Of a stretch of DNA of 64,000 nucleotides, positions 1 to 64,000 are shown in pieces. The first letter of the stretch is position 1. The number at the start of each line of letters is the position of its first letter. The stretch comes from an uncultured Desulfosarcina sp. (GTDB lineage Bacteria; Desulfobacterota; Desulfobacteria; Desulfobacterales; Desulfosarcinaceae). The translations under genes and the position numbers were made by a program. The notes under the pieces are model-generated. The model was not told the DNA's origin. It made no database searches and worked only from the letters and a program-made list of their open reading frames with translations. Where the stretch lies: positions 1,312,001 through 1,376,000 of the forward strand of contig CAXXWQ010000003.1 of the NCBI GenBank assembly GCA_963674945.2, written 5' to 3'.

Positions 1-57
1 ACCCGCAAAAACAAGTTTAAGTGAAACCCATAACGTAAAAATGATCGAGTCACAAAC

Positions 58-2601
58 ATGGACAAATCGTCACCGATCGTATCACTGATTTCAAAGCTGT
101 TGGCGGGTCCGGCGAGGCCGGGGCAGGCCTTCACCATGCCCGGCGCCAATTATGACGAAGTCTACCGGATGGGCCGGCGCTTCAGAGCCTATTTCGAAAA
201 CCATGACCGGGGCGAAGCCCCGGTCTGCCTCCTTTCGAACGACCGGGCCGTCATGGCATCGGCACTGTTGGCATCGTTGGCCGGCGGTCCGGAGTTGCTG
301 GTTCCCTACGCGTTGTCGGATGGGGCCATTTCGACACTGAAACGACTGACCGGATTCACCGTGGCCATCGGGAAAACCATGGACAGGGTCATAAGCGGAA
401 TTACCATCGTCGACGGGGATTCTCTCGAAGAAGAGGCCGAGTCCCTGGCAATCGATGAGCCGGCGCCGGATCGCACCTGGATTCATCTTTTCACCGGTGG
501 CTCCACGGGAAAGCCGAAACTGTGGACCAAGACCCCGGCCAATCTGCTGGGTGAGGCGGACTTTCTGGTCCAACGTTTCGAAATCAAAAGCGTTGACCGC
601 ATTCTGGCTACCGTGAGCCCGCTTCATATTTACGGACTTCTTTACTCTCTTCTCGCCCCCATGGTGGCCACGGCACGCGTCGTGGCAGAAACTCCCTTTC
701 TCCCTGAAGAGATCAAGCAGAAGATGGCCGAAGCGATGCCGACCATCTTCGTCAGCGTTCCGCCCCACTATCGCGCCCTTGGTGCAAACCCGCCGGAAAA
801 GGGTGCCATGCGCCTGGCCTTCTCATCCGCCGGCCCCCTGCCCGAAGAGGACGGCGTCGCCTTTTCCAAGGCAACGGAAACAGACATCGTGGAAATTTAC
901 GGAAGCACGGAGACAGGAGGCGTCGCAACCCGCTGCCGAAATAAAAAAGAAGAAGGATTCACACCATATGACTGCATCCGATGGCGTATTGCCGGTGAGC
1001 AGCTGGATATCGACTCCCCGTTTCTCTCCCGTGAACTACCGATACGGGAAAGCGGCTGGTTTACCGTGTCCGACCGGGTCAAATCCCATGGAAGCAATGC
1101 TTTTCTCGTCACCGGCCGTGTGGATCACATCGTCAAGGTGGGGGGGAACCGGGTAGACCTGCAGCGGGTCCGTCAGGTGCTGTTGGAATCCGAAGACATC
1201 GCCGATGCCCTGGTACTGGCATATCCCGTGGACAGTTCCCGGGAAAACGAGATCGTCGCACTGCTGGTGGGCGACGCATCCGAACCCCATATCAAAGTGG
1301 CGCTGGAAGAGATTCTAGAGCCCTATGAGCTGCCCAGGAAAATTCGATGGATCGACGCCATTCCCAGAACGGCCATGGGCAAGATCGACGGGCAGGCCGC
1401 ACGGCGAATTGCAAGCGAACAATCCGTTCCATCTCAGTCCTTCAAAAAAGAGGAAACACCCGGAGACAAAGATGAGGATCGTGACGATTCCAGGCACATA
1501 GAATCGCCGCACCCTTTGGGTGGCAAGCCGCCGGCACCGATGGTTCGGCGATGGGTCCATTCCGCCCCTTCGTACGACCTCGATCCGAAGTATGCAGCCC
1601 CGAGTCTTTTGGCATGGTTAACCCCGGATATGAAAACGCCCCTTGCCGCCGATGCGGCATCCTTGCGAAAACTGGTCGATTGGGACAAGACGCCTTGCTC
1701 ATTCACGCTGGTAGTCCACGAAGACACCGAAATTCGGCGAATCCTGCAGGGGTCCCGTCCCGCCAGCCTCGGGATTGCCGTGGTACTTGGAACACGGTAT
1801 GCCACCGGCTATCTGTGTAACCTGAAAGATGGAACGCCGATGGCAGCAGCAACCGAGGATTTGTTCGATCAAGGAGCGGATGAAAAAAAACATTTTTCCG
1901 GCAAGGAATCAGGGGAGATTGCCCGAGTGATCGACCTTGTCCTGGGCCGTTGCCTCAAAGCCGTTGACGCTTCGCCCGAGGCGGTGGACGATATCGTGGT
2001 ATGCGCCGGATCTGCCATGACCTATGCCCTCTGCAGTCTTCCCGAGCGTGCCCTGCGGGTTCTGTCCCATCTTCCCGTGACACTGACGCCACCGGTTTTA
2101 CGTGCAGGTGATCTCGGCCTTGCCGTTCATCCGACGGTGACCGTTTTCCCCATGCCCATCGTCTCGGATCATATCGGCGGTGACACGCTGTCCGCCGTCC
2201 TGGCGGACCGGACCTTCGAAAGAGAAGAAACCACGCTGCTGGCAAATTTCGGAGAACAGCCGGCCGTGGTATTGGGAAGCAGCGCAAGGTTGTGGAGCAC
2301 CGGTTGCGGTGCAAAAACATTTATGAAAGGTGAATTTGCCGAAGAAGTCAAAGGGTTGATGGAAAAAGCGGGCATCCAAAGAATTGACCGGCTCATCGTC
2401 ACCGGAACAGCTTCCGATCATTCATGGAAAGAAAAGATAATTTCGACAAAGACGTTCCTGCCATCTGTTTTCGACGGAAAATTCGAACTCGATGAGGACC
2501 TGATCGCCAAAGGGACGATGATGGTCTTGCTGGACGGGAAATGGAGAAAAGAGGCGATTTCGCTTTGCCACCGAATTTCAAATCTAAAATTTGGAATTTG
2601 A
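58..2601 (+). CDS. AMP-binding (ANL superfamily) acyl-CoA/acyl-ACP ligase fused to a C-terminal degenerate RACo/ASKHA-like domain
   Basis: Adenylation motifs FTGGSTGKPK, YGSTETGG, SDR...GRVDHIVKVGG and PRTAMGKID occupy aa 1-455. After a charged linker, aa ~495-847 align by eye to the RACo protein at 10692 (GIAVVLGTR, PIVSDHIGGD). Confidence 0.8.
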   Translation: MDKSSPIVSLISKLLAGPARPGQAFTMPGANYDEVYRMGRRFRAYFENHDRGEAPVCLLSNDRAVMASALLASLAGGPELLVPYALSDGAISTLKRLTGFTVAIGKTMDRVISGITIVDGDSLEEEAESLAIDEPAPDRTWIHLFTGGSTGKPKLWTKTPANLLGEADFLVQRFEIKSVDRILATVSPLHIYGLLYSLLAPMVATARVVAETPFLPEEIKQKMAEAMPTIFVSVPPHYRALGANPPEKGAMRLAFSSAGPLPEEDGVAFSKATETDIVEIYGSTETGGVATRCRNKKEEGFTPYDCIRWRIAGEQLDIDSPFLSRELPIRESGWFTVSDRVKSHGSNAFLVTGRVDHIVKVGGNRVDLQRVRQVLLESEDIADALVLAYPVDSSRENEIVALLVGDASEPHIKVALEEILEPYELPRKIRWIDAIPRTAMGKIDGQAARRIASEQSVPSQSFKKEETPGDKDEDRDDSRHIESPHPLGGKPPAPMVRRWVHSAPSYDLDPKYAAPSLLAWLTPDMKTPLAADAASLRKLVDWDKTPCSFTLVVHEDTEIRRILQGSRPASLGIAVVLGTRYATGYLCNLKDGTPMAAATEDLFDQGADEKKHFSGKESGEIARVIDLVLGRCLKAVDASPEAVDDIVVCAGSAMTYALCSLPERALRVLSHLPVTLTPPVLRAGDLGLAVHPTVTVFPMPIVSDHIGGDTLSAVLADRTFEREETTLLANFGEQPAVVLGSSARLWSTGCGAKTFMKGEFAEEVKGLMEKAGIQRIDRLIVTGTASDHSWKEKIISTKTFLPSVFDGKFELDEDLIAKGTMMVLLDGKWRKEAISLCHRISNLKFGI

Positions 2602-2604
2602 AAT

Positions 2605-2985
2605 TTATACCAGGGCCGTGCATTTAATCTCTACAAATGCCCCCTTGGGAAGGGCACTCACCTCGATGACGGCACGTGCCGGCCGGTGACTCGAAAAGTA
2701 CTCGGTGTAGACTGCGTTAAAATCCATGAACCGGCTCATATCCGTGAGAAAGACATCCACGGCAGCCACCCGATCCAAGTCGCTTCCTGCTGCGATGAGA
2801 ATCTGTTTCATATTCTCGAGGGCCTGCCGGGCCTGGGGTTCCAACTTTTTATCCACCAGTTCACCGGTATCCGGGTCCATTCCCAACTGGCCGCTGATAA
2901 ATACGAATGGCGGGGCGACCACGGCCTGGGAATACGGACCGATGGCCGCCGGTGCGTTGTCGGTTTCAACCGTTCTCATGGTCAT
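2605..2985 (-). CDS. ridA: RidA/YjgF family enamine/imine deaminase
   Basis: APAAIGPYSQAV, SGQLGMDP, RPARAVIEVSALPKGAFVEI; AAGGAG RBS upstream. Confidence 0.95.
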   Translation of the reverse strand: MTMRTVETDNAPAAIGPYSQAVVAPPFVFISGQLGMDPDTGELVDKKLEPQARQALENMKQILIAAGSDLDRVAAVDVFLTDMSRFMDFNAVYTEYFSSHRPARAVIEVSALPKGAFVEIKCTALV

Positions 2986-3169
2986 CGAAAAACTCCTTCC
3001 GCTTCATTTTTTTCGGAGATCGAAATGTTTTTTTACCCATCATAGCGGTTGAAAAAAAGATCACCTTACCCCCTCGATGGCATAGGTTTTTCGATAGTGT
3101 TTTCGGCGAGGCCAGAGGGAGGAAGCTGTATGCCGAATACCGCGACGACCGATAACGCTGTCGGGAAAC

Positions 3170-4867
3170 CTATAGTTTTCCTTTTTTGATGATTGCGACA
3201 AGCAGCCAAAACCCCATCACCGCCGCGGCAACGAAACCGATGATACCAATCAGGGAGATTCCGTAAATCAAAGGAGGTGTTTTCGAGATGACGATGAGCG
3301 CCGATCCCACGATCAACGCGGCAATAATAATGGAAAAGCTGATGCGGTTGCTGATCTGGTCATGGGTGGAAAGCATCTCCTCCAGCCCCTTCATCTCCAG
3401 TTGAAAGGTGAGATTCTTTTTCCGGATGGTCCGTGTGATCTCCAATAGATCCTTGGGAAATGCCTGGATGAAGTCCATATACTGGGTGACGATGCCCAAC
3501 AGGTCTCTGGTCATGCGTCCGGGAGAAAAACGGGCGAGCTTAACCCGCTTGATGAAGGGCTCGGCATGAACAATCATGTCGAAATCGGGATCCAGGGCCA
3601 TCCCCACCCCTTCCACGGTACTCAACGCTTTCATCATCAAGAAAATCTCCGGTGGGAGGCGGAGCCGATGTTCGGCGCACAGTTCCAGGATGTGATTGAG
3701 CAGCTTGCCGATCTGGATATCCTTGAGGGGTTTGAACATGTGCTCACCCAAAAAATCGGCCACGTCCTTCCCTAAAAGGCGCATATCCGGAGTTTCCTCC
3801 CACAGGGTCAGATTGAGCAGCACCCGAGCGATACGCTGCTCGTCCCGATGGACCACGGCATCCACCAACTCCACGAAGCCCTCACGGGTTTTGCGGTCAA
3901 TGGTCCCCATCATTCCGAAATCCAGAAGGCAGATCACGTTATTGGGCAAGACAAACAGGTTGCCCGGATGGGGATCGGCATGAAAGAAGCCGTGCTCGAA
4001 AACCTGGGTCAGAAGGATGTCGGCGCCACGTCGGGTGATGAGGCCGCGATCGTAACCCCTTGCATCCAGTTGTTCGAGATTAGAGACCTTGATGCCGTTC
4101 ACGAACTCGGTCGTGAGTACGCGTTGGGTGGTAATCTCCCTGTAAACCTTTGGGATGTATACGGAATCGTCGTGAAGAAAGGATCGGGCCACCCGCTCCA
4201 TACTGGTGGCTTCGAGGGTGTAATCCAACTCTTTTTCGATGGTCCGGGCGAATTCCTCGACGATGTTCACCGGTTGGTGCAGCGCCAATTCCTCGATGTG
4301 GCGCTCTGCCAACGTGGCCAGGTGGAGCATGATCTCCAGGTCCACCTCGATGGTTTTTCGGATGCCCGGACGCTGCACCTTGACGGCCACCTCGTCTCCA
4401 TCGGCAAGACACGCCCGATGGACCTGGCCGATGGATGCCGAGGCCAGAGGTTCCGGGTCAAGTTCGTCGAACCACGCGTCAACGGATCGTCCCGTCTCCG
4501 TTTCGATGATTCGCCGGATGTCCGAAAAGGGAAAGGAAGGAATCTTGTCCTGAAGTTTTGCCAATTCCCGGATAAAATCCACGGGGATCAGGTCCGTACG
4601 GGTGGAAAGGATCTGGCCCATTTTAATATAGGTGGGTCCCAGTTCCTCGATGGCCATGCGGACACGAACCGCCCGAGACAGGCGCTCCACCCGTTCCCGG
4701 CGATTTCGGGAGATCATCTGCAGACCGATCTCGATATACTGATCGATCTTGAGCAGGTCCACGATATCGTCGAAACCGTACTTGAACAGCACCGCCAAAA
4801 TTTGTCGGTACCGGGCCAAATTCCTATAGGTACGGCCGATAACGCCGATTTTTCGAATACTGATCAT
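3170..4867 (-). CDS. AarF/UbiB/ABC1 family atypical kinase
   Basis: [48 protein letters not shown]; two C-terminal TM helices. Confidence 0.93.
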
Positions 4868-4876
4868 GGGCGGGGC

Positions 4877-5194
4877 TTACGCGTCTTCCCCGGCATCTTT
4901 AGAACTGATCAGACTTTTCAGCTCCCGAATCTCCTTTTTGAGCCCCTTTAAGTCCTCCTGGGTGACCACATCCGCCCTTTTTAAAAGCTTCTTGACGCTT
5001 TCTTCCACCCGTTCCTCCAGTTTCTGCTGTGCATCCTCATAGCGGTCTTGCATGTCCCTGACGAACTTGCGACCTTCGGCCTCGGTCGTCTTGCCCTGCT
5101 TGGCGATATCATCCACAATGTCCTCCACCTCGTCCCACGCCTTCAGTGCGAGTCCGACACCAGCGAGCATGCTCTTTCGAACCAGATCAAACAT
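4877..5194 (-). CDS. Phasin/PHA-granule-associated-like coiled-coil protein
   Basis: MFDLVRKSMLAGVGLALK...EGRKFV pattern, typical upstream of ubiB-like kinases. Start moved to ATG 5194 behind AAGGAG. Confidence 0.75.
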   Translation of the reverse strand: MFDLVRKSMLAGVGLALKAWDEVEDIVDDIAKQGKTTEAEGRKFVRDMQDRYEDAQQKLEERVEESVKKLLKRADVVTQEDLKGLKKEIRELKSLISSKDAGEDA

Positions 5195-5572
5195 GATATT
5201 CTCCTTATGTTGGAATTCTTCGGATATAAGGGCGGACGAAGGACGGCGAAATGTCCGCGCCATGGCCACCGTAACCGTGATGGGTGTATGAATATCGAAT
5301 GGGAAAAACTTAGCACAAGGGTATCACCATGGCAAGGTGTTGCTGCGGTATGCACAGGGTAACCGCATTTGTATGCTGGTGCAACCGTATTGGCAATGAT
5401 GCGTTGAAATCATGGGATAATAGGCAAAAATGCAAATGGGTCAACCCAGTTTCGTGCGCCATAAGCCTTGACTGTTCGATCCAACTGACTTAATCATCTG
5501 TGGATCGAACAGCGGCACGAATGCCGCCTGCAACTGTAATTTGATCCTATTAGGGAAAAGGAGTTAAGCACC

Positions 5573-6322
5573 ATGCCCGTATCCATTGCCATGGCCGGGA
5601 AAGGGGGTACCGGAAAGACCACCGTTGCCGGCATGCTGATCAAATACCTGATGAGCAAGGACAAAGCCCCGGTACTGGCCGTCGACGCAGATGCAAATGC
5701 CAACTTGAACGAGGTCCTGGGGCTCGAAGTCACCGACACGTTGGGAAACGCAAGGGAGGAGATGAAAAAAGGCGATGTGCCCCCGGGCATGACCAAGGAT
5801 GTTTTCATGTCCATGCGGCTGGAGCAGGCCGTGATTGAGCAAAAAGGGTTCGATCTGGTGGTCATGGGACAGCCCGAAGGTGCGGGATGCTATTGTGCCG
5901 CCAACACCCTGCTGACCGGTTTTCTTGATCGGCTCGGCGATAACTACCCCTACATCGTCATGGACAACGAGGCCGGCATGGAGCACCTGAGCCGGCTTAC
6001 CACCAAAAACGTGGATGTGCTGCTCATCGTCACCGACACATCCCGACGGGGGCTTCAGGCAGGACTTCGCATCCACAAACTGGCCCAGGACTTGAAGATT
6101 GGCGTGAAAAAAAGCTACATTCTGATCAATCAGGCCAAGGCCGATCCAACGGATGAAGTAATATCCATCTTACAGGAAAGCGGCCTGGAACTGGCCGGGG
6201 TGATTCCCGATGACGAAAAGGTCTACGAATTCGATATGGAAGGTATGCCAACCGTGAACCTCGATGCGGACAACCCCGCAATGAAGGCGGCATTTTCCAT
6301 TTTCGATGAAATCATTCCGTAA
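5573..6322 (+). CDS. cooC: CooC/AcsF-type nickel-insertion ATPase (CODH/ACS maturation)
   Basis: Deviant Walker A GKGGTGKTT, DADANANL, GCYC Ni-binding motif, DNEAGMEHLSR. Confidence 0.9.
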   Translation: MPVSIAMAGKGGTGKTTVAGMLIKYLMSKDKAPVLAVDADANANLNEVLGLEVTDTLGNAREEMKKGDVPPGMTKDVFMSMRLEQAVIEQKGFDLVVMGQPEGAGCYCAANTLLTGFLDRLGDNYPYIVMDNEAGMEHLSRLTTKNVDVLLIVTDTSRRGLQAGLRIHKLAQDLKIGVKKSYILINQAKADPTDEVISILQESGLELAGVIPDDEKVYEFDMEGMPTVNLDADNPAMKAAFSIFDEIIP

Positions 6323-6337
6323 AGGACGATACTACCC

Positions 6338-7288
<951 letters not shown>

Positions 7289-7358
7289 GACGGACCTCCA
7301 GGTCCAACCGAAACCGAACCGCTACAAACAACAATTTACAGCATACGAGGAAAATATC

Positions 7359-8036
7359 ATGTTTGTCAGTCGATCCATGGTCTCAGAAGTGATCACCATC
7401 GACAAGGAAGCGACCGTATTTACGGCCCAGGAAAAGATGACGGACAATGGTATCCGTCACCTCCCCGTGGTGGACGCACAAAATCACCTTATCGGCATCG
7501 TCACCGATCGGGACATCCGAAGTGCCCTGCCCTACCGCCTTATCAAGGAAAAACCGAACGCCGCGGAGAGGGAGGAACTGGCGAAGTTGAAGGTGGAAGA
7601 TATTATGACGCGCGACCCCAAAACCATTCCTTTGATGTACACCATTCAAGATGCCCTACTGATGTTTCAAAAGGAAAAGATAGGTGCCTTTCCGGTGGTG
7701 GACGATGAAGGCAAACTCAAGGGAATCCTCTCCGTGCGGGATCTTCTTCGGGCGTTCATCAATGTCCTGGGCATCGGTCGTCCCGGCACCCTCATATGCA
7801 TCGAAGCCGAGGAAAAGATCGGGCAAATGAAAAGGATCGTCGATGCCATAACCGAAGAGAACATATCATTCGGCAGTATTCTGGTGGCCCCCACCTGGGA
7901 AGAAAACAAGCGGGCCGTTTTCCCCTACCTGCTCACCAATACCGTATCCAAGGTGAAGAAGAAACTCACCGGCATGGGGTTCAAACTCATCGACCCCATG
8001 AAATGGTATATCGAGAAGGGTCCCGACAAATCATAG
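7359..8036 (+). CDS. acuB: AcuB-like CBS-pair + ACT domain protein
   Basis: Two CBS repeats (IRHLPVVD..GIVTDRD; IGAFPVVD..GILSVRD) and an ACT-like tail. Start ATG 7359 behind GAGG. Confidence 0.8.
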   Translation: MFVSRSMVSEVITIDKEATVFTAQEKMTDNGIRHLPVVDAQNHLIGIVTDRDIRSALPYRLIKEKPNAAEREELAKLKVEDIMTRDPKTIPLMYTIQDALLMFQKEKIGAFPVVDDEGKLKGILSVRDLLRAFINVLGIGRPGTLICIEAEEKIGQMKRIVDAITEENISFGSILVAPTWEENKRAVFPYLLTNTVSKVKKKLTGMGFKLIDPMKWYIEKGPDKS

Positions 8037-8049
8037 CGCATCTGAAACA

Positions 8050-8895
8050 ATGACAACTGCAATCGTTACGGAAAATCCTTACAAGGATCTTTATATCTAC
8101 TACTTTTCAGGGCGATTTCGTCCGGACCATCGCTTTCAACCCGCCGATTACCTCGGTTGCTGGGAGGAGGGGGAATTCTCATTCCTCTTTTTTCACCGTC
8201 CCAACCCGGGAGCGGTAGCGAGGGCAATCGGCCTTTGGCCGGATCTTGTGTTGCTGGACCAATACCAAATGTCCTACGAACAGTGGCATGGTGATGAAAT
8301 CAAACCCTGCCGTATCGGTGGATTCACTGTCACCCCCCCGTGGATTGACGACCAAAGGACTTTTTCAGAGCCGACCATCATCCTCGACCCCGGCGTGGTG
8401 TTCGGTACGGGAACCCATCCCACCACCCGAGACTGTATGGAGGCGCTGGAGCTGGCCATGGCGGACCAATCCGTCACGACCGCCCTGGACTTGGGAACGG
8501 GCACCGGTCTGCTTTCCCTTGCGGCGGCTCGGCTGGGGTGCCGTAAGGTACTCGCCATGGATCTCAATCTATTGGCCGCCCGGACCACAAAAAGGAATGT
8601 GCAATTGAATCGATTGTCGGATCGGATATTGGTGGCACAAGGGGATGCCGAGAAATTTATGGACTTTACGAGCGATCTTGTGATATCGAATATCCACTAT
8701 GATGTCATGAAGAACCTGATTCGTAGGAAGGGGTTTTTACTAAAAAGGCACTTTATTCTATCGGGATTGATGCGAAGTGAGGCTGCACAAATCGAATCGA
8801 CACTTGCCGATCTTCCAGTGAGAATTGTTCATCGTTGGCACAGCGAAGGCACCTGGGAAGGAACCTGGCATACCATATACGGTGTTGCCGCTTGA
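8050..8895 (+). CDS. prmA: PrmA-like SAM-dependent protein methyltransferase
   Basis: LDPGVVFGTGTHPTT, LDLGTGTGLL, ILSGL; divergent N-terminus. Confidence 0.7.
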   Translation: MTTAIVTENPYKDLYIYYFSGRFRPDHRFQPADYLGCWEEGEFSFLFFHRPNPGAVARAIGLWPDLVLLDQYQMSYEQWHGDEIKPCRIGGFTVTPPWIDDQRTFSEPTIILDPGVVFGTGTHPTTRDCMEALELAMADQSVTTALDLGTGTGLLSLAAARLGCRKVLAMDLNLLAARTTKRNVQLNRLSDRILVAQGDAEKFMDFTSDLVISNIHYDVMKNLIRRKGFLLKRHFILSGLMRSEAAQIESTLADLPVRIVHRWHSEGTWEGTWHTIYGVAA

Positions 8896-8916
8896 CATTT
8901 GAATCGAGGACTGACC

Positions 8917-9756
8917 ATGGACATCACCTGTTGGGGCTCCAGAGGTTCCATTCCTGTTTCCGGGAGGGAGTACAACAAATACGGCGGTGATACCACCTGT
9001 ATGGAGGTCCGTACCGACAGCGACGACATTATCATCGTCGATGCAGGTACAGGGATCCGACGACTGGGAAACCATCTGATCGAACAGGATCGATTTCGCT
9101 ATAATTTTCTCCTCACCCACGGTCACTGGGACCATCTGATGGGATTTCCCTTTTTCAAACCTCTCTTTCTCAGTCGTACCGAAATTCACATGCACCGGGC
9201 TCCTTTCCACAAAAAATTCATGGAGACCATGTTCTCCAAGGTGATGGCACCGCCCAACTTTCCCGTTCGTTACTCGGATCTGAAGGCAAAAATCATCTGG
9301 GAAGAGGGTCATCCGGCGGAATTTCGCATCGGATCAACCACCGTGGTTCCCATTCCCATCAGCCATCCCAATACGGGGAAAGGTTACAAGTTTATCGAAA
9401 ACGGCAGGACCTTCGTTTTCATCACCGACAACGAGCTGGGATTCGTCCATCCAGGTGGACTCCCCTTTTCAGACTATGTCGAATTTTGTAAAGGGGCCGA
9501 CCTTCTGATTCATGACGGCGAGTACACCGAGAGTGAGTATCAAAAACTCATCGAATGGGGCCACTCCTCCTTCACCGACGTATTGAAACTGTCGTTTGAA
9601 GCCGGTGTCAAACGACTGGGCTTGTTCCACCTCAATCAGGAAAGAACGGACGATCAGGTGGACGAAATCGTGGATCGGTGCAAGGAAATCATTGGGAAGA
9701 AAGGCGAGACACTGGACTGCTTTGCTGTGGGCCGTGATATGAAGTTCACACTATAA
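8917..9756 (+). CDS. Metallo-beta-lactamase fold hydrolase (phosphodiesterase-like)
   Basis: WGSRGSIP, YGGDTTC, DAGTG, THGHWDH, FITDNE, WGHS. ATG 8917 behind GAGG. Confidence 0.88.
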   Translation: MDITCWGSRGSIPVSGREYNKYGGDTTCMEVRTDSDDIIIVDAGTGIRRLGNHLIEQDRFRYNFLLTHGHWDHLMGFPFFKPLFLSRTEIHMHRAPFHKKFMETMFSKVMAPPNFPVRYSDLKAKIIWEEGHPAEFRIGSTTVVPIPISHPNTGKGYKFIENGRTFVFITDNELGFVHPGGLPFSDYVEFCKGADLLIHDGEYTESEYQKLIEWGHSSFTDVLKLSFEAGVKRLGLFHLNQERTDDQVDEIVDRCKEIIGKKGETLDCFAVGRDMKFTL

Positions 9757-9905
9757 AGCGTTAAGTTTTAAGTGGTTAAGTTAATGTATTCTGTCTAATT
9801 TATTTGGAATCGACTTCAATTCCTCGCCAACAAATTTATACAAATCGATCCTGATCCTTCCCTTAACACGTAAAACCTTACACCTAACGCTTCTTTTTGA
9901 TTACC

Positions 9906-10661
9906 ATGTCCGACCAGATTGAACGAGCTGCCACCATATTAGCCAAATCCAAATTCACCGTAGCTTTGACCGGTGCCGGCATTTCCGTGGAGAGTGGTAT
10001 TCCGCCCTTTCGGGGAAAAGGCGGCCTGTGGGAAAGAATCGATCCCATGAAATACGCCCATATCAACGCCTTGCGGGAAGATCCGGGGACGGTGTGGCGG
10101 ATGTTGATCAAAGAGATGAACATGACGCTGGGAAAAGCCCGTCCCAATCCGGCCCACATCGGCCTGATGGACCTGGAAGAGTTAGGCATCCTGCGGTCCA
10201 TCATCACCCAAAACGTGGATGGCCTGCATCAAATGGCCGGAAGCACCGACGTCATCGAGTTTCATGGAACCTTTTCCTGGGTTCGCTGTTTTGCGTGTGA
10301 TCGCCGGACGAGGATTACCGACATCGACCTGACCGAAATTCCACCCCGGTGCCGATGTGGCGGTATATACCGGCCCGATGCCGTCTTCTTCGGTGAAATG
10401 ATCCCGCAAGAGGCGTTGTTTCGCTCCCAACGGGCATCGGGCAACTGTGATGTGATGCTGGTCATCGGCACATCGGCACTGGTCCAGCCTTCGGCCAGCA
10501 TACCGTTCATCGCCAAGGACAATGGCGCCGCCATCATCGAAATCAATCCGGAACCAACACAACTCACCGACGAAATCAGCGATATATCCCTTATGGGTCC
10601 TGCCGGAAGTGTCATGCCCCGCCTGGTACGGTCCGTTCGAAGCCGAATGGCCAGCCGCTGA
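9906..10661 (+). CDS. cobB: Sir2/CobB family NAD-dependent protein deacylase
   Basis: TGAGISVESGIPPFRG, TQNVDGLHQ, EFHG, CxxC/CxC zinc site, RPDAVFFGE, GTSALVQP. Confidence 0.93.
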   Translation: MSDQIERAATILAKSKFTVALTGAGISVESGIPPFRGKGGLWERIDPMKYAHINALREDPGTVWRMLIKEMNMTLGKARPNPAHIGLMDLEELGILRSIITQNVDGLHQMAGSTDVIEFHGTFSWVRCFACDRRTRITDIDLTEIPPRCRCGGIYRPDAVFFGEMIPQEALFRSQRASGNCDVMLVIGTSALVQPSASIPFIAKDNGAAIIEINPEPTQLTDEISDISLMGPAGSVMPRLVRSVRSRMASR

Positions 10662-10691
10662 CGACAATTCCCCTATGAGAAGACTGCTGCC

Positions 10692-12248
10692 ATGACACCA
10701 AAAGATCAAAACCGTTGGGTCGTACCAATCACCCTGCCCCCCCCCGCCTTGGGCGACAACATCGCCGACGCCGACCGCATCGAAACGGCATTGAAAAGGA
10801 TCCTCGGCACCGAAACCGTGCATATGGACATGGATCTGCTCGCGCATCTTCCTGCGCTTTTACGAAAGTGGAACTTTCAGGCCACTGCCGTCGTTTTCAA
10901 AGAAAATCCGAGTACCGGTGTTCTCATCCACCTGGCCGAACCGGGTACCAGCGTGGCCATGTGCGGCCTGGCCGTGGATCTGGGTACCACCCGTGTGGTG
11001 CTTCGCATCGTCGACCTCGCTTCAGGCGAGCACTGGGACGAGCTGGTGTTCGACAATCCACAGATTGCCGTCGGGCCGGATATATTGGCACGCATCCACC
11101 ACGTGGAAAATCCGGGCGGACTGGAACGGCTCAACGAACTGATCGTTACCGGCATCAACGATCAATTGGGTGTCATGTTCGACAGATGCGGCCTTTCCGC
11201 CGATAATATCCACCTGGTCGCCGTGGCCGGAAACACGGCAATGACCCACCTTCTGCTGGGATTAAATCCCCGTTGGATGATCCGGGAGCCCTATATCCCG
11301 GTGGTGAATCGGCCGGGTTTGATCCGCGCCTCCCGACTGGGATTGTCAGTTCACGCCCATTCCCGGGTCCAGGTGTTTCCCAATGTGGGAAGCTACTTCG
11401 GCGGTGATCTGATCGCCGGCATCCTGTACTGCGACATGGACAATCGGGAGGATACGGCCATTCTGGTGGATGTCGGCACCAATGCGGAAGTGGTACTGGG
11501 AAACAGCAGTTGGATGATGGCCTGCGCCGGCGCCGCAGGACCGGCTCTGGAGGGAGGCGTCACCCGTATGGGGACCACCGCAGGCCCCGGTGTCATCGAC
11601 CGCGTCGGGATCCATCCTGCAACGCGTGCGTTCATGATCCACACCATCGACGACCGGCCCGCCAGGGGTATCTGCGGGTCCGGCGTCATCGACCTGGCCG
11701 CCGCCCTGTTCCAGCTGTCCATGATCGATATCCGGGGAAAGCTCATCCCCGAACACTGCGGCGAACGCTATCGCAAAGAAAACGGCTTGGGGAAGGTGGT
11801 CATCGTTCCCGCAGATCAATCCGCCAGCGGCCGGGATCTCTGCATCACCCAGGCAGACCTGGACAGCCTGATCCGGTCCAAGGCGGCCATGTACACGATT
11901 CTGGAGACCATCACCGACAGCGTCGGAATGACGCCCAACCAGATCGAAACTTTCTTCGTCGCCGGCACCTTCGGCGCCTATATCGATCCTGCTTCGGCCA
12001 TTACCATCGGCATGATCCCCGATCTTCCCCGTTCCCGCTACCGGAGTTTGGGAAACAGCAGCCTGGGCGGTGCCACGCGTGTGCTGGTGGACAGAACAAG
12101 CTACGATCGAATCGATACCATCCGCAACGGCATTACGTATATGGAATTAAATGTCAATCAGGAGTTCATGAACCGCTTCTCCGCGGCCAAGTTCCTTCCC
12201 CATACGGACACGACCCGGTTCCCTTCCGTGACGGTCCCGTCACTGTGA
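10692..12248 (+). CDS. RACo/DUF4445 ASKHA ATPase (reductive activator of corrinoid proteins), lacking the N-terminal 2Fe-2S domain
   Basis: AVDLGTT, NPQ..GPDILARI, AGNTAMTHL, GGD, DVGTNAE, AAGPALEG, GICGSG, AGTFG, GNSSL. Confidence 0.9.
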   Translation: MTPKDQNRWVVPITLPPPALGDNIADADRIETALKRILGTETVHMDMDLLAHLPALLRKWNFQATAVVFKENPSTGVLIHLAEPGTSVAMCGLAVDLGTTRVVLRIVDLASGEHWDELVFDNPQIAVGPDILARIHHVENPGGLERLNELIVTGINDQLGVMFDRCGLSADNIHLVAVAGNTAMTHLLLGLNPRWMIREPYIPVVNRPGLIRASRLGLSVHAHSRVQVFPNVGSYFGGDLIAGILYCDMDNREDTAILVDVGTNAEVVLGNSSWMMACAGAAGPALEGGVTRMGTTAGPGVIDRVGIHPATRAFMIHTIDDRPARGICGSGVIDLAAALFQLSMIDIRGKLIPEHCGERYRKENGLGKVVIVPADQSASGRDLCITQADLDSLIRSKAAMYTILETITDSVGMTPNQIETFFVAGTFGAYIDPASAITIGMIPDLPRSRYRSLGNSSLGGATRVLVDRTSYDRIDTIRNGITYMELNVNQEFMNRFSAAKFLPHTDTTRFPSVTVPSL

Positions 12249-12431
12249 TGGCAGCGCCTTGATCGCGTCATCCGGACAATTCCTCTTTTTCTCTTTTCTT
12301 TTTATTTCTTTTCAACGGGTTATCCCATGATTAAATAAAACCTTGAAAGCTTTTGTGCATTATGATAGTCGAAGTTCTGTTTTTTTCACCTACATATCTA
12401 TCAACCCAACTCCAAGAAGGATCGAGACCAC

Positions 12432-12878
12432 ATGACGTCGAAAAGACAGTTGCTGTTTGCATACGGTCTGGCAATCCACCTGTTGCTTGTCGGTATCATC
12501 TGCTATGCGGCCTTCCCTGTCCAGGCACCCGACGAACCTTTACGGATCATGTATCAGACCAATGCCGGAAAAGTCCTTTTTGACCACCACACACACACTG
12601 CTGCATCCGGGTATGGCGTGAGTTGCTTCGACTGCCACCATCACCCCAGCGATGACGACAGCGCATTAATCGGATGTGGGGAGTGTCACCAGGCGCCGGC
12701 TGAAGAAGGGTCCCAACCAGAAGTATGCCTGGACTGCCACGATGAAACGGATATTGAAGATACCGAAATGTCATCGCGGGCAGACGCATTCCACTCCCAG
12801 TGTACGGAGTGCCATGAGCAGTTCGAGAAAGGACCGCAGTCCGGATCCGATAACTGTTCCAAATGTCACGTGCTGTAA
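12432..12878 (+). CDS. Membrane-anchored multiheme (5x CxxCH) cytochrome c3-family protein preceding rnf
   Basis: N-terminal hydrophobic helix; GKVLFDHHTH; CFDCH, CGECH, CLDCH, CTECH, CSKCH. Confidence 0.9.
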   Translation: MTSKRQLLFAYGLAIHLLLVGIICYAAFPVQAPDEPLRIMYQTNAGKVLFDHHTHTAASGYGVSCFDCHHHPSDDDSALIGCGECHQAPAEEGSQPEVCLDCHDETDIEDTEMSSRADAFHSQCTECHEQFEKGPQSGSDNCSKCHVL

Positions 12879-12952
12879 TCGAAGCGGCTTTCGTCTGGGT
12901 TCTGCTTCGGCGTTTTCAATTTTTACCGCGGCCCTAATAATAAGGTTGAGCT

Positions 12953-14236
12953 ATGCGAAAACGATCATTCTTCGGTCTGTCCAAACCAAGTTTTCATTAC
13001 GAACTGGCAACGGATACCGCCGGCACACCGGTGGCCATTGCCACTCCGAAAACCGTCACCCTTTACATCAAGAAGGAATTGAAGCGATCCAGCAGCAGCC
13101 TGAAGGTGGGTACACCGGTAAAAACCGGGCAACGACTGGTACTCGAAGATGGTGACGCCATCTATGCGATCTCATCGGTAACCGGCACCGTAACTTCCGT
13201 TTCTCCGTTTATGGCTGACTATGGGAAAAAATGGACGGCCGTCACCATCGAAACGGAAAGTGATGAGACAACGGATTCCGAGTTCTCATCTTTCTCGGAA
13301 GACCCAACGCTGGAGACCCTGAATCGTTTTCTGGTTGCCTGCCCCGGTGAACCGGAAATCAAGCCTCTCTTGGACGAACGCAATCCAGTGCAAACCATCG
13401 TCATCTATGGCGGCAATGGGGATCTTCTCATAGATACCGGTTTACATGTTCTCAAGACCAATGCAGAGAACGTCAACAAGGGTATCGAAATATTGAGAAA
13501 TGCGACGGGAATCGAAGACATCGTCATCGCCGTCCCGGAAGAGAGCGTTCAGAATTACTCGGGACATTTGGACGCCCGGCTCCAGCCGTTTTCTTCTCAG
13601 TATCCATACGCCCAGCCGCTTATGGTCCTGTTCAATCTGACGGGCCGGCTACCCAGCGAACGGGGAATGGCCGCCATGGGAACTCATTTTATCCGTGTCG
13701 AAGCGGTGGCCACCATCGGCAAGGCGTTTTCCACAAAAACACTGCCAGTGGAAAAAAGCATCGCCGTCATCGACAAGAAGGGAGACAAACACCTGGCCTG
13801 TGCCCGCATCGGAACACCGGTGGGAACGTTGCTCAAAACCTTCGGCATCGAGGTCAACGATCAGGACAAGATCATCTTCGGCGGCCCCATGACCGGCAGT
13901 GCCATCTACAGTGAAGAACTGCCCATCTGTGCGGACACCGATGCCATCATGGTTCAGGACAGGAGTGTTATCCCGCTTTACAGTGATTATCCGTGCATCA
14001 ACTGCGGCGACTGCGTGCAAATCTGTCCTGCCAACGTGCCGGTAAACTTGCTTGTTCGCTTCCTCGAAGCCGGCCAATATGCAGAAGGCGCGGATCTGTA
14101 TGACCTTTACTCATGCATCGAGTGCGGACTGTGCAGTTACGTCTGTGTATCGCGCATCCCCATTTTTCAGTATATCAAGCTGGCAAAATACGAATTGGGT
14201 CGGATCTCATCAGCGGAGGAGATGAATGAAGAGTAA
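12953..14236 (+). CDS. rnfC: RnfC-like subunit (divergent)
   Basis: Sandwich domain (VGTPVKTGQ, SSVTGTV), SLBB (ARIGTP, IIFGGPMTG), two 4Fe-4S motifs (CINCGDCVQICP, CIECGLCSYVC); position in operon. Confidence 0.85.
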   Translation: MRKRSFFGLSKPSFHYELATDTAGTPVAIATPKTVTLYIKKELKRSSSSLKVGTPVKTGQRLVLEDGDAIYAISSVTGTVTSVSPFMADYGKKWTAVTIETESDETTDSEFSSFSEDPTLETLNRFLVACPGEPEIKPLLDERNPVQTIVIYGGNGDLLIDTGLHVLKTNAENVNKGIEILRNATGIEDIVIAVPEESVQNYSGHLDARLQPFSSQYPYAQPLMVLFNLTGRLPSERGMAAMGTHFIRVEAVATIGKAFSTKTLPVEKSIAVIDKKGDKHLACARIGTPVGTLLKTFGIEVNDQDKIIFGGPMTGSAIYSEELPICADTDAIMVQDRSVIPLYSDYPCINCGDCVQICPANVPVNLLVRFLEAGQYAEGADLYDLYSCIECGLCSYVCVSRIPIFQYIKLAKYELGRISSAEEMNEE

Positions 14237-15188
14237 GAAAACGCTAATCGTATCCCACGCACCGTTTTGGCATGACGGCAGCGGGATTCCCGAGCGAAGT
14301 TATCACACCATCATCGCCGCCCTTCCCGCTGCGATCGTGGGAATTGCCCATTACGGCGCACCGGCTTTGGGTGTCATCAGTCTGGCCATGGCGTCGGCAA
14401 TCGGGTGGGAGCTTTTGTTCAACTACGTCAGCAAACAACCTTACACCGTGGGCAACGGCAACGCCGCCATGATCGGGTTGCTGCTCGCCATGGTGCTGCC
14501 CGCATCGGCACCCTGGTGGTTGGTCATCCTGGGTACATTCTTGGCCATCGTCATCGGCATGCAGATCTTCGGCGGCATCGGCGCCAATCCGTTCAACCCG
14601 GTGGTACTTGCCGTCGCCATCCTCATGGTCTCCTACGAGACGCATCTCGACTTCGATGCCGGTCTGGTCAATTTCTCCCTCGACTTTCCCATGTCAACCT
14701 ATCCATTAGGGGCTCTGAAAGCCTTCGGCCCCGGCGCCATCGAACATCTTCGGTCTACAGATCTGCTCATGGGTCTCCAGGTAGGTGGACTGGGCAGCGG
14801 TTGCGGCCTGGCCATTGTCATCGGTGGCATCTACCTGATTCTTCGGGGGATCATTCGGTGGGAAATCAGCGTCTCCTTCATCGTGGGCATCTTCGTCAGT
14901 GCCATGCTTTTCAACCTTGCCGATCCGATCCGGTATGCATCTCCGATGTTTCATCTTTTATCCGGTTACACGCTGATCGGTGCCTTTTTTCTGGCCACCG
15001 AGTCCTCATCTTCGCCGGTCAACGTCATCCCCATGTTCCTGTACGGCGCCCTGGGCGGCATCATGACCGTCCTGATCCGCAACATCGGCGTATGGGTGGA
15101 CGGCGTGATCTTCGCAATTCTTCTGATCAATCTGATAAATCCGCTGGTCGACAAGATCAGACCCAAGGCGATTGGAAAGGTAGCGTAA
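14226..15188 (+). CDS. rnfD: RnfD membrane subunit
   Basis: Polytopic membrane protein; IFGGIGANPFNP, GAFFLATE..SSP, DGVIFAILLIN. Confidence 0.92.
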   Translation: MKSKKTLIVSHAPFWHDGSGIPERSYHTIIAALPAAIVGIAHYGAPALGVISLAMASAIGWELLFNYVSKQPYTVGNGNAAMIGLLLAMVLPASAPWWLVILGTFLAIVIGMQIFGGIGANPFNPVVLAVAILMVSYETHLDFDAGLVNFSLDFPMSTYPLGALKAFGPGAIEHLRSTDLLMGLQVGGLGSGCGLAIVIGGIYLILRGIIRWEISVSFIVGIFVSAMLFNLADPIRYASPMFHLLSGYTLIGAFFLATESSSSPVNVIPMFLYGALGGIMTVLIRNIGVWVDGVIFAILLINLINPLVDKIRPKAIGKVA

Positions 15189-15189
15189 A

Positions 15190-15783
15190 ATGGGTGAAAT
15201 GATCAAAATGGTCCTCGTTCTGACCGTCCTGAGCGTTGTATCGGGCGGCAGTCTCTCCTGGTTGAAAGACTTTACTGAACCCAAAATCGAAAATCAGGTA
15301 ATGAATCTGGTCAAAGGACCCGCGATCCGAAACATGCTCTCAGAAGCGGATAACGATCCAGTGGAAGACAGATTCAAGGTCACCGACGGTGACGTGGAGC
15401 GCAACGTCTTCGTGGGCGTGTTCGGTGGCAACGCCGACACGGTGGTGATGGAGTCAGAAGCCAATGGATTTGCCGACAAGGTGGGGCTGGTTGTGGCCAT
15501 CAACACGTCCAATGACACCCTGCGCGGCGTCGCTGTGACGACGAGCAAGGAGACCCCCGGTCTTGGCGCCAGGGCCAAGGACGACCCAAGCTTCGCCGCC
15601 CAGTTTGCGGGGAAAGAGATCGCCACCCCCTTCGGCGTCACCAAGGACGGCGGCCAGATCAGTGCCTTGAGCGGCGCCACGATCACCTCTCGGGCCGTCT
15701 GCACCGGAGTCAACGCGGCCATCAAGTCGTACAATCGGTTAAAACCGCAACTGGAAGAACAAATCAAAGGCATGGGCAAATAG
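15190..15783 (+). CDS. rnfG: RnfG FMN-binding subunit
   Basis: N-terminal TM helix, ETPGLG, ISALSGATITS flavinylation motif. Confidence 0.93.
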   Translation: MGEMIKMVLVLTVLSVVSGGSLSWLKDFTEPKIENQVMNLVKGPAIRNMLSEADNDPVEDRFKVTDGDVERNVFVGVFGGNADTVVMESEANGFADKVGLVVAINTSNDTLRGVAVTTSKETPGLGARAKDDPSFAAQFAGKEIATPFGVTKDGGQISALSGATITSRAVCTGVNAAIKSYNRLKPQLEEQIKGMGK

Positions 15784-15796
15784 AGGAGTTACCGCA

Positions 15797-16420
15797 ATGG
15801 CAAAATCGTTCGTTCAGGAATTTACCAAGGGACTCTGGAAAGAGGTACCGCCGTTTCGGCTGGTCCTCGGTCTCTGTCCGACACTGGGTGTGACAACATC
15901 ACTAAAAAATGGCATCGGCATGGGCCTGGCCACGACTTTCGTCTTGCTCTGTTCTAACATTCTGGTCAGCCTTTTGCGGAAGGTGATTCCCGCCAAGGTA
16001 CGCATCGCCTGCTACATCATTATCATCGCCACCTTCGTCATCGTGGTCGAACAGGTGATGGCGGCCTTCGCCTATACCCTCTTTTTGGATTTGGGCGTGT
16101 TCATCCCGCTGATCGTGGTCAACTGTATCGTTTTGGGTCGCGCCGAGGCATTTGCCTCCAAAAACGGTATTTTCAAGTCTACCGCCGATGGTCTGGGCAT
16201 CGGACTTGGATTCACCTGGGCCCTGGGGCTGCTGGGCGCCGTACGTGAACTCATCGGCACCGGTTCCCTCAAGGGCGACGTCTTCGGTCTGATCCACTGG
16301 AATATTCAGGACATCTTCGGCGCCGGATTCGAGCCTTTTGCATTTGCCGTGCAGGCGCCGGGTGCCTTCGTTCTTCTTGGATTGCTGCTTTGTGCCATGA
16401 ACATGATCCCCAGTAAATAG
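15797..16420 (+). CDS. rnfE: RnfE membrane subunit
   Basis: LGLCPTL, IPLIVVNCIVLGRAEAFA, APGAF. Confidence 0.95.
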   Translation: MAKSFVQEFTKGLWKEVPPFRLVLGLCPTLGVTTSLKNGIGMGLATTFVLLCSNILVSLLRKVIPAKVRIACYIIIIATFVIVVEQVMAAFAYTLFLDLGVFIPLIVVNCIVLGRAEAFASKNGIFKSTADGLGIGLGFTWALGLLGAVRELIGTGSLKGDVFGLIHWNIQDIFGAGFEPFAFAVQAPGAFVLLGLLLCAMNMIPSK

Positions 16421-16439
16421 CGGAAGGGAAGCAATACAC

Positions 16440-17012
16440 ATGGAATATATCGAAATCATCATCGCTACCATTTTCGTTAATAACATACTGCTGGCACAGT
16501 TTCTGGGGAACTGCCCTTTTCTGGGAACTTCCAAAAAGATGGAAACTGCGGTGGGCATGGCCATGGCCGTCATCTTCGTTCTGGTCATGGCCGGCGCGAT
16601 CACCTGGCTCATCTACGCCTATCTGCTGGTACCGTTTAAACTTGTCTACCTGCGCACCATTGCCTTCATCCTGGTCATCGCAGCCCTGGTACAGTTCGTG
16701 GAGATGTTCCTGAAAAAAAGCATACCGGCCCTCTATGCCGGCCTTGGCATCTTCCTCCCCTTGATCACCACCAACTGTGCGGTCTTTGGCGTGTGTGTGC
16801 TTAACATCGACAAGGAACTCGATTTCATGCCGGCCCTGGTGACTTCCTTCGGATATGCCGCCGGTTTCGGTCTCGCCCTGATTTTCTTCGCCGGACTGCG
16901 GGAACGAATCCTCTTGGCACGGGTTCCCAAGCCGCTGCAGGACACTTCCATCGCCCTGATCACAGCCGGTATGGTGTCACTGAGTTTCTATGCCTTCCGG
17001 GGAATGGTATAA
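16440..17012 (+). CDS. rnfA: RnfA membrane subunit
   Basis: NNILLAQFLGNCPFLG, LVQFVE, LPLITTNCAV, GLRER. Confidence 0.95.
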   Translation: MEYIEIIIATIFVNNILLAQFLGNCPFLGTSKKMETAVGMAMAVIFVLVMAGAITWLIYAYLLVPFKLVYLRTIAFILVIAALVQFVEMFLKKSIPALYAGLGIFLPLITTNCAVFGVCVLNIDKELDFMPALVTSFGYAAGFGLALIFFAGLRERILLARVPKPLQDTSIALITAGMVSLSFYAFRGMV

Positions 17013-17051
17013 ACGGGTGTCCTGGCGCCTATCGGGAGAGACGATAAACAC

Positions 17052-17097
17052 CGAAAAAAACCGTTTGGAGCGCTTGGGTTCCAAGCGGTTTTTTTCG
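17052..17097 (+). terminator. Intrinsic terminator-like hairpin between rnfA and rnfB
   Basis: CGAAAAAAACCGTTTGGAGC-loop-GTTCCAAGCGGTTTTTTTCG; stem with G-U pairs followed by a T7 tract. Confidence 0.7.
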
Positions 17098-17125
17098 TTT
17101 TGATTTTGATTCAAGGAGGTTTTCC

Positions 17126-19201
17126 GTGACCATCGCGATTCTTGTCATGCTAGGCATCGGCGCAACCTGCGGCATCATCCTCAGCGTTGCCTCCAAGATC
17201 TTTTATGTCTATGAAGACCCGCGTATTGCCGAGGTGGAGTACTTTCTGGCCGGCGCCAATTGCGGAGGCTGCGGCTTCGCCGGATGCAGTGCAGCCGCCG
17301 TGGCCATCGTCGAGGGCAAGGCGGCCCCAAACATCTGCGTGGCCGCCGATTCCGATGCGGCCATCAACATCGCCGGCGTTATGGGTGTGGACCCGGGAAC
17401 GGCCGAACCCAATAAATCCCTTAACTCCTGCTCCGGCGGCGACCGCGCCGAAGACAAATTCATCTACAACGGCGCCATGACTTGCGCCGCCATGGCCACC
17501 TTGTACGGTGGCAAGCGGGTCTGTTCCATCGGCTGCATGGGTATGGGAGATTGCATCGCGTCTTGTCAATTCGACGCCATTCACATGGGACCCCACGGAT
17601 TTCCCGTGGTGGACGAGTTCAAATGCGTGGGCTGCGGTGCCTGTGAAGCGGCTTGCCCCAAGGGACTCATCTCCGTCAAAACCATGAGCCAACGGCTTCT
17701 GGTCTTCAACGAGGAAGACCAGGCCCTGGCCCCCTGCCAGCAGACATGTCCTGCGGAAATCGACATTCCCAAGTATATCCGTCTGATTAAAGAAGGCGAC
17801 TATGAAGGAGCCGTGAATACGATCCGTGAACGCAATCCGCTCCTGCTCAGTTGTGGCCGGGTCTGCCCCCACCCCTGCGAGGACTACTGCCGGCGTGGAA
17901 TCGAAGACGAACCGGTCTCCATCAACCAGTTAAAACGGTTCGTCGCCGACTATGAAATGAACAGCGGAAGGCGGTTTCCCATCGCCTGCGCACCGGACAC
18001 GGGCAAACGGGTGGCCGTTATCGGCGGTGGTCCTGCCGGTGTGAGCTGCGCCTACTTTTTGCGCCGTCTGGGACACCATCCCACCATCTACGAAAATATG
18101 TCCAAACTCGGTGGCATCACCCGCTACGGTATCCCCGAGTATCGCCTGCCGGACAAAGTGCTGGACTGGGAAATCGAGGGTATCTTGAACCTGGGCATCG
18201 ACGTTCACTACAACACCCAACTGGGAAGGGATTTTACCATTCAATCCCTCCGCGACGAGGGGTATGAGGCCATCTTCATGGGAATAGGTGCATGGAAAGA
18301 CTATACCCTGGGCATCGAAGGCGAGGAACTGGACGGGGTCACACAGGGGATCAAGTTTCTCTCTTCCGTCGCCGACTCTCCCGACAAAAGGGTCCCCATC
18401 GGAAAAAGGGCGGCGGTTGTCGGCGGTGGAAACTCGGCCATCGACTGCGTTCGCACCCTCTTGCGCCTCGGCTGTGAAGAGGTCTGGATCGTCTATCGAC
18501 GGACCCGTAAGGAGATGCCTGCCAACGAAGTGGAAATCGTCGCCGCCGAGCACGAAGGCATCAAGTTTCAGTTCCTGGCCGCCCCCACAAAGGTTATCGG
18601 AGACGAGAACGGAAAGGTCATCGGACTGGAATACCTGCAGATGGAGCTGGGTGAACCCGATGCCAGCGGCAGGCGCCGGCCGGTTCCCATCGAAGGCTCG
18701 GAGACGGTCCTTGACGTGGACATGGTGATCTCGGCCATCAGCCAGCAAGCAAATCTATCCTTCATGGAAAAGGAGCCGGAAAAAGAGAATATCGCCATCA
18801 CCCGCTGGAACACCTTCGACAACGACCCCGAGGTTCTCCAATGCAGTGTCCCCTACCTGTTCACCGGCGGTGACGTGGCAACCGGTCCTTCCCTGGTGGT
18901 GTCAGCCATCGGCGCAGGGCGTCGGGCGGCCCGCAGCATTCACCAGTATATCGCCGGCGAGGAGGTCAAGGGTTCTCCCAAATCGCTTCACAAGCGACAC
19001 ATTTTCGAGTCCTTGTTCGATTCCGTCCCCGGTGTGGTCAAATCCAAGCGGACGCCCATGCCCGAACTTCCCGTAAAGGATCGCATCCACAGCATGGTCG
19101 AGGTGGACCAGGTGATCAGCGAATCCGACGCCAAACACGAGTCCGGTCGTTGTCTCAACTGCTGCCGGGTCTGTTATAACCCCGATCAAAAGGTCGCGTA
19201 A
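17126..19201 (+). CDS. rnfB: RnfB fused to a GltD/NfnB-like FAD/NAD(P)H oxidoreductase
   Basis: N-terminal RnfB (TM helix, GANCGGCGFAGC, CSIGCMGMGDC, CVGCGACEAACP), then APCQQTCP, CGRVCPHPCE, IGGGPAG, YGIPEYRL, GGGNSAID..YRR, GGD. GTG start behind AAGGAGG. Confidence 0.9.
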   Translation: MTIAILVMLGIGATCGIILSVASKIFYVYEDPRIAEVEYFLAGANCGGCGFAGCSAAAVAIVEGKAAPNICVAADSDAAINIAGVMGVDPGTAEPNKSLNSCSGGDRAEDKFIYNGAMTCAAMATLYGGKRVCSIGCMGMGDCIASCQFDAIHMGPHGFPVVDEFKCVGCGACEAACPKGLISVKTMSQRLLVFNEEDQALAPCQQTCPAEIDIPKYIRLIKEGDYEGAVNTIRERNPLLLSCGRVCPHPCEDYCRRGIEDEPVSINQLKRFVADYEMNSGRRFPIACAPDTGKRVAVIGGGPAGVSCAYFLRRLGHHPTIYENMSKLGGITRYGIPEYRLPDKVLDWEIEGILNLGIDVHYNTQLGRDFTIQSLRDEGYEAIFMGIGAWKDYTLGIEGEELDGVTQGIKFLSSVADSPDKRVPIGKRAAVVGGGNSAIDCVRTLLRLGCEEVWIVYRRTRKEMPANEVEIVAAEHEGIKFQFLAAPTKVIGDENGKVIGLEYLQMELGEPDASGRRRPVPIEGSETVLDVDMVISAISQQANLSFMEKEPEKENIAITRWNTFDNDPEVLQCSVPYLFTGGDVATGPSLVVSAIGAGRRAARSIHQYIAGEEVKGSPKSLHKRHIFESLFDSVPGVVKSKRTPMPELPVKDRIHSMVEVDQVISESDAKHESGRCLNCCRVCYNPDQKVA

Positions 19202-19243
19202 AAATCACCGGCCACACGCTCTGCGTGTGGCCGGTGATTTTTA
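19199..19243. terminator. Bidirectional terminator between convergent rnfB and the helicase gene
   Basis: Perfect inverted repeat TAAAAATCACCGGCCACACGC-tct-GCGTGTGGCCGGTGATTTTTA that includes both stop codons. Confidence 0.9.
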
Positions 19244-20959
19244 AAAAAGAGACATCTGCCCCTTTACATCCAGCGCCATACCAAACTCGTCCTCGAAATC
19301 GTCCTGCAACTCCTGGATCTCACCGGGTGTGAGGCCGGCGATGTTGGCGGTAATCATATTGTCTTTTCCATCGGCTTCCAGGTTGTGGATACGACAGCCA
19401 TCGGGCAACATGGAGCGCAGCAGCGTTCGTGGTCCGGAGGGACGCCCCCTCTTTTTTGGCGCTTCGTATATCACCGTCCGGCAGGAGACCCGCTGGATGT
19501 GCCACTTCAGATAGGCGAAGCGTTCGTTCTCCGTCTCGGGGGATCGAAAGGTGACCCTGAGCGTCGTATCATCCAAATGCAACCGGGAACCCGCCACACC
19601 CGCCTGCTTGAGGATTTTCCGAGTCTCGTCTCGGGCCTCCTTGACGCTGCATTCTCCCTCCCGCGCCTCGTAATGGAGCACCGGTTCGCCGTCCAGCCCG
19701 GCGGTCACGACCTCCGGCGGCAGGCTCATCAGAATGGATTGTACCTCTTCCAGGCAAACGGCGTCACGAATGCGCAAGAACGCATCGGGACAGGTCACCT
19801 TGATTCCGGAGAGAGACTGGGCCTGACGGAAGGGATCCGAACCACGACTCCTCCACTGTTTGGAAAGTCCTGCCATCTGGGCCGCCCCGTATTGCAGTGG
19901 ATGGACGCTTCTGTCGACGATGTCGATGACGGTGCAGGCATTCTTTCCAGGGGCCGTTCGCAGCCCCCGTCCGATACACTGGGTGTAAACCAGGGGCGAA
20001 GTAGTGGGCCTTGCCATGAGGATGCACGCAACGGTGGGGTCGTCGAATCCCTCGGTGAGCACCCCGTAGTTGGTCAACACCTGGATCTCACCCTTTGTAA
20101 AACGCTTCAGGATCTCTTCCCGATTCTTGCTCTTGCCGTCGATCTTCTCGGCCCGCACCCCCAAGGTGCAGAAGTCGGCGGCAAGATCCTGGGCGTGGTC
20201 GATACCGGCACAAAAGGCGATGGTCTTCCCTCCTTCACCCCGTTCCATCCACGCCTGTAAGGTCAACGCCCGGGTCTTAGGGGTGTTCATCACCCGTGAG
20301 AGGGCGCCCACCTGGAAATCGCCGGCCGACATCTTGACCCTATCCAGCTTGAGGTTCCCACGAATTGTGAAATACCGCATGGGCACCAGATAACCGAGAT
20401 CCTCCAGGTCCGGGCGGGAGATTTCGAATGCCGTTCGACCGAAGACGTCCAGGGCGGACTTGCCGTCCGTCCGCTGGGGGGTGGCCGTCATTCCGAGCAG
20501 TAACGTATCTCGATCTGCCTGGGTGTGAAAGTAGTCGATCACCTCCCCCCAACTCGGCGCCAGTGCCCGGTGGCATTCATCGCAGATGATCAAGGCGTAG
20601 GCTTTGGGATCGTAATTCTCTTTCCTGCGCACCAGAGATTGGACCGATGCCAGGACAATGGCGCCGTTGCCATGGGCCGTCCTCGTACCCTGCTCGATCT
20701 GCACCTTGATTCCCGGCAGATGCCGCCGGATGGTACGGGCGGTCTGGTCGATGATCTCCTTTCGATGGGCCACGAAGAGAACCTTGCCGAACCCTTTCGT
20801 GGTTCTAAGGGCCTTGATGATGTGGGTGGCGATCACGGTTTTCCCGGCACCGGTGGGAAGATAGAGAAGCATGCGCCGCTGGTTCTTTTCCTGGTACCGT
20901 GAAACGACGGCGGCAACTGCCTTTTTCTGATAGGGTCGAAGCCGAAATGGTTTGGTCAT
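19241..20959 (-). CDS. SF2 DExH helicase (ResIII/RadD/Irc3-like) with an uncharacterised C-terminal region; last gene of the Wadjet-like operon
   Basis: LRPYQ, LPTGAGKT, VAHRKEI, DECH, MTATP, VLTEGFD, QCIGRGLR. Starts 10 nt after the jetD-like stop. Confidence 0.92.
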   Translation of the reverse strand: MTKPFRLRPYQKKAVAAVVSRYQEKNQRRMLLYLPTGAGKTVIATHIIKALRTTKGFGKVLFVAHRKEIIDQTARTIRRHLPGIKVQIEQGTRTAHGNGAIVLASVQSLVRRKENYDPKAYALIICDECHRALAPSWGEVIDYFHTQADRDTLLLGMTATPQRTDGKSALDVFGRTAFEISRPDLEDLGYLVPMRYFTIRGNLKLDRVKMSAGDFQVGALSRVMNTPKTRALTLQAWMERGEGGKTIAFCAGIDHAQDLAADFCTLGVRAEKIDGKSKNREEILKRFTKGEIQVLTNYGVLTEGFDDPTVACILMARPTTSPLVYTQCIGRGLRTAPGKNACTVIDIVDRSVHPLQYGAAQMAGLSKQWRSRGSDPFRQAQSLSGIKVTCPDAFLRIRDAVCLEEVQSILMSLPPEVVTAGLDGEPVLHYEAREGECSVKEARDETRKILKQAGVAGSRLHLDDTTLRVTFRSPETENERFAYLKWHIQRVSCRTVIYEAPKKRGRPSGPRTLLRSMLPDGCRIHNLEADGKDNMITANIAGLTPGEIQELQDDFEDEFGMALDVKGQMSLF

Positions 20960-20969
20960 GGCTGTTCAA

Positions 20970-22040
20970 TTATCGCAATGCGGCCAGTATGTCCGCGGTG
21001 GTCAGCCCCTCCTGGGGCCATCGCTCATCGTCGGCTTTTTCCAGGTACCTCTCTGCCAGTTCGTCGCCGAGCCAATGCTTTGCCAGGATCGGGTCGCGGT
21101 CTCTTTCCTGGGATCGGGCGTAGGAAACCGATAAATCCTTTTCCAAAAGCGCCCGGTAAAGGCCCTTTTCCGCTTCCATGGGCTGCATCTTTCTCTCCTC
21201 CCGGTATCCGTTGATGCGGCACGGGATGGCGATACCGGCAGGATCCAAGTCCCCGAAGTAACGGATGCCGTCTGCGGCCACCTGGAGTCGGATCTCCTCC
21301 AGGCCGTCGCTGGCGCGTTCGGCGGCACATGCCGTAAAGCCCTGACCGTAGACGACGGCGGCGTACCGATGAAGGTCATCGTTGGCCCGGAAGCAGCTCC
21401 AGTAGGTATTGGCGTTTTCCACCACCAGCAATGGTTTGCCTTGGGTCTGCCGTACATCCAGGGAGAAGGATCGAAAGGGAAGCGGTTCGGGACAATAGAA
21501 ACAGTCCAGGTCTTCCAGGGTGATGCGGCCGCCGAACATGCCGGTGCGCACGTATCGATCCAGGGCCTTTTCGTCGCCGAATATCTCCAGGGCGCGTTCC
21601 CGATGGGGCACACGTATCTGCCGCTGCGGACGGTGGAGAAGGTACCGGTTTATCCGTCTGGCACGTTTCAGTTCCCGCCTGGTGCGCAGGCTATGGGCAA
21701 AGGCCACCATTCGCGTGGGTTCCCATGCCGTTTCGTTGCGAAGGTCGGCCAGTGTCTTCTGTCTTGCCTGCTGAGTTTGATCCTCGGCGGTTCTTACGGC
21801 TGTGACGTACCCGGGCAGGCCGGTCCGTCGATCCCAGATATGCCTCGCCTTGGGAAGACGAAGACGGCCCTCTTTTGCCAACGCCGTAAGGGTCTCTTTG
21901 AGCCTGTCCTGGATTTCGAAATCGGTTCGAGGGCCGACGATGAGGCGACGAACGGCGGCTTCGATCTCGCCGATGGCCACCTGTTTTTTGCGGCTGGCAC
22001 CAAGCACCTGTAACACGGCATCACGCCATAACCGTTCCAT
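20970..22040 (-). CDS. jetD: Wadjet JetD-like TOPRIM nuclease (DUF2220/DUF2399-like)
   Basis: RERALEIFGDEKAL, LVVENANTY, VVYGQG, YFGDLDPAGIAI, WPQE; overlaps the end of the SMC-like gene. Confidence 0.85.
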   Translation of the reverse strand: MERLWRDAVLQVLGASRKKQVAIGEIEAAVRRLIVGPRTDFEIQDRLKETLTALAKEGRLRLPKARHIWDRRTGLPGYVTAVRTAEDQTQQARQKTLADLRNETAWEPTRMVAFAHSLRTRRELKRARRINRYLLHRPQRQIRVPHRERALEIFGDEKALDRYVRTGMFGGRITLEDLDCFYCPEPLPFRSFSLDVRQTQGKPLLVVENANTYWSCFRANDDLHRYAAVVYGQGFTACAAERASDGLEEIRLQVAADGIRYFGDLDPAGIAIPCRINGYREERKMQPMEAEKGLYRALLEKDLSVSYARSQERDRDPILAKHWLGDELAERYLEKADDERWPQEGLTTADILAALR

Positions 22041-25000
22041 CGCGCTTCTCCACGTTCAGCTCGGTAATCTCCAGCAGGTCATAGGCGACGCCGTCGATCT
22101 TTATTTTCCTCTCCCCTTTTCGGATGGCAACGCGAAGTTCGAACAGGTCCAGGGATTCGCGGTCATTGATGCCGGTAAGATAGACACACTGGATGCCCAT
22201 GGCCCTGGCCACTTTCAACTGCGCATCGAGAAAGTCCGATCGATTGCAGACCCCTAATGGGTTGTCCAGCACGAGGAAGGCGGGAATTCGCCCATCGGGC
22301 TGACTGTGTCGCCTTTTTCTCATGGAAATCAGCAGCGTATAGAGCAGTACCGCCGTTGTCAAGGCTTCCCCACCCGATCCCAGATCCTTTCCCACCGGCT
22401 CGTAGTTACGACCGGTATCGTCACATTTGATCAGCCGGATACCGAAAGTTTTCTTGCCGGTGGAAGCCCCCAGCAGCTGGTAGAGCAACTCCGATCCCAG
22501 GCAGTTTCCCGCCCTGGGATTCACCTCGGGCAGGCGGTCCTGCTGGATGAGTTCGTGAAGCCAATTCTCAACCGATCTCTTGAAATCCTCTTTGTACCGG
22601 ACAAAATCCAGCCTGGTTCCGGCGCGGAGGATGCTTCGGCCACCGTAGATGAACACGTCTTCGGGGATGGTGTGCTGGGCCGCCCCATGCAGCTTCTGAT
22701 GATACTCCTTGGCACGGGAAAGAAGCATATCCACGAGATTGTCGACGATCTGTTGAGAAATGGCAAGATCGCTCTCGATGTTTTGGGCGATGTCCTCGCA
22801 TCGCCGGATCAGTTCTTCCGCCTGGGCCCCGAGGGATTCGGGATCATGGCGCCGCAATTCATCGGTCACCGCAGGCAGGTGGCTTCGGAAGTGGTCCCCC
22901 TGAAGATCGGCCTGAAGGCGTTCGAAACCACCACCCAACCGCCGGCGGGCTGCATCCACGGCCTTTTTCTCCTCCTCCTGGGTCGTTTTCCGAAGGCGTA
23001 CCTGCTCCCGCAGGGCTCTTACCGCAGCCACCGTCTCCTCCGTGTCGGATGGCGCCAACGGATCCGTCCACGGGAATCTGGGGGAGTCGCCGTCCCAGAC
23101 GGGTGCAAAGGTCTCCGTCTGGACCAGACCGAGTTGCGTCTCCCGCTGCCACTTCTCGTGGACGGTGATCTGGTCCGATAGTTCCCTGCACCGCTTTGCC
23201 AGTCGCGCGCAGTTCTGTTCGTGGCGCAACGATTCACGCTGGAGGCGATGGATCATGGCGCTCGCATCCTGGCCGGCAAGTGTCTTCTCCACGATATCCG
23301 GCTGGATGCCTTTCTTTGCCAGTTCAAAAACCTGTTCTCTCAGCTTCTGGCTGTCCCGCCCTAGGTATTCGATCTCAGACTGCAGGCTGCCGGTTGCCCT
23401 CGTGCGTTTCTCAATTTCGCCGGCCAGCCACTGGCTTCGCACCTCCCGGTCGGCAGAACTCCGGGACGCCCAGCTGTCGGCCTGCTTCTCGTCGTACGCC
23501 CGTTCCCGGCGCAACGTCTCGAGCCGGGCCTCCCGTTCTGCGAGGACGATCTGCAGCTCGTCCAGCTCCTTTTGCAAAACGTCCTTTCCCAACTCGTCCG
23601 CCTTATGGCGCTGGCGCCGTAAGGCGTCCTCGAAGAGTCCCTTCAGGGTCGGAAGGTCCATGGCCATTGCCTCTTCGGCTTCCTCTTGGGAAAGTGCGGC
23701 TACTTCCGGCTTTACAACGTCGCCGGCCCGTTCATCCAGCCCTTTGAGCAGGATGGACCGCTCGCGGATGTCCCCATGAAGATCGGCAATCTCTCCTTGG
23801 ATTCGTTGGCGTGTATCGCTTTCGGCGTCAATGCCATCCGCCAGCGTTTTTCTGTCGCCGATCATCTTTTCCGCTTCCTGCTGCCAGGTGGTAAGCCGGC
23901 CGTATTGTCGGAGCCAGGATTCGATCTGTTTCAACCGCTCCTCCAGGCGGGCCTCATCGGCAGTCATGGATTGGATGGCGTGATCCTGATCGGCTTTTCG
24001 CTGTCGAAAGTCTGAAAAATGCGCCTCCGTATCGGCGATTTCCGATGCCAGTTCGGTAAGAGTCCGTTCCAACTCCCTGACACGGTCGGAAAGGCCATCC
24101 ACCGCGGATCTATCCGGGAACGTCTCCCGGTACACGTGAAGATCCCGGCTGTCCGCCTCCATCTCCCGCAAAGAAGCGGTTTCCTCGCCGATCTTTTGGA
24201 AAAGGGCTTTCGTCTTCTCTCGCATTCGGCCCAGCGTCTCCTCCAAATGGCGTTTGGCGTACACATCCGGATCGGCAGGATGGATCACCACCTGCTTGAT
24301 GTCGGTCAACGAATCAGGCGTACACGGAGTGGAGAGAACGACGGGCCGGTGGAGCCATCGGGGTACGGGCAGTTCCATAACGGCCTCGATCACCTTTTCG
24401 GTGGCGGCCATGATTCCGGTGAACCGGCCGGGATCACTTTCCAGGAAACGGGCGATCTCCTCGGGCGCTTCATACAGCCCGGCCAGGTACTCGGGAAAGG
24501 ATTTCAACTCCCCGGGAGATATTCCGCTCTCATGGTAATGGGTGATGAGTTTTCTCGTCTGGGCATCGCCGGTCAACGATTTGGCATCGGTCAATTGTTT
24601 CAGTTCCATCGAAAGGTCGGCATGCCGCTTTTCCATTTTTGCCAGGCGGTCCCGCCCGCGAACGATGGTGTCGTCCAGCTTGGATACCAGCTCCGCGGCC
24701 GTGGGTTCGAGTACCGGATTGCCGGCCACCCGCTGGAGGTGGGGGGATGCCAGAAGCCGGTTTCGCTGCCGGGCCTCGGCATTCACGCGCTCTGTTGCCC
24801 GATCCTGTTGTGCCTGAACCTCCAGCCGCTTCTTATGAAGCATTCGCCACCGCTCCTCGCCGATCTTGATCTTCTCGTCCAGGTCGACCAACCGGCCTCT
24901 CGCGATGGTGATTCGCTCCTCCACGGAACGAATCTCTTCTTTCAGGCGATTTCTAGCGTCTTCCACAGATTCGCCCGACTGCATGCAAAGGGCCGAGCGG

Positions 25001-26424
25001 CTCTCTTCGGCCGCACGGATGCGGGCCAGGGTTTCGGAGATCTTCTCTTCGAGCGCCTCTTTTTGTGATTCGCGTTCGATCAGACATTTTGTTGACGATG
25101 CCAGGGAGGCATCGAGGTCCGATATCCGCTTTTTTCGTTCATCGATCTCGCGTATCACACGCCGTCGTTCCCCATCGAGGCGTGCATGATATTGAAGGGC
25201 AAGCCCATCCACCCGTCGAAACATGGGTTCAAGTTCTTCGTTGGCCTGGGACAGGGCCTCCCGCTTCGTCTTCGCCTCGGCACGGCGGCGCAGGACTTGG
25301 GAAAGGACATCTGCGGCTTTCAGGGCATTTTCCTCTCTCCTGAATCCCTGGATCTCCTCTCTTGCCCGGGCGATCTCTTGTTCGGCCCGTGCAATCTGAT
25401 CTTTGAGCTGAAAACCTTTCACCACCGACAAGTTGGCCTGGACGACTTCTCGCTGTGAGGATGCATCGTGGCGTTGACGCTCCGCCTCTTTCAAGCCCGG
25501 GTTGAGGATGTTCAGTTTCCTTGCCACCGTCTGATCCGCATTTTTCATCAAATGGGTCGCCTCCCCCAGGGTAACCTGGGAGGATTCCACCGCATCCTGC
25601 GCTTGTCGCCACTCCTTGGCCAGGGTCTCGAAGTCGACGATTCGCTCCTTCAGTTCTCGAATTGTGTTCAGCTGTGCGATTTTCCTGGGACGGTCCTCCA
25701 TCTTTCGCAGGGACTTGCCGATGGTGTCGCGCAGGGTGACGGCCGCATCCATGTCGGCCACGCACCCGAGAAAAAAATCTAAGAAATCGTCCTCGGACCG
25801 AAATTTGAATGCATCCTTGATCCCCCCTTCGCTACGGGCGAAATCGATCTGTCGCTCCATGAGCCAGGGGTCCAGACCCAACCGCTGCAAGGTATCGGTC
25901 CACTCCTTCTGGCTGGTGGTCTGTTGAACATGGGTCCCGATGAAGTCCCGCACGGTCCGCCAGGGTTGCTCCTCGTCGAGAAGTTGTTCCCACCTGTCGC
26001 GAAACAGGTCGAAAAGGTCAAGGGCATGAGCAATGAAAAAGATGCGCTCCACCTTGTCCGCCGCGCTACGGTGACGATAGAGAAGCTGGCCGAGGACAAG
26101 GTGTTCCTCGGGCTGTGTCTCGAACAAAGTGGGCTGGCCCAAATTGGCCATGTCCAGCATCACCACGGCGGGTCGACCCGGAATCAGATATTGGTCCAGG
26201 GTTTTGTCCCCGCTGGACTGAAGGTGCTGAACAAAGCGTCGCTGGTCCGGACAAAAAACGTTGAGAAGAAAAGAGAGGACGGTGGTTTTGCAGGTACCGT
26301 TGGCGGCGAACAATACGCCGTGGTCGGCATGGCCGCTCTCTCGAACGACGGGCACGAAGGCGTTTTGCAAAAGGTTCTCCCCGGCCGTAACGTCGCTGAT
26401 GAAAAATCTACAGAGTCGATACAT
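22021..26424 (-). CDS. jetC: Wadjet JetC-like SMC/MukB-family ATPase (1467 aa)
   Basis: N-terminal P-loop-like ANGTCKTT, Q-loop-like SEGG, long coiled coils around a central hinge, C-terminal signature GSGGE and Walker B-like LVLDNPLG. Confidence 0.85.
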   Translation of the reverse strand: MYRLCRFFISDVTAGENLLQNAFVPVVRESGHADHGVLFAANGTCKTTVLSFLLNVFCPDQRRFVQHLQSSGDKTLDQYLIPGRPAVVMLDMANLGQPTLFETQPEEHLVLGQLLYRHRSAADKVERIFFIAHALDLFDLFRDRWEQLLDEEQPWRTVRDFIGTHVQQTTSQKEWTDTLQRLGLDPWLMERQIDFARSEGGIKDAFKFRSEDDFLDFFLGCVADMDAAVTLRDTIGKSLRKMEDRPRKIAQLNTIRELKERIVDFETLAKEWRQAQDAVESSQVTLGEATHLMKNADQTVARKLNILNPGLKEAERQRHDASSQREVVQANLSVVKGFQLKDQIARAEQEIARAREEIQGFRREENALKAADVLSQVLRRRAEAKTKREALSQANEELEPMFRRVDGLALQYHARLDGERRRVIREIDERKKRISDLDASLASSTKCLIERESQKEALEEKISETLARIRAAEESRSALCMQSGESVEDARNRLKEEIRSVEERITIARGRLVDLDEKIKIGEERWRMLHKKRLEVQAQQDRATERVNAEARQRNRLLASPHLQRVAGNPVLEPTAAELVSKLDDTIVRGRDRLAKMEKRHADLSMELKQLTDAKSLTGDAQTRKLITHYHESGISPGELKSFPEYLAGLYEAPEEIARFLESDPGRFTGIMAATEKVIEAVMELPVPRWLHRPVVLSTPCTPDSLTDIKQVVIHPADPDVYAKRHLEETLGRMREKTKALFQKIGEETASLREMEADSRDLHVYRETFPDRSAVDGLSDRVRELERTLTELASEIADTEAHFSDFRQRKADQDHAIQSMTADEARLEERLKQIESWLRQYGRLTTWQQEAEKMIGDRKTLADGIDAESDTRQRIQGEIADLHGDIRERSILLKGLDERAGDVVKPEVAALSQEEAEEAMAMDLPTLKGLFEDALRRQRHKADELGKDVLQKELDELQIVLAEREARLETLRRERAYDEKQADSWASRSSADREVRSQWLAGEIEKRTRATGSLQSEIEYLGRDSQKLREQVFELAKKGIQPDIVEKTLAGQDASAMIHRLQRESLRHEQNCARLAKRCRELSDQITVHEKWQRETQLGLVQTETFAPVWDGDSPRFPWTDPLAPSDTEETVAAVRALREQVRLRKTTQEEEKKAVDAARRRLGGGFERLQADLQGDHFRSHLPAVTDELRRHDPESLGAQAEELIRRCEDIAQNIESDLAISQQIVDNLVDMLLSRAKEYHQKLHGAAQHTIPEDVFIYGGRSILRAGTRLDFVRYKEDFKRSVENWLHELIQQDRLPEVNPRAGNCLGSELLYQLLGASTGKKTFGIRLIKCDDTGRNYEPVGKDLGSGGEALTTAVLLYTLLISMRKRRHSQPDGRIPAFLVLDNPLGVCNRSDFLDAQLKVARAMGIQCVYLTGINDRESLDLFELRVAIRKGERKIKIDGVAYDLLEITELNVEKRDGTVMA

Positions 26425-27196
26425 CTTCTTCTCCCGATTCCACTACCGGTTCTTTCTCTTCCTCTTCATATTCCACCAGAATGTCCCGAAAGGCGTGAAA
26501 GGAATAAACGATCCCCTCCCGCATGGCGGTCTGATAAGCCGGTGTGGGGCGGTACTCCATGTCGCCGGGAGTCTCTTCGAAAAGGAGAAGGTAGCCAGTT
26601 TCCACCAAATGCTCCAGTACCTGACGCACCAGGTCTACCCAACTATTGCCGGCGCCGGCACGCAGACGGTCGGGGTTGTCCTCGGGCAGCTCCCGCAGGC
26701 GCCGGGCCACGGTACGAACCTGGGGATGCAGCCGATCCTCCTCTTCGGAAAGGGCGGCCTCGGCGTGTGCAAAACGGCGTAGAATATCGATCACATCCCT
26801 CAAGACGATGGCGCCCAGGTCTTCCACGGGCATGTCCAGGTCCGCCTCGGTGGGAAAAAGCGCGGTGGCGATGGCGCAGTGAACCGGAAGGACATCCGCG
26901 GCCCTCAGGTCGCTTCGGGCCAGCAGGCGGCCATAGTCGGTAAGGGTTGTGGCAAAAAATCCGTCTGCGTTTCGGGCCGACAGGCGCAGGCCGCCCTCTT
27001 CCAGGGCAAGCAGCCGAAGTTCCATGGCCCGCAGGGCCGCAATCACGGCCTGGCGAAAGGCCTCTTCCGCCTGAAACCGCTGCACCAGCTCGGTCATCTC
27101 CGTGCTGTTCTGGGTCACGATGCGCTTTCTTCCACTGCTGTAGGCCAGGCTCAAGTAGACGAGTCGACCGGCATCGTATATCGTCTCCGCGTTCAT
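26408..27196 (-). CDS. jetB: Wadjet JetB-like (MukE/KITE-like) subunit
   Basis: Size (262 aa) and position between jetA- and jetC-like genes; winged-helix-like C-terminus (LEHLVETGYLL...YRPTPAY); abutting/overlapping ends. Confidence 0.7.
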   Translation of the reverse strand: MNAETIYDAGRLVYLSLAYSSGRKRIVTQNSTEMTELVQRFQAEEAFRQAVIAALRAMELRLLALEEGGLRLSARNADGFFATTLTDYGRLLARSDLRAADVLPVHCAIATALFPTEADLDMPVEDLGAIVLRDVIDILRRFAHAEAALSEEEDRLHPQVRTVARRLRELPEDNPDRLRAGAGNSWVDLVRQVLEHLVETGYLLLFEETPGDMEYRPTPAYQTAMREGIVYSFHAFRDILVEYEEEEKEPVVESGEEDVSTL

Positions 27197-28807
27197 TTAG
27201 CGCTCCTGTTGGGGTCGGGATGGGACCTTACGAATCAATCGGAGTTCATGCCCCCGATACCGCCGGCCTTTGCAAAGGTCCACGGCAATCCGAGTTCCGG
27301 GGTCGGGCAATTCCACCCGAATTCGGTTCCGGACGGCCAGGCGTCGCTCCACGGTGCACTGGAACACGGCCATGGCAACGGCCACGGGAAGGAGGTCGTC
27401 GTCATCCGAGCCGGCGGATTTGCGTGACGACGCCGCCAGCAACCGGCTGAGCAGAATTTCGCCATCTTTTTGCACCGTATCGTGAAGGAGTTCGAAAGCC
27501 GTGTGCATGAGCGATTCCGTGAGATCCGACGCGAAGTGCTGGACCGGAATCGTGTCGATCTCGTGAATGGTCTGTTTTCGGTCGCCGGGAACGTTTTTGC
27601 GTTCCAGTGCCCGGTCGCATGCCTCGATCACCGAGGCCGGATCGAACAAGGTTCGCTGGGCCGGCGGGTCGATGCGGGCAATGAACTGGGTCCCCACATC
27701 CGCCGCCTCGTCCTCGCCCAGTCGGCACAAACGGCGCATCACCTCTTCCATGGGGGGAAACACGCCGAGACTTCGCCTGCGAAAAAGTTTGAAGCTGTGG
27801 TAATGGTAGTCGTCCGGAAGCTGCTGAAGCTCGCCGGAGAGCTTCAGCAATTGGTCGTTGAGTCGTTCGAGCGTCTCGGCCAGCCGGTGAAGTTTGGCAT
27901 TGCGTTGCCCTTTGCCGGAGGCCATCAGGTTCTCGATGACCATATTATGCAGCCGCCGTCCCTCTTTCTGAATGGCCGTTGCCTGATGGACGCCCTCTTG
28001 TGCCAGCGCGCGCACATGTTCGAAGGCCACGGCGTGGATGTTTCGCCGGATCTGGCGGCGGGTGTTGTGAACTTCCAACGCTTTTCGGGAACACTGCTTT
28101 CGGTTCCCATCGGCAACGGAAAGGGCGTCATCCACATTTCCCCGCTCGATGAGCAGTTTGATCCGAAGATTGCCGATGGCCGCCGCGTCCAGTGCGCTGG
28201 TCTCGTGGAGCCCGAAATAGGCGGCGTATCCTTCGTCGGTTAGGGTGAAGAGGGCTTCGCGGCCTTCGCCGGTGTAAACCGTCTTGATCAGCCAGAACCG
28301 GCGAGTTTGGAAGCGGCCGATGGAACCGTCGAACCATGAGTATTGAAAGGGTAGATAGCGGTTGTTGCGGTTGACCAGATGATCGAACACCTTGTTGAGT
28401 ATGTCTGTCAACCCCTCAGTGGTTGCTTCGACACCGCAGGCGGAGACTTGCGCCCGGGCCAGAGGCAGGATTTTTTCCAGAACCTCGCCGCGGGTGGCAC
28501 CGGACTGATACTCGGTAAGCTCCGAAATGACATCTAAAATAGCAAAAGCGATCCACAAGGCATCCACCCCATCCCAGATGGCACCGGTGTCGTCCGGTTC
28601 GCTCTGTCCAAACCGGCGGGCCTCCAGTTCGAAGATGGGCCGCATAATGGAGGCGGAGTAAACCGCCCGGCTCACATCGGTCGTAAAACCCGGATCCGAA
28701 ACGCCTCCCGGATGGATGGAACGTGTCGACGCCTGGTTGTCTTCGTCGGGTGGCGTTGGTTTTTTCAGTTTCCTGGCAAAATCGATGAGGTCGAGTTGAA
28801 TGGGCAT
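27197..28807 (-). CDS. jetA: Wadjet JetA-like (kleisin/MukF-like) subunit
   Basis: FTLTDEGY...KLLIERGNVDDA pattern recalled from type III JetA; helical middle region; stop abuts the jetB-like start. Start uncertain (ATG 28807 chosen; ORF open to 28867). Confidence 0.7.
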   Translation of the reverse strand: MPIQLDLIDFARKLKKPTPPDEDNQASTRSIHPGGVSDPGFTTDVSRAVYSASIMRPIFELEARRFGQSEPDDTGAIWDGVDALWIAFAILDVISELTEYQSGATRGEVLEKILPLARAQVSACGVEATTEGLTDILNKVFDHLVNRNNRYLPFQYSWFDGSIGRFQTRRFWLIKTVYTGEGREALFTLTDEGYAAYFGLHETSALDAAAIGNLRIKLLIERGNVDDALSVADGNRKQCSRKALEVHNTRRQIRRNIHAVAFEHVRALAQEGVHQATAIQKEGRRLHNMVIENLMASGKGQRNAKLHRLAETLERLNDQLLKLSGELQQLPDDYHYHSFKLFRRRSLGVFPPMEEVMRRLCRLGEDEAADVGTQFIARIDPPAQRTLFDPASVIEACDRALERKNVPGDRKQTIHEIDTIPVQHFASDLTESLMHTAFELLHDTVQKDGEILLSRLLAASSRKSAGSDDDDLLPVAVAMAVFQCTVERRLAVRNRIRVELPDPGTRIAVDLCKGRRYRGHELRLIRKVPSRPQQER

Positions 28808-29644
28808 TTGTTTTTCGTCGTCTGTGCGTCGTGGCGATTTCAATGGTATGACAATGATATAGCCCAATGCCTGTTGGTTTTCAATACGAACCGCGACGGA
28901 ATCGATGGTTGTGAAAATCCCGTCCAGAAAGCAGGATACGATTATCCTTGACTTTGATTGTGGCTATATTACATTGAAACAAGATTAAGATAAACGATGA
29001 AGCTTTATTCCTGCCGCGCATTTCACCTGTAACCACCGCCAACTGCAATGTGATACTGGTCCGCGTCCCGAACGAATCTGCTGTTGATGGGTGGCACATT
29101 GAAGTTTTCCGGCCTTCGGTCTTTCTGTCCGTATGCTCTCTTTCTGAATGACCGTCGCGTGTCGGACCAATACAAATTATCTTATCCCAAGCCGGCATCC
29201 TGGCCCCGGTTTGTCTTATCGAACATCGAAGTCGACGCGTCAGGTTGATCCCCGTATGTCGAGCCCGGTTGTTTCGTCAAAACTGCCATGTCAGGATACC
29301 GGCGGGATATTCCAATAGGAGCATGAACGGCGATCCAACAGTCAGTGAGGCAGCAAGACATTGGGGCTGGCCCTGTGGCGACCGGCCCGACCATAACCGG
29401 AAACGGAAACGATCCCACCTGCGATTTCCTCCCCGCGATTCAACATCAATACGAACACCACCGCACCTTTCCCTATAAGAGATGACATCTTTAATGGTGT
29501 TGTCAGTACCAAGACGTATATGGTAATCGTCTTAAAAGGTTTCTCATATTCCTGTTGGCCGATGCCGTCGGTGATGGCGTAACTTGTTGGCCGCCTCGCC
29601 CAAACGGGAATGGTTAAAAAAATCTGAAAGAAGGAGAGTATTCC

Positions 29645-30241
29645 ATGGTCAGCAACTGGAAACGGGTGCGTTTGATGATATTGTTTGTCCTCCTGGTGGG
29701 ATGTGCAACCGGGATGAAGACCGAAAGGGTCCGCCCCGATTATGAGGATAAGGTATACACAACCTTCAGCGCAACGGATTTGATCATCATCGCCCAAGAG
29801 ATGACCCAATCTTTGGTGGATCATTTCAAATTTGGCGAGGAAAAACCATTGGTGCGAGTGGATGTGGTAAAAAACAAAACCGATGAGCATATCGATACAA
29901 AATCCATCACCGATTCCATCGTGACCAAACTGGTAAACAGCGGAAAAATAAGATTTTCCGTCGATTATGCGGAACGGGAAGAGTACGAGAAAAGGGCCGC
30001 AGAAGAGGCATTCGAAACCAGGATCAGTGAAGAGGACAGGCAAATGTTTCTTTCCGATCAGCAAGCACCCAAGTATCGAATATATGGTGAGTTGACAAAT
30101 ATGAAAACCATCACCGAAGACACCAAGGACGTCTTTTTCAAATTCACATTGAAAATGGTGGATTTCAGGACGGGTGCCCTGGAGTGGGCGGATGAAACCC
30201 AATTACGAAAGGTGGGGAAAAAAAGGATGTTTGGCTGGTAA
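29645..30241 (+). CDS. lpoB: LpoB-like (CsgG/LpoB fold) lipoprotein
   Basis: Lipobox LLVGC; VKNKTDEHIDTKSITDSI, FTLKMVDFRTGALEWAD; AAGGAG RBS. Confidence 0.8.
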   Translation: MVSNWKRVRLMILFVLLVGCATGMKTERVRPDYEDKVYTTFSATDLIIIAQEMTQSLVDHFKFGEEKPLVRVDVVKNKTDEHIDTKSITDSIVTKLVNSGKIRFSVDYAEREEYEKRAAEEAFETRISEEDRQMFLSDQQAPKYRIYGELTNMKTITEDTKDVFFKFTLKMVDFRTGALEWADETQLRKVGKKRMFGW

Positions 30242-30267
30242 ACGACAATATTTATGGAGGCACGAGA

Positions 30268-31453
30268 ATGTCCCGTAATATAGGAAACATACCTTTCCTG
30301 ATCTTTATTTCTCTTCTTTCGGGATTCCTGTTGTTCCCCCCCCCATGTTCAATCCAACCAGAAATTCATTCACGCGTGCGGCATGGCTCCGGTGATCGAC
30401 AAAAATGTTGGCAGAGCAAGGACGCAGGCCCTTTCGGAGGCCAAAAGAAATGCCGTGGAGATCGGCATCGGCACCCTCGTCAGTTCACAGACACTGGTAA
30501 ACAACGCCGTTCTGGTCAGTGACCGCATCTACTCCCAGGCAGCCGGATATGTGACCGACTACAAAATCGTATCGGAGGGTGTCACGCCCAACGGCAGCAC
30601 GTTTGAGCTGTGCATGAATACAACAGTTGATATCGGGAATATCGAAGATGATCTCAGGGCCATCGGGATACTCAAACGGCAAGTGGGCAATCCCAGGTTT
30701 ATGACCTTGTACATTCCGGAAATCGAGGGGGGATCCGGAAATGTTGCACCTGTCGTTCAATCGATACGACGCGTCATCGATGATCTATTTATTGATAAAG
30801 GATTTATCGTTCTCGACAAGATGTTCGTCCGTGATTTTGTCAATAAGGTAAATCAAAAGAGTGCCGGTGACTTGAAAAATGTGTCCTCGATGGCGTTGAA
30901 GTATCAGGCAGACCTGATTCTGCTCTTCGATATCGACGCTACCGAACGGACCGATATTTCAAACAAGTATTTCAAGGAGGTCCATCTCGCCGTGGATATC
31001 CGTTCCGTTTCCCCTTCCACTTCCGATATCATCGCTGCCGGAGGGGAGTCAAAAACGGTGAGAACGTCAAGGAAAATGGACGGCGACTACCTCGAGAGTT
31101 CGGCGATCACGAGCGCCGCGACGAATCTTGCCGAACAGGTCGCCGAAAGCTTGTTGGGAGAAGTACTGGCCTACTTTGAAAGGCAAAGTCATGAAGGTAC
31201 CCGCTACAAGTGCCGTTTCTCAGGATTCACACAGATGGAACGGTTTGCCATCGTCGAAGTCATCGAAAACATGAATGGCGTCATGGATAAAAACATGAGG
31301 CGCCAGTCCACAGATTCCATTGAACTGGACATCGACTATTTCGGAAAGCGTTTCGATTTCCAGCGGGAACTGATATCAGGTCTTACCAAAAAGGGAATTG
31401 ACGTCGAAATAAAAGAATCGGAAGGCAATTCGTTTGTATTTACCAAACCATGA
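30268..31453 (+). pseudogene. FlgT-N/LPP20-like secreted protein, split by a +1 frameshift in a C9 tract (30336-30344)
   Basis: The signal-peptide ORF at 30268 (GGAGG RBS) and the mature-domain ORF 30383..31453 (ARTQALSEAKRNAVE) join if one C is removed. Confidence 0.65.
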
Positions 31454-31518
31454 CGGTTAACGGCTGAAATCGTCGTGGAGCACCTTCGTCGTCGAAACCG
31501 GATTGAATAAAACAATAT

Positions 31519-33108
31519 ATGTTATTTTTTCAATATTTTAGGATAGAAGCGCCCTCAAAGATAGCATTCCGGCCAGAGATCAAGGCGGAGCCACGTTTCA
31601 AGCCGCAAGCATATATTGAATATGTTGAGGATTTGAAATGTGGCCCAACAAAGATATTGGGTTGGAAGAAATTTTGGAGATCACTTCTAATTATTATACT
31701 CTTTTGGGTCATTAGTTGCGCAGCCCAGATGCATACCGAACAAATGGCCGATATCAGGGGATCTCTTGCCGAAGGGCATAACCGATTGGACTTGCTTGAA
31801 GAAAGGGTTTGCACCAATAAGGGAGAATTTCGAAGCAACGCGGATCTTATCAATCTCCTGGAATTGGGTGCCCTTTACGCAATTGTCTCCGAATTTGTGA
31901 AAAGTAATGAAGTGCTCGAAATTGCCTACCGGAAATACACGAACCGGGAGGAACGAGCAAGGATCAGCGCGCGGGATACGACGAAAAATGCCCTGGATGT
32001 CCTTTTCGGTGAAGGGTCAGGTGAATATCACATGGCCCAGTTCGAAAAAGTCTACCTCCATAATATCAAAGCCATGAATTTTCTGATGGAGGGAAGTCCG
32101 GAAGCTGCGCGAGTGGAAGCCCAGAGGGCAATCAATCGTCACCAAATGATCAGAGAATATGCGCAATTTCAAGCGGCCCAGGTCGAAAAAGGAAAGGCGG
32201 AGGTGAAACGGGAGGTGAGGAATCTATCCTCCCATTCGTCCAATGGCAAGGGCAAACATGATCGACTCGATCTCGATTCAAAAATCCGGGAACTCACGAA
32301 AAGAGCAGCATTGTCGTCGAGTCAAAAACGAGCAATTCAAAATGTAAGAAATGCATATGAAAACTGTTACACCTATCTTCTATCAGCCCTGACGTTTGAT
32401 TTGAACAAAGAATTTGAAAATATCCGCCCCCAGCTAAAAAATGCATCGAAATTAACAAAAAACCGGTATGTGCGAAAGTTATATTCCGAATACCAAAACG
32501 ATTCTAATGCCATGAGCACCGAGGTGAACCTCTACGTTTTTTCAGAGGAGGACTTTGCACCGACCAAAAAGAACCTGACCATCTCCTTTGTCAATCCCAT
32601 TACGGAGACATTGAACCAATTCTCATTGGCACAGATCGATCCGTCGCCGCAGACGATCTCGGCCATCGAACTAATGGATTCGAAATCGAAGCAAATAGGA
32701 GAACTGGAACCATTGGCGGACCTGGACCTTTTATCCCTGAAACAATACGAGTTGGACCTTCCTGGCAATATCACGAGGGCGGCACTACGATTGGTGTCCC
32801 AAGCTCTCAGGGACAAGGCCGCCCTCGATGAAGCCCAAAATACGAATGTCTCATTTTTATATAAAATCGGACTTTCCGTATTGACGATGACCACAGCACT
32901 GGCGGATACAAGGGCGTGGACATTGGCGCCGAAAAAGATCTCCTTTTACTGCGGAGCCGTTCATGATGCCCGCATTCAATTACAAGTCAGGGGGGCTTCC
33001 GGAACGGTCATAAATCAAAAAGAGATTGAAATCGTGCCGGAAATGCTCAATATAATCTCTGTCAGATGCTGCAATAACAATACGTTCATCCGAAGTCAGC
33101 GCTTCTGA
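31519..33108 (+). CDS. COG3014-like TPR lipoprotein
   Basis: Lipobox-like VISC; EYHMAQFEKVYLH, AARVEAQRA, ADTRAWTLAP. True start is probably later (TTG ~31657). Confidence 0.7.
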   Translation: MLFFQYFRIEAPSKIAFRPEIKAEPRFKPQAYIEYVEDLKCGPTKILGWKKFWRSLLIIILFWVISCAAQMHTEQMADIRGSLAEGHNRLDLLEERVCTNKGEFRSNADLINLLELGALYAIVSEFVKSNEVLEIAYRKYTNREERARISARDTTKNALDVLFGEGSGEYHMAQFEKVYLHNIKAMNFLMEGSPEAARVEAQRAINRHQMIREYAQFQAAQVEKGKAEVKREVRNLSSHSSNGKGKHDRLDLDSKIRELTKRAALSSSQKRAIQNVRNAYENCYTYLLSALTFDLNKEFENIRPQLKNASKLTKNRYVRKLYSEYQNDSNAMSTEVNLYVFSEEDFAPTKKNLTISFVNPITETLNQFSLAQIDPSPQTISAIELMDSKSKQIGELEPLADLDLLSLKQYELDLPGNITRAALRLVSQALRDKAALDEAQNTNVSFLYKIGLSVLTMTTALADTRAWTLAPKKISFYCGAVHDARIQLQVRGASGTVINQKEIEIVPEMLNIISVRCCNNNTFIRSQRF

Positions 33109-33187
33109 GCATCGATTCTTTTTATAAAGATTCGGGTATCGTGCAAGATGTCAGCGTCGTGACAATCGGGGAGACCGACCAAATGGG

Positions 33188-33220
33188 AAAGCCCGCCGCA
33201 ACCGATACCGTGCGGCAGGC
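33188..33220 (-). terminator. Intrinsic terminator of the porin gene
   Basis: On the minus strand GCCUGCCGCA pairs with UGCGGCGGGC (10 bp with one G-U), followed by UUU. Confidence 0.6.
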
Positions 33221-33252
33221 CTTCATCTCATGTTCAAAATCACATAGAAGAC

Positions 33253-33996
33253 TTAAAAGGCGTAGGAGATCCCGACGCCGCCATAGGTCGTCACATCCAA
33301 CGGACCGCCATCATCCACATCCACGAGTTTTTCATCATCTACGCTGTCGGTGTAGTTGATGAATGCCGATACGCCCAGCGCATCGGTGATGGCATACCCG
33401 ATGCTCAATGACAGATTATAATCGTAAAATCCGGCGTCGCCGTCGGCACAATACTCTTCACCGGCGTAGGCAATGGAAGCCCCTGCTTCCAGACTCAACT
33501 GTTCACTGATGTCGTAGGCGTAGGAAACGCCGAAAACCGAATAATACTCTTCTATCTCATCGATATCATAATATACGTCCAAGGCCACGGAGAATCCTGC
33601 AGGCAGTCCCATGCCTAGACTGAGGTAGACCTCCCGGGTCCCCAGCCCAACACCCGTTTCTGTCGTGGGGAACAGATACTCGATATACCCCACCCCCACA
33701 TCCACCATGCCTATTGTGCGGCCATAGGATGCGGTAAGATCGATTTCGGAAAATTCTCCCGTGTCCAGGGTATCATCATAATCATCGATGTCGAGGTTCC
33801 CCCAGACATTGATACCGAATCCCCCTTTGGTAATATCGATACTGGGCTGGGCGACCATGCCGTCATTGAAGGTCATTCCTCGCCAAACATAGGCAGAATT
33901 AAAATCCACCGCAGCCGTTACATCCGCCGCCACTGCCGGACCAGCCACACAGACCATCACCGATACGACTGCAATCAAAAGCCAAACCTGTTTCAT
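33253..33996 (-). CDS. TorF-family putative outer-membrane beta-barrel porin
   Basis: Signal peptide (AVA-A), SAYVWRG..QPSID, EIDLTASY, C-terminal GISYAF with terminal Phe. Confidence 0.8.
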   Translation of the reverse strand: MKQVWLLIAVVSVMVCVAGPAVAADVTAAVDFNSAYVWRGMTFNDGMVAQPSIDITKGGFGINVWGNLDIDDYDDTLDTGEFSEIDLTASYGRTIGMVDVGVGYIEYLFPTTETGVGLGTREVYLSLGMGLPAGFSVALDVYYDIDEIEEYYSVFGVSYAYDISEQLSLEAGASIAYAGEEYCADGDAGFYDYNLSLSIGYAITDALGVSAFINYTDSVDDEKLVDVDDGGPLDVTTYGGVGISYAF

Positions 33997-34152
33997 CTCT
34001 TCACTCTCCTTGAAAAATTATATTGGTATGATCACTTCTTTGGTTTAACGACACCGTCTATCGCTTCGGCCGTCTGCATCAACTCAGCCCGATCACCTCC
34101 TTTTTTAAATTTCGGCCGGTAACGGTTCGTCGTTTGACGCTGACCGGAGAAT

Positions 34153-34168
34153 TACAATACGCATGCCA
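34153..34168 (-). promoter_or_regulatory. Candidate sigma-54 promoter of the porin gene
   Basis: TGGCATGCGTATTGTA: correct -24/-12 spacing, GT instead of GC at -12; AT-rich DNA upstream. Confidence 0.5.
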
Positions 34169-34387
34169 GATTCCCTATCCTGGCAAATATTAGACTTATT
34201 ATAATTATTCCGGTGTATTAGAAATTTAACAGGATGTTCCCAAGAAGTATTATCAAAATTTTTATTTCATTTATGTATTTAGAAGTCGAATTATATACAT
34301 TTATGTATCTATTGAATAAAAAATCAAGATGACGCATAAAAGGAATCCGATGGGACAGGAAAAATCATACGAAAGGAAAAACGCCTT

Positions 34388-34789
34388 ATGTCAGATAAAA
34401 ATACACATCTGTTATCAATGGGTTACATTCTTTGGATCTTCGGTTTTACCGGTTCCCACAGATTCTATTTCGGGAGGCCGATATCCGGTACCGTCTTTTT
34501 CTTTACCCTCGGATTGCTGGGTATCGGCTGGTTCATCGATCTTTTCCTCATCCCCGGCATGAACCGCCAGGCAAGGATCCGGTTCCGAAGCGGTCCGGTC
34601 GATTACTCTACGAGCTGGGTGCTGCTGACGTTTTTGGGATTCTTTGGAATACACCGCATGTACATGGGAAAGTGGTTGACCGGTCTTCTCTACCTGTTGA
34701 CGGGCGGTATCTTCGGCATCGGCTATCTATATGATTTCTGGACGTTGAATGACCAGATTACGGTGATCAACGGGTCGTATCGACAGTAA
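34388..34789 (+). CDS. TM2/NINE domain membrane protein (two TM2 repeats)
   Basis: FGFTGSHRFYFG and LGFFGIHRMYMGK repeats. Confidence 0.9.
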   Translation: MSDKNTHLLSMGYILWIFGFTGSHRFYFGRPISGTVFFFTLGLLGIGWFIDLFLIPGMNRQARIRFRSGPVDYSTSWVLLTFLGFFGIHRMYMGKWLTGLLYLLTGGIFGIGYLYDFWTLNDQITVINGSYRQ

Positions 34790-34815
34790 ATATGGGAAGA
34801 GCAGGAAATCAATAC

Positions 34816-35391
34816 ATGAATGACACACTTGCCCGATGTCCGTGGCCTGGCCAGGATCCCCTGATGGTTCAATACCACGATACCGAATGGGGCGTACCGG
34901 TCCATGACGATTGCAAATGGTTCGAATTTATTGTACTGGACGCTTTTCAGGCAGGTCTATCCTGGCGTACCGTTCTTCACAAGCGCAAGGCTTTTAGAAA
35001 GGTTTTTTACGATTTCGTTCCCCGACGGGTGGCTTCCATGAACGAGTCGGCCATGGCAGATGCGATGACCAGTTCCTCCATTATTCGCAACCGGCTAAAG
35101 ATTCGTGCCGCCGTCACAAACGCCCGGGCGTTCTTGCAACTACAGGAGCGGCACGGTTCCTTCGATGCTTTCATTTGGCAATTCACCGATGGCAGGACGA
35201 TACAGAACCGATGGTCCACACCCGCCGCGGTCCCGGCCAAAACACCGCTGTCCGACACCGTCAGCAAAACACTCAAAGCAGAGGGATTCAGCTTCGTGGG
35301 AAGCACTATCTGCTACTCCTTTCTTCAGGCCGCCGGTGTGGTCAACGATCATTTGACGACTTGCTTTCGACATGGGCAATTGGGAGGATAG
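34816..35391 (+). CDS. tag: DNA-3-methyladenine glycosylase I
   Basis: RCPW, YHDTEWG, FQAGLSW, IIRNRLKI, FVGSTICY, NDHLTTC. Confidence 0.95.
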   Translation: MNDTLARCPWPGQDPLMVQYHDTEWGVPVHDDCKWFEFIVLDAFQAGLSWRTVLHKRKAFRKVFYDFVPRRVASMNESAMADAMTSSSIIRNRLKIRAAVTNARAFLQLQERHGSFDAFIWQFTDGRTIQNRWSTPAAVPAKTPLSDTVSKTLKAEGFSFVGSTICYSFLQAAGVVNDHLTTCFRHGQLGG

Positions 35392-35526
35392 GCAATCCGA
35401 ACGGACGAAATGATTTGTTGTCGTCTTGCATTTACATTTTTCGTTTCCCGCTTACTTTGGTAATGACTTCCTTTGTCCGCACGGAGCAGGGGAACGTCGA
35501 AGTCTGTCTATAAACAGGAGGTACCA

Positions 35527-35910
35527 ATGCCGAATACCGCTTCGACGATTGATAATCTGACGAAAGTATCCCTGACCATTCACGCCGAGGGGATGGCAGA
35601 TGACCGCACAAGAAAAAAAAGCTTCACTTTTATATACGGGATCGGGCCTTCGGGAATTACGCCGTTCGAGAAAGCCTTGTTCGGTAAAAAAGTGGGAGAC
35701 AGTATCGTCTATGATCTATCCCCAGCCGATTTTTCTGAAACAATCGGCCACCTCGAATTTCCTTTTCGTGAACAGACCGGCATGACAGCCCCTGGTTCCC
35801 TCCGTGTCGTCGTCGAAGGCATCGTACGGGCACCGGATCGGGAAGTCGTCAAAGCCATGGCTTCCGGCGGTAGCTGCAGCGATTGCGGTTGTGGTTGCGG
35901 TGGGCATTGA
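35527..35910 (+). CDS. Degenerate FKBP/SlyD-like protein with a Cys-rich tail
   Basis: FTFIYGIG...FEKALFGKKVGD; tail CSDCGCGCGGH; AGGAGG RBS. Confidence 0.65.
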   Translation: MPNTASTIDNLTKVSLTIHAEGMADDRTRKKSFTFIYGIGPSGITPFEKALFGKKVGDSIVYDLSPADFSETIGHLEFPFREQTGMTAPGSLRVVVEGIVRAPDREVVKAMASGGSCSDCGCGCGGH

Positions 35911-36176
35911 TCCCCATTCCCAAACAGTGACGGCTCCGCCCGAAATCTGGCTTATTACGGGTACACCATATCGGTGTCTTAATGAAAAACGCCCGGCTTG
36001 CGCATTATTTCCCGCGGTTATGTGAGTACAAACCGATCCTTTGCTTTGTCCGTACAAATATGAATTTGAAGCGATGACGCAATTCGCATCGGCAGGGCAC
36101 GGTCTCGTTATATACTTGATTTGTTTTCCGGATACTACTATACATACAGGGGATTTACCATAATCCGGAGACATTT

Positions 36177-37643
36177 ATGTATCGTGAAAATTACATTACG
36201 GCGCTTCGCACCGAATTGCTGGAGATGGTTTCCGAACAATTGACACCAGTGGCCATGCGGTATGGCTATAGCGAAGTGCCATTGGAGGCCAATATCAAAT
36301 GGCGTCCCCAGGTTCTGGTGCTGGGTAACTATTCATCGGGGAAATCCACACTGATCAATGAGTTTTTGGAAGCCAGGATTCAGGGAACCGGCCAGGCGCC
36401 GACGGACGATTCTTTCACCATCATCACGCACGACGATTCGGAACCCGAGGGTGCACCCATCCGCGTAACGGATGAACGGGACGGGAAATTTCTCTTAAAT
36501 GATCCCGAGTACCCATTTGAAACCCTCAAAAAACATGGGCAGCGATTCGCATCCCACTTCAAATTCAAGAAAGTCAATTCGCCATTTTTAAAGAATTTGG
36601 CCATTATCGATACGCCGGGTATGCTCGACAGCATCACCGAACGTGACAGAGGCTACAATTACCAGGATGTCATCGGTGATCTGGCACAAATTGCAGATCT
36701 TGTTCTTGTTTTGTTCGACCCACACAAGGCGGGTACGGTTCGGGAGGCCCATACCAGCTTGCGGGACACCCTGCCGGCCAAAACCTTCGAAGACCGGGTG
36801 TTGTATGTACTCAATCGGATCGATGAATGCACCTCCATGACGGATTTGCTCCGCGTCTACGGCACGCTGTGTTGGAATCTGTCCCAGATCACCGGCCGCA
36901 AAGACATTCCGATGATTCATCTTACCTACTCCAATGCCGCCGCCGAAAGATCGGGAAGCCTCAAGGATCCCCAGACCGCTTACCTTCAATATCTGGAAAA
37001 TCAGAGAGAAGAGCTGAAAAAAGCCGTGCTCCAGGCACCATGTCATCGCCTTGACAATCTGGCGTCATTCGTCGAGACCCATGGTGAACGGCTCACCCAT
37101 TTTCTGGAAGGCATGATCAGTTTTGGAAAAAAGGCGCGCATTTTCAAGGCAAAGTCATTCCTCGCCGGTCTGTTGACATCGGTACTGGGCGGTATCGCCG
37201 GCTGGCTGGGGATCATGACGTTCACGCCCGTAGGCGGGCTCGACCCAACGCTGCAACTGGTCGGTGTCGGCGCACTCAGTCTGATAATCTTGATTATATG
37301 GACCACTTTCATTCACAAATACCTCTATTCCCCTTTTGTGAAAAGGTGGCTAACGAAGCTGGACAAGCTGACACCATTGCCCACGCAGACACGCCGTGAC
37401 AGTTGGGCGACCATTCGGGACTTGGTCCATGCCAATATAGAAAGCAGCAGTGGGCAGGTTTCACTGGGCCAGCTGTCGACAGAGTATGCCGTCGTCAAAG
37501 AGATCCACGAAAAGGGATCACGAGAAATTCGAGAGGCGTTGAAAGACCTTGCCAACCTCACGATGGACGACGATATGTCGAAGGCCGACGACCATGGCCC
37601 GATCCCATACTGGGCCAACACGGAAGCGGCTTTCGACAGATAA
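36177..37643 (+). CDS. Dynamin-superfamily NTPase, EHD-like, with two TM helices
   Basis: GNYSSGKST, PTDDSF, IIDTPGML, LFDPHK, LNRID, LRVYGTL; hydrophobic hairpin at aa ~327-380. Confidence 0.88.
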   Translation: MYRENYITALRTELLEMVSEQLTPVAMRYGYSEVPLEANIKWRPQVLVLGNYSSGKSTLINEFLEARIQGTGQAPTDDSFTIITHDDSEPEGAPIRVTDERDGKFLLNDPEYPFETLKKHGQRFASHFKFKKVNSPFLKNLAIIDTPGMLDSITERDRGYNYQDVIGDLAQIADLVLVLFDPHKAGTVREAHTSLRDTLPAKTFEDRVLYVLNRIDECTSMTDLLRVYGTLCWNLSQITGRKDIPMIHLTYSNAAAERSGSLKDPQTAYLQYLENQREELKKAVLQAPCHRLDNLASFVETHGERLTHFLEGMISFGKKARIFKAKSFLAGLLTSVLGGIAGWLGIMTFTPVGGLDPTLQLVGVGALSLIILIIWTTFIHKYLYSPFVKRWLTKLDKLTPLPTQTRRDSWATIRDLVHANIESSSGQVSLGQLSTEYAVVKEIHEKGSREIREALKDLANLTMDDDMSKADDHGPIPYWANTEAAFDR

Positions 37644-37659
37644 GCAACCATCCTTTTCC

Positions 37660-37687
37660 TTGACCTGCCCCTATCCTATAGTATGAT
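37660..37687 (+). promoter_or_regulatory. Candidate sigma-70 promoter
   Basis: TTGACC-N16-TATGAT, about 190 nt upstream of the ModA-like gene. Confidence 0.45.
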
Positions 37688-37877
37688 TGAAGCGGGGCGC
37701 CATCAAATGTGGCGGCTCGTAAAACGCTTTTCCAGCCAAATACGGCCAGACAAACTCATACAAGAAACTCGTTGATATTTTCTTTGCCGATAGGCGAAAA
37801 CGAGGAAAAAGCGTTTAAAAAAAGTCGATCCCCGATCCATAGGAACCAATACGCCATCGCATCCATAAGGGGAATCC

Positions 37878-38726
37878 ATGGCTGAGAACACACCCCACCC
37901 GATCATTCCGGACCTGCGCGGAGACGATCTTCACCATCTCGAAGACCTGGAAAAAAGCCAGTTGAATTTATTCATGGCCGGCAATCAGTTCATGGTAATG
38001 AAAGCCTTGGTGGATCTGTTCAAAAAGCAGTACCCGGATATTCAAAACGTCTATTATCAGACCCTTCCGCCGGGACTCCAGCTCAAACAGATATTGTCCG
38101 GAGGCGCCCGGTTTCAAGGGCGCATCATCGCTGTCCGGCCGGATATCTATTCATCGGTCAACAAAACGGCCATGGATCGGCTTTGCGAAGCCGGCCTGAT
38201 TGAACCCGATGGATTTCGCCTTTATCTGCACAACCGGCTGGTGCTGATGACCCCCTCCGGAAATCCGGCCGGAATCGAATCGGTGGTGGACCTTGGAAGA
38301 GATCGCGTGCGTATCTCCCAACCGGATCCCGTTCATGAGGACATCGCATACCATATCATGGATATGTATGAGCAAGCGGGGGGAGATGGGCTGCGGCGGC
38401 GTATCATGGAAGAGAAAAGAGCCGAGGGTACGACCATCATGACCGTGGTCCACCATCGGGAAACGCCACTGCGACTGGAAAAGAAAACAGTCGATGTGGG
38501 ACCGGTTTGGTCCACGGAGGCCGTTTATGCCAGGTCGAAAAACATGCCCGTGGAAGTCATTGAACCCGGCGAGGATCTGGATCAGCGGGTGAAAATTAAC
38601 TACTACATCAGTCAAATGACCCAATCCCCCAATGAGAAGAACGCAACGCGGTTTATGCGGTTCATTGATTCCGAACCGGCAAAGGCCATTTATGAAAAAC
38701 ATGGGTTTATCCCTCATGTTGGGTAA
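37878..38726 (+). CDS. ModA-like oxyanion-binding (PBP2) domain protein
   Basis: LFMAGNQ, YQTLPPG, GNPAGI, DVGPVWSTE, IYEKHGF; no signal peptide. Confidence 0.75.
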   Translation: MAENTPHPIIPDLRGDDLHHLEDLEKSQLNLFMAGNQFMVMKALVDLFKKQYPDIQNVYYQTLPPGLQLKQILSGGARFQGRIIAVRPDIYSSVNKTAMDRLCEAGLIEPDGFRLYLHNRLVLMTPSGNPAGIESVVDLGRDRVRISQPDPVHEDIAYHIMDMYEQAGGDGLRRRIMEEKRAEGTTIMTVVHHRETPLRLEKKTVDVGPVWSTEAVYARSKNMPVEVIEPGEDLDQRVKINYYISQMTQSPNEKNATRFMRFIDSEPAKAIYEKHGFIPHVG

Positions 38727-38766
38727 ACCATGCATCGTTTCCCGCTAATTCACAAAAGGGGGCAAA

Positions 38767-40002
38767 ATGAAACCATTTCATCCGGAACAAGCGTTGTGTG
38801 AAACCCGAAGGGAATTCGGCGAACACGGCGGTGTGACGCCATCCATATCCAGATCGTCCACCTTCACCGTTCTCGACCCTGAAATCATGCCCGAAATATT
38901 CGGAGGGATCAGAGGGCCGGAAAAAGGCGGTTGTTTTCTCTACAGCCGGCATTTCAATCCCACCGTGGACATTTTGTCCCGCTATCTGGCGGCCATGGAA
39001 GGAACCGAACATGCCGTATGCACGGCCAGCGGTATGTCCGCCATCAGCTGCACCCTGATGCAGCTATGTAAAAAAGGGGACCATATCGTGGCCAGCGATA
39101 CCATGTACGGCGGGACCCATGCGCTTCTGGCCGAGTTGTTGCCGCAATTCGGCATTACCACCACCTTCGTCGACCCCACGGCGACATCTGCCTGGGAAAA
39201 GGCCATCACCGGCGACACCCGTGTACTGTTTACCGAAACTTTCGGAAACCCGACGCTGAAAGTCGCCGACATCCCCGAACTCTCCAAGCTGGCCAATGCC
39301 AGAGGACTTACCATGGTTGTGGACAACACGTTCACCCCCATGGTGGTCTCACCGGCACGTTTGGGGGCGGATGTGGTGGTTTACTCCATGACAAAATACA
39401 TCAACGGCGCCAGCGACCTTGTCGCCGGTGCCATCTGTACCAACAAGGCCATGGTCCATCGGTTGATGGACCTTCATACGGGGAGGGTGATGTTGATGGG
39501 GCCGACAATGGACCCACGCATGGCCTATGACATCATCCAACGCCTGCCCCATCTGGCGATCCGCATGCGGGAGCACGGCCGCCGTGCCATGGCCGTTTGC
39601 AGCCGCCTCAAAGAGCTTGGTGTTCCGGTGGTCTATCCGGGACTGAAATCCTTTTCGCAGCACCATTTGGCCACTTCGTTGATCAATGAGGGCTATGGAT
39701 ACGGAGGGATGTTCACCATCGACTGCAAAACACGCGAGAAGGCCGACGACTTTCTGGACGCGCTTCAAAACCAGGAGGATTTCGGGTATATCGCCGTATC
39801 ACTGGGTTATTTCGATACGTTGATGTCCTGTTCCGGTTCGACCACCTCGTCTGAAATCAGCGTCGAGGATCAACGGAAAATAGGGCTGTCACCCGGGCTC
39901 GTCCGATTTTCCATTGGATACACGGGAAACCTGGAAAAACGGATGGAGCAGATGGAACGGGCAGTCCATGCCGTCGGCCTGGCAGGGTCGCATTCGCCTT
40001 GA
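38767..40002 (+). CDS. mgl: Methionine gamma-lyase (PLP-dependent Cys/Met metabolism enzyme)
   Basis: YSRHFNPT, ASGMSAI, YGGT, VVDNTF, YSMTKYING (PLP lysine), GLVRFSIG. Confidence 0.85.
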   Translation: MKPFHPEQALCETRREFGEHGGVTPSISRSSTFTVLDPEIMPEIFGGIRGPEKGGCFLYSRHFNPTVDILSRYLAAMEGTEHAVCTASGMSAISCTLMQLCKKGDHIVASDTMYGGTHALLAELLPQFGITTTFVDPTATSAWEKAITGDTRVLFTETFGNPTLKVADIPELSKLANARGLTMVVDNTFTPMVVSPARLGADVVVYSMTKYINGASDLVAGAICTNKAMVHRLMDLHTGRVMLMGPTMDPRMAYDIIQRLPHLAIRMREHGRRAMAVCSRLKELGVPVVYPGLKSFSQHHLATSLINEGYGYGGMFTIDCKTREKADDFLDALQNQEDFGYIAVSLGYFDTLMSCSGSTTSSEISVEDQRKIGLSPGLVRFSIGYTGNLEKRMEQMERAVHAVGLAGSHSP

Positions 40003-40302
40003 ACGACCACAATGCCCTTGCACCCGGTGAATTCAAAACGCCGCACTGGCTTTGATCGCGGGTGAAACCGCCTTGACACGTTCTTTCCGGGAAACAGAAA
40101 ACCGGACCTGAATGCCTTTTGGAGGCGATTCAAGGCCCGGTTGTGATGGTTCTTGCCGACCGGGATCCACTATGTGGACAACCGCGATTCGGATTTGCAG
40201 CCCGCCGTCGAATCGACGGACTGGATGTGCAGTGCCGCTTTGTTACGGATACGCGGTCATTTTTTCATAAGGAGCAAACCGTTACTGCCCACCTGTTTCC
40301 TC

Positions 40303-40701
40303 TCAGGGGGAGTTCAACTGCCGAATGGGATCGTTTTCAATGGTATTGATTCTTTCCGGAAAATGTTCCACATGGGTTTTGGCCTTGGGCAATTCTTCCG
40401 GGTAGCCTTCCAGTTCATTCCACTCGTAGGCGTCTCCTTTTCTGAATCGAACTTCGAAAAACTTACCATCTCTCTTTACGACACCCATTTTTTCGGAACG
40501 ATCATAGTAGAGCACTTCCGTTTTCGGATAAGCGGCATCACCGGCATGTATGCGAACCCGGTTGCCGTTATCATTGGGTCTCTGGCCATAGGTTTTGGAT
40601 CCCTGTGCCTGTGCAAGGCCAACCCAAACCAGACAGAGCAGTCCACAGATAATGGCGGATACTGAACGATAACGGTGCCTGCCATGAATAAGTATCGACA
40701 T
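40303..40701 (-). CDS. Hypothetical secreted protein downstream of pilY1
   Basis: Signal peptide (AQA), GGAGG RBS overlapping the pilY1 stop, 10-nt gap. Confidence 0.65.
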   Translation of the reverse strand: MSILIHGRHRYRSVSAIICGLLCLVWVGLAQAQGSKTYGQRPNDNGNRVRIHAGDAAYPKTEVLYYDRSEKMGVVKRDGKFFEVRFRKGDAYEWNELEGYPEELPKAKTHVEHFPERINTIENDPIRQLNSP

Positions 40702-40711
40702 CGTAAACCTC

Positions 40712-43700
40712 CTACTCGTTTAATTGTAACCAGTAAAATTGGTCCACACCGCGTTTCGGATCTCTAACGTTACCCGTAAGCCCTCCGATCAACAGCTTCG
40801 GCGGCCCTGATGCCGAGATGACAATCACCGGGGACGGTGGGATCGTGAGGCTGGAGGAGCTTAACGTCAGGTGTCGATCCGCTTTTCCCAACTCTTTTTC
40901 ATCGGTGTCGTTGGAAGTGGTAAAGTTGAACACGGCGGCACCGGTTTTATAATCCACGGCATACAACTTGGCCGTCCCGCCGCTTGTCGGATCTTCACAG
41001 GGATCCACACTGGTCGGACCGGAGGCATTCGCCGGCGTAAACGTCGTAAAATAGACGACACCGGCGTAGATGATGGGCGAGGAGAGGCATTTTTCACCAA
41101 CCCCCTCCAGTTGGATATACCAACCCCGGTTATAATTTTTATTCAGCGTATCCTTCACCGCCTGCTTTTCGGCAGCAGTCCCGTCCTGAATATCGTCATC
41201 CGTAACATCGAGCAGCACATATTCGTTGCCATCTCCCGCAGCAGCTTCGTAGAGGGTCGACTTGCTGCTGACCTTCGTACTGGGTGAGAGACCGCCTGTT
41301 CTCCAATCATTCTTCACGCAGTAAAAATAGTTGGTCGTATCGGTTCGCAGTGGATGGGCCCGGTCCCCGGTTCCGAAGTAGACGTAATCTCCCACCACGG
41401 ATTTCCATTCGCCGTCCCCTTCACTGTCCCAGTATCGTATGAATTCAGGCGTAAAATCAACTTCCTCGAAGATCTTTTTCCCGGACGAAGTTGCGGTAAA
41501 AAGGTGCAACGAACTCCAAACGCCATTGAGTTGGGCGGGATAATCCTCGTTATCGTTGTCACGGAAGGCGAACAATTGCCCCTCCAGGTCGCCGGCATAG
41601 ATCTGGCTGACGATATCCTCCCCATCGTCCACCATGTCTGCCCCGGCGGCCATGACGATGGAGTTTGTCATCGCGGGAAGGTCACTGCTGTCAAACGTCT
41701 CAATCGCCGCATTCGTCTCCACATCGATCATGACAACGGAATCGCCAACCGGAGATGTGAGGCTGTCATTGTCGTCATAACCATCGTCATAACCACCGGT
41801 GAGGAGAAAAACCTGCTCCGTGCCGGATCCTGTCTTGACCGTCATGAACTCGGGCTGCTTCCATGACTGCCCCGATACGGTGCGGGTGTACAGATACTTC
41901 GGGTTGTCTATATCGGAGATGTCCAGGGCGTAGTAGTGATTGCCGCCCCGTCTTTCCCCGATCATGAGAATTGTCTTCGAGCTGCTGATCTGTGCAACCG
42001 TGGCCGATCCGTCCATAAAGTAGGAGTGATCGCCGGTGTAGGCATCCGTGATCCGACTGAACTGTTCCTTGGGAAGGAACGCCCACTTTTCCGAGCCGTT
42101 GGAATCATCGAAGCAGTGGAGCATGCCGTCATTGGATCCCACGAAAATATAGGTGCCGGAAGTATAGTTGACGACCGTCGGCTTGGAGTGGTTCAGGTCC
42201 CCCAATTGCCAGTCTTCGCCCACCATTCTGACCTTATTGATGATTTCATTTCTGGCGGTGGTGTCACCCGCCCCTAACAGCGATGGTTCCAGTTCGGTGT
42301 TACTTGTCGAGAATTCGTTGGCGGAATTCGACAGGATCGTGGTGGTGGAGCTGATGTTGGAATAGATGTGCCGGCTGGAATCATCCGTACCGATTAATAC
42401 CTCGCCGGCCCCGCCGCTTCTTACCTCCTGGCCGTCGTCGCTGGTGGACCAGCAGGAACGCGCGGTCTCTTTGATTTCACCGGCACTGTCCATGATGGGA
42501 TCCCCGGTGTCGCAGGATATGACATTGACGTCCGAATCCAGCTTGTATTTCTTCAGGTTGCCCGCCCACCGGCTGCTCCCGCTCAAGGGCTGAAACAGGG
42601 ACATGTAAACGCTGTCCCCCGCATAGGCCTGGTTGACATCGCTGATGGGAACCACCGAAGAGGTAAAGGTGGTTTTGCGTTCGTTGATGTTGCCGATGAA
42701 TGCCTCGAAGGCCTCTTCGAGACTCTGCTGGCTGGTGGCCGGAAAGTACAGCCCTTCTCCGGGGGATTCGCCCTGCCCCTTGTCCGCCGTAGTCTGCAAC
42801 AGGACCGGATCGCCGCCATTAAAACCGATGGTATAGGTCACGATATTTTGATCACCGTCCAGGTTGCCGTTACAGTCGTTTTCATAGAGATATTCGGAAA
42901 CATGGTACAAAAGGGCACGATTGGAGTCGCCGGGGCGGATCTGGTCCCCGTTGATGTAGGTACCGGTATAAAGCAACGGATCCGTATCGGATGTGGGTTC
43001 ACCATCCGTCATCAAGATGATGTAGTTTTGCCGGCAGCGGTACTGCATGGGATAGTGATCGATATTGGCATAGTTTCCATTACCGAACCATGAATTTTTT
43101 TCGGCAAAGTAGAGGCCCGCCTCGGCAAGGGTCTCGGCAAGGGGCGTACCTCCCGATGCGGGGAGCGTGCCCACCGCATCCTGCAAAAATTGGATATAGT
43201 TTGCAATGGCCGTATCATAGGCCGCCCCGGTCAACTTATCGCCGTCGGCGTCCAGGATGTAACTGTCTTTTAACGAACAATTGACCTGCGTGCTGTTATA
43301 GGAAAGAAGATAGCCGCCGTTGGAAGAACCGTCGAATCGCATGATCCCGAAGCGCAGGCTGCCGCCGTGATCACCGATGATGTTTTGAATGGCGCTGATT
43401 GCGGTTTCATTCCGACTCTTGTGCCAGTTGATCCAGTTTCCCACGGCAAAATCGTCGCCGTTAATGGTGACCCAGCCGCCGTTGGTCAGATTGGTGAGCT
43501 GGTCCTTGAACGCGCCCAGGGTGGTCTCCCGCCAATAGCCACGACGACTGTACCCGACGGTAAGACTATCCGAGTAAGTGAAATAGGACAGCGTCAGCTG
43601 CCGCCAGGAACCGGAGTAGTAGACGTACACCTCGTCCTCGTTATCGTTGTAATCCCATATTCCGTTCTGGTTGCTGTCCTCGTTTAGGATAATATCGATA

Positions 43701-43960
43701 TTGTCGATCCAGCCTGCGCTATCATTATAGTAATCGTATTCCCGGTAGGTCGTGCCGGGATTGTAGGTGTCGCCCCAGGTGGCGCCGCTGGGAACGATGG
43801 ACTCCATACTTCCGGAGGTATCGAAAACAATCAGCACATTGGGTTCCACCGTTTGTGTGACGACGCCGAAGATCTCATTGTCGTCCGCCAGAACCGCCGC
43901 CGAGGACCAGATGAAAATGGCCATAGCAAGAAGCATGATATGGTTTGTTCTGTTTCTCAT
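40712..43960 (-). CDS. pilY1: PilY1/PilC type IV pilus tip adhesin (vWA + beta-propeller)
   Basis: Signal peptide, MIDAS VFDTSGSM, TPLAETL, LMTDGEP, WAGNLKKY, GSNDGMLHCF..EKWAFLP, IYAGDLEG, YFGTGD. Confidence 0.93.
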   Translation of the reverse strand: MRNRTNHIMLLAMAIFIWSSAAVLADDNEIFGVVTQTVEPNVLIVFDTSGSMESIVPSGATWGDTYNPGTTYREYDYYNDSAGWIDNIDIILNEDSNQNGIWDYNDNEDEVYVYYSGSWRQLTLSYFTYSDSLTVGYSRRGYWRETTLGAFKDQLTNLTNGGWVTINGDDFAVGNWINWHKSRNETAISAIQNIIGDHGGSLRFGIMRFDGSSNGGYLLSYNSTQVNCSLKDSYILDADGDKLTGAAYDTAIANYIQFLQDAVGTLPASGGTPLAETLAEAGLYFAEKNSWFGNGNYANIDHYPMQYRCRQNYIILMTDGEPTSDTDPLLYTGTYINGDQIRPGDSNRALLYHVSEYLYENDCNGNLDGDQNIVTYTIGFNGGDPVLLQTTADKGQGESPGEGLYFPATSQQSLEEAFEAFIGNINERKTTFTSSVVPISDVNQAYAGDSVYMSLFQPLSGSSRWAGNLKKYKLDSDVNVISCDTGDPIMDSAGEIKETARSCWSTSDDGQEVRSGGAGEVLIGTDDSSRHIYSNISSTTTILSNSANEFSTSNTELEPSLLGAGDTTARNEIINKVRMVGEDWQLGDLNHSKPTVVNYTSGTYIFVGSNDGMLHCFDDSNGSEKWAFLPKEQFSRITDAYTGDHSYFMDGSATVAQISSSKTILMIGERRGGNHYYALDISDIDNPKYLYTRTVSGQSWKQPEFMTVKTGSGTEQVFLLTGGYDDGYDDNDSLTSPVGDSVVMIDVETNAAIETFDSSDLPAMTNSIVMAAGADMVDDGEDIVSQIYAGDLEGQLFAFRDNDNEDYPAQLNGVWSSLHLFTATSSGKKIFEEVDFTPEFIRYWDSEGDGEWKSVVGDYVYFGTGDRAHPLRTDTTNYFYCVKNDWRTGGLSPSTKVSSKSTLYEAAAGDGNEYVLLDVTDDDIQDGTAAEKQAVKDTLNKNYNRGWYIQLEGVGEKCLSSPIIYAGVVYFTTFTPANASGPTSVDPCEDPTSGGTAKLYAVDYKTGAAVFNFTTSNDTDEKELGKADRHLTLSSSSLTIPPSPVIVISASGPPKLLIGGLTGNVRDPKRGVDQFYWLQLNE

Positions 43961-44082
43961 ATTACCCCCTATCGGTAACTGAACTTGGTAACGGTATGTG
44001 ATGCCATGAAATTATGCTAAACAATATCAGAATGTTGTACCCTTCGATGATGCCTTTTCTACCGGCACCATCGCGCGGGTTC

Positions 44083-44727
44083 TCACGATCCAGGCGCCGA
44101 AGCGGCTCCCGGCGTCCGACCGGCTTTGTTGAAAATCTTCCAAAGCCCCGATTCGATGGTCAGGGATGTCACGTTGTCTCTCTTGTCCACGGCTCTCGTG
44201 TGGATGCCGTAACGCCGGATCTCGAAATTTCTGGCGCTCATGCCCGTTCCGATGACCGGCGGCCCGAAGTGGGGCAAGGGGAAAAAATCCCGGGTGAGGG
44301 ATTCTTCGGCCAGTTTGCTGTCGATGGTGCCGTCGGTATAGTCCTCGACGCGCGCGATATCGTACTGGGCTACACGCACCGGATTTCCATCGGCATCGTT
44401 GATGGAAGCGTCCTGATCGATTATCTCTGCATCCCCGGCGGAAATGGAAAAGAGAGGGGATGCGGCCTGCAGCCATACGTTCTGGTGATTTTCCGTTGCG
44501 ATGGTGAGGCCGGATTCCGAGCGGTACAGGTTCTCCCGGTAATCCCGATTGTTTCGCATCATGGAGCTGTTCATCATGGATGTATCCATGGCCATGAACA
44601 CGGTCAGGGAGAGCGCCGCCAGCATCAACAGGGCCACGATGGTGGCCGACCCCGCGTTGTTTGAAATTGGATGGGTAACGATTCGTTTCATGGGCTGATC
44701 CTCGTCGTTGAAGTTCGTTTTGACCAT
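44083..44727 (-). CDS. pilX: PilX-like minor pilin
   Basis: G|SATIVALLMLAALSL without Glu5; SESGL motif; position in operon. Confidence 0.8.
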   Translation of the reverse strand: MVKTNFNDEDQPMKRIVTHPISNNAGSATIVALLMLAALSLTVFMAMDTSMMNSSMMRNNRDYRENLYRSESGLTIATENHQNVWLQAASPLFSISAGDAEIIDQDASINDADGNPVRVAQYDIARVEDYTDGTIDSKLAEESLTRDFFPLPHFGPPVIGTGMSARNFEIRRYGIHTRAVDKRDNVTSLTIESGLWKIFNKAGRTPGAASAPGS

Positions 44728-45158
44728 TAGTTGGACTGCCTCCGGTAAAACCCCTGCAGTCTGAGTTCGTTGTCGGCCGTAGCGGAATAGGCAATGGTTA
44801 CAAAGTCATTCGTTCCGTCGCCATCGACATCCGTTGCATCGTAAACCCGATAATCGATAGCCGTCTTCGCCGCCTCCGGATTGGTATCGGCGCCTCCCGG
44901 CTGGTGGGCGCCATCGGAAAGGACATTCTGGTTCATGTCCAAAACGGTCAGCATCTCGACCGTCTCCTGGCCGGACATCACCGACCAGTCCGCATAAACG
45001 GTGCCCCGCGTGGTCTTGGAAGATGAGATCATGACGGCGGTAAGCGCCATGAAACCGATGCTGAAGATCGCTATCGCCACCAGGGAGTCGATGAGTGTAA
45101 AGCCCTTATCGGTAAGCAGGGTATGGGTTATCGTCCGTTTCTTCTCGTCCATTTGCAT
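44727..45158 (-). CDS. pilV: PilV-like minor pilin
   Basis: KG|FTLIDSLVAIAIFSIG class III signal peptide. Confidence 0.8.
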   Translation of the reverse strand: MQMDEKKRTITHTLLTDKGFTLIDSLVAIAIFSIGFMALTAVMISSSKTTRGTVYADWSVMSGQETVEMLTVLDMNQNVLSDGAHQPGGADTNPEAAKTAIDYRVYDATDVDGDGTNDFVTIAYSATADNELRLQGFYRRQSN

Positions 45159-45186
45159 CCACCTCGAAATTTTTGGTTAGATGGTA

Positions 45187-46002
45187 TCAACTCTTGTTGC
45201 GGCAACGAATGGTCGTGGTGAACAAGGTGTGTGAATAATCATCGTTGATCGGGTAGCGCTGGTCCCCCACAACCATGGTATATTGTTCTTTGGCGCCCCG
45301 GACCGGCTCACTGGAACGAACCACCAGCCAGACTTTGACCGCCCGTATCCTGGAGATATCCACCTGGCTGGCCATGGCCGACCCGCCCACCGTATCATCC
45401 AGATCGATATCGCCATCGTCGTCGGTGTCCAGCAGGGTATCCAAACGGCGATTATCATCGGAGTCGATGGCCCAAAGGATATTGTTGTTGGCGGACACCT
45501 CCACGTTTCCGTCGTCGTCGTCATCGTAGGCATAGGCGAACCGAATCGCCTCGATATCGTCCGCCACGTTCCCACCACCGATCACCAGACTGGTGGCGCC
45601 GTGATCCGCAAACCCGTCGCGTCCACCGCCATCGATATCGTTTGCGGCATTGAGGCCGATACTGACCGTATCGATTGCATCGCCAAAGGGCGCGACCAGA
45701 TCCAGGGGATCTGACACATTGTTCCGGGAAAAGGAGAGAAATGCGCCGGTGGCGGTATCGACCAAATTGTTTGCGCTGATGTTCTTTTGGGGATTGAATC
45801 CCAACAGCCGGATATTATCCTCGATAAGGTACATGGCGCCCCTGGAGGTAGTGGCCATCACCGACCGCTGGTCGACGTTGGCGGACGATGACTGCATTTT
45901 GGTAAACACCATCACCGCAGCGCCGATGATGATCCCCGAAATAACGGTGGCAATCATGACTTCAATCAGGGTAAATCCTTTTTGATCATAATGGATTTTC
46001 AT
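45187..46002 (-). CDS. pilW: PilW-like minor pilin
   Basis: KG|FTLIEVMIA, NIRLLGF, IRAVKVWLVVRS, TTIRCRN. Confidence 0.88.
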   Translation of the reverse strand: MKIHYDQKGFTLIEVMIATVISGIIIGAAVMVFTKMQSSSANVDQRSVMATTSRGAMYLIEDNIRLLGFNPQKNISANNLVDTATGAFLSFSRNNVSDPLDLVAPFGDAIDTVSIGLNAANDIDGGGRDGFADHGATSLVIGGGNVADDIEAIRFAYAYDDDDDGNVEVSANNNILWAIDSDDNRRLDTLLDTDDDGDIDLDDTVGGSAMASQVDISRIRAVKVWLVVRSSEPVRGAKEQYTMVVGDQRYPINDDYSHTLFTTTIRCRNKS

Positions 46003-46044
46003 TTTCGGTATCCTGCCTTTTGTTTATAACCGTTTCGCATGGGT

Positions 46045-46485
46045 CTAAATGATGCTGATTCCACCGACAGAGGTAACCCGTACACCGCCAGTTAAGGCAC
46101 CGTCGCGAACATATCGGATATTCACCTGCCCCGATATTCCGGTTTTCATCCCCCTGGCATTGAAGGTATAGGTGTTCGCATCGCCTGGCGGTGTCACTGA
46201 AAACACTTCAACATGATCGGAGAGAACCTGGTTTACAATCAAATTGCCATCCGCATCATTAATGGTGTAGTCGGAGGCGCCAAACACGATGGAGACGTTT
46301 TCCCCCCGCTTGACGGCTTCGGATCTTGCCGTCTGTATCCCGCCATACAGTTCCCGGGCACTTTTCTGAACCCGTCGCTCAGGCATACCGCTCAGGTAAT
46401 TATAGGTAACGACGCCTGAAAGGATTCCGATAATGGCGATGGTCACCATGACTTCAATTAGACTGAATCCTGCATCCTTTCTCAT
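46045..46485 (-). CDS. fimT: FimT/FimU (GspH-like) minor pilin
   Basis: AG|FSLIEVMVTIAIIGIL, ARSEAVKRG, FNARG; ATG 46485 behind GGAGG. Confidence 0.85.
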   Translation of the reverse strand: MRKDAGFSLIEVMVTIAIIGILSGVVTYNYLSGMPERRVQKSARELYGGIQTARSEAVKRGENVSIVFGASDYTINDADGNLIVNQVLSDHVEVFSVTPPGDANTYTFNARGMKTGISGQVNIRYVRDGALTGGVRVTSVGGISII

Positions 46486-46521
46486 GTAACAACCTCCCGT
46501 TGTGAGTCTGACGGCTAACAA

Positions 46522-46537
46522 TACAATTTTGATGCCA
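46522..46537 (-). promoter_or_regulatory. Candidate sigma-54 promoter of the minor pilin operon
   Basis: TGGCATCAAAATTGTA, 36 nt upstream of the fimT ATG. Confidence 0.55.
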
Positions 46538-46936
46538 TATTCCGGTTGAATCTTCCCAAGATTGATCACTCACGTTACGATCTATTTAACATATTGTTTT
46601 TATATGTTTTTTTAAAATCAAAACCAATTTTTCGATGATGTCATCAAAAAATGGGAAACGCCGCCTCAAGGATTGTTTTCGCCCTACTATAAAAAAAGTT
46701 AATAGCCGGACTTAATTTTTCTTATAGTGGTGTTGAAGAACGGGTGTCGGAATAATCGTGTGGATTCGAGCCGGCAACGGAATGCCGACGTGTGGATAAG
46801 AAGATGGGCGTTTTACAGTATCATTTGGCCATTGGCAGTAAACCGGCGATCAAATCGCCCGGCTTCCGGATATTGCTCTCTTTTCGAAACTGGGGCCTAT
46901 AATGATCTATCGTCATATGGCTCAGGAAAGATAGAG

Positions 46937-48064
46937 CTATCTGATTGCCGGTTCAATAATCAGATCCATGAATCGCCGCCGATCCGAAAGGAATTGGATG
47001 GAAACATCGATGACGATCAATTGGAGAGACCAATCGGTTTTTTCCCTGGTTTTCACGAAGTCCTTCAGGGAAGTCACTAGTATATCGGCGCTTTTTTCAT
47101 GTGCCGTCTCGACAATCCGGTCCAGTTCTTTCTCGTCATAACGATGGTGATCGCCAAAGGAAAATGCCGCAACAAGATCGCACCCCGCCGATTCCAGAGA
47201 ATGAAAAAACTGTTTATTGTCGGCAAGGCCGGCGAATGCGGCGATCCGTTTTCCCCGGATCATGGATGAAAGGTCTGCGCTGCCCGGTAAAAAAAAACGG
47301 CAGTCGGGGTCAATTTTTCGCAATACGGGTCGATGCGTCGTATAGAAACTGGGCAGCGATGCGGGCAGCCGCTGTAATTGGATGGGGTGCGCGGCATGGG
47401 CGCTGCGGGTAAAAATCACCGCATCGGCCCGCTCTATCGCCGACAACGGCTCCCGCAGCCGCCCCCTTGGTATGACAAACCCGTTTCCCAGGGGCGATCG
47501 ATGGTCAAGCAGCAAAAGGTTGAGGTCCCGTTTCAATCGCAAGTGTTGAAATGCATCGTCCAATACGACGACATCCGGGTGAAAGCGTTCCACGGCGAGC
47601 ATTCCGGCTTCATAGCGACGACGGCCCACCACCACGGGAACCCCCTGCAGCAGTCCGGCCATCAGATATGGCTCGTCCCCGGCCTGATCCGGTCCCGTGA
47701 AAATCGTCTCTCCGTCGCTGACAATTCCTCCGGAGTCCTCCATTTCACCACGATATCCGCGACTGATCACCACGACCCGGTATCCCAAGTCCCGAAGCAT
47801 TTGCGCGACGAAAACCGTCATCGGTGTTTTTCCCGTGCCGCCGGCCGTGAGGTTACCGATGGATATCACGCGACATGGGAGCGAGTGGGAAGATAACATT
47901 CCGAAATCATAAAGCTTGCTTCGAAGTCGCACTATGGCGCCATAGAAGAGGGAAAAAATGAGCAGGAAGCTTTCGAGGGAGAAAAACGAAGAAGGTTCAC
48001 TCCCCCCGACCGCAGATTCGATTCTACACCTGATTCGTTCAATGCATTTCTTCAAACCACACAC
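46937..48064 (-). CDS. lpxK: Tetraacyldisaccharide 4'-kinase
   Basis: SIGNLTAGGTGKTP, ISRGY, GDEP, LDDAFQH, PRGRLRE, DHHRY. Confidence 0.95.
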   Translation of the reverse strand: MCGLKKCIERIRCRIESAVGGSEPSSFFSLESFLLIFSLFYGAIVRLRSKLYDFGMLSSHSLPCRVISIGNLTAGGTGKTPMTVFVAQMLRDLGYRVVVISRGYRGEMEDSGGIVSDGETIFTGPDQAGDEPYLMAGLLQGVPVVVGRRRYEAGMLAVERFHPDVVVLDDAFQHLRLKRDLNLLLLDHRSPLGNGFVIPRGRLREPLSAIERADAVIFTRSAHAAHPIQLQRLPASLPSFYTTHRPVLRKIDPDCRFFLPGSADLSSMIRGKRIAAFAGLADNKQFFHSLESAGCDLVAAFSFGDHHRYDEKELDRIVETAHEKSADILVTSLKDFVKTREKTDWSLQLIVIDVSIQFLSDRRRFMDLIIEPAIR

Positions 48065-49458
48065 CGATCCGATTCATCGTCAATTTCATCATCAGGCGAC
48101 CCTTCGATTACCCTCATGGTTCGCGCTACCGCACCCTGATTGGCGAGAAAGACATTGTGCGCACAAAGCCCCATTTCGTGACACGTCTTTTTGTTGGAAA
48201 GCAACCTTCTTACCTGTCCGGCCAGTCCATGTGCATCGTCGACGCGCATCGCACCACCGGCCCGGACCAGTGTCCGGCAAACCCACTGGAAATCCTCGGT
48301 GTGGGGTCCGAAGAGAATCGGTTTGGAGACCGACGCAGGTTCCAGGGGATTGTGTCCGCCGGCATTGACGAGACTTCCCCCCACAAAGGCAACGGCCGCC
48401 AACGGGTACAGGTATCGCAAAATACCGATCCGATCGACCACCACCACCCTTGCCCCCTTCCCCTCACCATCCTGGACCTGACGCAAGGTTTTTGCCTGGA
48501 TACCCGCCTTGATGAAAACGTCACACACCCCAGCGGCCCGGACCGGATCTCTCGGAGCAACGATAAGAAACGATTCGACACCTTGGCGGCAAAGAGATTG
48601 GTATACATCCGTCAACATCTCTTCCTCCCCTTCGTGTGTACTGCCGGCGATCCATAAGGGGTCGGAGTAAAAAAGTGTCTGCAGCGTAACGGTAATTCGG
48701 TTCGCTTCTTCACTGATGGTGTGATCCTGCGGTTGATCGAATTTCATGTTTCCCACAATCTGCAATCTCTTCTCACAAACCCCGAGGTCACGAAATCGAA
48801 CCCAATCGGCATGGGTTTGCAAACATATTCTGCAAAAGACCGCCAGCGAGGGAGACATGATGAAACGCGCACGTTTGTATCCGAGAAAGGATTTTTCCGA
48901 CAACCTGGCATTTACCAAAAAGACGGGGATGCGGCGTTTTCCCAAACAATCCAGAAAATTGGGCCATATATCGGTCTCCACAATCACAACCCGCCGCGGT
49001 CCGATAGTATCCAGCGCACGATTCACACAATACCGAAAATCATAGGGGAAATACCGAACCTCGTGAACATGGGGGCCGATCACATCAATGGCAGTCCCGT
49101 AACCGGTGAGTGTGGAAGCGGTAAATACCAACGCGCCCTTCCCGTGTTTTTCTTCCAACGCACATACCAATGGTTCGGCGGACAGGACTTCACCGACGGA
49201 AAGGGCATGAATCCATATGGGATTTCTTGTCTCATTGGAAGGAAGAGATTTTTTACGGTTCGCCACGGCCTCGATATACAGCCTTTTTCCTACCGTTCGG
49301 CGCCGTTTGTTTTGTAAAAGAATCAGTGGAATCCAGATGGGAGACAACAGGATGGTCCCGATCAGCATCAAATAATTATAGAAAAAAAGCATGATTCCCA
49401 TTTCCGGTTCGAAAAACGATGTGCCTGTTTTTCTTAGATCCCTTCGTACGTCTTTCAT
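48052..49458 (-). CDS. waaA: Kdo transferase
   Basis: WIHALSVGE, ETDIWPN, NARLS, GNMKFD, AGSTHEGEE, GGHNPLEP. Start uncertain (49458 by ATGA overlap, or 49392). Confidence 0.95.
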   Translation of the reverse strand: MKDVRRDLRKTGTSFFEPEMGIMLFFYNYLMLIGTILLSPIWIPLILLQNKRRRTVGKRLYIEAVANRKKSLPSNETRNPIWIHALSVGEVLSAEPLVCALEEKHGKGALVFTASTLTGYGTAIDVIGPHVHEVRYFPYDFRYCVNRALDTIGPRRVVIVETDIWPNFLDCLGKRRIPVFLVNARLSEKSFLGYKRARFIMSPSLAVFCRICLQTHADWVRFRDLGVCEKRLQIVGNMKFDQPQDHTISEEANRITVTLQTLFYSDPLWIAGSTHEGEEEMLTDVYQSLCRQGVESFLIVAPRDPVRAAGVCDVFIKAGIQAKTLRQVQDGEGKGARVVVVDRIGILRYLYPLAAVAFVGGSLVNAGGHNPLEPASVSKPILFGPHTEDFQWVCRTLVRAGGAMRVDDAHGLAGQVRRLLSNKKTCHEMGLCAHNVFLANQGAVARTMRVIEGSPDDEIDDESDRCVV

Positions 49459-50534
49459 AAGTTTGTGCTGAGAAGCAGGTAGCCCGATACACAAAAAAAG
49501 ACAATGTTTGCCACCCATGCGGCGATTACGGGCGGTAACATCTCCGCATATCCCAGGGAAATGCAGAAACTGTGAAAAATCCAGTAGAGGAACGCAATCC
49601 CCAATCCATACGTGATGCTGACCGCCATTCCCTCCTGCAGCTTACCTCGAAGGGCGATGGCCGTTCCCAGAAGACTGAGGAAAACATATACAAACGGTGC
49701 GGCAATCTTGCCATGGTAATCCACCCGGTATCGAACAGCACCGTATCCTTCCCGCTCCACTTTTTGAATATATCGGCCCAATTCTGCAAGCCCCATCTCA
49801 TCGGTTCGTTTCGCCGCCTGGGCGAGGTCATCGGGGTTCAGATCGATGTCCGCAACCAGGGTCTTTACGTAAACGAGCCGGTCTGTATTCGTATCCTGGC
49901 CAAATACCTGTTGGACGGCGTCGGACAGCTCCCACCTTCCATTGGTAAATCTTCCGGTTGTGGCATCGACACGTTCGGAAAGTCGGAATCGATCGGCGAA
50001 AGTGAATATGGTGATGCCTGAAACGCTTTTTTCTTCCGGATCATATTGAACGATGTGGATGATCTGTCGGGAGGCGCGCATCCAGATATCATTTGTCTTG
50101 GATGAAAAAATATTCTTTTTCCGGACCTCTGTAAGCCATATCTGGTTGGCACTCCCCATGAATATGGGTACGATCATCTCGGCAACCGTAAACGTGATCA
50201 CACAAAAAAAAAGACCCAATACCAGGGCGGGGGTAAGCAACAAGCGCTTTCCAATCCCACAGCTTCTCAGGGCCGTCACTTCATGATTTTTGCTCATCAA
50301 CCCCAAGGCCACGAGTATGGACAACAGAAAACCAACCGGCGCCACCTGTACGAAAATGAACGGTAGCTTGTAAAGAAGATATACGACACAACGGATGGCA
50401 GGAACTCCCGATTCCATAAAGTTATCTATTTTTTCGATAAAATCCACCGTCAAATAAATCGTGAGCACTGCCGATAGAACGATCAGAAAGCAAAGGAGGA
50501 TTTCCCTGGTTACATAGCGGTATAGAATTTTCAT
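49455..50534 (-). CDS. lptG: LPS export ABC permease LptG
   Basis: YjgP/YjgQ topology; HEVTALRSCG, AAWVANI; downstream of lptF. Confidence 0.9.
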   Translation of the reverse strand: MKILYRYVTREILLCFLIVLSAVLTIYLTVDFIEKIDNFMESGVPAIRCVVYLLYKLPFIFVQVAPVGFLLSILVALGLMSKNHEVTALRSCGIGKRLLLTPALVLGLFFCVITFTVAEMIVPIFMGSANQIWLTEVRKKNIFSSKTNDIWMRASRQIIHIVQYDPEEKSVSGITIFTFADRFRLSERVDATTGRFTNGRWELSDAVQQVFGQDTNTDRLVYVKTLVADIDLNPDDLAQAAKRTDEMGLAELGRYIQKVEREGYGAVRYRVDYHGKIAAPFVYVFLSLLGTAIALRGKLQEGMAVSITYGLGIAFLYWIFHSFCISLGYAEMLPPVIAAWVANIVFFCVSGYLLLSTNL

Positions 50535-51709
50535 TTCTTACCGACCCACTTTATCGTTTTGTCGACAACCGGCCAGAACCAATCAAATGAGAGATGTTTC
50601 TCCTTTGCAGACCGCACAAGCAGTAACACTCCGAAACCTCCGAGTGTAATATTGGGCACCCACATGGCGATCAGAGGAGGACAACTTCCATTTTCCCCCA
50701 AAGTCGTTCCAACCGTCAGCAAAATATAGTACAGCAGAAAATAAAAAAGGCAGAGTCCAATGCCGTAAGCCTTATTGGAACGGCGCGATACGATGCCCAG
50801 CGGAAGGGCCAATACCCCCATGGCCAGGCAAGCCACGGGAAGAGAAAACTTTTTATGATATTTCAATAAAGCGCTATCATATACATTCTTCCGGTCCCTT
50901 ACGGTATTCAGATATTCCGTTAATTCGGTCAATGTCATCTCATTCGGGGTCTTATGGGATTCACTGACGACAGACATGACATCCTTTAGGTCGAGCCGTA
51001 TGTCATAGGTTTTAAAATGAATCGTATGAGACGAACGTTTTTTTACATCCAGCTGATTGATGGTGCCGTTATACAACCGCAGATGATATATCAATTTTTC
51101 GGGTTCCCCCACCAAGACGCCTGTGCTGGCTACGACGGTATTGTGTGCGTTTGGCGTTCTCCGGTCTTCGATCAACACATTTTGCAGTGATCCGCTGTTG
51201 GGGTCGATTTTGTTTACATAGAGAATGACATCCTTGAAATTATCGTTGAATGTTCTCTCTTTGAGGCTTACGTCCAAATTGGTGGTTGCAACATCGAGAA
51301 CGAGCTTTTTGAACCGTTCGGCCGACAATGGTACACCGACGATGGTGATGTAGCCGGTGATCAAGGTCCCCAGCAAGCTGAAGGCCAGTACCGGAGGCAA
51401 CATTCTGTAAACGCTCAATCCGCCCGCTTTGATGGCCAGCACTTCATTATCGCCGGACATTCGCAGCAAAGCCAGCAATACCGCCATCATCACCGACATG
51501 GGGATAACATATTGAAAAAAATAGGGTGTGGTATAGGCCAGAAGCAGAAATACGTGAGCGAAGCTGACATTATGGTTGACAATCATATCGGTAATCTCGA
51601 GAAGCTGCTTCATGAGGAAGATGAAAGAGAAAAACGCCATGTTAATAAAAAACGGTGGCAGCATCTCGACAAACAGGTATCGATTCAGGATGGAAAATGG
51701 ATTATTCAA
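50531..51709 (-). CDS. lptF: LPS export ABC permease LptF
   Basis: LNRYLFVE, RMSGDNEVLAIKAGG, HKKFSLP, MWVPN. Confidence 0.9.
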   Translation of the reverse strand: MNNPFSILNRYLFVEMLPPFFINMAFFSFIFLMKQLLEITDMIVNHNVSFAHVFLLLAYTTPYFFQYVIPMSVMMAVLLALLRMSGDNEVLAIKAGGLSVYRMLPPVLAFSLLGTLITGYITIVGVPLSAERFKKLVLDVATTNLDVSLKERTFNDNFKDVILYVNKIDPNSGSLQNVLIEDRRTPNAHNTVVASTGVLVGEPEKLIYHLRLYNGTINQLDVKKRSSHTIHFKTYDIRLDLKDVMSVVSESHKTPNEMTLTELTEYLNTVRDRKNVYDSALLKYHKKFSLPVACLAMGVLALPLGIVSRRSNKAYGIGLCLFYFLLYYILLTVGTTLGENGSCPPLIAMWVPNITLGGFGVLLLVRSAKEKHLSFDWFWPVVDKTIKWVGKK

Positions 51710-51863
51710 TTATCGTCTCTTACGCTACCGAGGAGCATATATTTCGTTTGTCCTGAGGCAAGCGGTTCGCCTTTGGCAATTGAAAAGACTTTCTTATAAA
51801 AAGCGTTTCCCATTTAATCCATCGGGAAAATAATGGAAGAATGATCTTTTTTCATAATATTAT

Positions 51864-52580
51864 CTAACCATTTTTGGCCTGGAAAAGCTTTTTACGACGA
51901 CGGTTTTGCTCGTATCGCATCTGAAGCATCTCCACCATCAGCGCAAACCCCATGGGGAGATAAATATAGGCCTTGGGGATGTGTTTGTGCAACCCCTCCA
52001 TGAAAATCGTTACACCAATGGTAATCAAAAAAGACAACGCCAGGATTTTCAGCGCCGGATGACGTAAAATAAAGTCGCCAATGGGGCGGGCAAAGAAAAG
52101 TATGCCCACAAAGGAGATCACAACCGCCGTAATGATAATCCATAGGTGCTGGGTCAGTCCCACGGCCGTAATCACCGAATCGATGGAAAAGACGATGTCG
52201 AGCAAGACGATCTGGAAGACGACACTACTAAGTGAAACCTTGGATTTTTTACCGGCTTCACCGGTTTCATCGTCCAGTTCGATGGTATGGTGAATTTCAC
52301 GAACCGCTTTGTATAAGAGAAAGAGCCCACCGGACAGCATGATCAGGTCCCGGATCGAAAGATTGGCGATAACCGGTCGTGTCATGCTGGCCAATGCCAC
52401 GATGATTGCCAGCATGAAAATTCGTGCGACCATGGCCATGGAAAGGCCAATGATTCTGGCCTTTTGTCGCTGGTTTTCCGGAAGTCGGCCCACAAAGATG
52501 GCAATGACCAATACGTTGTCGACACCGAGTACCAGTTCCAGGCCGATTAAAAGCGCCAATAGGCCGATCGCATCCGCCAT
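51864..52580 (-). CDS. terC: TerC family membrane protein
   Basis: LELVLGVDN, LDIVFSIDSVITAVG, HPALKILAL; start ATG 52580. Confidence 0.92.
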   Translation of the reverse strand: MADAIGLLALLIGLELVLGVDNVLVIAIFVGRLPENQRQKARIIGLSMAMVARIFMLAIIVALASMTRPVIANLSIRDLIMLSGGLFLLYKAVREIHHTIELDDETGEAGKKSKVSLSSVVFQIVLLDIVFSIDSVITAVGLTQHLWIIITAVVISFVGILFFARPIGDFILRHPALKILALSFLITIGVTIFMEGLHKHIPKAYIYLPMGFALMVEMLQMRYEQNRRRKKLFQAKNG

Positions 52581-53015
52581 TATCTCTTCCTTTCTCCTTG
52601 GGGTAAACAAAAAACGTACGAGAATGACCAACGACCGATATGGTTGGAACACGATTGGATTAGAAATTCAATCCGTTGGTTCGCCGTTTCATCTCAGTTC
52701 AGTTTCATGGGAATTGCTGAAATGTCAACAGTTTTCGAATACGAAAAAATGCGGAAGGGGCGGCATCGAACAGCCATGAGAGCAAACGAAATAAAAAGGG
52801 GTGGGGTTCAACGATTTGGCGGATTGTCCTTTTTCGATATCATCTATTTGTTGTTAGGCTGATGTTTCAAACCAAATGAGTATTCCGAATTTAATGCAAC
52901 TGCGCCGCATGGGGGCAAATTTGCTATTTTTCACCCGGCGGCGCACCGGGCAGCCAGAAACGATAGGCGCGCCTGTCAATTTTCAATGAAAGACAAATCG
53001 CTGACACAGCACCAG

Positions 53016-53903
53016 CTATCCGTTGCGTGTTGCAACGTCGGCGTACAAAGGCATGAGGCGATCAAACAATTCCGCTACTTCGTTGGCGACATCCTCCTTT
53101 TTACCGATGGCCACCTCTTTTTCCATTGTTTTCTCGATACGCAGATCAACAACGGCGGATTTGGCCGCATCCGATAGAAAAGACTGGATTGATTCGACAT
53201 TCGTTTCATTCCCATCCGGATCGACACAGATCCATCGGTCCTCTTTTGCCATGAGGTCCCCGGTGAATCCTTTCTTGCCCAAATCACGCACGACGAGTGA
53301 GCCGGCATCCATCTGCTGGATCAGCCAAGAAATATTTTCCGGTTTTTCGAGCCAGGACATCAATCCCTGCCAATCGCTTGTCTCACCGTCGGAAACTTCG
53401 GGAGAGAGCAATTGAATGCCATAATAAAGGCTTGCTTTTTCTACACGAGCGTAAAATTTGGCCTGATCCTTCAGACTCACCTGTTTCTGCCGTTTGATGT
53501 CCATCCAACTGACCTCGGGTTTCCGAAGAACGGCCCAAGAGTTGAATTTGAAATGGCTGCTCTTCATCAATGCCGCCACTGCACCCCCAAGTTGTCCCCG
53601 ACCACGCCACGTCGTCTTGGAAACACGATTGCTGAAGTCATTTTCTTCGAGACCGCAAAATTGTTTCCCGCCAGTGGAAGCAGATGCCTTTCCACCTTTC
53701 GATTGGTTCTTTTCGGCTTCCTCCAACTCCTTTTCAAAACGCATGCGTTCGATGATGCGCCTTTGCAGATCAATGGGGGTATCAATCTCTTCACCATCTT
53801 CCCAACGGATGTCCATGGAGTCTCTCCGAATGGCAATCACCTCGAAAACGCCCTTCATGTTTTCATATTTTTCGCCGACTTGAAATTTGATCTCTTCTGC
53901 CAT
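53016..53903 (-). CDS. Hypothetical protein
   Basis: 295-aa ORF with AAGGAG RBS and protein-like composition; no family recognised. Confidence 0.75.
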   Translation of the reverse strand: MAEEIKFQVGEKYENMKGVFEVIAIRRDSMDIRWEDGEEIDTPIDLQRRIIERMRFEKELEEAEKNQSKGGKASASTGGKQFCGLEENDFSNRVSKTTWRGRGQLGGAVAALMKSSHFKFNSWAVLRKPEVSWMDIKRQKQVSLKDQAKFYARVEKASLYYGIQLLSPEVSDGETSDWQGLMSWLEKPENISWLIQQMDAGSLVVRDLGKKGFTGDLMAKEDRWICVDPDGNETNVESIQSFLSDAAKSAVVDLRIEKTMEKEVAIGKKEDVANEVAELFDRLMPLYADVATRNG

Positions 53904-54160
53904 TTGGTTCTCCTTGAAATAAAGGTTATATCAGTACCGATTTCCCCGCATGCACCAGCAAGCTCCATCCGCTACGTAAATCAAACACGTACTTTTCATC
54001 GGGTGCGGAAAATCGCTTTTTCGTCAACCTATCTGGTACCTGCGCGTTTGTCAAACGTTGCCCGAAGTTACATGAAGAGTGACGACCATTTGAGAATTTT
54101 CATGGAAGAATGAGTTACTTTGGCAATGCTGTTGGGCCATCTTTTACCTGGAAAAGCCGT

Positions 54161-54445
54161 TTACGCAACGGACGCATCGGTCTCACAGGTATAGGGATAG
54201 AAATGATGATAGCAAAATCCGCCCGGATCGCTGTACATCACCTCGGTTTCCGTCATGCAGTTGCCAATCATCTGTTTTGAAACTTCTGCATAATCCGGCC
54301 TGTTCTCCTCCACCTGCTTGCAAGCCAGGCAGATGGGCTGGTGATCAAACACCGATAAGATACGCTTTTGTGATGGGGATAGTTTCCCTTCACAACGACT
54401 ACAGGAAATCGCACACAACAAGTTATCTTCCCACGGATCTGTCAT
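54161..54445 (-). CDS. Small Cys/His-rich (putative metal-binding) hypothetical protein
   Basis: GGAGGG RBS; CSRC, CLAC, FCYHH...C. Confidence 0.7.
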   Translation of the reverse strand: MTDPWEDNLLCAISCSRCEGKLSPSQKRILSVFDHQPICLACKQVEENRPDYAEVSKQMIGNCMTETEVMYSDPGGFCYHHFYPYTCETDASVA

Positions 54446-54629
54446 TGGCTTACCCCTCCATATTGTTTTTATTGGAAATCCTTTCTTTACAATAACACAT
54501 AAGCGGTGATTTTCAACCCTCTGCCAGGGAGGGGAAGATGCGATGAACGGACGACACATGAACAAGCAGGAGGCCGGAAGGAAACACGAATTGCGTCACG
54601 TTTTTCGATACCGGTGCGAAGGGCGTTGA

Positions 54630-55940
54630 CTAGAGTCGCCAATAGCGGATTTCATTTTGAACGGCAGCGTCCGGGTCGAAGACACCCTTTACGTCAACGA
54701 TAATGGGTCTTTTTCCGCCACAAAGGCTTGCCAGTCTGGCAAGCCCCATTTCCTTGTAGTATTGATGGCAAACGGCCAGAATCAATGCATCCACCCCTTC
54801 GATCCGTTCCAGGTCCAACAGGTCGACACCATAGTATTTTTGGGATTCCGCGGGATCCGCCAGGGGATCATGTACCAGAACATCGATGCCGTAGTCGTCT
54901 AATTCGGCGATGATGTCCACGACCCTGGTGTTTCGAAGATCCGGAACGTTCTCCTTGAAGGTAATCCCCAGTACGCCGACACGGGTGTTGTTGATCTGCT
55001 TGCCCTCTTGAATCATCAATTTCACCAACCGCTCGGCAATGTGCTTGCCCATTGCGTCGTTAATGCGACGGCCGGCCAAAATCATCTCCGGATGGTAACC
55101 GATGGATTCAGCCTTGAATGTCAGGTAATAGGGATCGACACCGATACAATGCCCTCCGACCAGACCCGGCCGGAAAGGAAGAAAATTCCATTTGGTGCCG
55201 GCGGCCTCCAGAACCGAGGTTGTATCGATTCCCATGATATCGAAAATCATGGATAATTCGTTCATCAAAGCGATGTTCAAGTCCCGCTGGGTGTTTTCAA
55301 TGACCTTGGCCGCCTCTGCAACCTTGAGACTGGGTGCCACATGGATACCGGCCTTGACCACGCATCCGTAGACCTTTTCCAGCAGTCGGGACGTGGGTGC
55401 ATCGGAACCGGATACGATCTTCATAATCTTGTCCACCGTGTGCACTTTGTCACCGGGATTGATCCGCTCCGGTGAATACCCCACGGTAAAATCTTTTCCG
55501 AACACGAGGCCGGACGCCTCTTCGAGGATGGGAATGCAGACCTCCTCGGTTGCTCCTGGATAAACGGTGGATTCGAAGACCACCATACTGCCGGGTGAAA
55601 GATTTCGTCCGGTTGTCCGGGATGCGCTGCGAAGGGGGGTCAGGTCCGGTATACGGTGTTTGTCGATGGGTGTGGGAACGGCAACGATGATCAATCGACA
55701 ATCACCCAGGACATCGGGATCGTCCGTATACTGTATTCGGGCGTCGGCCATCTCCTCGTTGGATACCTCCATGGTCCGGTCTTTTCCGACGCGCAATTCC
55801 GTGATTCGTGAAGTCTTGCAGTCATACCCCACCACATCGAAATGCCGTGAAAGATGAACGGCAAGGGGCAGTCCCACATACCCCAGCCCCACGACGGCAA
55901 TCCTCTCGTCTCTTGATAAAAGTGCTTCATAGGTCAACAT
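54630..55940 (-). CDS. UDP-N-acetylhexosamine 6-dehydrogenase (TviB/WbpO family)
   Basis: VGLGYVGLP, ESTVYPG, YSPERINPGD, GGHCIGVDPYY, FKENVPDLRN; start ATG 55940. Confidence 0.93.
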   Translation of the reverse strand: MLTYEALLSRDERIAVVGLGYVGLPLAVHLSRHFDVVGYDCKTSRITELRVGKDRTMEVSNEEMADARIQYTDDPDVLGDCRLIIVAVPTPIDKHRIPDLTPLRSASRTTGRNLSPGSMVVFESTVYPGATEEVCIPILEEASGLVFGKDFTVGYSPERINPGDKVHTVDKIMKIVSGSDAPTSRLLEKVYGCVVKAGIHVAPSLKVAEAAKVIENTQRDLNIALMNELSMIFDIMGIDTTSVLEAAGTKWNFLPFRPGLVGGHCIGVDPYYLTFKAESIGYHPEMILAGRRINDAMGKHIAERLVKLMIQEGKQINNTRVGVLGITFKENVPDLRNTRVVDIIAELDDYGIDVLVHDPLADPAESQKYYGVDLLDLERIEGVDALILAVCHQYYKEMGLARLASLCGGKRPIIVDVKGVFDPDAAVQNEIRYWRL

Positions 55941-55983
55941 CAGCGCCTCTCCTTGTATTGCGCAAAAACCGGCATTTTCCGTT

Positions 55984-56724
55984 TTACTCCAAAGCGAGGT
56001 CGAGCTGCGAGAGCAACCGATGCACCTCATCTTCATGCAAGTGGCGCCACGATCCTTTGGCCAGACGGCCGAGGGTAAGATCTGCCACGCGAATCCGGTG
56101 GAGCCGTCTGACACGGTTTCCCACTTTCTTTACCATCCTGCGGATCTGCCGATTTCTCCCCTCTTTCAAAACGATTCGAAAACGATTCGGAGAAAGGCGG
56201 TGAACCCGGGCGGAACGGGTCATGACGCCGGAAAGGCGTATCCCCTTCTCCATGGTTGCCAGGTCTTCGTCGGATATGGGGCGCATAACGGCCACCTCAT
56301 ACTCCTTTTCGTGATCAAAGGAGGGATGCGAAAGACGGTGGTGAATGCGACCGTCATTGGTGAGCAGCAAGAGCCCGCTGGAATCCCTGTCCAGGCGTCC
56401 CACGGGAAAAAGCCGTTGGGGGAGTCGGACGAGGTCGGTCACCACCGGCTCCCCGCGGTGCTTGCAGCTCGTGACGATCCCCTCGGGTTTATTGAGCATG
56501 ATGTATACCCGTTTTCGGATCTGTCTTACCGGCACACCGTCGAGACAAATCAAATCTCGTCCGGGATCCACCTTGGTGCCGAGGGTGGTGACAATATTTC
56601 CATTGACGGTGACCCGACCGGCGAGAATGTGCGTTTCTCCCTTTCGTCGGGAGCAAGCCCCGGCATTGGAGAGAAACTTTTGCAGGCGGACCGATTCCAT
56701 TGGCGCCACCGTGCCTTTCGTCAC
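55984..56724 (-). CDS. RsuA/RluB-family rRNA pseudouridine synthase
   Basis: S4 domain (RLQKFL..SRR), LNKPEG, PVGRLDRDSSGLLLLTNDG, EGRNRQIRRM; alternative start 56700. Confidence 0.95.
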   Translation of the reverse strand: MTKGTVAPMESVRLQKFLSNAGACSRRKGETHILAGRVTVNGNIVTTLGTKVDPGRDLICLDGVPVRQIRKRVYIMLNKPEGIVTSCKHRGEPVVTDLVRLPQRLFPVGRLDRDSSGLLLLTNDGRIHHRLSHPSFDHEKEYEVAVMRPISDEDLATMEKGIRLSGVMTRSARVHRLSPNRFRIVLKEGRNRQIRRMVKKVGNRVRRLHRIRVADLTLGRLAKGSWRHLHEDEVHRLLSQLDLALE

Positions 56725-57905
56725 GAGCGGTAATCAGCGTTGATTTTGACGTAGTCCAGGGAAAAATCACAGGTGAGCATCCGGGCCGTCCCCCCTCCCA
56801 GGTTGAGGTCCAACGTCGCAGAAAACGCCGGTTTTTTCAATATGGCCGTGGCCCTCTCTTCGGCTTCGGGGCCACACCCCATTCCCTTTTCCACCATCTG
56901 CACATCATCGAAAAAAAGATCCAGGCAATCCGGGTCCAAGAAGACGCCGGCGCGGCCGGCAGCCGCAATGATACGTCCCCAATTGGCGTCTTCGCCGAAA
57001 AAAGCCGTCTTCACCAGCGGAGAATGGGCGATTGTGTCGGCAATGGCCAGGGCATCCGGATCGCTTTTGGCGCCGCGCACGATCAATTTGACGACCTTGG
57101 TCACCCCCTCACCGTCTTTCACCAACTGCCGGGCCAGGTCGATCAATAGATCATCCAGTTGTTTTCGGAAGGATTCCTTATCGCCAGGAGACTGAACCAC
57201 GGCGCCGGATGCACCGTTGGCCATGATGATCGCTGTATCGTTGGTACTGGTGTCACCGTCGATGGTGATCCGATTGAAAGAAACGTTCACGGACCGTTTC
57301 AACGCCGATTGGAGATCATCCACGGCGATCATGGCATCCGTTGCGATAAAACACAACATGGTGGCCATGTCCGGCCGGATCATTCCGGCGCCCTTGGCAA
57401 CGGCAACAATACGATAGGCGATATCGGACGCCTTGCCTTCGCGGACGGCCATCTTGGGTACCGTATCGGTTGTCATGATGGCATTGGCCAGTTCGATCAT
57501 CCCCTCCTCACGCAATCCTTTTGCCAAGAGCGGTATGGCCGAGGCAATCGTATGCGTAGGAAAGGGTTGACCGATTACGCCGGTGGAAGCCACCAGCACC
57601 TGCTCTTCGGGGATATTCAACACCCGGGCAACCTCGGCACTCATGGCCCGGGCGGCATCCATCCCCTGCCGGCCATTGGCGCAGTTGGCATTGCCTGAAT
57701 TGGCGATTACGGCCCGCGCCGTTCCGGATTTCACCCTTTCCCGATCCAGTTTCACCGGAGCGGCCTGGACCAGGTTGTTGGTAAACATCGCCGCCACGTT
57801 GGCCGGACGATCGGACACCAGCATTCCTAGATCGAGATTACCGTTTTTCTTTATCCCGGCAGCCACGCCACCTGCCGTGAATCCTTTACAGGTCATTTGT
57901 CCCAT
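56721..57905 (-). CDS. argJ: Bifunctional ornithine acetyltransferase / N-acetylglutamate synthase
   Basis: NSGNANC, ASTGVIG, KGAGMIRPDMA|TML autocleavage site, DGDTSTND, DGEG, DANWGR. Confidence 0.97.
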   Translation of the reverse strand: MGQMTCKGFTAGGVAAGIKKNGNLDLGMLVSDRPANVAAMFTNNLVQAAPVKLDRERVKSGTARAVIANSGNANCANGRQGMDAARAMSAEVARVLNIPEEQVLVASTGVIGQPFPTHTIASAIPLLAKGLREEGMIELANAIMTTDTVPKMAVREGKASDIAYRIVAVAKGAGMIRPDMATMLCFIATDAMIAVDDLQSALKRSVNVSFNRITIDGDTSTNDTAIIMANGASGAVVQSPGDKESFRKQLDDLLIDLARQLVKDGEGVTKVVKLIVRGAKSDPDALAIADTIAHSPLVKTAFFGEDANWGRIIAAAGRAGVFLDPDCLDLFFDDVQMVEKGMGCGPEAEERATAILKKPAFSATLDLNLGGGTARMLTCDFSLDYVKINADYRS

Positions 57906-58251
57906 GAAATTTTCCTCTTTAAACCATCTGCCACATAATAGAAAAATGAGTTCCTGATGATATCGTTGTTCGGCCAGAGTTGGTCTGGAAAAGCTTTTTA
58001 CGATGCCGTCAGCATAGGGCTTTTCATTGCTCAATTACCACTCCTTGTCAATCGGGGAAATTGAATTTTTCGGTTTGGATATTGCAGCCACTTCCCGGTC
58101 GCGCCGTCGCACTCGTATGGATAGAAATTCTAAATACAGGCAAAGACAGCCATCGATATTAACAATTGGACATCTCCCTATTTTCCGCGGGAAAAGATAT
58201 CATACGGGTTCACATACCGAAATGAATACCCGCTATGGATATTGAAAGGAG

Positions 58252-59535
58252 ATGGCAATGAGTGAAGATTACCGGTCCATGTGGGCCGATTTGGGACTCG
58301 ATCTGAAAGCGCACGACGCCCTGTTGGGTGTTCTGGGGCAAGCATATCAGGACATTTATCTTTCACAGAAAAACCGGCCCGAGGGAATGGGCTATTTCGA
58401 TTTTGTCATGAGTGAAGTTCACGGTCTGCGTATCAAGGAATTGCTGGATGAAAAGGAGGCCGGCCGCAAAATCATCGGGTCCTATTGTGTGTTTGTCCCC
58501 GAAGAGATCGTTCTGGCCGCCAACGCCACGCTGGTCGGACTTTGCAGCGGAGCGGATTTTGCGACGGAAGATGTGGAAAAACTGCTACCGCGAAACACCT
58601 GTGCCCTGATCAAGTCGTCGTTCGGTTTCAAAATCGGTAAGGTGTGCCCCTATCTGGAAAGCGCGGACATGATCGTGGGGGAAAATACATGCGACGGAAA
58701 GAAGAAGGCCTATGAATCCTTAAATGACCTGGTTGAGAACCTTTATGTCATGGATGTGCCCCAGGTCAAGTCTGAAAACGGCAGAGCACTACTCAAGTCG
58801 GAATACAACCGTTTCAAGGATGCGGTGGAGAACCTTACCGGTGTCTCGATTACGGCCCAATCGCTGAAAGAGGCCATCCGCACTGTAAATGCCAAGCGTG
58901 CAGCCATTCATCGACTCTCATCCCTGCGAAAAGCGGATCCGGCGCCGATCTCGGGTCTGGATGCCCTGCTGGCCAACCAGGTATCTTTTTACGACAACCC
59001 GGCCCGGTTTACGGAATCCGTGAACAAGATCTGTGATGAACTGGAACAACGCATTCAAAACAAACAAGATGTTTTCCTGGAAAAAAGACCCCGCATTCTC
59101 GTGTCCGGGTGTCCACAGGCAGTGCCCAATTGGAAACTGCCAATGATCGTCGAAACCTCCGGTGCGGTCATTGTCGGCGAGGAATCATGCGTGGGCGAAC
59201 GCGGCACCCGCAACCTGACCGATGAAACGGGCGAAACAGTGGATGAAATGTTGGACGCCATCGTCGATCGCTATTTTAAGGTGGACTGCGCCATTTTTAC
59301 ACCCAATCCCGACCGCCTGGAACACATCCAGGAAATGGTCGCCGCCTACAAGGCCGACGGTGTCATCCATTACGGCTTGCAGTTCTGCCAGCCGTATCTG
59401 ATGGAGGCAATACCCGTAGAAAGGGCATTGGAGGAAAAGGACATCCCCTGCCTTCGCATCGAAACCGACTACTCCATGGAGGATGTCGGCCAGTTGAAGA
59501 CGCGCGTGGAGGCCTTTATTGAACAACTCAGATAG
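58252..59535 (+). CDS. Double-cubane cluster protein (DCCP; HgdB/D-family Fe-S reductase)
   Basis: N-terminus MWADLGLDLKAHD..RPEGMGYFDFVMSEVHGLRIKEL as recalled for the DCCP family; YCVFVPEE, LCSG, RNTCALIK, CPY, NTCDGKKK, EESC, DCAIF, FCQPY. Confidence 0.85.
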   Translation: MAMSEDYRSMWADLGLDLKAHDALLGVLGQAYQDIYLSQKNRPEGMGYFDFVMSEVHGLRIKELLDEKEAGRKIIGSYCVFVPEEIVLAANATLVGLCSGADFATEDVEKLLPRNTCALIKSSFGFKIGKVCPYLESADMIVGENTCDGKKKAYESLNDLVENLYVMDVPQVKSENGRALLKSEYNRFKDAVENLTGVSITAQSLKEAIRTVNAKRAAIHRLSSLRKADPAPISGLDALLANQVSFYDNPARFTESVNKICDELEQRIQNKQDVFLEKRPRILVSGCPQAVPNWKLPMIVETSGAVIVGEESCVGERGTRNLTDETGETVDEMLDAIVDRYFKVDCAIFTPNPDRLEHIQEMVAAYKADGVIHYGLQFCQPYLMEAIPVERALEEKDIPCLRIETDYSMEDVGQLKTRVEAFIEQLR

Positions 59536-59600
59536 ATAGTGCCCGCCCAGAAATGACCTGTTTCTGGCCAGACACAATATAGTGATTCCCAGGTTTTACT

Positions 59601-60368
59601 ATGCATTTTACTGGTATTGACATCGGCTCTCGCACCATTGAAGTGGTGGTGGTGGATGAGGCGGGACAGATAAAGGATCGTCTTCAGGCGGACACCGGTT
59701 TCGACCCCATGCGTGAGGCCCGGCGCATGCTTGACGGTGTGGCCCATGACGGCATCATGGCCACCGGTTACGGCAGAAATCTGTTGGAAATCGCCTTCGA
59801 CGCACCCACGGTGACCGAGATTAAGGCCCATGCCCACGGCGTGCGCGCCCTGTTTCCCGATGCGCGCACGATCCTGGATATTGGGGGACAGGACAGCAAG
59901 GCCATCGCCCTTTCGGAGGCCGGCAAGGTGAAGAAGTTCGAAATGAACGATCGCTGCGCCGCCGGCACAGGAAAGTTCCTGGAGATCATGGCAAAGGCCC
60001 TGGGGTATGACATTGAAGGCTTCGGCACCGAGGCACTCGCCGCGGACAGGGAGACCACCATCTCCAGCATGTGCACTGTCTTTGCCGAGTCCGAGGTCAC
60101 ATCCCTGATCGCCAAGGGACAGGATCGCCGTGAGATTGCCCTCGGGCTGCACGCCAGCGTGGTCCGCCGTGTTGCCGCCATGATCCAGCGCGTGGGAACG
60201 GACGGCGATATTGTCTTCACCGGTGGCGTAGCGCAAAATCCGTGCATGAGAACGCTGCTGACACAAAAGATCGGCCGGCCGGTAGTCTATCCGGATGCCC
60301 CCCAGTTTACCGGTGCCTTGGGGGCGGCGCTGTTGGCAAAGGCTGCCCTGGAACAGGGTGAACGATGA
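59601..60368 (+). CDS. ATP-dependent 4Fe-4S activator (HgdC/DCCP-reductase, ASKHA)
   Basis: GIDIGSRT, ATGYGR, DIGGQDSK, MNDRCAAGTG, SSMCTVFAESE, GGVAQN. Confidence 0.93.
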   Translation: MHFTGIDIGSRTIEVVVVDEAGQIKDRLQADTGFDPMREARRMLDGVAHDGIMATGYGRNLLEIAFDAPTVTEIKAHAHGVRALFPDARTILDIGGQDSKAIALSEAGKVKKFEMNDRCAAGTGKFLEIMAKALGYDIEGFGTEALAADRETTISSMCTVFAESEVTSLIAKGQDRREIALGLHASVVRRVAAMIQRVGTDGDIVFTGGVAQNPCMRTLLTQKIGRPVVYPDAPQFTGALGAALLAKAALEQGER

Positions 60369-60395
60369 AAGACGCAAGATAGCGGTAGAATGGTT

Positions 60396-61820
60396 TTATT
60401 TCACGGTCGTTTCGATCTTGAGATTGTACTTGTCGATCTTGGCGTGCAGGGTCGGTCTGGAAATGCCCAGTAGTTTCGCGGCCTGTGAGCGGTTGCCGCC
60501 GGTAATGTTCAACGCCTCTCCCACCAGGAGGCTTCCGAAATGATCCAGGCAATTCTCGAAGAGATTGTTCTGGTCCCCCTCGGAAAACCGGCTTCGAATC
60601 CATGCCCGGATGCCGACTTCACAATTGCTGTCAAGAGGGGCGCCGATCTGCTGGTCTTTGCCGATGGCCTGATTGATGTCCGCCTGGCTGAGTGGCGCTC
60701 CCCGGTTGAAAATCATCGCTTTTTGTATGGTGTTGGACAACTCGCGAATATTTCCCGGCCAGGGATTCGAGACAAGCAGAGAGACGGCACCACGGGTAAT
60801 CCCGGGGTTCTCGACATTCAGTTCCGAGGAAAAACGGGCCAGGAAATAGTCTGCCAGCAAAGGTATGTCACCGGTGCGTTCCCTGAGCGGCGGCAGCCAG
60901 ATGGTAATTACCTTGAGCCGGTAGTATAGGTCTTCACGAAAATGGCCGGATGCGATTAATTGTTCCAAGTCCCGATTGGTGGCGGCAATGATGCGTACGT
61001 CCACCGGAATGGTATCCCGGCCGCCCAACCGTTCGATGCTCTTCTCCTGAAGCAGGCGAAGCATCTTTGCCTGCAGATTCATGGGCATGTCGCCGATTTC
61101 ATCCAAAAAGACCGTGCCGCCATGGGCCTGTTCGATTTTGCCCAGGCGCCGATGCGTGGCTCCTGTGAATGCTCCTTTTTCGTAACCGAAAAGCTCGCTT
61201 TCCAGTAATGTGTCGGGAATGGCCACACAGTTGATTACCAAAAAGGGCTTTCCTGCACGTGTACTATGCTGGTACAATGCCCTGGCTGCGAGTTCTTTAC
61301 CGGAGCCGGATTCACCGCGAACGAGCACGGTGGCATCCGTAGCCGCCACCCGCCCGATGGCCTTGTACACCTCCTGCATCGCCGGGCTTTTACCGATAAT
61401 CGCTTCCCCCCTGGTGTGGTTCGGTGAGACATCCATGTCCACCGGTGACCGCATGAATCGGCCGACCTCCAGGGCCTGGCGGATCGTTGTGAGCATCTGG
61501 GGAATGTCAAACGGCTTTACGACATAGTCGAAGGCACCCATTTTTGTCGCTTCGATGGCTGTTTCCGTCGTGCCGAAGGCCGTCATGATGATAACCGGCA
61601 GTTTCTGCTCGATACTGTGAATCCGTTGGAACGTTTCCAAGCCATTCATCCCGGGGAGGCGAACATCCAGAATCACCAGATCGGGAGGCGCATCGTCGAC
61701 CATACGGATCCCCGCTTCACCGGAGGCGGCGGTACGAACCTGATAGCCCTCTTCGATCAGAAGCCGTTCAAAGCTCATTCGAAGCTGATCGTCATCGTCA
61801 ATGATCAATACGGTACTCAA
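60396..61820 (-). CDS. NtrC-family sigma-54 response regulator
   Basis: REC domain, GESGSGKE, ELFGYEKGAFTGA, FLDEIGD, WPGNIREL, Fis-type HTH. Confidence 0.96.
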   Translation of the reverse strand: MSTVLIIDDDDQLRMSFERLLIEEGYQVRTAASGEAGIRMVDDAPPDLVILDVRLPGMNGLETFQRIHSIEQKLPVIIMTAFGTTETAIEATKMGAFDYVVKPFDIPQMLTTIRQALEVGRFMRSPVDMDVSPNHTRGEAIIGKSPAMQEVYKAIGRVAATDATVLVRGESGSGKELAARALYQHSTRAGKPFLVINCVAIPDTLLESELFGYEKGAFTGATHRRLGKIEQAHGGTVFLDEIGDMPMNLQAKMLRLLQEKSIERLGGRDTIPVDVRIIAATNRDLEQLIASGHFREDLYYRLKVITIWLPPLRERTGDIPLLADYFLARFSSELNVENPGITRGAVSLLVSNPWPGNIRELSNTIQKAMIFNRGAPLSQADINQAIGKDQQIGAPLDSNCEVGIRAWIRSRFSEGDQNNLFENCLDHFGSLLVGEALNITGGNRSQAAKLLGISRPTLHAKIDKYNLKIETTVK

Positions 61821-63286
61821 AATTTACCTCCTCTAGTCGGCAGCACAAGAGTAAATGTGGAACCATATCCCTCTTTGGATACAAGATCGATTTCGCCGCC
61901 ATGTTCCCGGATAATCCGTTCGACAATGCTGAGCCCCAGACCAGTCCCTTCCTCCTTGGTGGTAAAAAAAGGATCGAAAACTTTTTTCCGCACTCCATCG
62001 GACATTCCCGGGCCGTCATCGCTGATTCGTATTACCACTTTTTGCCTGTCGGATCGATGGATCACGCTTTCATAAATATCGATACGGCCACCGTCACTCA
62101 TGGCTTCACATGCATTGACGATCAAATTGACCAGAACCTCCTTGAGTTGGTCCGGGTCTGCGTCTACGGCAGGAAGAATACCGTCCCGATGGATGGTTGC
62201 ATCGACATTGTAGGATTCAAGCCGGTAACGCAGCAACTGAACGGCGGTATCCACAACCGTGGATGGACTGATTGGCTGGATTTGCAACCGGGGGGGACGT
62301 GAAAATTCAAGAAAATTCTGCACGATGGTATCGATATGGTTGATCTCTTCCGAAATGACCTCGAAGTCCTCCCTTTGCGTACCGGACAGCTTGAGAGATC
62401 GACTCAGAGAGAAAAGACGCATCTTCACGGAAGTAAACGGATTCCGGACACTGTGGGCCATTCCGGCAGCCAGCTTGCCGACCATGGCCATTTTCTCTGC
62501 CTGTAGAAGATTTTCGCGGCTTTTTTTCAATTCATTCTGGGTCTGGCCCACATCCTCCATCAGGCTGTGCACGCTGCGGCTCAGCGTTTTCACATCATTT
62601 CCGGATAGTTCGATATCCTCACTCCGGCTGGTTTCCCGAATCAACAACCTGACAGGATTGAGGATCTGATTGACCAGCAGATAGGCCAGAAGCAGTACCA
62701 GAAGAATTTGCGTGACAATCACCGCCATGGCCGTGTCCCGCAACCTGGCTGCCTCGATCAGGGCATTCTGCTTGGCCTGAATGATCGATGCCGTGTGTTC
62801 TTTCTTGTAATCTTCGCACATCTGTAAAATGGAGAAAAAACGATCGCGGACATCCTGGTGCAGCTGCGATCCCAACTCCTCCTTGCCGGATCTGTAGTAT
62901 TCAATCACCTGATCCTTTTCTTGAATGTATTTATCGTATTCCTGGGAAATTTTTAAAATGGTGGCATGCTGCCGGGGAGACTGGGCCAGCGCCTTGGCCT
63001 GCCCCAGCTGTTCCCTGAAAATACGGCGGAACTTTTCCAACTGGATCAGCCAATCCGAATTGTTGTCGAGGAAATAATAGGAAACGAATCCTTTCTGATT
63101 GACAAGAGCGATTTCCAACGATTCGGCGCTCTGGAAAGCCACCAGGTTCTCATCGGTGATGGTCGTGAGTACTTTCTCGATACTGTAGGAGTACCAAACC
63201 ATCACCGCCGCACCGGAAAATGTCACAAGCAAAATGGCGGTCAGCAGAAAATAGAAGCGATTTTTAAGACTGATACGCATCCACAT
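61817..63286 (-). CDS. Membrane sensor histidine kinase
   Basis: Two TM helices flanking a helical sensor; AHSVRNP, NLIVNACEA, DDGPG, FFTTK, GTGLGL. Confidence 0.95.
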   Translation of the reverse strand: MWMRISLKNRFYFLLTAILLVTFSGAAVMVWYSYSIEKVLTTITDENLVAFQSAESLEIALVNQKGFVSYYFLDNNSDWLIQLEKFRRIFREQLGQAKALAQSPRQHATILKISQEYDKYIQEKDQVIEYYRSGKEELGSQLHQDVRDRFFSILQMCEDYKKEHTASIIQAKQNALIEAARLRDTAMAVIVTQILLVLLLAYLLVNQILNPVRLLIRETSRSEDIELSGNDVKTLSRSVHSLMEDVGQTQNELKKSRENLLQAEKMAMVGKLAAGMAHSVRNPFTSVKMRLFSLSRSLKLSGTQREDFEVISEEINHIDTIVQNFLEFSRPPRLQIQPISPSTVVDTAVQLLRYRLESYNVDATIHRDGILPAVDADPDQLKEVLVNLIVNACEAMSDGGRIDIYESVIHRSDRQKVVIRISDDGPGMSDGVRKKVFDPFFTTKEEGTGLGLSIVERIIREHGGEIDLVSKEGYGSTFTLVLPTRGGKF

Positions 63287-63377
63287 GAAATATTCCTTTA
63301 CCGATCATTTTGATCTATTTTTCTCCCGCCCAAGGTGAGCAGTTAGCTGTTAGTAATTAGCTGCTTGCATGTAAGGG

Positions 63378-64000
63378 CTAACCGTTCAAGTCAGGTCCCT
63401 CCAACAACGCGATACGTTCCGAAAGCTGTTTTCTGTAGTGGGCCACCATCGAGGGGTTGGTCATGATCATATCCAGTTGACGGGTGTGAATGGTCAGATA
63501 GCCGAGGACCTTTAAATGCGCGACCATGGTATCGGCATCGTTTTGTTCCACGCGGGCGCGCAGGCAATCCTTGATCACTTCGGTTCGAAACCCCCTGTCA
63601 TCCAATATCTCCTTCACAAACAGCACCCGTTTCAAACGCCTGTCGAAATTGGCGGCACCGCCTTTGAACTGGAAACTGATGTAGTTCTCCATGCTGCGCT
63701 CTCCCACCAGTGCCTCGGTGATGGCAAAATGAAAGCCCAGACGAGACTGCAGACTACAATAGTTTTTTGATATCATAAAATAATTCCGGTTGGCCATGCT
63801 TGTTCGCACGGTGGGCAACAATGCCTGATTCTGGGTGGCCTGAAACATGACGGACATAAATCCCTTGCCGTCAACCGGAGGCGGACCTTCCCATGGATGT
63901 GCGGTGATCCCCTCCCAAAGGGCAAGCATGGGGATCGAGACAATCTGGTCGATATCGATAAATCGGTCCGCATTGGCATCGGTCTCGAAGCCGTCATCCA
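63378..64000 (-). CDS. 3' end of a PEP synthase/pyruvate-water dikinase-like protein (runs off the window)
   Basis: Frame open to the window edge; NYFMISKNY...RLGFHF...[12 protein letters not shown]...TRQLDM resembles the C-terminal domain of deltaproteobacterial PEP-utilising proteins (from recall). Confidence 0.65.

Follow-up and report, generated by a model that had tools for sequence, protein, structure and literature searches.

A type III Wadjet operon in an uncultured Desulfosarcina sp. is followed by a RadD-like helicase gene, a probable lineage-restricted accessory

Does a helicase gene that begins 10 nt after the last gene of a Wadjet operon belong to the defence system or simply lie beside it? 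The arrangement is found in the window, a 64,000-nt stretch of DNA from an uncultured Desulfosarcina sp. In the type I systems described in PMC10586767, JetABC loads on DNA, extrudes loops and triggers the JetD Toprim nuclease on small circular DNA. The Wadjet model leaves open how the cut DNA is disposed of and how the host escapes or mends self-inflicted damage, and a jetD-coupled helicase is a concrete candidate for either role. A sequence-only reading of the window had taken the helicase for a dedicated fifth component that defines a variant system.

The ORF listing has five closely packed minus-strand ORFs at 27197-28867, 26408-27196, 22021-26424, 20970-22040 and 19241-20959. The ATG at 28807 was taken as the start of the first ORF, which gives a JetA of 536 aa. 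Proteins of relatives align from residue 1 at the start taken for each of the five genes. The features of the locus are as follows.

27197..28807, minus strand: jetA, type III kleisin-like subunit, 536 aa; PADLOC JetA3 PDLC00569, E = 1.1e-29, residues 44-460
26408..27196, minus strand: jetB candidate (KITE position), 262 aa; second gene, between jetA and jetC
22021..26424, minus strand: jetC, type III SMC-like ATPase, 1467 aa; PADLOC JetC3 PDLC00578, E = 4.5e-63, residues 40-1440 of 1467
20970..22040, minus strand: jetD, type III Toprim nuclease, 356 aa; PADLOC JetD3 PDLC00594, E = 8.7e-63, residues 11-348
20960..20969, minus strand: jetD-helicase spacer, 10 nt, TTGAACAGCC on the coding strand, without a Shine-Dalgarno-like run
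19241..20959, minus strand: SF2 helicase, 572 aa; RadD-like motor (about residues 5-350) and family-specific C-terminal domain (about 385-572)
about 19199..19243, no strand assigned: 21-bp hairpin directly 3' of the helicase stop, -37.6 kcal/mol, z = -10

The jetB start abuts the jetA stop, jetB and jetC overlap by 17 nt, jetC and jetD overlap by 20 nt, and 10 nt (20960-20969) separate jetD from the helicase, all as the sequence-only reading had described. A simple consensus scan of the minus strand listed no terminator-like site separating any of the five genes, nor any promoter-like site over the 1.1 kb that precede the helicase start. The single terminator claimed for the end of the operon is the 21-bp hairpin at 19199-19243, and 0 of 200 shuffles fold as well. 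This hairpin is common to the helicase gene and a convergent rnfB/gltD-like gene that ends at 19201, and it is likely a two-way terminator for both. It is absent from the list of the simple terminator scan because its U-run lies partly within the stem. Gene spacing alone makes it likely that the helicase is co-transcribed with jetD and translationally coupled to it. Beyond jetA, the genes at 28881-33996 encode LipL46-like and porin-like proteins and have no PADLOC match, so the operon lies outside any evident defence island.

Sequence comparison identifies the first four genes as an ordinary type III Wadjet (JetABCD), a predicted anti-plasmid operon. JetA, JetC and JetD gave full-length PADLOC matches with no domain missing relative to the four-gene type III profiles, which bears out the earlier type III assignment. 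JetA belongs to no Pfam or NCBIfam family, and its relatives share 73-75% identity with it. JetC has a Walker A motif (ANGTCKTT), a signature motif (LGSGGE) and a Walker B motif that reads LVLDNP, confirming the LDNP noted earlier; the Asp-Asn form of Walker B is present in all eight type III JetC sequences compared, Polaromonas included. JetD falls just under the cut-off for Pfam JetD_C (E = 2.7e-4), and 46 aligned relatives all keep its E208 and D264/D266 (GDLDP).

A B. thuringiensis operon serves as the type III representative in bioRxiv 10.1101/2025.03.10.642339. The four-gene type III operon on Polaromonas naphthalenivorans plasmid pPNAP03 has the same A-B-C-D order, with products of 495, 243, 1441 and 333 aa compared with 536, 262, 1467 and 356 aa here. 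The window operon resembles type III Wadjet in its full-length PADLOC matches, the Asp-Asn Walker B and the Toprim acidic residues. It differs in the co-oriented helicase 10 nt after jetD, which is absent from pPNAP03 and from 13 other JetD3 loci outside the lineage that carries the five-gene block, and in a JetB too divergent for the PADLOC JetB models. The jetB candidate had no PADLOC match even at E = 10 and no Pfam family above cut-off. Pairwise alignment with the second gene of the pPNAP03 operon (26% identity over 231 aa, E = 1e-9) identifies the two as homologous. That Polaromonas gene has a weak DUF6063 match, and the ESM Atlas clusters nearest to the jetB candidate by features (scores 0.95-0.97) carry DUF6063 on 15-46% of their members, which is a lead only.

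The fifth gene encodes an SF2 helicase with both RecA-like lobes (Pfam ResIII, 3.6e-36; Helicase_C, 7e-15). Its Walker A GAGKT, DE-H, TAT and Q..GRG.R motifs are invariant in 33 sequences. RadD is an SF2 DNA repair helicase with a role in recombinational repair, and E. coli RadD (YejH; PDB 6jde, 7r7j, 8h5y) is the best match by both sequence and fold. The SF2 motors share 26-28% identity over about 375 columns (6jde, E = 8e-33 over residues 5-349; Foldseek RadD, E = 3e-23), and the proteins are of similar length (586 aa for RadD, 572 aa here), but the C-terminal 220 residues do not align. Assignment as a RadD equivalog was rejected on a score of 155.5 bits against a cut-off of 720 for NCBIfam NF053632, with a partial match confined to residues 5-349. 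Assignment as a PADLOC REase_I or mREase_IV restriction helicase-nuclease was also rejected, the matches being to the motor only (for example, mREase_IV positions 221-569 of 945). Pfam and PADLOC detected no nuclease or other effector domain in the protein.

The C-terminal domain gives no functional clue. Its profile retrieved only 52 cluster representatives among 1.84 billion, and Atlas feature scores were 0.82 or less. The domain is modelled as two small alpha/beta modules that bear a weak resemblance to KH or ferredoxin-like folds. Foldseek matched the tandem KH domains of aCPSF1/FttA and NusA at E = 7e-5 but with TM at or below 0.32, and the best hit of a wide VIA search (Z = 8.6 over 61 residues) is in the range of common arrangements. 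The stand-alone orthologues and the invariance of all motifs point to a self-sufficient RadD-like DNA helicase.

The five-gene block occurs in the genus of the window, in Desulfatitalea and in one other GTDB family. Complete blocks occur in the window, in G004 (L091), G008 (L003) and G018 (L090), and in a Desulfatitalea MAG (L007). The representative of the other family, G501 (L009), has the same block with full-length jetA-D and a helicase cut at about residue 238. The sequence jetD stop, 10 nt, ATG recurs in L003, L009, L091 and L001, making five loci that keep the junction, also without a Shine-Dalgarno-like run; a solo helicase copy (L004) has GGAG ahead of its start codon. A tight junction can persist in an operon by inertia. 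In D. cetonica (L001), a 1144-nt insert carrying two genes lies between jetD and the helicase, and 67 nt of the 3' end of jetD are repeated at its flanks, from which it follows that this locus derives from the tight form.

Pairwise identities of the jet genes and of the helicase group the loci alike, with L003, L009 and L090 closest. Identity between loci is 77-95% for the helicase, 63-79% for JetC and 59-83% for JetD; the higher helicase conservation fits selection of its own as well as it fits a partner gene. The block occurs in at least four unrelated flanking contexts. Independent events are few because the five-gene lineage has little depth and common ancestry links several of its loci, as with L002, L003 and L090, which have a flank in common. 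The rnfB/gltD-like gene is widespread in the genus (28 of 30 genomes). The window genes beyond it were absent within 12-15 kb in 8/8 same-genus loci examined, and since the neighbourhood after rnfB differs in all eight, these loci offer no empty site that would define the borders of the block. The helicase tree has the five-gene Desulfatitalea copy as the earliest branch of its clade, moderate support (88/85) falling on the next node, and joins the solo L004 copy to the five-gene L091 copy as its sister (98/89).

Outside this lineage the two partners are seldom together. Eight of 30 same-genus genomes have a helicase orthologue, as do 0 of the 400 other genomes of the phylum sample, and orthologues in MAGs of Myxococcota and Proteobacteria are as much as 60-70% identical. 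Orthologues with 49-70% identity stand alone; none of the 44 metagenomic loci with at least 1 kb of upstream sequence has an intact jet gene, and two have remnants. The plasmid collection contains no full-length orthologue (the best match spans 75% of the query); its 33 matches are all under 60% identity, with 32-38% among the 30 matches listed. From the side of jetD, the order sample has JetD relatives in 10 of 300 other genomes, and a helicase, as a fragment, follows only one of these. The phylum sample has no helicase after jetD at its three JetD loci, and none follows jetD at the 13 JetD3 loci of relatives outside the block lineage or on pPNAP03.

Separation is also seen within the lineage. 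The same-genus helicase genes number nine (G000 included): four adjoin jetD, one is split off by the insert, one is beside jet gene remnants and three are elsewhere. The helicase is intact and the jet genes are deleted at four loci, L002, L010, L011 and L013 (L002 and L011 being the same). Three further copies (L004, L005 and L006) are solo, and the sequence ahead of them retains no trace of jetD. In G009 the jetABCD operon (L089) has four genes and no adjoining helicase, and the helicase of that genome lies 3.1 Mb away. These results show that Wadjet systems in general do not include the helicase and that each partner outlives loss of the other.

The dedicated fifth component of the sequence-only reading was not upheld in the form stated, because orthologues rarely lie by jet genes outside one small lineage, and the expectation that a helicase regularly follows jetD failed at most of the type III jetD genes examined. 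The proposed link between jetD and the helicase held in part: it is recurrent and operon-like, with its 10-nt junction, but the partners are not inseparable, given intact helicases without jet genes and the reverse in G501. The layout is not a catalogued subtype in PADLOC v2, and neither it nor a Wadjet-encoded helicase was found in the literature searched on Wadjet helicases and accessories, although the supplementary tables of Doron et al. 2018 might list such neighbours.

The reading we favour, at a probability of roughly 55%, is that the locus combines a type III Wadjet with a RadD-like helicase that is a dispensable, lineage-restricted accessory, likely co-transcribed with and translationally coupled to jetD. 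The observations are the family assignments, the gene packing, the 10-nt junction, the occurrence of the layout across genomes and the persistence of each partner without the other. The mechanism is modelled on the type I systems. After loading on DNA, JetABC would act as a loop extruder, and on small circles it would set off cleavage by the JetD Toprim nuclease. The helicase would be produced whenever JetD is produced and, as its RadD-like motor suggests, would act on DNA after the JetD cut. It could unwind the ends of the linearised plasmid for degradation, or, after a misfiring of Wadjet, it could assist in mending or clearing host DNA. In either case it would work as a separate enzyme and not as a structural subunit.

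The best-surviving alternative is an unrelated neighbour: a solo helicase landed behind jetD on a single occasion, shed its former upstream region and has been carried along without affecting Wadjet. The overwhelmingly solo habit of the helicase family, the survival of helicase and jet genes without each other and the stronger constraint on the helicase than on the jet genes are all as such a passenger would have them. This account is doubtful but carries real weight. It has to accommodate an exact stop, 10 nt and ATG kept in five loci while JetC diverged to 63-79%, and a block that is intact across at least four different contexts. The block also occurs in a second GTDB family, where JetD (71% identity) is no more distant than copies from within the genus, and this suggests that the block was transferred as a unit.

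It is improbable that the gene is instead a defence or anti-MGE helicase that forms a single-gene system of its own and sits next to Wadjet only because defence genes tend to cluster. Its patchy distribution, from the same-genus minority to the Myxococcota and Proteobacteria MAGs, would suit such a gene, and 10 of 20 solo loci have a PADLOC match in at least one neighbour within 5 kb, including AbiEi/Eii in L030 and L035 and PrimPol in L046. The remaining ten solo loci have no PADLOC neighbour, however, and many of the neighbour matches are to generic domains (kinase, UvrD motor, RtcR). Also encoded nearby are, among others, aspartate kinase, acetyl-CoA synthetase, RecC, glycosidases and TPR proteins. 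The protein has no nuclease or effector domain, its mREase_IV match covers the motor only and it defines no PADLOC system.

An obligate fifth subunit, required for target recognition or cleavage in this Wadjet lineage, would explain the tight jetD coupling, the co-inheritance and the first-branching five-gene Desulfatitalea copy (88/85 at the next node), but is very improbable in view of the full-length jetA-D beside a cut helicase in G501, the two genes inserted in D. cetonica, the four-gene version in G009, the intact helicases left after jet gene deletion and the absence of any missing domain in JetA, JetC and JetD relative to the four-gene type III profiles.

A bolder extension of the accessory reading, which we put forward tentatively, is that Wadjet in this sulfate-reducer lineage has enlisted a RadD-like helicase as a functional partner whose production keeps pace with that of JetD. 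If true, the locus would be a natural triad of SMC motor, nuclease and helicase, in which the helicase would either complete the destruction of cut plasmids or guard the host chromosome against cuts by Wadjet. It would then be the first such accessory described in a Wadjet system of any kind. Natural controls are provided by helicases that lack jet genes, by jet genes next to a truncated helicase and by G009, where the two are unlinked. If the helicase is irrelevant, the locus is one more type III Wadjet. The locus shows that close gene packing alone does not prove a neighbour's membership in a defence system.

Other systems pair such activities. Lamassu depends on the host helicase PriA, as described in PMC10586767, and on that account offers a precedent for SMC-type defence in which a separate DNA helicase is required or used. 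It differs from the present case in that PriA is a conserved housekeeping gene outside the defence operon, and both the helicase family and the SMC system are other ones. Archaeal XPB-Bax1 and HsdR, both among the fold matches, have SF2 motors of the same broad class that work with or are fused to a nuclease, whereas the helicase here has no nuclease domain and the likeness is confined to the motor. On pPNAP03, an HsdR gene lies directly upstream of jetA.

The block consists of five minus-strand open reading frames, and their coordinates bear out both the genes and the junctions described in the sequence-only reading:

27197-28807, minus strand, jetA
26408-27196, minus strand, jetB
22021-26424, minus strand, jetC
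20970-22040, minus strand, jetD
19241-20959, minus strand, helicase gene

The jetA and jetB genes abut, jetB overlaps jetC by 17 nt, jetC overlaps jetD by 20 nt, and a 10-nt spacer separates jetD from the helicase gene. With the chosen starts, alignment with relatives begins at residue 1 for all five genes. A simple scan of the minus strand found neither terminator-like sites between the five genes nor a promoter-like site immediately 5' of the helicase gene. A 21-bp hairpin (-37.6 kcal/mol, z = -10) lies immediately after the helicase stop and is common to it and a convergent rnfB/gltD-like gene. One flank of the block is an Rnf operon and the opposite flank carries lipoprotein-like and porin-like genes without PADLOC matches; no defence island is evident in these surroundings. 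Ahead of the Rnf cluster (window 12432-19201) lies a multihaem cytochrome c3-like gene. The last gene of the cluster encodes a 691-aa protein with RnfB-type Fe-S domains and a GltD-like pyridine-nucleotide oxidoreductase, which has full-length matches at 82-89% identity in 28 of 30 same-genus genomes.

PADLOC was used to type the Wadjet genes. Near full-length matches of jetA to JetA3 (E = 1.1e-29), jetC to JetC3 (E = 4.5e-63) and jetD to JetD3 (E = 8.7e-63) confirm the type III assignment proposed earlier. The JetC motifs are ANGTCKTT (Walker A), LGSGGE (signature) and LVLDNP (Walker B), the last as first reported. The Asp-Asn form of Walker B (LVLDNP or LILDNP), rather than the usual Asp-Glu, is present in all eight type III JetC sequences compared (the window, five-gene loci L003, L007, L090 and L091, locus L009 with its cut helicase, four-gene locus L089 and L096 from a Polaromonas plasmid). 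The JetD Toprim residues E208, D264 and D266 do not vary across 46 relatives. JetB has no match in PADLOC or Pfam and aligns with its positional counterpart, gene two, in the Polaromonas type III operon (E = 1e-9); it is taken as the candidate jetB at the KITE position.

Pfam ResIII and Helicase_C domains identify the fifth protein as an SF2 helicase, and its motor motifs are all invariant among the family sequences aligned. The lysine of its Walker A motif is K40. Escherichia coli RadD is the closest characterised relative by sequence and fold; the likeness is confined to the motor, and the score falls far under the equivalog cut-off. Residues ~385-572 make up a domain specific to the family. 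A search with its profile retrieved only 52 cluster representatives among 1.84 billion proteins, and most of these are fragments from this helicase family. The domain model consists of two small alpha/beta modules with KH-like or ferredoxin-like matches, which were too weak to assign a function and were set aside.

The history of the block was traced in the helicase tree. All jet-linked helicase copies belong to a single 15-row clade (support 100/99), where the five-gene Desulfatitalea copy is the first branch and the next node has support of 88/85. Helicase, JetC and JetD identities group the loci alike, with between-locus values of 77-95%, 63-79% and 59-83%, respectively; seven loci could be used to compare JetC with the helicase. 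The five-gene block occupies at least four unrelated contexts, synteny across the genus is generally poor, and the block is found in a second GTDB family at an identity like that of same-genus copies. The conserved tight junction, which lacks an SD-like run, together with co-inheritance and the second-family block, argues that the helicase is probably co-expressed with jetD and that all five genes would move as a unit. Against this evidence, the helicase as an unrelated neighbour of the Wadjet genes is possible but unlikely, even with the family being otherwise solo.

The solo helicase of L004 is sister to that of five-gene locus L091 (98/89), and no jetD trace lies upstream of the solo copies in the lineage. 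Helicase copies from remnant loci, which keep JetA 1-88, a JetC tail and JetD pieces ahead of an intact helicase, sit beside five-gene L003 in the tree. Remnant locus L002 and L003 have both flanks in common, and the jetA-side flank is also common to five-gene L090.

Six of the 31 genomes of the genus carry JetD3. The helicase gene adjoins jetD in the window genome and in G004, G008 and G018, of which G004 and G018 are complete genome assemblies. In Desulfosarcina cetonica (G016) a 1144-nt insert with GNAT and LysE genes splits the two (L001 1845-3055), and it is flanked by 67-nt direct repeats of the jetD 3' end that are 85% identical. The jetD of this locus also has a frame break near residue 108. 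Genome G009 carries a four-gene jetABCD and, 3.1 Mb distant, a helicase orthologue. A full lexA and a ydjM-like gene lie just past this jetD (L089 7787-8932), and a LexA-like N-terminal fragment was read by eye just upstream of the solo L004 helicase (~9800-9990); these neighbours hint at an SOS link.

The expectation that the helicase regularly follows jetD failed outside the genus. Among 300 further genomes sampled from the order, 10 have a JetD relative and only one, G501, has the helicase after jetD, where it stops at ~residue 238 beside full-length jetA-D; none of the three JetD3 genomes in the phylum sample has it. The operon of Polaromonas plasmid pPNAP03 (L096) consists of four genes, with no helicase gene behind jetD. 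On the same strand, a gene for a type I restriction endonuclease (HsdR) ends 61 nt before its jetA (L096 1-2394), another SF2 motor gene beside a type III operon. Three JetD3 relatives at 52-56% identity from one genus of the order (L106, L107 and L108 in G460, G574 and G530) have Fic, AraC-type and metabolic genes as neighbours and no JetC similarity in 1.5 kb on either side; they may be orphan jetD genes.

Helicase relatives at E 0.001 number 1677 among 8000 candidates scored. The best 120 of these share 60% identity or more, are mostly ~571 aa long and, where the source is named, derive from MAGs of Desulfobacterota, Myxococcota and Proteobacteria. By these matches the family is both large and highly conserved. 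Its distribution is patchy, with orthologues in 8 of 30 same-genus genomes and in none of 400 other genomes of the phylum sample. Metagenomes yielded 79 loci, 64 at orthologue level, 44 of them with at least 1 kb of upstream sequence. Among these 44, tblastn detected no intact jet gene beside the helicase and jet remnants in two; the same query found JetD relatives at 33-35% identity elsewhere and was thus sensitive enough.

Wadjet and the helicase each persist where the other is missing, and elsewhere the family is solo; this argues that the helicase is probably a self-sufficient, dispensable accessory enzyme rather than a subunit. The dedicated fifth component of the sequence-only reading is not upheld on the same grounds, and an obligate subunit, despite the tight junction, is very improbable. 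A separate defence gene that merely adjoins jetD is an improbable reading. Of 20 solo loci, 10 have one or more genes up to 5 kb away that match a PADLOC model, many of these being generic domains, and the other 10 have none.

PADLOC v2 contains no Wadjet helicase model, and a Wadjet-encoded helicase is not mentioned in the portions of the literature searched, a scope that takes in neither Doron et al. 2018 nor its supplements. The Wadjet working scheme was taken from type I systems, as described in PMC10586767, and the system here would by analogy work as they do. The accessory helicase would come into play following JetD cleavage or alongside it, and would unwind the cut ends or else aid repair.

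Solo helicases have varied neighbours, among them TPR and TIR-TPR proteins, aspartate kinase, acetyl-CoA synthetase, RecC and glycosidases. A helicase subclade ~52-54% identical to the window's helicase occurs on contigs from marine and sediment metagenomes (L047-L063, L081). Each of the five fully scanned loci (L050, L051, L052, L056 and L059) encodes a TPR protein of ~650-750 aa immediately 5' of the helicase gene and on its strand, shorter or cut TPR ORFs precede the helicase in L048 and L060, and L061, L063 and L081 have same-strand ORFs of similar size (697-705 aa). TPR plus helicase looks like a conserved two-gene arrangement. In two peat/soil contigs, a TIR-TPR protein is encoded directly upstream of a helicase orthologue on the same strand (L015 2173-3978 and L038 1796-3646).
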